Below are positions 1-32,000 of a stretch of DNA of 32,000 bases, piece by piece (within the stretch, counting starts at the first letter, position 1; every line of letters starts with the position of its first letter). The position numbers and the translations under genes were made by a program. Location of the stretch: positions 39,740-71,739 of the forward strand of contig SECP01000038.1 of assembly GCA_004193285.1 (NCBI GenBank), in the 5' to 3' direction. The notes under the pieces are model-generated. The model had not been told where the DNA came from, did no database searches, and worked only from the letters and a program-made list of their open reading frames with translations. The stretch is from Myxococcales bacterium. Its GTDB lineage: Bacteria > Myxococcota_A > Polyangia > Polyangiales > Polyangiaceae.

Positions 1-652
1 CTACGTGGACATCTTCTACTCCCACCGCTTCGACGCCGACACGCCGCTGGAGGAGACGATGGGCGCGCTGGCTACGGCGGTCCAGCAAGGAAAAGCGCTC
101 TACGTCGGGATCTCTTCCTACTCGGCGGGCAAGACGGAAGAGGCCGTGCGCCTGCTGCGAGAGTGGAAGGTACCGCTGCTCATTCATCAACCGTCGTACA
201 GCATGCTCAACCGCTGGGCCGAGCAAGGCCTGCTGGAAACGCTGGGCCGCGAAGGCGTCGGTTGCATCGCTTTCAGCCCGCTCGCCCAAGGCCTGCTCAC
301 GGACAAGTACTTGAGCGGCATCCCGGAGGACGCGCGCATCAATCGCCCCGGCGGCGGCAGCCTGAAGAAGGAGCACTTGAGCGAGGAGAACCTCGCCAAC
401 GTTCGCGCGTTGAACGAAATCGCCAAAGCGCGCGGGCAAAGCTTGGCCCAAATGGCTCTTGCCTGGGTGCTCAAGGATCCCCGCGTCACCACCGTGCTCA
501 TCGGCGCCAGCAGCCCCGAGCAGCTCCAAGAGAACGTTGGCGCCCTCGCGAATCTCGCCTTCTCGGCGGACGAGCTAGCCAACATCGACGAGTACGCGCG
601 CGAGGGCAAGCTCAACCTCTGGGAAAAGCCGAGCACGGACCAGCGCGTCTGA
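1..652 (+). CDS. gpr: Aldo-keto reductase, YghZ/Gpr (L-glyceraldehyde-3-phosphate reductase) type; C-terminal part, 5' end outside window
   Basis: The ORF is open from the window edge (codons start at nt 2) to TGA at 650-652. The translation YVDIFYSHRFDADTPLEETMGAL..GKALYVGISSYS..LLIHQPSYSMLNRW..GCIAFSPLAQGLLTDKYL..LAQMALAWVLKD..VLIGAS..EQLQENV..NLWE matches, from memory, the E. coli YghZ-type AKR almost block for block. Confidence 0.88.
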   Translation, partial: YVDIFYSHRFDADTPLEETMGALATAVQQGKALYVGISSYSAGKTEEAVRLLREWKVPLLIHQPSYSMLNRWAEQGLLETLGREGVGCIAFSPLAQGLLTDKYLSGIPEDARINRPGGGSLKKEHLSEENLANVRALNEIAKARGQSLAQMALAWVLKDPRVTTVLIGASSPEQLQENVGALANLAFSADELANIDEYAREGKLNLWEKPSTDQRV

Positions 653-656
653 CCCG

Positions 657-1496
657 TCAGCCGGCGAGCGCTTCTAGGCTCTGGACCTCGGCCGGCTCGA
701 GCGAAAGGTCCAGCGCCGCCAAGTCCGTTTGCATGTGCTGAGCGCTGGAGGTGCCGGTGAGCGGCAGCATGCCGAGCCGTGACGCGAAGGCGAACACGAG
801 CTCGGCGACGCTCACGCCATGGCGCGCGGCCAGCGCCTTCACCTCGTTTTTCCCGAGCTCTTCGCGGTTCGCGGTGAGCAGCGAAAACCCCTGATACACG
901 ACGCCGTGCTCCGCGCAGACGCGGCGCACGGCGCGGTCCCAACCGGTGCGCGCGTAGCACCGGTTCTGTAAGAACCGCGGCGGGACTCGCGCCACTTTCA
1001 GCAGCTCCGCGAGCTGCGCGAGCGAGAAGTTGCTGACCCCGGCGAAGCGCACCTTGCCCGATTGCACGAGCGCTTCGATGGCGCGCCACGCCTCCAGGTC
1101 CTCGCGCTTCAAGCCGCTTCGGGAGCTTGGACCATGCAGCACGTAGGAGTCCAGGTAGTCCGTAGAAAAGTGCTGGAGCGAGCTCTCGAACGACTGCTGC
1201 ACCTGAGCCGCGACGGGCGCGCTCGGCTCGTACGGCAGCCGGTGGTCTTGCCCGTCGCGAAAGGTGAACTTGCTTTGGAGGAACAGCTCCGCGCGTGAAA
1301 CCTCCCCGCGGGAGATGGCGCTCTGCACCGCCGCCCCCACCGCCGCCTCGAAGTAGTGCTTCCGTTGATTGGCGGTGTCTATCCCCCGAAAACCTCGCGA
1401 GATTGCGAGGCCGGTCAGCGCCTCCGTGCGCTCCTCTTTCCAAGCCGTGCCGTAGAGCAGCCGCGGAACAGGTGCGGAGTCGATCATGCTCAACAA
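657..1496 (-). CDS. Aldo-keto reductase family oxidoreductase
   Basis: A 279-aa ORF with AKR hallmarks: GFRGIDTANQ..Y (Asp/Tyr), LFLQSKF (Lys), SYVLHGP (His), GVSNF, LTGTSS. It is convergent with the previous AKR, with stops 4 bp apart. The opposite-strand ORF 187..1653 is Arg/Ala-rich noise. Confidence 0.85.
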   Translation of the reverse strand: MLSMIDSAPVPRLLYGTAWKEERTEALTGLAISRGFRGIDTANQRKHYFEAAVGAAVQSAISRGEVSRAELFLQSKFTFRDGQDHRLPYEPSAPVAAQVQQSFESSLQHFSTDYLDSYVLHGPSSRSGLKREDLEAWRAIEALVQSGKVRFAGVSNFSLAQLAELLKVARVPPRFLQNRCYARTGWDRAVRRVCAEHGVVYQGFSLLTANREELGKNEVKALAARHGVSVAELVFAFASRLGMLPLTGTSSAQHMQTDLAALDLSLEPAEVQSLEALAG

Positions 1497-1552
1497 AGGT
1501 TAACAGATCTTGGGGCTTCCATTTTCGCGGGCGTGGCTTAAGGACTGTTCCC

Positions 1553-2251
1553 ATGCCGAAGTGCTTCACCACCTGGACGGTGCTCCCCCACGATCCCATC
1601 CAGAAGCATGCCTCCAACTTGTGGAGCGTGTCGGGCAAGATGCCGAGCGGCAATCAGCGGCGCATGACGGTCGCGCGGCGGGCGGACGGCAAGTTGGTCC
1701 TCCACAACCCGATAGCGCTCGCAGAAGACGAGATGCGCGAGCTAGAGGCGTGGGGAACGCCCGCGTACCTGGTGGTGCCCAACGCCTTTCATCGCATGGA
1801 TGCGCTCATCTACCAACAGCGCTATCCCAAGGCGGACGTGCTGTGTCCGCAGACGGCACGCAAGAAGGTGGCGGACCTGGTAAAAGTGTCTGGCCACTTG
1901 GACGAGATGCCGCCAGACACGGACGTGGAGCTCTTTCACCTCCGTGGCCTCAAAGAGCGTGAAGGCGCGCTACGGGTGCGCAGCAGCGGGCAAACGGCGC
2001 TCGTCTTCAACGACGCACTGCTCAACATGGCCCCCGCGGGCGGCTTCGGTGGCTTCGCGATGGCCCCCACGGGCGTGCTGTCCGTCCCCCGCTTCATGCG
2101 GTGGGTCATGATGAAGGACGGCGCGGCTCTCAAGTCGCACCTGCAAGAGCTGGCGGCTTCGCCCGGCCTGAGCCACGTCGTGCCCGGCCACGGGGACGTC
2201 GTGTCAAAAGACGCCGCCGGGGAGCTGACGACGGCGCTCGCACGGCTGTAG
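1553..2251 (+). CDS. DUF4336-like (metallo-beta-lactamase-fold) protein
   Basis: ATG at 1553 (MPKCFTTWTVLPHD...) lies inside the longer track ORF 1295..2251. The upstream extension is Pro/Arg-rich and overlaps the divergent gene. Pattern RRMTVARRADGKLVLHNPIAL..LEAWGTPAYLVVPNAFHRMD..YPKADVLCP..PGHGD resembles the DUF4336 family as I recall it. It is the first gene of a same-strand cluster with the ABC ATPase (23-bp gap). Confidence 0.65.
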   Translation: MPKCFTTWTVLPHDPIQKHASNLWSVSGKMPSGNQRRMTVARRADGKLVLHNPIALAEDEMRELEAWGTPAYLVVPNAFHRMDALIYQQRYPKADVLCPQTARKKVADLVKVSGHLDEMPPDTDVELFHLRGLKEREGALRVRSSGQTALVFNDALLNMAPAGGFGGFAMAPTGVLSVPRFMRWVMMKDGAALKSHLQELAASPGLSHVVPGHGDVVSKDAAGELTTALARL

Positions 2252-2274
2252 CCGCGCTGGTGTATCGTCGCGCC

Positions 2275-3015
2275 ATGCCCGACGGCTGGGTCCTCGAAGC
2301 GGAAGGTTTGGTCAAGCGGTTCGGCACGAGGCTCGCGGTAGATCACGTCTCGCTGAGGCTCGCGCCCGGCGAGATCGTCGGCTTGCTCGGCCCGAACGGC
2401 GCCGGCAAGACGACCACGCTCAAGATCTTGCTCGGCATGCTGCGGCCTTCCGCGGGGCGAGCGGCCGTGCTCGGCTTGGACTCCACGACGGACGCAGTCG
2501 CGATCAAGCAGCGCGTCGGCTACAGCCCGGACGAGCCGTCCTTCTACGACTTCCTGACCGGGCGAGAGACGCTCGAGTTCGTCACTCACGTGCGGGGCGG
2601 CGAGCCGAGCCGCGTGCTCCAGGACTTGGGTACCATGATCGAGGTGCTCGAGCTCGGGCCAGAGCTGGATCGCTTCGTGGCCGGCTACTCGCTCGGCATG
2701 AAGAAGAAGCTCGCCTTGCTCGTGGCCATGGCTCACGCCCCGAAGCTCCTGCTCCTGGACGAGCCGACGAACGGGCTCGATCCGCCGTCCGCCGTCAAGA
2801 TTCGCCGTCATTTGCAGCAGCTCGCGCAGGGCGGAGTCACGGTCGTGCTCTCCACGCACTTGCTGGAGATGGCGGACAAGCTTTGCACCCGCGTCGTGCT
2901 GATGGATCACGGTCGCCTCGTCTTCGACGGCTCTCCGAGCGACGCGCGCCAGGCCGCGCAGCTCGGCTCCGAGGCGTCGCTCGAAGACGCGTTCTTGAAG
3001 CTGGTCGCGGCGTAG
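2275..3015 (+). CDS. ABC transporter ATP-binding protein (ABC-2/DrrA-like subtype)
   Basis: ATG at 2275 (MPDGWVLEAEGLVKRFG). Motifs present: Walker A GPNGAGKTT, Q-loop, signature YSLGMKKKLAL, Walker B LLLLDEPTNGLD, H-loop STHLLE. The stop TAG (3013-3015) directly abuts the ATG of the next gene. Confidence 0.9.
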   Translation: MPDGWVLEAEGLVKRFGTRLAVDHVSLRLAPGEIVGLLGPNGAGKTTTLKILLGMLRPSAGRAAVLGLDSTTDAVAIKQRVGYSPDEPSFYDFLTGRETLEFVTHVRGGEPSRVLQDLGTMIEVLELGPELDRFVAGYSLGMKKKLALLVAMAHAPKLLLLDEPTNGLDPPSAVKIRRHLQQLAQGGVTVVLSTHLLEMADKLCTRVVLMDHGRLVFDGSPSDARQAAQLGSEASLEDAFLKLVAA

Positions 3016-5112
3016 ATGCGAGCTTGGCAGGAGCTTCGAGCGATGGGCCTCCTCGTGCTGCGGAGCTGGTACCGCGTGGGGCCTCGGGTGCGCGGTGGGC
3101 GCAAGCCGGAGCCTACGCGCGGCGCTTCGGCGGTGCTGATGCGCCTGGTGTTTGCGGCCCTCATCTACAACTTCGGATTCACCAGCGGCTTGTCCGTCGC
3201 TCGGAGTGGAGAGCCCGCCTGGGCCGCGACGTGGGCCGGGGTCGGCGCCGGCTTGTTCGTTTTGGCGACGACGTTCGCGCTGGAGCTCCCGTCCCCGCGG
3301 ATGCCGACGATGGCTCTGAAGAGCGAGCTGCTCGAGCTTCTGCCGCTTTCTCGCCTCTCCAAGCTGCTCATCACCCTCGCGCAGTCGCTCCTCATGCTGC
3401 CGCTCTCGCTCGGCTTGGCTATCACTCTCCACGGTGAAGCCTCGTCGGGCGGGAGCCTGGCGGGCGCGCTCGTGCTGGGGCTCGGGTTGTTCACCGGCTT
3501 CGCTCTCGGAGGAGCGAGCCTGGGCAAGCTGCTGAAGCTGACGCTCTCCCCCTACGCGGCTTCGCGCGTGAGCTGGTTCTCCGCGGTACCGATGCTGGGC
3601 GGCCTATTGATGCTGCAAAGCGGGCAAGCGCGCAGCTGGCTGCCGCGACCTTTCTTCGGCGAGGCGCTGGGGGAAGCGCTGCTGGGTGACCGAACCTGGA
3701 GCGTCACCGCGGTCGTTTATGCGATGACGGCGGTGCTCGGGGCCGCGTTTTTTTGGTTAGAGTCTCGGCACGAGCTCTCTGAGCCAGTGCGACCGGGCAC
3801 GACGCGCTCGGCGCTCCGCGGCGGCGCGGACATGGCGCGCCTCGAGCGCTTGCTCAGCCGCCGCGAGCCCGGCGGCTTGTTGCAAGTTCCGATCGTGACC
3901 GCGATGGGCGCGCTGTTCATCGGCGGCGCGGCGTGGACGCACGATGCGCGCGGGCAAGGAGCGGGGCTCGGCTTGGTTTGGAACGTGGCGGCGCTTCTCA
4001 CGCTGCAGCTCGTCAGCTCGCTGGGCATGCAGCGGGCGACGCGCGGCGCCACCCGGGACACGTTGGCGCGACCTCTGCTCGGCGCGCTCCCGATCGCCCC
4101 GCGTGACACGTTGACGAGCAAGGCGCACGCGCTGCGCCTCACGCTGTTGATCGTCGCGGCGCCGCTGCTGCTCACGCTCCTCGCGCTTCGCCGAGATCCT
4201 CACCTCGGGCGCGAGCTCGCCTGGCGGCTGCCGCTCGCCTTGAGCGCGGTCGCCATCTACGCCTCCGCCGCCGTTTATGTCGCCTTCCTCACGGCTGGGC
4301 TGGGCGCGGTTCGGCCACGGGGCGGCGTATTCGGCTCGCTGGAGTCGTTCCTGCTCGCCGTACCGTTTGCGAGCGTGCTCTTCGCGCCGGGTCCGGGCAG
4401 CGCGCTGCTCTCGCTGGTGACGCTCGGCGCGCTGACCTTCGAGGCCCGTCGGGCGGCGCTCAGCACCATAGATTGGTTGGACGACCCGGAGCGTGAGCAC
4501 TCCACGGAGGTCTGGAAGGCGCTGGTCGTATTCGGCGGCTTCCAGGGCGCGCAGCTCCTCATCCAACAGCTCGCAACGCTGCTGGGCGACTGGCTGTCGG
4601 CGCCACTCCAGCTCCTCGGTGCGTACACCCTCTCGGCCGCGGCGCTCTGGGCGATGACGCAGCGCGAGCAGGAGCGCGACGCGCCCCCGCTACGTCCAAA
4701 GCTCGCGCCGCTTGGCTTGGGCCTCGGGGCGCTGAGCGCTGGCTGCGCGTGGCTGTATTTGAAGCTCGCTGCGCCGGCAGTCGACGCCGCATCCAAGCTG
4801 GCCATGACGAGCGCGGCCGAGCTCGGCTTCGCGGTGCTGGCGATCGTGGTCGCCGCGCCGCTCGTAGAAGAGCGGTTTTTTCGCGGTTGGCTGCAGCCCG
4901 CGCTTCAATCTGCGCTGGGCGCGAAGCAGCATTGGGCTCCCGTCTTGTCCGCGCTCGCCTTCGCGGTCGCTCACCCCGCCTACTCGTTCTTGCCGGTGCT
5001 CGCGCTCGGCCTGCTGAACGGCTTCGCGATGCAACGGTTCCGCTCGCTCTCGGCCTGCGTCGTCGCGCACGCGGTTCACAACGCATTCGCGCTCTGGCTC
5101 GGCGCGCAATAG
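3016..5112 (+). CDS. Large polytopic membrane protein with C-terminal CPBP (CAAX/Abi-type) intramembrane protease domain
   Basis: A 698-aa ORF whose ATG sits immediately after the ABC stop, suggesting translational coupling. It has many hydrophobic segments. The C-terminus carries the three CPBP motifs: EERFFRGWL (EExxxR), FAVAH (FxxxH) and HAVHN (HxxxN). The N-terminal region of about 550 aa has no motif I recognise and sits in the position of an ABC-2 permease partner. Confidence 0.8.
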   Translation: MRAWQELRAMGLLVLRSWYRVGPRVRGGRKPEPTRGASAVLMRLVFAALIYNFGFTSGLSVARSGEPAWAATWAGVGAGLFVLATTFALELPSPRMPTMALKSELLELLPLSRLSKLLITLAQSLLMLPLSLGLAITLHGEASSGGSLAGALVLGLGLFTGFALGGASLGKLLKLTLSPYAASRVSWFSAVPMLGGLLMLQSGQARSWLPRPFFGEALGEALLGDRTWSVTAVVYAMTAVLGAAFFWLESRHELSEPVRPGTTRSALRGGADMARLERLLSRREPGGLLQVPIVTAMGALFIGGAAWTHDARGQGAGLGLVWNVAALLTLQLVSSLGMQRATRGATRDTLARPLLGALPIAPRDTLTSKAHALRLTLLIVAAPLLLTLLALRRDPHLGRELAWRLPLALSAVAIYASAAVYVAFLTAGLGAVRPRGGVFGSLESFLLAVPFASVLFAPGPGSALLSLVTLGALTFEARRAALSTIDWLDDPEREHSTEVWKALVVFGGFQGAQLLIQQLATLLGDWLSAPLQLLGAYTLSAAALWAMTQREQERDAPPLRPKLAPLGLGLGALSAGCAWLYLKLAAPAVDAASKLAMTSAAELGFAVLAIVVAAPLVEERFFRGWLQPALQSALGAKQHWAPVLSALAFAVAHPAYSFLPVLALGLLNGFAMQRFRSLSACVVAHAVHNAFALWLGAQ

Positions 5113-5152
5113 CCGCCAAGGCGTGATGCCGCGGCTCGGATGCAGGGTGAAG

Positions 5153-5195
5153 GTCACTCCGGCGAACGACGACGCTCGCCGCGCACCGGAGTGAC
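5153..5195. terminator. Long GC-rich hairpin between convergent genes (possible bidirectional terminator)
   Basis: GTCACTCCGG (5153-5162) pairs with CCGGAGTGAC (5186-5195), with an inner GGCGA/TCGCC stem. It lies between the stop at 5112 (+) and the stop at 5210 (-). There is no U-tract. Confidence 0.35.
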
Positions 5196-5209
5196 GACGC
5201 CCGAGCGCG

Positions 5210-5890
5210 CTACTGAGTGCCGCCGGCGCCGCCAGAGCCGCCGCCGGATTGACCCATGCCACCTTGGCCGAAGCCGCCTTGACCGAAGCCACCTTGGCCG
5301 AAGCCGCCTTGGCCGAAGCCGCCTTGGCCGAAGCCGCCTTGACCGAAGCCGCCCTGTCCGAAGCCGCCCTGTCCGCCGCCTTCGCGGCAGCGCCACGTGG
5401 GCATGTTGCCGGAGCCGCCTTGACCACCGCCTTGACCACCGCGCACGCGACACGAGCAGAACTGCTCGTCGTAAGTGCAGATCACGCCGCCGCCGCCCGG
5501 CCCGCCTTGGCCGCCGCCAGCGCCCGTGGCCGGCAACGCGCAACTCGCGTCGTTTTCCGGCTGGGTTGCCGGACAATCCGCCGAATTGGTTTGCCCGCCG
5601 CCACCGTTTCGACCGCCGGAGCCGGTACCACCGCTCGAAGCGCCCCCTCGGCCGCCCGAGCCGCTGCCGGCGGTGGAGCTGCCAGTACCGGCGCTGCTGG
5701 TGGAGGTCCCAGCAGAGCTCGTGCCCGTGCCCGCGCTGCTCGATGTTCCCGCGCTGCTGGTGCCACCCGAGCTGCTGCCGGCTTGGCTCGTCGAGCCCCC
5801 GGTGCCACCGCCGGGATCTTCCGAGTCGCCACCGCAGGCCGCGACGAGCGCTGGCACCAAGATGCATGTCAAACCAATGAACCTGTTCAT
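5210..5890 (-). CDS. Secreted lipoprotein, Gly/Ser-rich with C-terminal GQGGF pentapeptide repeats and a 6-Cys core
   Basis: I take the start at ATG 5890-5888 (MNRFIGLTCILVPALVAAC, a signal peptide with lipobox LVAAC). After it come a G/S/T-rich linker, the core CPATQ..SCALP..VICTYDEQFCSCR..WRCRE, then 7x GQGGF plus GQGGM. The 5'-extended track ORF (to 5959) adds an unlikely leader. Confidence 0.7.
   Translation of the reverse strand: MNRFIGLTCILVPALVAACGGDSEDPGGGTGGSTSQAGSSSGGTSSAGTSSSAGTGTSSAGTSTSSAGTGSSTAGSGSGGRGGASSGGTGSGGRNGGGGQTNSADCPATQPENDASCALPATGAGGGQGGPGGGGVICTYDEQFCSCRVRGGQGGGQGGSGNMPTWRCREGGGQGGFGQGGFGQGGFGQGGFGQGGFGQGGFGQGGFGQGGMGQSGGGSGGAGGTQ
5256..5375 (-). repeat. In-frame 15-bp tandem repeat (8 units) encoding GQGGF/GQGGM
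   Basis: The + strand reads catgccaccttggcc followed by 7x gaagccRccYtgDcc in contiguous 15-nt steps from 5256 to 5375. Confidence 0.9.
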
Positions 5891-6234
5891 GAGCTCTCTC
5901 CGTTGAGGCGCTGGTGGGCTCTCGGCGCGCACGACGCTGCCGCGAGAGCCAGGCGCCAATTGCCCGCACGCAATCCTTCGGGCAGGTCAGTAACCAGCTC
6001 TCGAAGCAAACAGGCAGTGCGCGCGCTCTTCGCTTCCCTCCATACTTTTGCTCCCGCGGTCGACGCCGGTTGACGGCGCTCTGACGCGTGAGCGCGAAGG
6101 TCATGTCGGCCGCCCCTGGCCACCAGTACTCGGATGAGAGCTCGCGACCACGCCAGTCGGGCGGAGCGGCTCGGCGGAGCATGGCCGGCCCGCACCCGTC
6201 GGGTTGTCGTCCCGCTCGGCCCTATCGAGCAGTT

Positions 6235-6320
6235 TTGCCACAGTCGATTTGCGCCAAAAGTAACATGATTACAATTACTTACAGATGGATAGACGGTTTA
6301 CTCACATTGGCCAACAGCGC
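6235..6320 (+). promoter_or_regulatory. AT-rich island upstream of the histidine kinase gene (candidate promoter region)
   Basis: ttgccacagtcgatttgcgccaaaagtaacatgattacaattacttacagatggatagacggtttactcacattgg is conspicuously AT-rich in a GC-rich context. It contains TTGCGC (6249-6254) and TACAAT (6270-6275), but the 15-nt spacing is sub-optimal. Confidence 0.25.
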
Positions 6321-6346
6321 TGAAGGCGGTACCGTTCGCGCTACGG

Positions 6347-8671
6347 GTGGGCCAGACGTCATCGATCAAGGATCATTTCGCCGCTCCGGACTTCGCGGCG
6401 CTCCTGCATGCGCAGCTGGAGGACGCACGCCAGACGTGGGGGCTGAAGTACGTAGCCCTCGCGGAGCTCTCGCTGGGTCCGCTGCCGCTATCACCGACTT
6501 GGCGCGCCACGACTGGAACCGGTCCCTTCGACGAGCCACCGGCGCGCGACCTGTTCGAAGAGCACTCGGACGACGAGCCGCGAGCGTCATCGGTAGCAAT
6601 GACGTACGGACCCGATTCGGACGTTTTGGTGACGGCGTTGCGCGTCGCTCCGCGCTTGGCGTCGCACGCGGACGCCGTCTTGCTGCTGGCTCCGGCCAGC
6701 GTCATCCCGACTGACACTTTCTTGCAGCTGCTCGAGGTCTTGGAGCGAGCGCTATCACGGCAGCGCAGCTCCGAGCTCGCTGCCATCCTTGCCGCGGCCG
6801 CCGAGCAAGCGGCGGATCCGCTCGAGCTCAGCGACCCGCAGGGTCGGCTATTTTACGTGAACTCGGCGTGGGAGCGCTTCACCGGCTACGAGCGGGCGGA
6901 GGCGCTGGGCCGAACCGCCGGCGCCATCTTCCGCGATCCGATCGAGTCGCTTCACGACCCCGCCTTCTATCAATACGCGATGGCAGAGCTGCACGCGGGG
7001 CGCAGCTGGATGGGGGCGATCTCCGGCAACGTGAAGGGCGGCCGGCGCGTCTTCGGCGAGGCCAACGTCGCGCCGTTCGAAGCACCGAGCGCGGGGCTGC
7101 GCGGGCACGTCGCGGTGCGGCGCGACATGGTGCATCGCACGGAGCGCGACCACGCGCTGGTCGCTGCGCACCGCGAGTTTCGGGCCGTGCTCTCCGCGAT
7201 TGCGGACGGCGTGTGCGTGTTGCGCGACGAGCGCATCTACTTCACGAACGCCACCTTCTTGGCCATCGTCGGGTTGTCCGAAGAGGAGCTGGTTGGGCGC
7301 TCGTTCGTGGACCTGGTGCACGAGGAAGACCGCGCGGCGTACAGCGAAGCCGGGGAAGCGCGGGTAGCGCGGGTACGCGTGAGTCGCGCCGGCAGCTCGC
7401 CTCGGTTCGTCGAAATCTCGAGCGCGGGGCGCGTCTCTTTCGAGGGGTGGCCGGCGACCATCTTGCTCGCGCGTGACACCACGGACTACCAGGTCGCCCG
7501 CGAAGAGCTCGCGCGCGCAGAGAAGCTCTCCGCCCTCGGTTCGCTCGCGGCCGGTGTTGCTCACGAAATCAACAATCCGCTCGCCTACGTCGCGCTCAAC
7601 CTGGAGCTACTCCGCGAGCACGGCGCTTCCGCGCTCGCAGAGCCGGAGCGCGAAGCACTCGAAGAAGCGCTCGAGGGCGTGGCGCGCATCCGCAACATCG
7701 CCAGCGAGCTCCACACGTTCTCGGGCAAGGACGAGCCGGGGGAGCCGGTCGCGGTGGACGTATCGCGCGCGCTCACTTCGGCGCTGAACATGGCCCAAAA
7801 CGAGATCCGGCACCGAGCGGCGCTCGTCCGCGAGATGGAGCCCGGGTTGTTCGCGCTCGGCCGCGAAGGGCAGCTCGTGCAGGTCTTCGTGAACGTGCTC
7901 ATCAACGCCGCGCAGGCGATACCGAAATCGAGCGCGAGGGAGCCGACGATCCGCGTCGCTTCGCGCCTGCTCGCCGACGGAGAGGTCGAGGTCTCGGTCA
8001 CCGACACCGGGATCGGTATCCCGGAGAGCGCGCTGCCCCAGCTCTTCGATCCCTTCTCCACGACCAAGCTGCGCGGGGACGGCGCAGGGCTAGGCCTCGC
8101 CATCTGCAAGCGCATCCTGGACGACCTGGGTGGTCACATCGCGATCCAGAGCGAGCTCGGTCAGGGTACGACCGTCACGATCACGCTGCCGGAAGCGGTC
8201 CCCGCTGCGCTCGCCTCCACGCCGCCGCAACCCAGCTATCGACGCATCGTGACCCGCGCACTGCGCATCCTCGTCGTCGAGGACGAGCGCCCCATCGCGC
8301 GCGCCCTGGAGCGAATGCTGGCGAGCCACGACGTCACCCTCGCTCACGACGGCGCCCGCGCGCTCGCGCTTCTCCGAGCCAGCAAGCGGTTCGACGTCGT
8401 GCTGTGTGACCTGATGATGCCAGGGATGACCGGGGCCGACCTGTATCGGCAGGCGGTAGAGGAAGCTCCCGAGCTGCGCGCGCGCTTCGTGTTCATGACC
8501 GGCGGCGCGGTCACCCCCGACACCAAAGAGTTCATCGACGCGTCGGTTGGCCAGGTATTGTGGAAGCCTTTCACGCCGGGCGCGGTGTGGGATTGCATTC
8601 AACGCGTGGCAGGTCGGGCGGAGGAGCAGCGCTCGGCGCGCGCCGCGCTCGGCGGTCCGTCTACGAAGTAA
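6347..8671 (+). CDS. Hybrid sensor histidine kinase / response regulator with PAS domains
   Basis: A 774-aa ORF. PAS-like segments: DPQGRLFYVNSAWERFTGYERAEALGR and ADGVCVLRDERIYFTNATFLAIVGLSEEELVGRSF. H-box AAGVAHEINNPLAY, N/G boxes NVLINAAQA, DTGIGIP, GAGLGLAICKRI. C-terminal receiver ILVVEDE..DVVLCDLMMPGMTG..WKPF. The start is uncertain: GTG at 6347 is the first in-frame start, and ATG at 6599 is an alternative. Confidence 0.9.
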   Translation: MGQTSSIKDHFAAPDFAALLHAQLEDARQTWGLKYVALAELSLGPLPLSPTWRATTGTGPFDEPPARDLFEEHSDDEPRASSVAMTYGPDSDVLVTALRVAPRLASHADAVLLLAPASVIPTDTFLQLLEVLERALSRQRSSELAAILAAAAEQAADPLELSDPQGRLFYVNSAWERFTGYERAEALGRTAGAIFRDPIESLHDPAFYQYAMAELHAGRSWMGAISGNVKGGRRVFGEANVAPFEAPSAGLRGHVAVRRDMVHRTERDHALVAAHREFRAVLSAIADGVCVLRDERIYFTNATFLAIVGLSEEELVGRSFVDLVHEEDRAAYSEAGEARVARVRVSRAGSSPRFVEISSAGRVSFEGWPATILLARDTTDYQVAREELARAEKLSALGSLAAGVAHEINNPLAYVALNLELLREHGASALAEPEREALEEALEGVARIRNIASELHTFSGKDEPGEPVAVDVSRALTSALNMAQNEIRHRAALVREMEPGLFALGREGQLVQVFVNVLINAAQAIPKSSAREPTIRVASRLLADGEVEVSVTDTGIGIPESALPQLFDPFSTTKLRGDGAGLGLAICKRILDDLGGHIAIQSELGQGTTVTITLPEAVPAALASTPPQPSYRRIVTRALRILVVEDERPIARALERMLASHDVTLAHDGARALALLRASKRFDVVLCDLMMPGMTGADLYRQAVEEAPELRARFVFMTGGAVTPDTKEFIDASVGQVLWKPFTPGAVWDCIQRVAGRAEEQRSARAALGGPSTK

Positions 8672-8686
8672 GAGGAGGAACGAAGC

Positions 8687-9448
8687 ATGAAAATCCAGAC
8701 ATGGGTCCTAACGATCTCGCTTTGCTCGGGGTGTGGCGCGGAGGGTCTCGACCCGGAAGCGGGGCTGAATCAGGCCGGGCAGCAGCAGAGCGCGCTCTCG
8801 AACAAGGACTTCGACGTGGGCTTCACGGGCTGCACCGAATTCGCTGGCATCGGCTTCGTGCCGGCCGAAAACGCGCGACCGCTCGTGCCCGAGCCCTACG
8901 CGCTCGCGGGCGACGCGCAGAGCGCGATCGCGGTCGTGCGGGTCGCGAGCTGCCAAGACGCGATCGTGGACGGCAAGTCGGTGGGGCCGACGCGAACCTC
9001 GCAAATCGGGATCATGCTCGCGGGCGGAGACGCCACCGCCGACATCAACAACTACACCGTGGCCTACGTGACGAACCAGGCCCGGCTGCACGCGCGCTTG
9101 CAAGGGGCGGGGCTCACGACCGACAAGAGCGACGCGATTCGGCTCCTGCTCGCGGGGACGACCCTCACCGCGACTTCGACGAACTTTCAAATCACGGGGA
9201 GTGCTGCGGTTCCGACGAGCGCGCCCACCACGTTCGTGGCGAGCTGGTGGGCGGACGGGCGGCACGGCACCGTGCAGTCCCGAACCGTGTTCCCGGACAT
9301 TCGCTTCGGTAGCGCGAGCACGACGCTCACGACCCCCAGCTCTTCCGAGCTCGGGGCGCTGCTGGACGCCACGACCCTGACCTTTCCGATTCTGGACAGC
9401 TACAACGCCTTCGCGACCGCACACCTCGAGGTGCGAATCAGCGACTGA
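8687..9448 (+). CDS. Hypothetical secreted protein / probable lipoprotein
   Basis: ATG at 8687 is preceded by a strong SD (aagaggagga) and lies 15 bp after the kinase stop. The N-terminus MKIQTWVLTISLCSGCGAEG looks like a signal peptide with a Cys. I recognise no domain. Confidence 0.72.
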   Translation: MKIQTWVLTISLCSGCGAEGLDPEAGLNQAGQQQSALSNKDFDVGFTGCTEFAGIGFVPAENARPLVPEPYALAGDAQSAIAVVRVASCQDAIVDGKSVGPTRTSQIGIMLAGGDATADINNYTVAYVTNQARLHARLQGAGLTTDKSDAIRLLLAGTTLTATSTNFQITGSAAVPTSAPTTFVASWWADGRHGTVQSRTVFPDIRFGSASTTLTTPSSSELGALLDATTLTFPILDSYNAFATAHLEVRISD

Positions 9449-9466
9449 GCTTGCGGCTCGGTGCCC

Positions 9467-10858
9467 TCAGTGCGTGCCGGCGCCGGCCTTCACGGCCGCC
9501 GGCACCGCGCTGGCCGCGTCCAGCGAGTAAGCGTAGCTCGGGGTAAAGCCCTCCCCCTGCCCGCCCGTGGTCTTCGTGCCGGTGGTAGACACGTACTGGT
9601 TCACCTTGGCGTCGGTGCCGACCGCGATGTAAGCGGTGGCCGCGTCCGAGTCGGCTTTGCCCTCGTTGTTGAACTCGTGAGGACGCGTGACGCCCTCGAA
9701 GTAGTTCGCTTCCAGCAAGACGCTAGCCTCGATGCCGGCGCGGACGCACGAGCTCGACGCCTTCGAGCTGTAGTAGTTGTTGAACAGATGGTTCCGGCCG
9801 TATCGGACGCGCGGCTGTCGCTCCACCACGCCGTCCGCCCACCAGTTGTGATGCCAGGTCACGTTCAGGGGTCGCGTACCGGGCCAGCCTTTGGGCGCGG
9901 TGTCCGAGCCGCCGACCAAGTTGCTGAAGCGATGACCAGCGGCTCCGGTGGAGTCGTCGCCGACCTCGTCCGTGCGAGGCGTGTAGGAGAACTTCGTCCA
10001 CGAGACCGTGACGAAGTCTGCTTCGTTCGTGATGTCCAGGTTGCCGTCGGTGCCGTCCATGATCGAGCAATGGTCGAACCACACGTGATGCGCGTCCCCG
10101 TTGACGCTGATCGCGTCCGCGCCCGACGAGCAGCCGACGCTGGCATCGAAGCCCGGATCCTTCTTGCAATCGCCGGCGCCGTAGCCGGAAATCTTCAAGT
10201 TGCGGAAAATCAGGTTGGCGCTTTCTTTACCGATCGCGAGGTGGCCTTGCAGACGCGCACCGGAGGAGCAACCGATGACCGTCTTGTTCGAGCCAACGTC
10301 GATGTCGTCCGGCGCGAAGTCGCCTTGGACATAGATGACCTTGGGTACGTCGTCCTTCACCGCTTCTTTGAGCTGGGCAAGCGTGGTCACGAGCACGGGC
10401 TTGGCGGACCCTCCACCCGTCGTTCCGGAGCCAGAGCTCGCCCAGCCAACCGGCTTGGGGTCGCTGGCGATGAAGCTCGGCACCGCACACGGTCCGTCCT
10501 CGTTCGTGCCGTAGCCGCCCGAGCCCGCCGTGCCAGCGCCGCCGTTGCCATTGGAGCCGCCGCTGCCCGCCGCCGAACCACCCACGCCGGAAGAGCCGGA
10601 GGCTGCGCCCGCCTGGCCGCTGGCGCCGCCGCCGACGGCCTGCCCACCCATCGCCGCACTGCCGCCGCTCGCAGGCGACCCAGCGGTGGAGCTCGTGCCG
10701 CCCGCGGCGGACCCGCCGTTGCCGCTGCCGGCGATCGCGCTGCCGGACCCGCCGCTGCCAGCGACGCCGCTCACCGGGTCGCTTGGAGCCGAGCCACAAG
10801 CTTGCCCGAACAGGGTCATCGTCACCGCTCCGAGCCATGCCCGCTTACCTCGAATCAT
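9467..10858 (-). CDS. Pectate lyase (PL1 family) with lipoprotein-type signal and Gly/Ser/Ala-rich linker
   Basis: I take the start at ATG 10858-10856 (MIRGKRAWLGAVTMTLFGQAC). After a long G/S/A linker the catalytic region reads GADAISV..HVWFDHCS..DGNLDIT..VTVSW..HRFSNLVG..VTWHHNWW..RQPRVRYG..HLFNNYY, the classic PelC/PL1 beta-helix signature. The track ORF extension to 11119 is unlikely. Confidence 0.9.
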   Translation of the reverse strand: MIRGKRAWLGAVTMTLFGQACGSAPSDPVSGVAGSGGSGSAIAGSGNGGSAAGGTSSTAGSPASGGSAAMGGQAVGGGASGQAGAASGSSGVGGSAAGSGGSNGNGGAGTAGSGGYGTNEDGPCAVPSFIASDPKPVGWASSGSGTTGGGSAKPVLVTTLAQLKEAVKDDVPKVIYVQGDFAPDDIDVGSNKTVIGCSSGARLQGHLAIGKESANLIFRNLKISGYGAGDCKKDPGFDASVGCSSGADAISVNGDAHHVWFDHCSIMDGTDGNLDITNEADFVTVSWTKFSYTPRTDEVGDDSTGAAGHRFSNLVGGSDTAPKGWPGTRPLNVTWHHNWWADGVVERQPRVRYGRNHLFNNYYSSKASSSCVRAGIEASVLLEANYFEGVTRPHEFNNEGKADSDAATAYIAVGTDAKVNQYVSTTGTKTTGGQGEGFTPSYAYSLDAASAVPAAVKAGAGTH

Positions 10859-11106
10859 CCCGCACTTATGTCGCGCCGTCTGACGGGGGGCCAGGGACAA
10901 TCTGTCACGGGGCAGCGTGAGCGCTCTCAGACCAGCTGGAGCCGGGGGTCCTAGCGGTGACGCTGCAGGATTCCGGACCGCGCGGCGGAAGCGAGCGGAG
11001 CTCGAGCCCCAAGCCCTTGCCTCATCGTGAGACTGGCAATCTGCTGCAGAGGGGGCGACGATGAAGGCCATTTCTTCGGGCGGTCCCGGAGAGCGAGGAG
11101 GCTGCG

Positions 11107-12138
11107 ATGCTGCGAGCAAGCGTTTTGGGAGCCGTGAGCGCTTTGGCGCTGGGATTGTCCGCGAGCGTGGCGCATGGCGCGACGCTCAGGGTGCCAGCGC
11201 AGTACACGACGATTCAGGCCGCGGTGGACGCGGCCGCGCCCGGAGATCGGATCGTGGTGCACCGAGGGCGCTACTGCGGCGCGACGCTGACCAAGCCGGT
11301 AGTGCTGGTGGGCCGCGGCCAGCCGCGAGTGATCGGTTGCGCGACGAGCCCGCAAGTAACGACCGGGCTTCGTGCGGGGTTCTTCTTGCCGGGCAGCAAG
11401 GGCAGCAGCGCCGCGAGCGGGAGTCAGATCCGCGGCTTCGTGTTCGATGGCCGCGGCGTGTCCAGCACGAGCTTGGAGCCGCTCTCATTCGGCGTCTTCG
11501 GCCGCTTCGCGAGCGACGTGGTGGTGGAGAAGAACCGCTTTCTGGGGACGGTGCAGGCGATCACGAACACCGGCGGGGACCGCTGGCAGATCCGCAAGAA
11601 CCGCGTAAAAAAGCTGACCCTGCTGGATTGCACGGTGCGCCACTGCACGGGTGGCGACGGCATCGTGATCCAAGTGGGCCGCGGCGCGCTGGCGGCGCCG
11701 GGCGGGGACGCGGCCGCGGAGAATCGCCCCGAGGACAACGCGATCGTGGACAACCGAATCGAGGGTACGGCGCCGGACGGCTTCGCGGTCTTCTCGATGG
11801 TGGGCGTGCTCCTTCTATCGGCGGATCACACCACCGTGCTGAGCAACCGGCTCACGCTGCGTGACAACCCGCGGGCGGCCGCGGTGGGCCAAGGGATCGT
11901 GATTTCGAATACCTGCTGCGGTCTCGGCACGAGCTTCTTGCCAGGCTCCCGCTTCACCACCGTCGCCTTCAACGACGCGCGCCGCAGCGAAGCGGGCATC
12001 GTCGTGGAGGGGAGCGGCGGCGCCAACACCTTGGGCCTGCTGCTGCATCGCAATCGCGGCACCGTGACGATCGAGGGCGAGCTGGTCGCCAAAGCACTCC
12101 GCGTCATGGGCCCCGTGCGGGCGCAGCCGACGCAGTGA
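11107..12138 (+). CDS. Secreted right-handed parallel beta-helix repeat protein (NosD/pectin-lyase-fold like)
   Basis: ATG at 11107 with GGAGG about 6 nt upstream. Signal peptide MLRASVLGAVSALALGLSASVAHG|A. The N-terminal block LRVPAQYTTIQAAVDAAAPGDRIVVHRGRY is typical of beta-helix proteins, and the periodic NxI/V-rich segments fit that fold. It is divergent from the pectate lyase gene. Confidence 0.72.
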   Translation: MLRASVLGAVSALALGLSASVAHGATLRVPAQYTTIQAAVDAAAPGDRIVVHRGRYCGATLTKPVVLVGRGQPRVIGCATSPQVTTGLRAGFFLPGSKGSSAASGSQIRGFVFDGRGVSSTSLEPLSFGVFGRFASDVVVEKNRFLGTVQAITNTGGDRWQIRKNRVKKLTLLDCTVRHCTGGDGIVIQVGRGALAAPGGDAAAENRPEDNAIVDNRIEGTAPDGFAVFSMVGVLLLSADHTTVLSNRLTLRDNPRAAAVGQGIVISNTCCGLGTSFLPGSRFTTVAFNDARRSEAGIVVEGSGGANTLGLLLHRNRGTVTIEGELVAKALRVMGPVRAQPTQ

Positions 12139-12145
12139 GGGTTCG

Positions 12146-13711
12146 CTAGCCCGGCGGCGCGAGAGACACGTTGCCGGCCGCGCGGCGCGCGTTCTTCTGC
12201 GCGTACATCGCTTCGTCGGCCTGCTCCAGGAGGTCGGTCAAGCTGGTGTGCGCGCCGACGGGCAGGTACGCCCCGCCCATGCTCATGGAGAGCCGAAACG
12301 GCCGCTTCGATGCCGCCGTTTGCTGGTCCGAGAGCTGGCGGAGGCGCTGGCGCAGCGAGCTCAAATCCAGCGGCGTGAAGTCGAGCGCGAACACGACGAA
12401 CTCGTCACCGCCGAGGCGACCGAGCACGTCCGACTCGTGGAGGGCTCGTTGCAGCACGTCCGCGGTGTCCACCAGCGCGGCGTCGCCCACGTCGTGGCCG
12501 AGCTCGTCGTTGATGCGCTTCATGCCGTTGAGGTCGACGAAGACGAGCGCGGCCGGCCGCGCGTCGCGCAGCGCAACGCTGTGGGCTTGCGCCGCTACCT
12601 CCAGGAAGCCACGACGATTGTACAAGCCGGTCAGCTCGTCGCGCAGCGCGAGGCTCTTGAGCTGCTTGGCGTAGCTGCTCAGCTTCGCCTCCGCCTCGAC
12701 GCGCTCGGTCACGTCGCGGCCCGCGAGCTGCAGCTCACAGGGGTCACCGCTTGCGTCCTTGCGCGCGACCCAGCGCACATCGAACCAGCGGTATTCGCCG
12801 GACTTGTGCCGGATCCGATAAGTCCTTTGCCCGCGGGTGGACTCACCGCGCTTCAGCTCTTCCCAGAGCGTGTCAGCCATCGCCAAATCGTCGGGGTGCC
12901 GCAAATCCAGCGGGTTTAGCGCGAGGTACTCTTCCACCGTGTAGCCGAGCAGATGCTGAACGGAGGGGCTCACGTAGGTAACCTTGCCGTCCAGGCTCAT
13001 CAGCCGCACCAAGTCACTGCCGTGCTCCGAGAGCAGGCGATAGTATTCTTCGCTGCGGGCAAGCTCCTCGGCCGTCTGCTTCAGCTCGTCGACGTCGCGC
13101 TGGACGGTCAGGAAGCTGAACAGCGCGAACAAGATGGTCATCGCCGAGCCGACGCTCACGCCCCACATCGCAGTGTGCTCCGCCCGGCTTGCGTCCGCCT
13201 TACGCCGCTGAAGTGCGTGCTCTTCGTGCTGCAGCATCCGCCGGGTCTGGGTGCGAACTTCGTCCATGAGCAGCTTGCCGCGGCCGCTGCGAATGAGCCG
13301 CATGGCGAGAGTCGTGTCGTCTCCACGGCGCAGCTCGACCGTCTCGGTCACGAACGCCAGCTTGGCTTCGATCTGCGACCTGAGCTGTTCCAAGCGCTCG
13401 TTTTGCGCCGAGTCGCCGCGCACCAGGTCGGCCAGCTTTGCGAGCGCCGATGGCAGGTCCCGGCGCGCCAACGTGTAGGGCTCCAAAAACTGGTCATCCC
13501 CGCTCAAGATGTAGCCGCGCTGCCCCGTCTCGGCGTCCTTGAGGAGCGAGAGCAAGCCGTTGATCGACGACTCCACCGCGAGCGTGCGCTCGACCGCCTC
13601 CATGGCCGCCACGTAGCGGCGACCGGAGAAGTAGGAGAGCAGCCCCACCGCTGTCACCAGGACGAAAATGATCGCCCAGCCGAGGCGCTTGGTCTTCAGG
13701 AGGGTATTCAT
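12146..13711 (-). CDS. Diguanylate cyclase with CHASE3 sensor, TM, PAS and GGDEF domains
   Basis: I take the start at ATG 13711 (MNTLLKTKRLGWAIIFVLVTAV, a TM segment). CHASE3-like LKDAETGQRGYILSGDDQFLEPY is followed by a second TM, PAS (LMSLDGKVTYVSPSVQHLLGY) and GGDEF (DELTGLYNRRGF..FVDLNGMKRINDELGH..RLGGDEFVV). Confidence 0.9.
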   Translation of the reverse strand: MNTLLKTKRLGWAIIFVLVTAVGLLSYFSGRRYVAAMEAVERTLAVESSINGLLSLLKDAETGQRGYILSGDDQFLEPYTLARRDLPSALAKLADLVRGDSAQNERLEQLRSQIEAKLAFVTETVELRRGDDTTLAMRLIRSGRGKLLMDEVRTQTRRMLQHEEHALQRRKADASRAEHTAMWGVSVGSAMTILFALFSFLTVQRDVDELKQTAEELARSEEYYRLLSEHGSDLVRLMSLDGKVTYVSPSVQHLLGYTVEEYLALNPLDLRHPDDLAMADTLWEELKRGESTRGQRTYRIRHKSGEYRWFDVRWVARKDASGDPCELQLAGRDVTERVEAEAKLSSYAKQLKSLALRDELTGLYNRRGFLEVAAQAHSVALRDARPAALVFVDLNGMKRINDELGHDVGDAALVDTADVLQRALHESDVLGRLGGDEFVVFALDFTPLDLSSLRQRLRQLSDQQTAASKRPFRLSMSMGGAYLPVGAHTSLTDLLEQADEAMYAQKNARRAAGNVSLAPPG

Positions 13712-14044
13712 GGCGTGCGCTGGGCGCAGACCAGGGCGCCAGTTCAACCAGCGTGCAGGCTAGTCGGTCCCGCTCAGCCGCGGCAATTGACTTCACAACT
13801 CCACACCGGCCCTCGGGCCGCCCGAATACGAATGCTTTAACTTACGCGACGCGCTCGAAAGTGACGCGGCCCGTCGCAGCCAAAAGCGCCTCGTTCGAGG
13901 CGAACAGCCTCGCCGGTCTCAGGATGGTTCGAACCGGTGCCAGGCGGGACTCAAATGCAGAAAGCGGCCCAAAACCGGCTTTGATGTGAGCTTCGAGAGC
14001 ACCACTCCAAGGGGTTGGAACAGCAGCTGCAAAGCGTGGCCGCG

Positions 14045-14269
14045 ATGCTTACTCGTTTGGCCCGCCCGGCCATCGCTGCTTCCTTAGCCTTCGCCTGCAC
14101 CCCGGCGACTACGGCCGCGCCACCGCCGCGGCTGGAGGCGGGGTACCTCGTCGTGAAGCCGGACGTGTCCGTGTCGCGCAACGCCCAGCCCGCGATCGCC
14201 AAGAACGTAGCGGTCGACGAGCACTCCGACGTGATGGCCGAGATTTTGGCTATCCCACCCGGCCGGTAG
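14045..14269 (+). CDS. Possible small lipoprotein (74 aa), weakly supported
   Basis: MLTRLARPAIAASLAFACTPATT... has a signal peptide plus lipobox LAFAC. There is no convincing SD. The region is otherwise intergenic. Confidence 0.3.
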   Translation: MLTRLARPAIAASLAFACTPATTAAPPPRLEAGYLVVKPDVSVSRNAQPAIAKNVAVDEHSDVMAEILAIPPGR

Positions 14270-14302
14270 CGTCTTTGCCATCGGCCGCTAACGTAGAGGT
14301 CG

Positions 14303-15946
14303 ATGCTCGAAACGCCGCTGCGAGAGCTGCCGGTCTTGATCGTCGACTGCCAGACGACGGGCGCGTCTCCGGTGCTGGGCTCGATCTTGGAGCTCGGCTG
14401 GTGCGTTGCGCGGGCCGACGGGACCGAGCCAGAGGCGGAAGCGCATTGGATCCTCCTGCCGGAGGGCGAACGCATCTCCGCTCAAGTCCGCGCGCTCACT
14501 GGCTTTCACGAAGGCGTGCTGGAGCATGCGCTTGCGCCGGAAGACGCGTGGCGTCGCTTGCGCGCGGCGTTGCCGGTGGATAGGGCGCCGAGCGCCATCC
14601 ATTTTGCCCGGTTCGAGCTGAGCTTCCTCAAGGATTGGGCCACGCGCTTCGAGCCCGACACACCATTTCCGATCGAGGCGGTGTGCGTTCACGCCATCGC
14701 GTGCCGGCTCTACCCCGACTTGCCGCGGCGAAACCTGCGCGCGTTGGCTGGTTTCCTCGGGCATGGGCTCCACCTCGAGCGACGCTCGCTGGGTCACGTC
14801 TTGGCGACTTCCTTCATCTGGCAGAAGCTCGTCAGTGAGCTCGAGGGACGCGGCATCCGCGACTGGGCGGCGCTCGGCGCCTGGCTCGCGAGCGCGGACA
14901 AGCCGGCGACTCCACGCAAGCGTCGCTACCCCATCGCACCCGCCAGCTACCGCTCGCTGCCGGATCAATCCGGCGTTTACCGCTTCTTGCGCTCCAACGG
15001 CGACGTCCTGTACGTGGGCAAGGCGACCAGCCTGAAAAAGCGCGTCTCTTCGCACTTCACCAAGCAGAGCGGCGCTACGGAGCGCGCGCTCGAGATGCTC
15101 ACCCAGGTGAGCGACATCGCCTTTACTGCGACGAGCAGCGCTTTGGAAGCCGCGCTGCTCGAGACCCAGCTGATCAAGCAGCTCGATCCGCCTTACAATG
15201 TCCAGCTCGTGCAAGGCGAGCGGGGGGTGTGGTTCGCCTCGACGGACTTCCGCAGCGCGACGACCGAACCGGATGACCAGCACCCGTTCGGTCCTCTCTC
15301 TTCGCGCTACAGCGTGCGCGCGCTCGGCGCGCTGCGCCAGCTGCTCGCGGGCGCCGAGTCGACCGCTTCGCTTCGTGCCGCAAGCGTTGGGGCGCCGGTC
15401 CGCTTCGGACCCGAGGAGCCGGCATTCTCCGCTGGCTTCGCGCTGTTCCGAGACAAGCACGGGTCGACCGACGCCCGACTGATCGCCCGGCGCATCTTGC
15501 TCGCCTCGCCCGAGGAGCCAGAGCCGGAAGCCGCTGCCGACGACGCCCCGAAGGTTTGGGATCCACCGCGCGTGTGCCGTCACCTGGAGCGGGCCTCCGC
15601 GCAAGCGTACCAAGTTTGGCGGCGCGCCGCGTGGCTGTGCCTACTGGCAGACAGCAGTATCGCGTATCGAGAGCCAGGCGCGGCGGTCACGCGGTACCTA
15701 TCGATCGGCGCGGCGGAGCTCACCACCTCCGGCGATCTCACCGCGGACGCGCCGCTACCAGCACCGGAGCGCAGCTCGCGTCGGGTCGCTCAGCGCGCAT
15801 TCGACGCCGCACGCTACGACTGGCTGCGTATCCTCACCACCGAGCTCAAGCGCATCTTGCGCGACGGCGGCGAGGTGAAGGTCCGGCTGTCACGTACACG
15901 CCTCCTCCAAGGCGCCGCCCTCGCGCGCGTACTGCGAGTCGTGTGA
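14303..15946 (+). CDS. DnaQ-like (DEDD) exonuclease domain fused to GIY-YIG (UvrC/Cho-like) nuclease domain, plus about 250-aa uncharacterised C-terminal region
   Basis: ATG at 14303 with GAGG upstream. The N-terminus has the epsilon-like fold pattern LIVDCQTTG..ILELGW..AIHFARFELSFL..GHVLATS. The middle region GVYRFLRSNGDVLYVGKATSLKKRVSSHF..ALEAALLETQLIKQLDPPYN is the GIY-YIG signature as in the UvrC N-terminus or Cho. Confidence 0.8.
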   Translation: MLETPLRELPVLIVDCQTTGASPVLGSILELGWCVARADGTEPEAEAHWILLPEGERISAQVRALTGFHEGVLEHALAPEDAWRRLRAALPVDRAPSAIHFARFELSFLKDWATRFEPDTPFPIEAVCVHAIACRLYPDLPRRNLRALAGFLGHGLHLERRSLGHVLATSFIWQKLVSELEGRGIRDWAALGAWLASADKPATPRKRRYPIAPASYRSLPDQSGVYRFLRSNGDVLYVGKATSLKKRVSSHFTKQSGATERALEMLTQVSDIAFTATSSALEAALLETQLIKQLDPPYNVQLVQGERGVWFASTDFRSATTEPDDQHPFGPLSSRYSVRALGALRQLLAGAESTASLRAASVGAPVRFGPEEPAFSAGFALFRDKHGSTDARLIARRILLASPEEPEPEAAADDAPKVWDPPRVCRHLERASAQAYQVWRRAAWLCLLADSSIAYREPGAAVTRYLSIGAAELTTSGDLTADAPLPAPERSSRRVAQRAFDAARYDWLRILTTELKRILRDGGEVKVRLSRTRLLQGAALARVLRVV

Positions 15947-16124
15947 AGCCGCCGCTGCTCAGCGGTTGCCGGCACCCAGGGCTAGCGGGGCAGCTACCGC
16001 GCGCGCCAACTCGCGCTGCGCGGTAGCTTGCCACGCGCTCACCGCCCTTGCCCGTGCTCAGCCCTTCTGAGTAGCCACCTACGCTGAGCAACTTTGGCGC
16101 TACGGAGCGCCTGTGCCTCGCATC

Positions 16125-16337
16125 TCAATGATACGGGTCGAGCAGCCCCGGCGCGTTGTTGGCCGGGTTGGCCGGAGCAGGCACGTCGCGGTACGAGAAG
16201 TAAGCTCCGGCCGCAACTCCTGCGGCCGAAACTACGAACAGTACCGCCGCGATCCACGAGCGGCGCGTCCGGTCTGCATTGATTTCACGAAGCCCTTCTT
16301 CGGGACTGAAGTCGGATACGTGGGTTGCATGAGCCAT
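16125..16337 (-). CDS. Small single-pass membrane protein (70 aa), hypothetical
   Basis: The ATG (16337-16335) is preceded by an excellent SD, GGAGGTGA (complement of 16341-16348). It has one hydrophobic helix (WIAAVLFVVSAAGVAAGAYF). Confidence 0.55.
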   Translation of the reverse strand: MAHATHVSDFSPEEGLREINADRTRRSWIAAVLFVVSAAGVAAGAYFSYRDVPAPANPANNAPGLLDPYH

Positions 16338-16493
16338 ACGTCACCTCCGCTTCCACAACGTGCATCGCGCATGCCCAATTCCCGCGCACTCCGACCGCTC
16401 CATGTGACCCTCCCGAATGTGCGGTAGCTCGATTTGCAGCCTATGCGGAAACGGCGCCGCGAACCAAAGCCGCTCGCTCGCGGAAGCCACTGT

Positions 16494-16659
16494 CCTCGGC
16501 TCGATCCCTTCTTCGGATCCGAAGGATCAACGCCCGCTCAACTCCAGGCGACACGGAACGAAAGCTCGGCGCGTCACCGCGTCGGGTTCCTCAGCGATGG
16601 CGATGGCGGAGTTGATGCCTCCTCGGCTCGATCCCTTCTTCGGATCCGTGGATCCGAAG
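16494..16659. repeat. Two copies (127-bp spacing) of an element carrying the palindrome CTTCGGATCCGAAG
   Basis: cctcggctcgatcccttcttcggatccg occurs at 16494-16521 and 16621-16648. The first has the perfect 14-bp palindrome (16511-16524). The second has CTTCGGATCC-GT-GGATCCGAAG (16638-16659). The same palindrome anchors the array at 29.0-30.0 kb. Confidence 0.9.
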
Positions 16660-16771
16660 GATGAACCCCGCTCCCACGCTCCGTGTCCGTGTCTCGAAGC
16701 GTTCAGGCCCCAGCCGCACTCGGTTTGCGCATCGCCACGCTACTGCCAGCCGCGCTTTTCCTGCCGTGCCC

Positions 16772-18378
16772 GACTTCAGCGGCTCGTTATTGCCGGTTCG
16801 CGACCCGCCCGCATACGGGCGGTTGGAGCTGAGTCGACCAACCCACGTGGGCCATGAGCTCACGTCAGCTGTTTGCGCAAGCTCCCCACGCGACTCGTTA
16901 TTGCCCTTTGCGACCTGCCCGCGCACCGGGCGGTCGAGCCGAGTCGACCAACCCACGTGGGCACCATGAGCTCACGTCGCTCTTCTCGCGAGCTCCCGCG
17001 CGACTCGTTATTGCCCTTTGCGACCTGCCCGCGCACGGGCGGTCGAGGCGAGGCGAGTCGACCAACCCACGTGGGCACCATGAGCTCACGTCAACTGTTC
17101 TCGCGAGCTCCCCGACTCGTTATTGCCGTTTGCGACCCGCCCGCGCACCGGGCGGTTCGAGCCGAGTCGACCAACCCACGTGGGCACCATGAGCTCACGT
17201 CAGCTGTTTGCCCAAGCTCCCCGCGCGACTCATCATTGCCCTTTGCGACCCTCCCGCGCACCGGCCGCTTCGAGCTGAGTCGGCCAACCCACGTGGCAAC
17301 CATGAGCTCACGTCGCTCTTCTCGCGAGCTCCCGCGCGACTCGTTTATTGCCGGTTCGCGATCCGCCCGCGCACCGGCCGCTTCGAGCTGAGGCGACCAA
17401 CCCACGTAGGCACCATGAGCTCACGTCAGCTGTTCTCGCGACCGCGCCGCGACTCGTTTTTGCCGTTTGCGACCCGCCCGCGCACCGGGCGGTCGAGCCG
17501 AATCGACCAGCCCACGTGGGCACCATGAGCTCACGTCGCTCTTCTCGCGAGCTCCCACGCGACGCGAGCTGAGGCGACCAACCCACGTGGGCACCACGAG
17601 CTCACGTCAGCTGTTCTCCCAAGCTTCAGCGGCTCGTTATTGCCGTTTGCGACCTGCCCGCATACGGGCGGTTCGAGCTGAGTCGACCAACCCACGTGGG
17701 GCATGAGCTCAGGTCAGCTGTTTGCCCAAGCTCCCCGCGCGACGCGTTATCGCCGTTTGCGACCCTCCCGCGCACCGGCCGCTTCGAGCTGAGGCGACCA
17801 ACCCACGTGGGCACCACGAGCTCACGTCAGCTGTTCTCGCAAGCTCCCCGCGACTCGTTTATTGCCGGTTCGCGATCCGCCCGCGCACCGGACCCTTCGA
17901 GCTGAGGCGACCAACCCACGTGGGCACCATGAGCTCACGTCAGCTGTTCTCGCGAGCTCCCCCGCGACTCGTTATTGCCGTTTGCGACCCGCCCGCGCAC
18001 CGGGCGGTCGAGCTGAGTCGACCAACCCACGTAGGCACCATGAGCTCACGTCAGCTGTTCTCGCGATCTCCCCGCGCGACTCGTTTTTGCCGTTTGCGAC
18101 CCGCCCGCGCACCGGGCGGTCGAGCCGAATCGACCAGCCCACGTGGGCACCATGAGCTCACGTCGCTCTTCTCGCGAGCTCCCACGCGACGCGTGCGACC
18201 TGCCCGCGCACCGGCCGCTTCGAGCCGAGTCGACCAACCCACGTCGGCACCATGAGCTCACGTCAGCTGTTTGCCCAAGCTCCCCCCGCGACTCGTTATT
18301 GCCGTTTGCGACGTGCCCGTGGGCGCGGTGTGAGCCGACTTGCCCGCGTAGGCCGCTCGTCTGACCGGCCCACGTGGA
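16772..18378. repeat. Tandem array, about 110-bp unit, 15 copies (two internally deleted), non-coding
   Basis: The core CCCACGTGGG or a 1-mismatch variant occurs at 16842, 16952, 17066, 17175, 17288, 17401, 17511, 17582, 17691, 17802, 17915, 18026, 18138, 18238 and 18369. Spacings are 109-114 bp except 71, 100 and 131. Unit consensus is roughly catGAGCTCacgtCAGCTGttctcgcGAGCTCcccgcgactcgttattgccgtttgcgacccgcccgcgcaccgggcggtcgagccgaGTCGACcaaCCCACGTGGGcac. Confidence 0.95.
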
Positions 18379-18379
18379 T

Positions 18380-18720
18380 GAAACCCAAGTCGAGGTGCAC
18401 ACGCGGCGGCTCATCCCACCCGGGGTCGCTTCAAGTCACCGGCGCACGCCGGGGCGCTTGAAGTCGATGTGACCGGTGGCGAGCTCGATCGACGCAACCA
18501 CGCGGGCGCGATTCGAATCGACCGGAGCACGGCGGGGCGCTTCGATCAACCAGCGCACGTGGGCCGGCCTTCAAGTGGACCAGGCCACGTGGGCCGGGTC
18601 CAAGTCGATGTGACCAGCGAGCCGGTCGACGGACCCACGGGTGCGATTCAAGTCTACGCGCTCATCGGCGCATCAAATCGCAGTCGCGATCGGAGTCGAG
18701 CTGCGCGTGGGCGCAAAGCG
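18380..18720. repeat. Degenerate short-period (about 25-29 bp) repeats of the array core motif
   Basis: Recurrent (c/t)tCAAGTC / tcGATC ... CACG(T/C)GGG modules start near 18386, 18432, 18460, 18486, 18514, 18543, 18572, 18601, 18624, 18649 and 18674. Examples are cttcaagtggaccaggccacgtgggccgg and cttcgatcaaccagcgcacgtgggccgg. They resemble the gaGTCGACCaaCCCACGTGGGc end of the 110-bp unit. Confidence 0.7.
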
Positions 18721-18950
18721 GGTGCGCATGCCTACGACTGTGGGTTGGCTTTGAGCCAAGCACAGGCCTCGGTGAGCACCGCGACGTTGCACATCACCTG
18801 CACGAGGTGGTGGCTTCTTCTTGGGTTTCTTCGCGCGCGCGTCGTGAAAAGCGTAAGCGAATCGTTTCAACCGAGCAGCCCCGGTCATGTCGCACAGCTA
18901 GAAGCGCGTACCGAGGACGCAACCTAGAACGAGGTTTGAGGCATGCTGTG

Positions 18951-19150
18951 CGCTCGGCGCTCGGCGCTCGGCGCTCGGCGCTCGGCGCTCGGCGCTCGGC
19001 GCTCGGCGCTCGGCGCTCGGCGCTCGGCTCTCGCCCTCGCCCTCGGCGCTGGGCTCTCGCCCTCGGCTCTCGCCCTCGGCGCTCGCCCTCGGTTCTCTGC
19101 TCTGCTCGCGGCTCCGCGCTGCTCCGCTCTCCGCTCGCCGCTCTCCGCGC
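18951..19150. repeat. Heptanucleotide microsatellite: (CGCTCGG)x11 perfect, then degenerate CTCTCGC/CCTCGGC/GCTCTCC heptamers
   Basis: Eleven perfect contiguous CGCTCGG units span 18951-19027. Pyrimidine-rich variants continue to about 19150. The overlapping ORFs are Arg/Ser/Ala repeats in all frames, so I treat them as artefacts. Confidence 0.95.
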
Positions 19151-19476
19151 TCGACTCCGCTTGGTGCGGTGGCGACGACACCGAGCGCCCGCGCCAGACC
19201 CATACGCCTCGCACCAGACGCCATGCATTTCTTTCACCTGGACGGGCAGGCCCTCGCAGTGGCGCGACCTACACGCCATTCAGCGCGAGCTACGGTCTCA
19301 ACTTCCAACCTTCCGATGTCCTGAAATCACATGTGGCCACGCGACGTGCAGCGCGAGCGTCAATCTTGTCGGCTCATGATTCTCGCCGTCGTAAAGTCAC
19401 GGGCTTTCACCTGGACGACAATCGGTACCTACAAGCCGGCACGTGAGCTTCTGCGAGTTGAGCTGCGGCGTGGCAG

Positions 19477-19497
19477 CCCGCTGCTGAGCGGGTTTTA
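19477..19497 (+). terminator. Candidate intrinsic terminator with no annotated upstream gene
   Basis: CCCGCT-gctg-AGCGGG is followed by TTTTAG. It is oriented for a + strand transcript coming out of the gene-free region. Confidence 0.4.
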
Positions 19498-19647
19498 GTC
19501 GTTTGATTCCCGGCGCTTGCAGCACTGTTGCTCCATGGCGAACGATGTTTGCCGATTTAGCCGGCTAGTTGTAACGGCCCCGCCTGACCACATTCAGTGG
19601 CGTTACTCACCAAACTCGAAACGTATCGCAAGACGGAGATTGTACAG

Positions 19648-20169
19648 ATGGCATTCAACATCGACAAGGCGCACTCGGAAGTTGGTTTTGGCGTCAAGCA
19701 CATGATGATCAGCACGGTGCGCGGCAAGTTCACGCGCTTCGACGCTGACGTTCAGCTCGACCCTGCGCATGTCGAGGCAGCCACCGTGACCGCGCGGGTG
19801 GAAGCAGGGAGCATCGACACGGGCGAAGAGAAGCGCGATGGGCACCTGCGCTCCGCGGACTTTTTCGACGCAGAAAAGTACCCAACCTTGACGTTCACCA
19901 GCACGAGCGTGAAGCGCTCGGGCGAGGACCTCGAGGTCGCCGGCAACTTGAAGATCAAGGATCAGGAGCACCCGGTTACGCTCAAGGGTGAGCTCACGGG
20001 CCCCAGCAAAGACCCTTGGGGCAACGTACGCGTGGGCCTCAGCCTGACCGGTGAGCTCGAGCGCGAGAAGTGGGGCTTGGGCTGGAACCAGGCACTGGAA
20101 GCAGGCGGCGTGCTCGTCGGCAAGAAGGTGAAGATCTCGATTGAGGCGGAGCTCGTGCAAAGCGCGTGA
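19648..20169 (+). CDS. YceI-family (polyisoprenoid-binding-like) protein
   Basis: ATG at 19648 with GACGGAG upstream. MAFNIDKAHSEVGFGVKHMMISTVRGKFTRFDADV...DTGEEKRDGHLRSADFFDAEKYPTLTFTST..L.IKD..VTL is the typical YceI signature. No signal peptide is evident. Confidence 0.85.
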   Translation: MAFNIDKAHSEVGFGVKHMMISTVRGKFTRFDADVQLDPAHVEAATVTARVEAGSIDTGEEKRDGHLRSADFFDAEKYPTLTFTSTSVKRSGEDLEVAGNLKIKDQEHPVTLKGELTGPSKDPWGNVRVGLSLTGELEREKWGLGWNQALEAGGVLVGKKVKISIEAELVQSA

Positions 20170-20203
20170 AGGGTCGAGGCTTGCCTCGGCGAGCGCGAGC
20201 TGA

Positions 20204-20246
20204 GCGGGCGCTTTCGGGTCTTCCGAAGCGCCCGCAGGCGTTTTGT
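20204..20246 (+). terminator. Candidate intrinsic terminator after the YceI gene
   Basis: GCGGGCGCTTTCGG-gtc-TTCCGAAGCGCCCGC forms a stem of about 13 bp with one bulge, followed by aggcgTTTTGTTAGGGTTTT. Confidence 0.5.
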
Positions 20247-20309
20247 TAGGGTTTTCGGTGCGTTACGGCGGTTGGTAGCGGCCCGCAGAGGTCGCCCTAT
20301 GATTCGCCG

Positions 20310-23300
20310 ATGTTGGCTTCGGAGCGCGCAAGCGCGGCCGCACACGAGTCGTGTCTGGCGCTGTTTCATCCGGCGGTGCGCGCGTGGTTCGAACGGAAGT
20401 TTCCGCATGGTCCGACCGAGGCCCAGCAGAGCGGGTGGCCGGCGATTGCGCGCGGTGAAGATACGCTGATCGCGGCGCCGACTGGCTCGGGCAAGACTTT
20501 GTCCGCCTTCCTCTTGTGCATCGATCGGCTCTACCGAGCGGCAGACCGCGGCGAGCTTCCGAACGAAGGCGTGCAAGTGGTGTACGTGTCGCCGCTCAAA
20601 GCGCTGGTCGTGGACATCCGCCAGAACCTCGAGGAGCCGCTCGAGCAAATCGCGGAGGTGGCGCGAGAGCTCGGCTACGCGGCCCCGCAGATTCGCGTGG
20701 GCGCGCGCAGCGGCGACACCCCGGCTTCGGCGCGCGTTCAACTGTTGAAGCACCCCCCGCATTTCCTCATCACCACCCCCGAGTCCTTGTACTTGATGGT
20801 GACGGCGGGAAAGAGCCGCGAGATCTTGCGGTCGGTCAAGACGGTGATCGTGGACGAAATCCATGCGGTGGCGCGAGACAAGCGCGGCTCGCACCTGGCG
20901 TTGACGTTGGAGCGGCTGGCTCACGTCGCGGAAGAGCGACCAGTACGGATTGGTCTCTCCGCGACGCAGCGGCCGCTCTCGCGCGTGGCGCGGCTGCTGG
21001 TGGGAGCGGGCGCGGAGCGCAGTACTCCGGCGGGTGAGCCCCGCTGCACCCTCGTGGACGTGGGTCACCGACGCGCGCTGGATTTGGCCATCGAGCTTCC
21101 GCTGCGTGAGCTCGACGCGGTGGCTTCCAACGAGCAGCTGGGTGAGGTTCTGGATCGCATCGCGCAGCACGTGAAGCAGCGCCGAACGACCCTGGTGTTC
21201 GTGAACACCCGGCGGCTCTCGGAGCGCCTCGCTCACTTACTGGCGGATCGAGTGGGGGCAGAGAACGTGGCCGCGCACCACGGAAGCCTCTCCAAAGATC
21301 GCCGCGCGCGCGTAGAGCAGCTGCTGCGCCAAGGCGCGTTGAAGGTGCTGGTAGCCACCGCCTCCTTGGAGCTCGGCATCGACATCGGGCCGGTGGAGCT
21401 GGTCTGCCAGGTGGGCTCGCCGCGCAGCATTGCGACCTTTTTGCAGCGCGTGGGCCGCTCCGGACACAGCCGCTTCGCGACGCCGGTCGGGCGTTTGTAC
21501 CCTTTGACGCGAGACGAGCTGGTGGAGTGCACCGCCCTGCTCCGAGCCGTGCACGGCGGCCGGCTCGACGTGCTGGAGGTGCCGGTGGCGCCGCTGGACG
21601 TGCTGGCGCAGCAGATCGTCGCGGAGGTCTCGGCGGAGGAGTGGGCGGATGGCGCGCTCTACGAGTTGGTGCGCCGCGCGGCGCCTTACGCGGAGCTCTC
21701 GCGAGAGAGCTTCGACGAGATGCTGCAGCTCGTGAGCGAGGGCATCGACACGGGGCGGGGCAAGCGCGCCGCCTTTTTGCATCGCGACCGCATCAACGGC
21801 GTTGCCAAGGCGAGGCGAGGCGCGCGCCTGGCCGCGCTCACCAGCGGCGGAGCGATCCCGGACAACGCGGACTACCGCGTGGTAGCGGAGCCCAACGACA
21901 CGTTCGTCGGCACCATCAACGAAGACTTCGCGATCGAGAGCATGGCCGGCGACGTCTTTCTGCTCGGAAGCACCAGCTGGCGAATTCGGCGGGTGGAGAG
22001 CGGCACCGTGCGGGTGGTGGACGCAGAGGGCGCGGCGCCCACGATCCCCTTCTGGCTCGGCGAGGCGCCGGCGCGCACGGCCGAGCTTTCGGCAGAGGTG
22101 TCGGCGCTGCGTAGCGGGGTGGAGCGCGCGCTGGGCAGCGGCGGTATCTCTGCCGCCTCCACGTGGGTCGCCGCGGAGGCGCGGGTAGACGAAGCGGTGG
22201 CTGACGCGGTGGTGCTGTACTTGCGGGCTTCGTGCACGGCGCTCGGGGTGCTGCCCACGCACGGCGACCTGGTGTTCGAGCGGTTCTTCGACGACTCGGG
22301 CGGGATGCAGCTCGTTTTGCACTCCCCCTATGGCGGCCGCATCAACCGCGGCTTGGGCCTCCTGCTCCGGAAGCGCTTCTGTCGCTCGTTCGATTTCGAG
22401 CTGCAAGCCGCGGCCAGCGACGACTCCATCGTGCTCTCGCTCGGTTTGCAGCACGCGTTCCCGCTCACGGACCTGCTGGACTTCCTCGCGCCGCGCGGCA
22501 TCGGAAGCGCGCTCACCCACGCGGTGCTCGTCACCCCGATGTTCGGAGTGCGCTGGCGTTGGAACTTGAATCGCTCGCTCGTCGTGCTCCGTTACCGCGG
22601 CGGTCGACGCAACCCGCCTCCGATTCAGCGAATGGAGACGGACGACGTGACGGCGGCGGTGTTCCCGTCTTTGGCCGCGTGCCAAGACAACGCCACTGGC
22701 CCTCGCGAGATTCCGGATCACCCGCTCGTGCGGCAGACGCTGCACGACTGCATGAACGAAGCCATGGACTTGGGCGGGTTGCAGCGGCTGCTCGACGCGA
22801 TTGCGAGCGAAGAAGTGCGCGTGCACTTTCGCGACACGGTCGAGCCGTCGCCGCTTTCGCACGAGATCTTGAACGCGCGCCCGTACACCTTTCTGGACGA
22901 CGCACCGCTAGAAGAGCGCCGCACGCGCGCGGTGCAGGTGAAGCGCGGACTACCGCTGGACGCGCGGGACCTGGCGAGGCTGGACCCAGAGGCGATCGCA
23001 AGGGTACGCGACGAAGCACGACCGGTGCCGCGAGACGCCGAGGAGCTGCACGACTTGCTACTCTCGTTGCTGGTGGTGAGGGCCGACCCGGCGCTTTCGG
23101 CGTTGTTCGAGGCACTGCAAGGTCGCGGGCGGGCGATCACGGTGAGGACCGCAACCGGTGACTTTTGGTGCGCGCTCGAGCTGCGGGGGGCCGTGGAGCG
23201 GCTGTGCGGCGCGGCCGAGTATCACCCGGATATTCACCCCCCGGAGCGAGCAGAAGCGGTTAGCGGGCTTGGTCGCGAAGAGCTCGCGGTGCGAGCGGTG

Positions 23301-24599
23301 CGAGGTCACTTGGAGCTCTGCGGCCCCGTGACGCCAACTGCGCTCGCGGAACGGACCGGGCTCGAGGGCGCGCTCGTGGAGCTTTCGCTCGGTCGCCTAC
23401 GCCACGAAGGCTTCGCGCTCTCCGGCTTCTTCGAAGCGAGCGTCGGCGCCGAGCAATTCTGCGCGCGCCGCTTGCTGGACCGTATCCACCGCTACACGCG
23501 CGATCGCTTACGGCGCGAAATCGAGCCCGTCTCTGCTCAGGATTTCATGCGCTTCTTGCTGGAATGGCAAGGCGTGACGCCGGGTACGCGCCGCACCGGG
23601 CCCCACGGCCTTTCCGCCGTGATCGAGCAGCTGCAAGGCTTCGAGGCCGCGGTGGCGAGCTGGGAGCACGACGTGCTGGCCGCGCGCATTGCCGGCTATC
23701 GCCCGGAGTGGCTGGACGGGCTTTGCTTCTCCGGGCAAGTCGTTTGGGGGCGCCTGAGCCCTCGGTGCGCCCCGGACCGGCCTGGCCACAGCGCGACCGT
23801 CTCCCGCGCTACGCCGGTGACGCTGGCCTTCCGCGCGGACTTGCCGTGGCTGCAGCAAGCGCTGAAATCTGGCGAAAAGCCGGCCGGGGAGCTCTCACCC
23901 GCGGCGGCGCGCCTGATCGCCTGTTTGCAACGGCGCGGCGCGCTGTTCGCCTCCGAGCTGCTGGCAGAGCTGGGCTGCGACGGACGCGAGCTGAACGACG
24001 CGCTGTGGGACGCAGTGGCACGCGGGCTGGTGACCGCAGACGGATACGGCGCGCTCCGAAGCTTGATGCGACGCCGCACCGAGCTCACGCCGCCCGCGGC
24101 ATCCTCTTTCAAGTTGCGCCGCGGCGGGCAGTCGGACATGGCGCGCGAAGGGCGCTGGGCCCTGCTGCCGGAGCAAGGCACGGAGCTCGAGCGCGACGCG
24201 CTGGCGGAGGCGGTTGCAGAGCAACTGCTGGCGCGCTGGGGCGTGGTGTTCGCGGACCTGATGGCGCGAGAGTGCCTGGCGCTTCCGTTCCGCGACATCA
24301 CCTGGGCGCTGCGCCGACTGGAGGCGCGCGGCGTGGTGCGAGGAGGGCGCTTCGTGAACGGGTTCGTCGGCGAGCAGTACGCTCTACCAGAGGCGGTGGA
24401 GCAGCTTCGGGCCGTACGGAAGACCGTCGCTCACGGCGAGGTCGTCGAGTTGTCTGCTTGCGACCCGCTGAACTTGATAGGCATCGTCCTGCCCGGGCCG
24501 CGCCTGCCGGCCCAGCGGGGCCGCATGCTGCGCCTGGTGGATGGCGCTCTAGCCCCGGAGGCGGCCGAGGTGGCGCCTCGCGCGTACGACGAAGCGTAA
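20310..24599 (+). CDS. lhr: Lhr-family large ATP-dependent DEAH-box (SF2) helicase
   Basis: A 1429-aa ORF. The N-terminus FHPAVRAWFERKFPHGPTEAQQSGWPAI..LIAAPTGSGKTL carries motif I. Also present: DEIHAV (motif II), GLSAT, VFVNTRR, HHGSLS, ATASLELGIDIG, QRVGRSGH. The long C-terminal extension is typical of Lhr. Confidence 0.9.
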   Translation: MLASERASAAAHESCLALFHPAVRAWFERKFPHGPTEAQQSGWPAIARGEDTLIAAPTGSGKTLSAFLLCIDRLYRAADRGELPNEGVQVVYVSPLKALVVDIRQNLEEPLEQIAEVARELGYAAPQIRVGARSGDTPASARVQLLKHPPHFLITTPESLYLMVTAGKSREILRSVKTVIVDEIHAVARDKRGSHLALTLERLAHVAEERPVRIGLSATQRPLSRVARLLVGAGAERSTPAGEPRCTLVDVGHRRALDLAIELPLRELDAVASNEQLGEVLDRIAQHVKQRRTTLVFVNTRRLSERLAHLLADRVGAENVAAHHGSLSKDRRARVEQLLRQGALKVLVATASLELGIDIGPVELVCQVGSPRSIATFLQRVGRSGHSRFATPVGRLYPLTRDELVECTALLRAVHGGRLDVLEVPVAPLDVLAQQIVAEVSAEEWADGALYELVRRAAPYAELSRESFDEMLQLVSEGIDTGRGKRAAFLHRDRINGVAKARRGARLAALTSGGAIPDNADYRVVAEPNDTFVGTINEDFAIESMAGDVFLLGSTSWRIRRVESGTVRVVDAEGAAPTIPFWLGEAPARTAELSAEVSALRSGVERALGSGGISAASTWVAAEARVDEAVADAVVLYLRASCTALGVLPTHGDLVFERFFDDSGGMQLVLHSPYGGRINRGLGLLLRKRFCRSFDFELQAAASDDSIVLSLGLQHAFPLTDLLDFLAPRGIGSALTHAVLVTPMFGVRWRWNLNRSLVVLRYRGGRRNPPPIQRMETDDVTAAVFPSLAACQDNATGPREIPDHPLVRQTLHDCMNEAMDLGGLQRLLDAIASEEVRVHFRDTVEPSPLSHEILNARPYTFLDDAPLEERRTRAVQVKRGLPLDARDLARLDPEAIARVRDEARPVPRDAEELHDLLLSLLVVRADPALSALFEALQGRGRAITVRTATGDFWCALELRGAVERLCGAAEYHPDIHPPERAEAVSGLGREELAVRAVRGHLELCGPVTPTALAERTGLEGALVELSLGRLRHEGFALSGFFEASVGAEQFCARRLLDRIHRYTRDRLRREIEPVSAQDFMRFLLEWQGVTPGTRRTGPHGLSAVIEQLQGFEAAVASWEHDVLAARIAGYRPEWLDGLCFSGQVVWGRLSPRCAPDRPGHSATVSRATPVTLAFRADLPWLQQALKSGEKPAGELSPAAARLIACLQRRGALFASELLAELGCDGRELNDALWDAVARGLVTADGYGALRSLMRRRTELTPPAASSFKLRRGGQSDMAREGRWALLPEQGTELERDALAEAVAEQLLARWGVVFADLMARECLALPFRDITWALRRLEARGVVRGGRFVNGFVGEQYALPEAVEQLRAVRKTVAHGEVVELSACDPLNLIGIVLPGPRLPAQRGRMLRLVDGALAPEAAEVAPRAYDEA

Positions 24600-24654
24600 A
24601 TCGCGGAGCTTTAGCCTCTTCAATTTGGCGACGGCGCGCCGTTCAGTGGGTGCG

Positions 24655-26517
24655 ATGTCAGGCGCTGCTCGCGCTCATTCAGGGAGCTTTCCCGCCCTAT
24701 CCGCGGCGGAGATCGTGCCCCAAGACCATTACGCCAGGCTGCTCGATACCAAGCGCCTCTCGGCGCTCGCCGAGACCGGCATGCTGGACTCCGAGGCCGA
24801 GGCCGCGTTCGACCGCTTCACGAGGCTGGCGGCGCGGCTCTTGAGCGTACCGACCGCTCTCATCTCGCTGGTCGACGACAAGCGCCAGTTCTTCAAGAGC
24901 CAAGTCGGTTTGGGGGAGCCCTGGTCCAGCCAGCGCGAAACTCCGCTATCCCACTCCTTCTGCCAGTACGCGGTCAGCTCCGCGAAGCCGCTCGTCGTGG
25001 CCGACGCTCGCGAGCACCCCTGGTTGAAGCACAACCTAGCGACGAGCGAGCTCGGCGTCGTTGCTTACGCGGGCGTGCCCCTCGTCACCTCCGACGAACA
25101 GGTATTGGGCGCGCTTTGCGTGCTGCAACCCGAGCCGCGAGCCTGGAGTGACGAGGAGATAGCGACTCTGCGCGACCTGGGCTCGATGACGATGACCGAG
25201 CTCGAGCTGCGCACGCAGCTGGCAAGATCGAAAGCCCTGCGCGCCGAGCGCGCCAAAGAGCGGAACCTGCTCTACGCGATCTTGGACGCCATCGACGACG
25301 CGATCGTGGTCACGCGCAGAGACGGCAAAGTCATGCTGGCGAACCCTGCCGCACGCAGGCTGCGCACCCCTGACTTGGTGGAATCCGACAGCGAAGCGCC
25401 GCCCTCCCGTGTGCTGGCGGCGGACGGTTCGGCGGCGTCCCCAGCTCAGGGCACCCCGTCGACGCGGGCCCTTCGCGGGGAGGAAGTGCGCCACGTAGAG
25501 CTGCTCGTGCGAGCGCCGGGCGAGCCCGAGGTGCACCAAAGTGTGCACGCGACGCCGCTCCGAGACGACAACGGCGAGGTGTTCGCGGCCGTCAGCGTCG
25601 GTCGGGACGTGACCAAGGCCCGCGAGATGCAAGCCGCGCTGGTGCGCAGCGAGGCCGTCCTGCAAGGGGTCGTGCGCAACCTGCCGAACGGCGCGGTCCT
25701 GCTCTTCGATCGCGACTTACGGTACGTGATGGCCGACGGCGAGCAGCTGCTGAGCAGCATCGGTCTTCGTCGGGAAGACTTGGTCGGGCGCACCTTCAGA
25801 GAAGTGAGCCGGCCCGAAGGCGCGGCGGAGGTGGAGGCGCTGTACCGAGCCGCGCTCACCGGTGAGTCGCGCATGATCGAGCTCCACCGCGCCGACAAGG
25901 TGTTCGCGCTCACGGCCACTCCCGTGCGCGACGCAGCAGGCGTGGTGACCGCCGGCCTTGCGCTTGTCTACGACGTCACGGCGCACAAGCAGGCCGAGGC
26001 GATGGTCCGCCGGGAAGCGGAGGCGATGCGCAGCCAATCCGTGCGCGACGAGCTGACCGGCTTGTACAACCGACGCGGCTTCTTGGAGCTCGCACGGCAG
26101 CACCTCTCGATAGCAGCGCAGATGGCGCGACCCGCGCTGCTCTTCTTCGTGGACCTGAACGGGATGAAGCGGATCAACGACGAGCTCGGCCACGAGACGG
26201 GTGACCGCGCGTTGAGAGAGACGGCCGAGATCTTGCGCTGCACCTTCCGCACCTCGGACATGCTCGCTCGGCTAGGAGGAGACGAGTTCGTCGCGCTGTT
26301 GATGGACGCCGACGCCAAGCAGCAAGAGGGTTTCGAAACGCGCGTTCAGCGAGAGGTGGAGGCCCGCAACGAGCAACCGGCCCGAGCCTTTCGGCTCTCC
26401 GTGAGCATCGGCGGCGCCGCATTTCAGCCTGAACGACCGCTCACCATCGAGGCGCTGCTCGCCGAGGCCGACGCGCTCATGTACGAACAGAAGCGGGCCC
26501 GCAACGCAGCGCGGTAA
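24655..26517 (+). CDS. Diguanylate cyclase with GAF, two PAS and GGDEF domains
   Basis: I prefer ATG at 24655; TTG at 24625 also lies in frame. GAF region: FDRFTRLAARLLSVPTALISLVDDKRQFFKS..FCQY..VYAGVPL. PAS segments follow. The GGDEF domain reads DELTGLYNRRGF..FVDLNGMKRINDELGH..RTSDMLARLGGDEFV, so an RxxD I-site is present. Confidence 0.9.
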   Translation: MSGAARAHSGSFPALSAAEIVPQDHYARLLDTKRLSALAETGMLDSEAEAAFDRFTRLAARLLSVPTALISLVDDKRQFFKSQVGLGEPWSSQRETPLSHSFCQYAVSSAKPLVVADAREHPWLKHNLATSELGVVAYAGVPLVTSDEQVLGALCVLQPEPRAWSDEEIATLRDLGSMTMTELELRTQLARSKALRAERAKERNLLYAILDAIDDAIVVTRRDGKVMLANPAARRLRTPDLVESDSEAPPSRVLAADGSAASPAQGTPSTRALRGEEVRHVELLVRAPGEPEVHQSVHATPLRDDNGEVFAAVSVGRDVTKAREMQAALVRSEAVLQGVVRNLPNGAVLLFDRDLRYVMADGEQLLSSIGLRREDLVGRTFREVSRPEGAAEVEALYRAALTGESRMIELHRADKVFALTATPVRDAAGVVTAGLALVYDVTAHKQAEAMVRREAEAMRSQSVRDELTGLYNRRGFLELARQHLSIAAQMARPALLFFVDLNGMKRINDELGHETGDRALRETAEILRCTFRTSDMLARLGGDEFVALLMDADAKQQEGFETRVQREVEARNEQPARAFRLSVSIGGAAFQPERPLTIEALLAEADALMYEQKRARNAAR

Positions 26518-26519
26518 GC

Positions 26520-27869
26520 TCAAGGAACCTTGGCATAGAGGGCGCGTGCGGCACGCGCGCCCCGAACGACGCGGGTCGCGACCGGCCCCTTGCCCTTGAG
26601 CTCGCGCACCTGGATGGGTCCGAGGTCGTGAGACGCGGAGAGCGAAGCCGCGAGCTCTTCCGTGACGAGCACCTCGCCGGGCGCGGCCGCGGTTTCGAGC
26701 CGGCTGGCGGTGTTCACGGCGTCGCCCCAAACGTCGTACAAGAGTCGCTCGTGACCGAGGACGCCCCCGATAGCGACCCCCCGCGCGATGCCGACTCGCA
26801 ACGACAGCGCGCGCTGCCGACGGCGTGCCACCGCGAGCACGGCGCGCTGCAGCGCGAGGCCCGCGTCGACCGCGGCCGCGGCGTCGCTCAGGTGCGCTTG
26901 CTCCATGCCGCGCGCGGCCAAGTAGGCGTCGCCCACCGTCTTGATCTTCTCGAGCCGGTGCTCGCGCATGATCTCGTCGAAGCGCGAGAACAGCTCGTTC
27001 AAAATCTCGACCATCTCCGCGGCCGGCAGCTCCGCCGCCAGGTGGGTAAAGCCTGCCAAATCCGCGAACAATATCGTCACATCGGGGTGGGTGTCCGCGA
27101 TCGGGCCGACCCCGCGCCGCAAGCGTTCGGCGATGCGCGGCGGCAGGACGGAGAACAGCACCTCTTCCGTCCGCGCGCGCTCCGCCTCCAGCTGTGCGTG
27201 CTGGCGCGCAATCGTCGCGCGTTGCCCGAAATCCCGCGCCTTGGTGGCGTAGAGCATGCGTGAGAAGAGCACGCACGTGAGCGTGAAGGCGCCGCCGTTC
27301 ACGAGCTGACTGAACGCCAGCGCCGGCCGCGGCAAGAACCAAAGCTGCCCGACGACGAAAGCAGCGAGACCCATCGCGAAGGCTTGCGCGGTCGGCCCCC
27401 GCTTGAACGTCACGAACAGCGCTGCGCACAAACCCACGAGCCAGTAAACGGTGATGCCGGCGCCGATCAGCTGATCCACGCCCGACAGCACGCCCGCCCA
27501 AACGAGTAGGAACGTGAGGAACGCGAACGCAATGCGAGCCCGCGCGACCCGCTCCCGAGCTCGCCAGAGCAGGAGCAGCGTGCTCCCGCTCGCGAGCAGC
27601 ATCGCGACATGCAAGCCCAAGAGCCAGCGCGCCCACACTCGCTCGGTCTCCGGCATTCTCGAAAAATCCAGCACCACGTCGCGCGCGAGCAGTGCAACGT
27701 GCAGCGCGAGCATCAACCAGGCGAAGCCCTTCATTCGCTCGGTCGAGCCGATCGCGAGCTCCACGTGAAACGCTCGCCTGTCCTCGCCTTGGAGAGGCTC
27801 GCCGCGCAGACCCGCCAGCGCGGCGTGTCCGAGGCGCCGCCAGGCGGCGAGGCTCGTGCGGACCGACAT
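26520..27869 (-). CDS. Membrane-anchored class III adenylate/guanylate cyclase
   Basis: I take the start at ATG 27869 (MSVRTSLAAW...). About 6 hydrophobic helices are followed by the CYCc domain: VTILFADLAGFT..FSRFD..KIKTVGDAYLAA..LRVGIARGVAIGGVLG..YDVWGDAVNTASRLE. It is convergent with the previous gene, with stops 2 bp apart. Confidence 0.85.
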   Translation of the reverse strand: MSVRTSLAAWRRLGHAALAGLRGEPLQGEDRRAFHVELAIGSTERMKGFAWLMLALHVALLARDVVLDFSRMPETERVWARWLLGLHVAMLLASGSTLLLLWRARERVARARIAFAFLTFLLVWAGVLSGVDQLIGAGITVYWLVGLCAALFVTFKRGPTAQAFAMGLAAFVVGQLWFLPRPALAFSQLVNGGAFTLTCVLFSRMLYATKARDFGQRATIARQHAQLEAERARTEEVLFSVLPPRIAERLRRGVGPIADTHPDVTILFADLAGFTHLAAELPAAEMVEILNELFSRFDEIMREHRLEKIKTVGDAYLAARGMEQAHLSDAAAAVDAGLALQRAVLAVARRRQRALSLRVGIARGVAIGGVLGHERLLYDVWGDAVNTASRLETAAAPGEVLVTEELAASLSASHDLGPIQVRELKGKGPVATRVVRGARAARALYAKVP

Positions 27870-27973
27870 GGCGACGCCAGTATGCCTCCCTCTGCGCCGC
27901 TGGAACGGGCAATTCCCGGGAATTCGCCCGGCCCGAAACATTTCGGAACGAAACCGGCCTACAAACTCGAGTC

Positions 27974-28933
27974 GTGTCCAAGCGCCGAACCGCCGCCGGC
28001 TCGCCCCCTGCGGTCCCATCGAACGGCCTGCAGCGGTGGCGGCTCCAACCCCCCAGCATCTTTTCTTACCTGGACGCAGTCGCGCACCACGGCTCAATCC
28101 GCAAAGCCGCTGACGCCCTGCACATTGCCTCATCCGCGCTCAACCGGCGGATCCTGGACCTCGAGGAGGACGTCGGCTCGCCTCTGTTCGAGCGCTTGCC
28201 ACGCGGCGTGCGCGCCACCGCCGCCGGCGAGCTCTTCCTCGCCTACGTGCGACGCTCCCTCAAGGAGCTGCGCTTGGTCGAGGCGCAGATCGACGGCCTG
28301 CGCGGCCTCGTGCGCGGGCGCGTGCACATCGCCGTCGCAGAGTCCGTCACCGGGCGCATGCTGCCGGATGCCATCGCCGAGTACCACCAGCGCCATCCGG
28401 GAGTTGGCTTCGCGGTCACGGTAGGCGGCCCACGTGAGCTCTCGGCGGCGCTCTCGCGCGACAAGGCCGATCTCATCTTAACTCACGAGAACCAGGACGA
28501 AGGCAACGTCGTCACCCTGGCCGAGGTTCCCCAGCCGCTATGCGCGCTCGTATCCCCCGAGCACCCGCTCGCGGCGCGCACCTCCTTGCGCCTGCGCGAG
28601 TGCGTCGCCTACCCCCTCGCCATGCCGGACGAGACCCTCGCCGCCCGGGCCCTCATCGAATCCGCCCTCGGCCACGCCTCGATCCGCTTCGAACCCGCGC
28701 TCGTCTCCAACTCCATCGAGACGACCAAGATGTTCGCCCGCACCTCTGGCGGCGTCTGCTTCTCCTTCAAGATCGGCAAGAAGCCGGACGTATCCGGCAT
28801 GGTGACGATTCCGCTCAGCGACCCCGTGCTCGCGGACGCCAGGCTCCGCCTATGTGGCCGCCGTGGACGCGTCCTGCCCGTCGCCGCCGCCGCCTTCGCC
28901 GAACAACTCACGGCCCTCTTCGAAGAGCTCTAA
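27974..28933 (+). CDS. LysR-family transcriptional regulator
   Basis: The HTH block reads IFSYLDAVAHHGSIRKAADALHIASSALNRRILDLEEDVGSPLFERLPRGVRATAAGE, followed by a typical LysR substrate-binding domain. There is no in-frame ATG before the HTH, so GTG at 27974 is my best guess and the start is uncertain by tens of nt. It is divergent from the cyclase gene with about 100 bp between starts. Confidence 0.82.
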   Translation: MSKRRTAAGSPPAVPSNGLQRWRLQPPSIFSYLDAVAHHGSIRKAADALHIASSALNRRILDLEEDVGSPLFERLPRGVRATAAGELFLAYVRRSLKELRLVEAQIDGLRGLVRGRVHIAVAESVTGRMLPDAIAEYHQRHPGVGFAVTVGGPRELSAALSRDKADLILTHENQDEGNVVTLAEVPQPLCALVSPEHPLAARTSLRLRECVAYPLAMPDETLAARALIESALGHASIRFEPALVSNSIETTKMFARTSGGVCFSFKIGKKPDVSGMVTIPLSDPVLADARLRLCGRRGRVLPVAAAAFAEQLTALFEEL

Positions 28934-29002
28934 ACCTCGCAACGTACCGAAAGCAGCCGACGCCAGATTCGCGGCAGCGGCTGCTGCTCCGCAGCCCGTG
29001 TG

Positions 29003-29037
29003 CTTCTCGGCTTCTCGGTTTCTTCTCGGCTTCTCGG
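29003..29037. repeat. Octamer CTTCTCGG x4 (short tandem repeat) at the left edge of the second array
   Basis: CTTCTCGG occurs at 29003, 29011, 29022 and 29030. Confidence 0.85.
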
Positions 29038-29045
29038 CTTCCTTC

Positions 29046-30050
29046 CACTGCGCCGGGGACACCCTTTCCTCACTCGATTGATTCTTCGGATCCGAAGTCT
29101 CTCGTGCCGCGGCGCGAGTCCGGATTGCAAACTCATGCGCTTCACTCAACCGAGGCACGTCTGACGGACACTTCGGATTCGAAGAACCATCCCAGCCGCA
29201 ACACCCCTCCTCCGCGGCTCGAAGCAGAGACTCTCGGCGGCACGCGGTGCCGCGGCAAACGGCTGGCCGACTTCCGCCGGCGCCGGGGACACCCTTTCCT
29301 CACTCGATTGATTCTTCGGATCCGAAGTCTCTCCTGCCGCGGTGCGAGTCCGGATTGCAAACTCATGCGCTTCACTCGACCGAGGCACGTCTGACGGACA
29401 CTTCGGATTCGAAGAACCATCCCAGCCGCAATACCCCTCCTCCGCGGCTCGAAGCAGAGACTCTCGGCGGCATGCGGTGCCGGGCAAACTGCTGGCCGAC
29501 TTCCGCCGGCGCCGGGGACACCCTTTCCTCACTCGATTGATTCTTCGGATCCGAAGTCTCTCGTGCCGCGGCGCGAGTCGGGGCCGCAAACTCATGCGCT
29601 TCGCCCAACCGAGTCGGGTCTGACGGACACTTCGGATTCGAAGAACCGTCCGAGCCGCGAGAGCCCTCCCCTCGCGTCGAAGCAAAAATTCTCGGCGGCG
29701 CGCGTTGCTGGCAAACGGCGGCCGACGTCCGCGGCGCTCGGGACACCCTTTCCTCACTCGATTGATTCTTCGGATCCGAAGTCTCTCGTGCCGCGGCGCG
29801 AGTCCGGGCCGCAAACTCATGCGCTTCACTCAACCGAGGCGCCTCTGACGGACACTTCGGATTCGAAGAACCATCCGAGCCGCGAGAGCCCTCGTCCGCG
29901 TGTCGGGCGGCGTGGCGAGTGCGGATTGCAAACGTGATGAGCTTCGCTCAACCGAGTCGGGTCTGACGGACACTTCGGATTCGAAGAAGCATTGGAGCCG
30001 CAAGAGTCCTCCCCGCGTGTCGGGCGGCGCTGCGAACGCGGGCCGCAACA
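29046..30050. repeat. Tandem array, about 220-240-bp unit x4 plus about 1.5 extra half-units, non-coding
   Basis: The perfect palindrome CTTCGGATCCGAAG occurs at 29084, 29324, 29543 and 29768. The near-palindrome CTTCGGATTCGAAG occurs at 29171, 29401, 29630, 29855 and 29973. Units begin ggggacaccctttcctcactcgattgatt and are near-identical, with scattered substitutions and 1-bp indels. Confidence 0.95.
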
Positions 30051-30181
30051 ATCTCGAAGGTATTTGGAAACAGTCAACGCGGACTAAAGAGGCGGCGGGC
30101 AGGGCGGCGACTTCTCTGCGCGCGCGGAAAGAGCTGACAGAGCGGAGAGCCAGGTGCTGCGTGCGTCCATCGGCGGCGGAT

Positions 30182-30310
30182 GGAGAGCGGAGAGCGAAGA
30201 GAGCGGAGAGCAGGCGGGGCGAAGAGCGGAGAGCGGAGAGCAGACAGGGCGAAGAGCGAAGAGCGGAGAGCAGACAGACAGGGCGGAGAGCGGAGAGCGG
30301 AGAGCAGACA
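30182..30310. repeat. Purine-rich heptamer repeats (GGAGAGC / GAAGAGC) in triplet blocks separated by AGACAGGGC-like spacers
   Basis: ggagagcggagagcgaagaga..gaagagcggagagcggagagcagacagggcgaagagcgaagagcggagagcagacagacagggcggagagcggagagcggagagcagacagggggg. GGAGAGC is the complement of the GCTCTCC heptamers at 19.1 kb. Confidence 0.9.
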
Positions 30311-30562
30311 GGGGGGAAGAGAAGAAGCGTGTGGGGGCGCGGGGTGAAAGTCTGGGGGGCACGCGGGTGTGGTCGGCGGGATCGTGAGCGAGCGGATTTG
30401 GAGCGCGGGCTGTACGTGGATTGGCGCTGGTCGCCAACGCAGTGTGGGCGTAGACGACTAGCGTAGTGATTTTTGCACTCTGCCACTGCGGGCAGAGACC
30501 TTCTGACGCGAATCACGCCGACAACTAACGAAAACGCTTCCGAAACAATCGCGAAGCGGGAG

Positions 30563-30576
30563 CGCGCACGTGCGCG
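30563..30576. promoter_or_regulatory. Perfect 14-bp palindrome CGCGCACGTGCGCG just upstream of the permease SD (candidate operator)
   Basis: It is self-complementary over 14 nt. It ends 9 nt before GGAGG (30586-30590) and 22 nt before the ATG at 30599. Confidence 0.3.
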
Positions 30577-30598
30577 GTGTGAACCGGAGGACAACAAG

Positions 30599-32000
30599 AT
30601 GACTGAAAGCACGAAACCAAAGCTATGGACGCCCGGAGACTGGAACGCGTACTTCGGGTTCGGAACGAACATTTTAGTCAACTTGCTGGTGCTCACGACG
30701 CTCCTGCGCTTCGTGCTCAAGATGCCGGACGCCATCGTGTTCGGGCGTATTTTGCCTGCTACCGGGCTGATGTTGTGCCTGAGCACGGTTTACTACGCTT
30801 GGCTGGCTTACAAGCTGGCGGAGAAGACGGGGCGTAAGGACGTGTGCGCGTTGCCTTCGGGCATCAGCGTGCCGCACATGTTCGTGGTCGTGTTCGTGAT
30901 CATGCTGCCGATCGCGACGAAGACCGGCGACCCGATCAAGGGTTGGGAGGCGGGCCTCACCTGGGTGTTCGTGCAGAGCTTCGTGCTCATGGCGGGCGGC
31001 TTCATCGCGCCCATCATCCGGAAGATCACCCCGCGCGCAGCGCTCCTGGGAACGCTGGCCGGCGTCTCCGTTTCGTTCATCTCGATGCGCCCCGCTCTCG
31101 AGATGTTCATGACCCCGGTGATCGGTCTCATCTGCTTCACGATCATCTTGGCGAGCTGGTTCGGCGGCGTGCGCTACTTCAAGGGCATTCCGGCGGGCCT
31201 GGTCGCCATTGCGGTCGGTAGCTTGATCGCGTGGGGCTCCACGGCGCTCGGCTACAACTTCGGTGGTATGTCGACGGCGAACCTGGCCGCGTCATTCTCC
31301 AACTTCGGCTTCAGCGTGCCGCTGCCGGCCTTCGATCACGTGTTTTCCGGCTTTCAGTTCCTCGGCGTGATCTTGGTGACCGCAATTCCGTTCGGCATCT
31401 ACGACTTGGTGGAGGCGCTGGACAACGTCGAGAGCGCGGCCGTCGCAGGCGACGACTTTCCGACTACGCGGGTGCTCACGGCGGACGGCGTGGTCAGCCT
31501 CATCGGCTGCTGCATGGGCAATCCGTTCATCAACGCGGTGTACATCGGCCACCCGGGGTGGAAGGCGATGGGCGGACGCATCGGCTACTCCGCGGCCACC
31601 GGCGTCACCGTGATCGTGCTGGCCTGGCTGGGCATCATCAGCGTGATGTCTTCGCTGGTGCCGGTCGTCGCGATTTCACCGATTCTGCTCTACATTGGCA
31701 TGCTCATCGGCTCGCAAGCCTTTCAAGAGAGCCCGCGCGCTCACGCTCCGGCGATCGTGCTCGCGATCGTTCCTCACCTCGCCGCGTGGGGTAAGCTCAT
31801 GATCGACAACTCGCTCGGCGCGGCCGGCACCAGCGCGCATGCGCTCGGCCTCGACAAGCTGGGACAGGTGGGCGTTCTGTATCACGGCCTCGAGGTCCTC
31901 GGCGGCGGCTCGATCTTGGGCGGCGTCATGCTGGGAGCGATCGCGGCCTTCATCATCGATCGCGCCTTCACGAAAGCAGCCGCATTCGCGGCCGCCTCCG
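30599..32000 (+). CDS. AzgA/NCS2-like nucleobase (xanthine/uracil family) permease; 3' end outside window; not present in the supplied ORF track
   Basis: ATG at 30599 with GGAGG 8 nt upstream. My own translation stays open to the window end (467 codons): MTESTKPKLWTPGDWNAYFGFGTNILVNLLVLTTLLRFVLKMP...LPSGISVPHMFVVVFVIMLP...IPFGIYDLVEALDNVESAAVAGDDFPTTRVLTADGVVSLIGCCMGNPFINAVYIGHPGWKAMGGRIGYS.... It is polytopic with strong GC3 bias. The pattern resembles the COG2252-type permease subgroup as I recall it. Confidence 0.72.
   Translation, partial: MTESTKPKLWTPGDWNAYFGFGTNILVNLLVLTTLLRFVLKMPDAIVFGRILPATGLMLCLSTVYYAWLAYKLAEKTGRKDVCALPSGISVPHMFVVVFVIMLPIATKTGDPIKGWEAGLTWVFVQSFVLMAGGFIAPIIRKITPRAALLGTLAGVSVSFISMRPALEMFMTPVIGLICFTIILASWFGGVRYFKGIPAGLVAIAVGSLIAWGSTALGYNFGGMSTANLAASFSNFGFSVPLPAFDHVFSGFQFLGVILVTAIPFGIYDLVEALDNVESAAVAGDDFPTTRVLTADGVVSLIGCCMGNPFINAVYIGHPGWKAMGGRIGYSAATGVTVIVLAWLGIISVMSSLVPVVAISPILLYIGMLIGSQAFQESPRAHAPAIVLAIVPHLAAWGKLMIDNSLGAAGTSAHALGLDKLGQVGVLYHGLEVLGGGSILGGVMLGAIAAFIIDRAFTKAAAFAAAS

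Follow-up and report, generated by a model that had tools for sequence, protein, structure and literature searches.

Non-coding satellites are documented in bacteria, though they are rare (Subirana & Messeguer 2019, PMC6749651). Intergenic satellite families occur in Leptospira interrogans, GC-rich microsatellite families of 6–8 nt in Burkholderia and a heptamer family in Chloroflexus, while only 2.7% of bacterial satellites exceed 1.5 kb and most of those with a long period are multiples of 3 and coding (PMC6749651). The chromosomal centromere of Myxococcus xanthus, in turn, comprises 22–24 parS sites (consensus TGTTCCACGTGGAACG) spread over ~3 kb, about 4 kb from parA (PMC3899335). The tandem array analysed here lies in a 32,000-nucleotide stretch of chromosomal DNA from an uncultured, myxobacterial member of the Polyangiaceae (referred to as the window), and it shares with the prokaryotic satellites its head-to-tail, non-coding, intergenic repeats, its restriction to a species or lineage and the GC-rich heptamer microsatellites alongside. 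It differs from them in its length of ~1.55 kb, which places it in their long tail, in its period of 113 bp, which is not a multiple of 3, and in a sequence family that is new. With the M. xanthus parS cluster, which belongs to the same phylum, it has in common ~20 CACGTG-centred palindromes over 2–3 kb and an identical central 8 bp (CCACGTGG), but the array lacks the outer TGTT...AACA arms, repeats the whole 113-bp unit rather than the site alone, has no parAB within 32 kb and occupies a position that is not conserved in relatives.

Plasmid centromeres and iteron arrays likewise consist of regular direct repeats, each with an inverted repeat; sopC of the F plasmid has 12 repeats of 43 bp, and iteron arrays adjoin rep genes. 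The present unit is 2.5–5 times longer, neither sopAB nor parAB nor a rep gene adjoins it, and its context is chromosomal, with conserved flanking gene order and no similarity to plasmid records. The preliminary description of this locus had named F sopC as the closest architecture, for which the M. xanthus cluster is the better comparison, yet membership of the parS family fails as well (see below). REP/BIME units of enterobacteria are dispersed at hundreds of loci in alternating orientation, and the 40–100-bp MIRUs of mycobacteria are often in frame with flanking ORFs. Like these, the array is made of intergenic tandem units rich in palindromes or hairpins, for which copy-number variation among strains is expected, but unlike REP/BIME elements all of its units are direct and they occupy a single locus in 32 kb. 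Regularly spaced palindromic repeats also recall CRISPR, which the preliminary description had rightly set aside: the 113-bp unit is conserved throughout, with no unique spacers and no cas genes in the window.

The array interrupts the region between two divergent genes, the relevant features being as follows.

16125–16337, minus strand: left flanking gene, translated as a 70-aa predicted single-pass membrane protein and transcribed away from the gap
16383–19516, no strand: lineage-specific non-coding insertion of 3,134 bp between the divergent small gene and yceI, containing nothing but repeat families with short unique spacers
16475–16534, plus strand: copy 1 of a palindromic element of ~50 bp that contains CTTCGGATCCGAAG, a 14-bp palindrome; common to the 230-bp array at 29050–29900
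16620–16669, plus strand: copy 2 of this element, with the degraded palindrome CTTCGGATCCGTGG, starting 127 bp after the copy 1 repeat core (16493)
18792–18822, plus strand: terminator-like hairpin followed by a T-rich tail, in a unique spacer (consensus match only)
18945–19152, plus strand: heptamer microsatellite, (GCGCTCG) ~11 times, grading to (GCTCTCC)n and related units
19435–19500, plus strand: 48-nt element AGCTTCTGCGA..GCTGCG..TGGCAGCC, then the hairpin CCCGCT-GCTG-AGCGGG and TTTTAG (hairpin read directly from the sequence)
19517–19647, plus strand: ancestral yceI upstream region, retained intact, including a block conserved in relatives L011, L006, L020 and L005
19648–20169, plus strand: right flanking gene, yceI-like (Pfam PF04264, E 1e-49)

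The spread of G+C among the three codon phases did not exceed 0.18 across 16350–19600, as opposed to 0.3–0.45 in the flanking genes, and none of the 10 longest ORFs in the gap had a Pfam match, which upholds the earlier view of this gap as gene-free. Peptides read from the ATG of each unit were out of frame after about 10 residues, and this drift rules out the coding of a repeated peptide, also in line with what had been described. Polyangiaceae genomes being large and of low density, a gene-free gap of 3.3 kb may stand out less among them than the preliminary description assumed. The left flanking protein had no Pfam match, but tblastn revealed that it is kept in relatives L011, L006, L007 and L020. 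The window encodes GIY-YIG, Lhr, GGDEF and LysR proteins besides YceI, and its gene order is common to chromosomal contigs of related MAGs. Neither a DnaA box (at up to 1 mismatch) nor an origin-like GC-skew switch was found in the window, and an oriC was accordingly rejected.

In the closest relative (MAG contig L011, 83–93% nucleotide identity), just 240 bp separate the two flanking genes: its positions 1–107 align with window positions 16276–16382 and those from 171 onward with 19517 onward, leaving 63 bp between. Three further Polyangiaceae MAGs (L006, L020 and L005) complete a range of 195–300 bp at a position that measures 3.3 kb here, indicating that 16383–19516 is a 3.1-kb lineage-specific insertion consisting entirely of repeats. 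Absence or variability of the locus among close strains, together with a lack of protein binding to the palindromes, had been put forward as an argument against a specific binding platform, and it applies in part, the array being absent at this position in the closest available relatives.

Tandem Repeats Finder reported a period of 113 bp over 16779–18319, in two rows of ~7 copies each with 84% matches, as well as higher-order periods of 224 and 335, and thereby confirmed the units. A unit profile searched against the 32 kb revealed 14 significant copies at 16784–18285 (E 1e-18 to 1e-34) and a decayed copy at 18293–18353 (E 5e-5), with no other significant match in the window, i.e. a single locus. 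The 15 units of 109–114 bp in the preliminary description are thus a real array, but they resolve into 14 recognisable head-to-tail units, 12 full-length (109–114 bp) and two truncated, plus one that has decayed.

16772–17562, plus strand: satellite block A, units 1–7, 109–122 bp as cut (Tandem Repeats Finder, unit alignment, profile)
17563–17633, plus strand: truncated unit 8, 71 bp, core half only (unit alignment, profile)
17634–18189, plus strand: satellite block B, units 9–13 (unit alignment, identities, profile)
18190–18289, plus strand: truncated unit 14, 100 bp (unit alignment, profile)
18290–18394, plus strand: decayed 15th unit, 63–68% identity to the other units (profile, E 5e-5)
18333–18720, plus strand: decayed zone with 5–6 diverged copies of the 21-bp core module AGTCGACCAACCCACGTGGGC and ~7 TTCAAGTCGA boxes at irregular spacing of 28–58 bp

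Mean unit-to-unit identity was ~85% (range 79–100%), and the units form an ordered mosaic of subtypes in which near-identical pairs are not adjacent (units 7/13 100%, 6/11 94%, 1/9 93%). The junction of units 8 and 9 repeats 7–9 nt (TCAGCGG) of the unique left flank that precedes unit 1, indicating that a block including the array's own edge was duplicated within the array. Its 3′ edge is decayed, and the 21-bp core module occurs there six times at up to 6 mismatches, as opposed to 0 times in the other 28.9 kb.

No dedicated function of the array could be shown, and it looks like bacterial satellite DNA: it has 14 direct units where three would suffice, is neither translated nor part of a known RNA gene, and its presence varies among related genomes. 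On balance, we favour an origin of the array as non-coding satellite (minisatellite) DNA, formed and enlarged at its present site and confined to this one Polyangiaceae lineage. The starting site would have been the short divergent promoter region between the small membrane-protein gene and yceI, where a bipartite, palindrome-rich module, AGTCGAC-N4-CCACGTGGGC, may have become repeated at ~30–55 bp spacing, with the decayed zone (18333–18720) as its remnant. One module plus ~86 bp of neighbouring sequence would then have become the 113-bp unit, of which further copies could have come from replication slippage or from unequal recombination between sister chromosomes, with block duplication and gene conversion rearranging the array afterwards. 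Such expansion is plausibly favoured by the GC hairpin and the closely packed palindromes, via fork stalling and strand mis-alignment. Both this mechanism and the order of its events are what we infer from the sequence, as is neutrality. Persistence of the array would need no cellular function, and its main effect appears to be structural, in that ~3.1 kb of repeats now part two promoters that were formerly ~200 bp apart. The short spacing in the four relatives speaks for a recent gain, yet the divergence among units (~15%) is of the same order as that from L011, which might indicate fast mutation, an array older than a recent gain, or one that arrived already diversified. If the satellite reading holds, the locus presents a clean, datable birth of satellite DNA in a bacterial chromosome, with the empty ancestral site in four relatives and with a decayed seed zone, higher-order units and a block duplication on display in the array.

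The palindromes might instead mark a protein-loading array, as the preliminary description had proposed with its loading platform or sponge. The roughly 20 copies of AGTCGAC-N4-CCACGTGGGC across the array and the decayed zone would then be candidate sites for a dimeric DNA-binding protein, and the array would act like a centromere or a parS cluster, organise the nucleoid or serve as a titration sponge; we regard this as possible, though rather unlikely. A 23-bp core occurred 12 times at up to 3 mismatches as opposed to 0 times in 100 shuffles, and CCCACGTGGG was perfect in 10 copies and off by a single base in 5, as described earlier. The other palindromes that had been placed at every junction were less regular, with GTCGAC intact in 7 of the 14 units, TGAGCTCA in 12 and CAGCTG in 9. 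The consensus unit contained 6 palindromes of at least 6 bp, compared to 2.3 in dinucleotide shuffles (P ~0.01–0.03), while the single 10-mer palindrome taken alone gave P = 0.16, so the palindrome density of the unit is unusual only to a moderate degree. Their apparent phasing follows from one unit having been copied 14 times and does not represent 14 independent events.

What speaks for binding is that the 32-bp palindromic core deviates from consensus by 3.6% as opposed to 10.8% in the rest of the unit (~3-fold better conserved, with a P value that is indicative only, because the units are not independent samples). This better-kept core, together with the survival of the module in the decayed zone, is the pattern expected from selection on a binding site. 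The ~3-kb parS cluster that forms the M. xanthus centromere moreover has a similar site density, and CCACGTGG, the centre of the core, is also the centre of the parS site (PMC3899335). On the other hand, one-sided changes without compensation affect the palindrome in 4 of the 14 units, and 113 bp corresponds to 10.8 helical turns (own calculation), so that successive sites face different sides of the helix. The 16-bp parS palindrome (TGTTNCACGTGAAACA; TGTTCCACGTGGAACG in M. xanthus) had 0 sites at up to 3 mismatches, the central CCACGTGG being the only common part and the TGTT/AACA arms missing, by which parS was rejected. Neither parAB nor an origin lies near the array in the window, where a domain search of the ORFs revealed no parA, parB, rep, cas, transposase or RAYT-type gene; the earlier statement that no parAB or rep gene is adjacent was therefore correct, and no other obvious partner gene was found in the 32 kb. 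Four relatives, finally, have no array at this position, and a related array was found nowhere in the collections searched. A literature search on CACGTG in Myxococcus yielded nothing useful.

The binding-platform reading, if true, would make this a young, non-canonical centromere-like array. In its more specific form, a site with the myxobacterial parS centre CCACGTGG would have given rise, recently and within one Polyangiaceae lineage, to a non-canonical parS-like pseudo-centromere or titration sponge; we consider this improbable, but it would amount to a new protein–DNA platform born by satellite expansion.

Searches for related sequences covered both nucleotide and protein collections. The core pattern CCCACGTNGGCACCAYGAGCTCA had 0 matches in GTDB species genomes, JGI metagenomes and IMG/VR, and plasmid and phage sequences searched by BLASTN with the entire insertion yielded nothing. 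The array's spurious ORFs, translated from both strands in order to find similar arrays annotated as proteins by gene callers, had 0 homologues in 5.8 billion proteins. Searched exhaustively with HMMER, 1.84 billion cluster representatives yielded one match (P0001), rejected as a repeat-on-repeat artefact because its 79-aa repeat is of different period and composition. Two CCCACGTGGG sites 95–110 bp apart matched more than 120 metagenome contigs, but only the 10-mer was common and blastn and nhmmer revealed no wider similarity; these contigs are unrelated arrays with many different periods, some of them real CRISPR repeats (for example L096 and L098), and by a rough estimate hundreds of such matches are expected by chance at that collection size. 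Judged by its sequence, the unit is thus a new family without a relative in any collection searched.

A second lineage-specific, repeat-only insertion was found 9.4 kb downstream of the first, and it consists of the following features.

28934–30386, no strand: second insertion, 1,453 bp as opposed to 87 bp in L011
29003–29041: (CTTCTCGG)n, within the second insertion
29050–29900: array with a 230-bp unit in 3.7 copies, followed by partial copies as far as about 30050, within the second insertion
30182–30321: (GGAGAGC)n, the reverse complement of the first insertion's heptamer, within the second insertion

Such a similar insertion nearby suggests a lineage-wide tendency rather than a locus-specific device. 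It also bears on the view that the array is a cluster of a dispersed REP/BIME- or MITE-like palindromic family, inserted as a block or as units by a transposase acting in trans and recurring at many loci, which we deem unlikely. Both insertions carry the ~50-bp CTTCGGATCCGAAG element, at sites 12 kb apart, which is absent from 1.4 Mb of the relatives' loci, and both carry the heptamer microsatellite; the GC hairpin of the unit, furthermore, resembles a REP element. An imperfect direct repeat of 11–12 bp, AATTCCCGCGC / GATTCCCGGCGC, flanks the first insertion, and its motif occurs once in L011, which hints at insertion of a pre-formed element and speaks against growth in place. However, no inverted repeats could be seen by eye at the ends of the first insertion, no direct repeat was seen in the sequence at the ends of the second, the 113-bp unit is confined to its one locus within 32 kb, no transposase or RAYT-type gene accompanies it in the window, and copies were not found in the public collections searched. 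The 48-nt element near the end of the first insertion, for its part, is conserved at scattered intergenic sites of related MAGs. Under the satellite reading, two repeat-only insertions in 32 kb suggest that some large-genome myxobacteria accumulate repeat-only intergenic DNA.

Tandem small-RNA genes or one long structured transcript (a repeated structured transcript had been raised in the preliminary description) are a very improbable explanation. Four units end, on the plus strand, in a weak terminator-like hairpin (5-bp stem) followed by the unit's only T-rich stretch, and a terminator-like hairpin, read from the sequence, closes the insertion at about 19476–19500. The array, however, had no Rfam match, its RNA folding z-scores of –0.9 and –1.4 were not significant, and the covariation term of the consensus fold (+0.84 kcal/mol) was not in favour of structure, with compensated change at only 2 pairs; on these grounds a structured RNA was rejected. 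Some units have a strong GC hairpin (–10 to –12 kcal/mol on DNA folding, with z from about –2.5 to –2.9), but in units 5, 6, 10, 11 and 14 it is lost without compensation (–3.4 to –3.8 kcal/mol, z ~+0.9), just as had been noted for part of the units. No promoter-like site was found inside the array, the terminator-like hairpin is weak and limited to four units, and the fold is not conserved, whereas each unit of a tandem small-RNA array would have its own promoter and terminator and a conserved fold. Judged by eye only, neither the unit nor the 48-nt element has the spacing that a sigma-54 or ECF-type promoter would require, and such motifs were rejected.

That a long-read or scaffolding error created or inflated the array is scarcely credible: short-read assemblies do break inside it and its copy number is as read in this assembly, but independent short-read contigs of run SRR6998475 match the window at 100% on both sides, breaking at 16918 (1.3 units into the array) and resuming at ~19075, which confirms that the array edges are real, and the units are distinct variants in an ordered mosaic, unlike collapsed or expanded identical copies. 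These breaks suggest that repeat-only DNA of this kind is systematically lost by short-read MAG assemblies, a loss that would skew how coding density and intergenic content are estimated for the clade. Every short-read contig break that was traced falls in a repeat, including the end of contig L001 at window position ~29080, at the start of the 230-bp array.

The gap between the small gene (16125–16337, minus strand) and yceI (19648–20169, plus strand) was indeed gene-free, as the preliminary description had proposed: the codon phases differed in G+C by at most 0.18 across 16350–19600, versus 0.3–0.45 in the neighbouring genes, and its 10 longest ORFs all lacked a Pfam match. The array itself could likewise be rejected as coding, with a period that is not a multiple of 3, drifting frames, no codon-phase signal, and peptides from each unit's ATG that diverged after about 10 residues. 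The gap was composed of the following elements:

16475–16534 and 16620–16669: two copies of a ~50-bp element with the 14-bp palindrome CTTCGGATCCGAAG
16772–18289: 113-bp array
18290–18394: decayed 15th unit
18333–18720: decayed zone with core modules and TTCAAGTCGA boxes
about 18720–18945: unique spacer with a terminator-like hairpin
18945–19152: (GCGCTCG)n microsatellite that passes gradually into (GCTCTCC)n
19153–19516: unique sequence with a hairpin and TTTT at its end

Tandem Repeats Finder called a period of 113 at 16779–18319 (two rows of ~7 copies each, 84% matches), together with higher-order periods of 224 and 335, and the tandem array is real. When it was cut at the CCCACGTGGG anchors and the pieces were aligned, 12 full units of 109–114 bp were obtained next to the shorter units 8 (71 bp) and 14 (100 bp), while a 15th copy shared merely 63–68% identity with the remaining units. 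A profile HMM of the unit recovered 14 copies at E 1e-18 to 1e-34 and the decayed copy at E 5e-5, with no further significant match outside the array in the 32 kb. The 15 units counted earlier are thus 14 recognisable units and a decayed one. A 23-bp core occurred 12 times at ≤3 mismatches versus 0 times in 100 shuffles. The units were distinct variants (79–100% identical) in mosaic order rather than identical copies; units 7 and 13 were identical though non-adjacent, and the unit 8/9 junction repeated 7–9 nt of the unique flank found before unit 1. The best-conserved part of the unit was a 32-bp core, ACCAACCCACGTGGGCACCATGAGCTCACGTC, deviating from the consensus by 3.6% versus 10.8% elsewhere. 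The decayed zone contained the 21-bp core module AGTCGACCAACCCACGTGGGC six times at ≤6 mismatches (0 occurrences on both strands of the other 28.9 kb) and the TTCAAGTCGA box ~7 times, at irregular spacings of 28–58 bp.

The reported tally of CCCACGTGGG (10 perfect copies, 5 with one mismatch) was reproduced, but GTCGAC, said to mark every junction, was intact in only 7 of the 14 units; TGAGCTCA was intact in 12 units and CAGCTG in 9. The consensus unit held six palindromes of at least 6 bp versus 2.3 in dinucleotide shuffles (P about 0.01–0.03), an enrichment that is only moderate, with P = 0.16 for the 10-mer palindrome by itself. The units arose by copying from one another, so the phasing of this cluster represents one event multiplied 14 times. 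Some units formed a strong GC hairpin (–10 to –12 kcal/mol when folded as DNA), which, in agreement with its reported absence from part of the array, was abolished without compensatory changes in units 5, 6, 10, 11 and 14.

With the Lhr helicase, whose gene adjoins yceI, as query, 80 related loci were obtained, every one of them uncultured; the top matches were Polyangiaceae/Polyangiales MAGs at 77–88% identity. In the closest contig (L011, from a different species at 83–93% nucleotide identity), positions 1–107 aligned with 16276–16382 of the window at 93% and positions from 171 onward with 19517 onward at 83%, leaving 63 bp where the window has 3,134 bp. In three further MAG contigs (L006, L020 and L005), the small gene and yceI formed a divergent pair 195–300 bp apart. 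Given the short spacing in these four contigs, the short intergenic state is ancestral and 16383–19516 a derived insertion. The flanking pair was conserved and the array was absent from that position in all four; no likeness to the insertion was detected in 1.4 Mb of relatives' loci, save for its last ~80 bp. To the right of the insertion, a block at 19517–19570 (TTGCAGCAnTGTTGC...CGAACGATGTTTGCCGATTTA) was undisturbed and present in all relatives examined (L011 171–225, L006 ~9520–9570, and equivalents in L020 and L005), and probably serves yceI as promoter or operator. Visibly, two promoters that once lay about 200 bp from each other now have 3.3 kb between them.

In L006, L020 and L005, unlike in the window and L011, the small gene and yceI were inverted as a block relative to the GIY-YIG and Lhr genes, and L011 was missing the GGDEF and guanylate-cyclase genes that separate Lhr from LysR in the window, so this neighbourhood rearranges often. 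The GIY-YIG gene (14303–15946, upstream of the gap) encodes a 547-aa protein with a central nuclease domain; it occupied the same position in L006, L007 and L020, and is therefore not a mobile homing endonuclease linked with the insertion. A conserved ~48-nt element (AGCTTCTGCGA..GCTGCG..TGGCAGCC) at 19435–19482, followed in the window by a terminator-like hairpin, recurred at scattered intergenic sites of related Polyangiaceae MAGs (L021 9727–9774, minus strand; L005 17620–17653; L004 1553–1595). It could be a small RNA or regulatory site; its spacing was unsuitable for a sigma-54 promoter.

BLAST of the 3.1-kb insertion against the rest of the window located a second one at 28934–30386, equally devoid of coding signal and measuring 1,453 bp versus 87 bp in L011 (with a similarly short gap in L006). 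It contained:

within 28934–30386: (CTTCTCGG)n
within 28934–30386: array of a 230-bp unit in 3.7 copies (91% identical), along with partial ones
within 28934–30386: (GGAGAGC)n, reverse-complementary to the first insertion's microsatellite

Every 230-bp unit carried CTTCGGATCCGAAG and a near copy of it, and the ~50 bp around the first CTTCGGATCCGAAG were 80% identical to 16475–16524. The 1.4 Mb of related loci, mostly short-read assemblies that would break at such repeats, yielded no arrays with a period of at least 40 bp that is not a multiple of 3, and essentially no heptamer microsatellites. Repeat-only intergenic insertions are thus present as a class in this lineage, or at least in this assembly.

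The core pattern had 0 matches in one genome per GTDB species, JGI metagenomes and IMG/VR, plasmid and phage records showed no BLASTN match to the insertion, and 5.8 billion proteins included no homologue of the array ORFs translated from both strands; 1.84 billion cluster representatives, searched exhaustively, yielded a single match, an unrelated protein whose repeats have a period of 79 aa. A less strict scan, for pairs of CCCACGTGGG sites 95–110 bp apart, for which we roughly estimate hundreds of chance matches in such a collection, matched >120 metagenome contigs. In most of these CCCACGTGGG lay inside a tandem array (periods of 23 to about 130 bp, some being CRISPR) that had no likeness to the 113-bp unit beyond the palindrome. 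Against the collections searched, the array is a new sequence family. Among the scanned contigs, L084–L163 (high-GC soil contigs, with arrays often at contig ends) carried CCCACGTGGG, mostly extended to a 12–16-bp palindrome, at periods of 23–24, 30, 36–37, 52–57 and 110–120 bp, and one ~52-bp family occurred on five contigs of one metagenome (L085, L102, L115, L116 and L122; sample Ga0137459). The sole near-match to the 21-bp core module among all fetched loci was GATCGAGCAACCCACGTGGGT (4 mismatches), in two copies of a 111-bp repeat at 12366–12589 of L132.

On balance, we lean towards the array being satellite DNA that evolves in place, because its homogenised body goes together with a zone of decay (seed or edge), periods of higher order, the identical units 7 and 13, and the flank copy at the unit 8/9 junction. 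The array's own left edge is the sole possible origin of that copy, so a block including this edge was copied. Unequal sister-chromosome recombination or replication slippage would explain all these features, might plausibly be favoured by the dense palindromes and GC hairpin, and would require no function. Non-coding satellites surveyed in prokaryotes are scarce; among bacterial satellites only 2.7% are longer than 1.5 kb, and those of long period are mostly multiples of 3 and coding (PMC6749651). The array fits this kind, at its rare end.

A candidate protein-binding platform, as suggested in the preliminary description, seems unlikely, though it is supported by the core's conservation beyond the rest of the unit and by the likeness to parS. 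In M. xanthus, 22 parS sites (consensus TGTTCCACGTGGAACG) share ~3 kb of DNA, with parA about 4 kb away (PMC3899335), and the likeness in architecture and central CCACGTGG is striking. However, no array site came within 3 mismatches of TGTTCCACGTGGAACG, and relatives lacked the array at the corresponding position. As to a plasmid centromere or iterons, the 32 kb contained no par or rep gene (none had been seen adjacent to the array) and the chromosomal gene order is common to relatives. A replication origin was rejected, with neither DnaA boxes nor a skew switch beyond the array's own C-richness, and the absence of spacers and cas genes bore out the earlier dismissal of CRISPR.

Somewhat more doubtful still is a REP/BIME-like mobile family, to which the elements common to both insertions and an imperfect 11–12-bp direct repeat at the ends of the first would point. 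This repeat (AATTCCCGCGC at 16377–16387, GATTCCCGGCGC at 19505–19516), found once as GATTCCACCGCC in the empty site of L011, may be a target-site duplication.

Small RNAs are very improbable, and neither small-RNA genes nor the repeated structured transcript envisaged earlier found support: the array matched no Rfam family at E values as lenient as 5 (a single chance-level match lay outside it), and had folding z-scores of –0.9 and –1.4 with an unfavourable covariation term, no promoter-like site, and a weak terminator-like hairpin in four units only. The array lacks those defining features that were tested for parS clusters, for plasmid centromeres and iterons, for CRISPR and for tandem small-RNA genes.

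Least probable is an assembly artefact. Short-read contigs of run SRR6998475, found by exact-protein look-ups, matched the window at 100%: one spanned 5322–16918, stopping 1.3 units into the array, and the next began within the heptamer microsatellite (about 19075) and ended where another array starts (about 29080). With edges matched by short reads and units that are distinct, an artefact is unlikely, the copy number being that of the assembly. The former contig (L002) begins, at ~5322, inside a 15-bp-period repeat (GCCGCCTTGGCCGAA, 7.4 copies) that spans 5249–5375 within overlapping ORFs.

Follow-up and report, generated by a model that had tools for sequence, protein, structure and literature searches.

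A lineage-specific, non-coding hairpin-repeat block, probably selfish or neutral DNA, between a LysR-type regulator gene and a purine permease gene of an uncultured Polyangiaceae lineage

A block of non-coding hairpin repeats (28934-30386) has been identified in the spacer between a LysR-type regulator gene and an AzgA-type purine permease gene, in a stretch of 32,000 nt from an uncultured Polyangiaceae/Myxococcales MAG (the whole of which is referred to here as the window). The block is specific to its lineage, and is probably selfish or neutral DNA of a REPIN- or MITE-like kind; this is the most likely reading of the array because it lies in a dispensable spacer and is missing from every close relative. 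The gene-free gap that contains it, 28934-30598, is 1665 bp long. The array and all of the flanking genes lie on the + strand. The features of the gap and its borders are as follows.

27974-28933, + strand: LysR-type regulator gene
28934-29001, + strand: left edge of the lineage-specific insertion, a unique spacer with a short GC hairpin (GGCTGC-TGCTCC-GCAGCC), directly 3' of the LysR stop
29002-29041, + strand: octamer microsatellite (GCTTCTCG)n, period 8, 4.6 copies (TRF)
29050-29279, + strand: full unit 1, 230 bp (repeat search, TRF, alignment)
29280-29508, + strand: full unit 2, 229 bp, 98% identical to unit 1 (repeat search, alignment)
29509-29733, + strand: full unit 3, 225 bp (repeat search, alignment)
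29734-29899, + strand: unit 4, with the A-B hairpin module but lacking the ~60-nt distal spacer that bears the GC hairpin
29900-30016, + strand: half unit 5 (118-bp period), with the B near-palindrome only, 79-81% identical to the corresponding half of units 1-4
30017-30100, + strand: decayed half unit 6, its B palindrome gone, the first 36 nt matching the start of half unit 5 at 81%
30182-30321, + strand: purine-rich microsatellite (GGAGAGC)n nested in 30-34-bp repeats (TRF, repeat search)
30346-30366, + strand: unit-spacer remnant (GAAAGTCTGGGGGGCACGCGG vs GAGACTCTCGGCGGCACGCGG), 81%, marking the decayed right end of the repeat block (repeat search)
30387-30598, + strand: conserved ~210-nt permease promoter/leader, intact and outside the array, where homology to all relatives resumes
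30599 (start), + strand: AzgA-type purine permease gene

Six distinct relative lineages (nine contigs), whose permeases are 91-97% identical, have the LysR gene followed by the permease gene across a gap of 192-399 bp in which no unit is found. Relative to them the window has a 1453-bp insertion upstream of the intact conserved leader; homology to relative L008, for instance, breaks off at 28933, the LysR stop, and picks up again at 30387. The variable point is bounded exactly by the LysR stop and the conserved leader, and is occupied in the relatives by 0 to ~190 nt. Relative L010 carries at the same spacer an unrelated element of 163 nt that has 40-nt terminal inverted repeats, and a second copy of that element, with an internal (GGAGAGAAGGTG)n expansion, lies downstream of its permease gene; hairpin elements thus do disperse into such spacers in this clade. 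A short part of the left edge of the insertion (28964-28998) matches, at 86% identity, an intergenic segment of L010 (8135-8169) that is not syntenic with it.

At its core the array has four ~230-bp units, after which come a half unit of 118 bp and another that is decayed. TRF describes 29050-29900 as one tandem array of period 230, with 3.7 copies, 91% matches and a score of 1378, while repeat search recovers four 203-nt copies (starting at 29050, 29280, 29509 and 29734, and 76-98% identical to the first) and an 86-nt sub-unit that occurs five times, at spacings of 230, 229, 225 and 118. Being built of head-to-tail units longer than 10 bp with no coding capacity, it is in form a non-coding minisatellite. 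Pairwise identity is 97-98% between units 1 and 2, 92% between units 3 and 4, ~80% for half unit 5 (which scored E = 2.7e-25 in nhmmer) and ~50-74% at the edges. Block X0, at the left edge, shares 71-74% identity with the spacers of units 1-3, and the octamer microsatellite beside it looks, to judge from its letters, like an expanded CTCTCGGC segment of a decayed first unit. On the right, the purine-rich block is the reverse complement of a heptamer block at 19053-19152 in another insertion (30283-30305 vs 19148-19126, 96% by blastn). Each full unit is organized around two palindromes, which are listed here with the structures they form.

29084-29097, 29314-29327, 29543-29556 and 29768-29781, strand-neutral: perfect 14-nt palindrome A, CTTCGGATCCGAAG (four copies)
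29171-29184, 29401-29414, 29630-29643, 29855-29868 and 29973-29986, strand-neutral: near-palindrome B with one mismatch, CTTCGGATTCGAAG (five copies)
29073-29195, strand-neutral: A-B module of unit 1, made up of arm A (29073-29101), a 65-nt interior and inverted arm B (29167-29195)
29303-29425, 29532-29654 and 29757-29879: A-B modules of units 2-4
29237-29253, strand-neutral: GC hairpin GCGGCAC-GCG-GTGCCGC, perfect in unit 1 only (sequence search, alignment)

A sequence-only reading had already recognized four tandem units in the gene-free gap and had given the spacings of B as 230, 229 and 225, then 118 (29855 and 29973), all of which agrees with the present coordinates. Its spacings for A (240, 219 and 225) have to be corrected to 230, 229 and 225, and the GC hairpin that it placed in each unit is intact in unit 1 alone: there are 2 mismatches in unit 2 (29467-29483) and more than 3 in unit 3, and unit 4 has no such hairpin because that part of the unit is missing from it. 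The module is ~123 nt long. At the centre of each of its two inverted ~29-nt arms is CTTCGGAT(C/T)CGAAG; in all four full units the arms show 79-87% complementarity across an interval of 65 nt (inverted-repeat search). The possibility that the 230-bp unit is a diverged dimer of a ~115-bp proto-unit was ruled out, the two halves having only the palindrome in common.

The array is non-coding. Its GC content at codon positions 1/2/3 is flat, at 0.65/0.63/0.65, whereas the Lhr, LysR and permease genes have a GC3 of 0.84-0.87 and a GC2 of 0.46-0.50 (array GC3 0.63-0.66). ORFs crossing the array had no Pfam matches, its six-frame pseudo-protein had no match among 5.8 billion proteins, and an exhaustive HMMER search of 1.84 billion with the 227-aa array ORF returned just two spurious matches, both Ig/FN3-repeat proteins, which rest on chance likeness to a short SDP-containing motif. 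A repeat protein or sORF was ruled out on these grounds and by the periods of 230 and 229, which shift the frame; the sequence-only reading had come to the same view of a repeat protein. Its statement that every reading frame is broken between units holds for those two periods, which are not multiples of 3, but one unit junction is in frame, since the spacing between units 3 and 4 (225) is a multiple of 3. The array is also lower in overall GC than its flanks, as had been said, though "visibly" overstates a slight difference (0.64-0.65 vs 0.67-0.70). Such arrays yield long spurious ORFs in high-GC genomes, here of 227-318 aa.

The A and B palindromes match ten times in the window, against 0.00 expected from 100 shuffles, with the tenth match at 16511; if a variant copy at ~16638 is included, the window holds 11 palindromes, confined to two intergenic loci. 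The second locus is the following.

16495-16670, strand-neutral: two more copies of the palindrome element (CCTCGGCTCGATCCCTTCTTCGGATCCGAAGGAT) in a 127-bp direct repeat (20 nt, 95%)

The second of these copies has its centre extended to CTTCGGATCC-GT-GGATCCGAAG. Together with 20-30 nt of flank, the pair sits in a second lineage-specific insertion, 16383-19516, which lies 12.5 kb away. No other copies of the palindrome element occur outside the array in ~47 kb of the genome (the window plus the L007 and L063 extensions), and the ~15 kb contributed by the parts of L007 and L063 beyond the window has no palindromes. Kinship between the array and a 113-bp array at 16779-18319 was considered and rejected, as only the palindrome (upstream of the 113-bp array) and the heptamer microsatellite are common to both. 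A search for the unit in genome and metagenome databases gave chance-level single matches only: TTCTTCGGATCCGAAGKMTC matched five times, singly and in unrelated taxa, in 596 Gb of species-representative genomes (~4 expected by our own estimate), TTCTTCGRATCCGAAGKNTC had 44 single matches in JGI metagenome contigs and 2 in viral contigs, no metagenome match extended past the pattern (blastn, nhmmer --max), and the element core had no match in plasmid and phage collections, all of these external scans having required the exact 20-nt core. Short-read MAGs frequently lack such repeats. Among the genes of the window there is no transposase, RAYT or IS, and reading of the sequence revealed no target-site duplication or direct repeat flanking either the module or the whole insertion. 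A CRISPR array was ruled out, given that the whole 230-bp unit repeats, that the inter-palindrome sequences are 76-98% identical and that the window has no cas-like gene.

These searches bear directly on the most serious alternative, itself unlikely, which is that the block is a purely local minisatellite (VNTR) formed when a palindrome-containing spacer was duplicated by slippage or unequal recombination, with no mobile ancestry and with the 16.5-kb copies being coincidental or the product of local gene conversion. Such an origin would account for the lack of any homologous unit outside the window in the genome, metagenome, plasmid and phage scans, for the presence of the palindrome at only two loci in ~47 kb, for the lack of a nearby transposase and of a target-site duplication, and for the pattern of identity along the array, which is typical of VNTRs. 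It fits less well with the separate insertion 12.5 kb off, which has the same 16-20-nt palindrome core and a looser likeness over ~15 nt upstream (CCTC..CTCGAT); nor would an inverted-doublet architecture with selectively conserved arms be expected of random spacer DNA, and a relative has a dispersed element with terminal inverted repeats at the very same spacer. Against the hypervariable junk VNTR with unconserved palindromes that the sequence-only reading had set as a counter-case, the palindromes are preferentially conserved within the array; the whole array is not conserved between lineages.

The closest known counterpart of the hairpin-repeat block is the tandem REPIN cluster of Pseudomonas fluorescens SBW25. 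There, the largest cluster contains four REPINs and one extra REP in >700 bp, next-neighbour REP distances in doublets are 71 or 110 bp, and in ordered clusters the doublets, almost identical to one another, are repeated in tandem along with their flanking sequence (Bertels and Rainey 2011, PMC3116915). The array has the same inverted short palindromes and spacer, predicted to fold as a long hairpin, the same better conservation of arms than of spacer, an extragenic location, and a tandem arrangement, in this case of four doublets plus one extra B arm over ~1 kb. It differs in its longer unit (230 bp, with a 65-nt interior), in having a 14-nt perfect dyad with no GTAG/CGTC tag, in being found at only two loci in ~47 kb, and in its host, an uncultured Polyangiaceae/Myxococcales MAG. 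Its dyad lies, as in REPs, inside a conserved arm (23-29 nt), though it is shorter and more perfect than typical REPs. REP stem-loops carry an unpaired GTAG or CGTC tag at one end and have stems of 8-9 bp, against the 5-6 bp of the arm stems here (PMC3733652). When the sequence is read against that description, neither arm has GTAG/CTAC beside it; the GACG ahead of arm B on the + strand would put CGTC at the wrong side on the - strand, 3' of the stem. With tandem hairpin-repeat clusters described since 2011, and with no pointer to a dedicated cellular function, the array opens no new biological question. True REP/REPIN families are usually far denser than two loci in ~47 kb.

Other repeat systems offer partial parallels. 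E. coli BIME-2, in which Y and Z2 REPs alternate in ~40-nt units with short defined linkers, bound by gyrase or IHF, and whose arrays vary in copy number, likewise has head-to-tail palindromic units alternating in orientation between co-directional genes; there is no sequence similarity, and the array has a period some five times as long. MITEs and elements of the ERIC/Correia type are imperfect palindromes of 100-200 nt, to which the ~123-nt intergenic module, foldable as RNA or DNA, may be compared: its ~29-nt arms are terminal inverted repeats that bound a short non-coding sequence, and the clade has in the L010 element, with its second copy nearby, a MITE-like occupant of the same spacer. 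The copies in the array are tandem, however, rather than dispersed, with no recognizable target-site duplication, and we know of no parent IS with matching ends. The VNTR markers MIRU of Mycobacterium and VNTR-105/141 of Wolbachia are intergenic repeats of 50-150+ bp with internal hairpins. They resemble the array in being head to tail, without coding capacity, and different in presence or copy number between lineages, but there is no sequence relation, and what is seen here is presence versus absence between lineages.

The most likely history of the block is as follows. A hairpin element, non-autonomous and from a family restricted to this uncultured Polyangiaceae/Myxococcales lineage, would have landed or arisen in the LysR-permease spacer, after which the element and its flank would have been amplified head to tail through slipped-strand mispairing or unequal recombination. 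The most recent duplication would be that of units 1 and 2, at 97-98% identity, and the edges of the array would have decayed and sprouted microsatellites. Any effect of the array on the cell would presumably be a by-product: if read-through from the LysR gene transcribes it, each module would give a 17-25-bp RNA helix that could act as a barrier to 3' exonucleases, cause transcription to pause or terminate, or recruit RNase III. The same helix effects have been proposed for REP/BIME elements. This reading, if true, would mean that uncultured Polyangiaceae carry REPIN/MITE-like hairpin repeats that can balloon to kilobase arrays in dispensable spacers.

Within the units, 2 of the 58 arm columns are variable, as opposed to 37 of the 172 in the rest of the unit (Fisher p = 5e-4, from only 4-5 copies that are not independent of one another), and the longest invariant run, 48 nt, spans arm A and was matched in 17 of 10,000 shuffles. 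This preferential conservation could equally stem from host function or from gene conversion. It is conceivable, though we think it rather improbable, that the arms are under selection as those of an undescribed REPIN-like mobile hairpin family, private to an uncultured Polyangiaceae lineage, moved by a putative transposase and falling outside the catalogued phyla and tag classes, or else that they are bound or processed as RNA, the array so modulating expression of the purine permease.

A further possibility, very unlikely on the available evidence, is that the array as a whole is a functional RNA locus, its units being transcribed as sRNA paralogues, as a structured LysR 3' UTR or as a long permease 5' leader, and regulating expression through the A-B helices. 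The modules do fold as significantly stable RNA (-53 to -63 kcal/mol, with z of -4.1 to -6.7 on the + strand), the 17-bp A-B helix is perfect with one G-U on the + strand and has a C-A mismatch on the - strand, the arms are conserved, and flanking genes and array share the + strand. The - strand, however, folds about as well (z -3.3 to -4.7), and compensatory changes were seen in 0 of the 43 predicted pairs, in copies too alike to decide. A comparison of the whole window with Rfam 15 gave 0 matches at the gathering score and, at E up to 10, one noise match with 10.5 bits vs a gathering score of 108; no described RNA family matches the array, and ARAGORN found no tRNA or tmRNA in the window. 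Neither sigma-70-like promoters nor intrinsic terminators were found inside the units, and by eye the surroundings of TTGCA in units 1, 2 and 5 do not fit a sigma-54 -24/-12 motif. In all of the relatives, moreover, the gene pair does without the array, and the conserved leader starts downstream of its position. The sequence-only reading had left the choice between a DNA- or RNA-level function and a selfish repeat; the latter fits best, while these results, with the absence from relatives, lend the former no support as a dedicated function.

At the DNA level, the dyad might be an operator bound by a dimeric protein, with nine sites in 1 kb forming a regulatory platform, a titration sink or a nucleoid anchor. 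All 9 array copies have the dyad in perfect or near-perfect form and without variation, and a perfect dyad recurs at 16511, upstream of a small gene and beside the centre-extended variant at ~16638. This is nonetheless a highly improbable account: the conserved tract outreaches the dyad (48 invariant nt around A), which is a better fit to an element arm, the relatives have no sites at either locus, and no lineage-specific candidate for the binding protein is encoded in the window. LysR-type (LTTR) boxes have the form T-N11-A, and the dyad is T-N10-A.

Logan contigs assembled independently from the same read set (SRR6998475) agree with the window at 100% as far as 29079 and again from 30318, but they break off at either border of the repeat block, so that the number and order of the interior copies depend solely on the assembler of the MAG. 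The least probable explanation of all, that the repeat sequence exists but that its tandem order or copy number was invented or collapsed by the metagenome assembler, could appeal to the stop at 29079 and restart at 30318 and to the source, a short-read MAG contig (the one carrying protein RYZ04009.1), but the units differ at sites no more than ~55 nt apart, so that long k-mers and read pairs can order them, both edges match independent contigs at 100%, and the graded decay toward the edges is biologically coherent. Arrays of this type break short-read assemblies, as seen in the Logan contigs that end at both edges of the block, and would serve as sensitive strain markers.

The gene-free gap between a LysR-type regulator gene and an AzgA-type purine permease gene holds a tandem array of units of about 230 bp, for which a lineage-specific non-coding minisatellite is the best-supported reading. 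The array, first noted from the sequence alone, was borne out by Tandem Repeats Finder (29050-29900, period 230, 3.7 copies, 91% matches, score 1378), by a repeat search of the window, which found four 203-nt copies starting at 29050, 29280, 29509 and 29734 and five copies of an 86-nt sub-unit at spacings of 230, 229, 225 and 118, and by a pattern search for A (a perfect 14-nt palindrome) and B (a one-mismatch near-palindrome), which gave 10 matches across the window where 0.00 were expected. The spacing of A, earlier put at 240, 219 and 225 bp, is actually 230, 229 and 225 bp.

Features of the LysR-permease interval (window positions)
27974-28933: LysR gene
28934-30598: gene-free gap
29002-29041: microsatellite (GCTTCTCG)n, array flank
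29084, 29314, 29543, 29768: palindrome A, CTTCGGATCCGAAG
29171, 29401, 29630, 29855, 29973: near-palindrome B, CTTCGGATTCGAAG
29900-30016: half unit, 118 bp, directly after unit 4
about 30017-30100: decayed half unit, after the 118-bp half unit
30182-30321: microsatellite (GGAGAGC)n, array flank
30346-30366: unit-spacer remnant
30387-30598: conserved permease leader
30599: start of AzgA-type adenine/guanine/hypoxanthine permease gene

Identity is graded, from 97% between units 1 and 2 and 92% between units 3 and 4 to ~80% in half unit 5 and ~50-74% at both edges; the palindrome is the sole sequence shared by the two halves of a unit. The flanking microsatellites look like expansions of unit segments, so that, with the spacer remnant, the whole insertion can be read as a single array that has decayed at both ends. 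A GCGGCAC-GCG-GTGCCGC hairpin, attributed by the sequence-only reading to every unit, is perfect in unit 1 only; unit 2 has it with two mismatches, unit 3 in broken form and unit 4 not at all.

The array's description as non-coding is upheld. In this window (67% GC), real genes show a GC3 of 0.84-0.87 and a GC2 of 0.46-0.50; in the array, and in each long ORF that runs through it, GC is 0.58-0.69, flat over the three codon positions. These ORFs have no Pfam match, and a six-frame pseudo-protein of one unit had no match among 5.8 billion proteins. No Rfam family, tRNA or tmRNA was matched in the window. A 227-aa ORF was rejected as a protein, since exhaustive HMMER against 1.84 billion representatives returned only two Ig/FN3-repeat proteins, through a short motif common by chance. 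A 9-codon ORF (ATG ... TGA, M-R/S-F-T/A-Q-P-R/S-H/R-V/L) at 29135-29164 is kept at equivalent positions in all five copies; it lacks a Shine-Dalgarno-like sequence, its differences are mostly non-synonymous, and it probably exists as a side effect of the conservation of the CTCATGCGCTT and TCTGACGG blocks.

The window permease is 100% identical to RYZ04009.1 (a "Myxococcales bacterium" MAG), and all relatives with a permease 91-97% identical retain LysR followed by the permease. The unit and palindrome occur in none of the relatives with this pair.

LysR-permease gaps in contigs of relatives, with leader positions
L008/L009: gap 298 bp; leader L008 6239-6449
L010/L011: gap 399 bp; leader L010 5805-6000
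L012-L014: gap 247 bp; leader L012 5810-6000
L061: gap 211 bp; leader 275-485
L062: gap 225 bp; leader 3574-3798
further JGI contig: gap 192 bp

In alignment with L008, homology stops at the LysR stop (28933) and restarts at 30387, so that 1453 nt of the window stand in for 87 nt. Variation is placed exactly between the LysR stop codon and a leader of ~210 nt, conserved in all relatives and intact in the window, in which blocks such as TTGGCGCT, GTAGTGATT..TTGCGC, GCGAATCACGCC and CGAAAACGCTTCCGAAACA recur. Covariation is predicted for four of its 37 pairs, and nothing in Rfam matches it; the stretch may be an uncharacterised regulatory leader or a promoter region. Gene content is also variable at this locus: a GAF-PAS-GGDEF gene and an adjacent adenylate/guanylate cyclase gene lie between Lhr and LysR (24625-27869); L008 and L010 lack both, LysR coming straight after Lhr there, and L062 has the GGDEF gene.

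Within each full unit, B and its flanks repeat A and its flanks in inverted orientation, CTCGATTGATTCTTCGGATCCGAAGTCTC pairing with GACACTTCGGATTCGAAGAACCATCCGAG in 29-nt arms that are 79-87% complementary and lie 65 nt apart. The ~123-nt A-B module is predicted to fold into a helix of 17 bp with a branched interior as its cap, at -53 to -63 kcal/mol (z -4.1 to -6.7) on the + strand and about equally on the - strand (z -3.3 to -4.7), the sole asymmetry being one + strand G-U that becomes a C-A mismatch. Variable columns number 2/58 in the arms versus 37/172 in the rest of the unit (p = 5e-4), and a 48-nt invariant run spans arm A, a length attained in 17 of 10,000 shuffles; this may reflect a functional or mobilisation-related constraint.

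On the best-supported reading, the minisatellite was made when a REP-doublet or MITE-like hairpin module was amplified in tandem along with its flank, in a spacer tolerant of any length. In this it corresponds to the ordered REPIN clusters described in Pseudomonas fluorescens SBW25. However, the array, compared with the definition of the GTAG or CGTC tag in PMC3733652, lacks such a tag, and the window contains no RAYT or other transposase, so that membership of the REP/REPIN family is not established. Hairpin elements do populate spacers of this type in the clade: L010 carries in its LysR-permease spacer a MITE-like element of 163 nt whose terminal inverted repeats are 40 nt long and 83% complementary, its intergenic copies lying on either side of the permease gene (5619-5781 and 7852-8047), the downstream one with an internal (GGAGAGAAGGTG)n expansion.

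The earlier suggestion of a selfish repeat is supported. The likeliest rival is a purely local VNTR. In species-representative genomes (596 Gb), exact core plus flank gave five single matches, a number close to chance by our own estimate, with 44 more in JGI metagenome contigs and two in viral contigs; by blastn and nhmmer none reached past the search pattern, so the database search proposed earlier yielded chance-level single core matches only. Plasmid and phage collections had no match, and another ~15 kb of this genome, reached through Logan contigs, held no extra copies. Next in likelihood is a functional RNA array, to which the stable folds and conserved arms are relevant, and then an array of operator sites, for which the palindromes would serve. 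Absence from all relatives, units devoid of promoter or terminator signals, and lack of covariation (0/43 predicted pairs with compensatory changes, the array copies being too alike) speak against a dedicated function and leave that earlier suggestion unsupported. Least likely is an assembly artefact in copy number. The independent Logan assembly of run SRR6998475 has contigs that match the window at 100% identity over 1-2415, 19075-29079 and 30318 onward, and that end at 2415, 19075, 29079 and 30318, three of these four at repeat blocks, so that array interiors rest on one assembler; the ends illustrate how repeat arrays fragment short-read assemblies.

A second lineage-specific insertion (16383-19516), presumably the first array of the sequence-only reading, puts 3134 nt in place of 63 nt of L008 and includes, in reverse complement, the heptamer microsatellite that flanks the ~230-bp array.

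Repeats of the second insertion
16495-16670: two palindrome-element copies
16779-18319: 113-bp array, about 14 copies, higher-order periods 224 and 335; differs from the ~230-bp array
18320-18700: further repeats containing CCACGTGGGC
18950-19152: (GCGCTCG)n/(GCTCTCC)n microsatellite

In the second palindrome copy (16622-16670) the centre is widened from CTTCGGATCCGAAG to CTTCGGATCC-GT-GGATCCGAAG, the sort of change that hairpin-templated repair or template switching would be expected to leave. Edge segments of both insertions recur in non-syntenic intergenic L010 DNA (35-53 nt, 82-86% identical; 19416-19479 versus L010 7670-7779, and 28964-28998 versus L010 8135-8169), which suggests further dispersed intergenic repeat families in the clade. 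At about 19475-19500 there is a terminator-like hairpin that has a T-run, and 14303-15946, about 440 bp upstream of the second insertion, encodes a protein of 547 aa that contains a GIY-YIG nuclease domain. Elsewhere in the window, an in-frame tandem repeat of 15 nt, GCCGCCTTGGCCGAA (7.4 copies, 5249-5442), falls within long ORFs that overlap one another (5140-6182) and lack a Pfam match; it may belong to a low-complexity repeat protein or be a further non-coding repeat.
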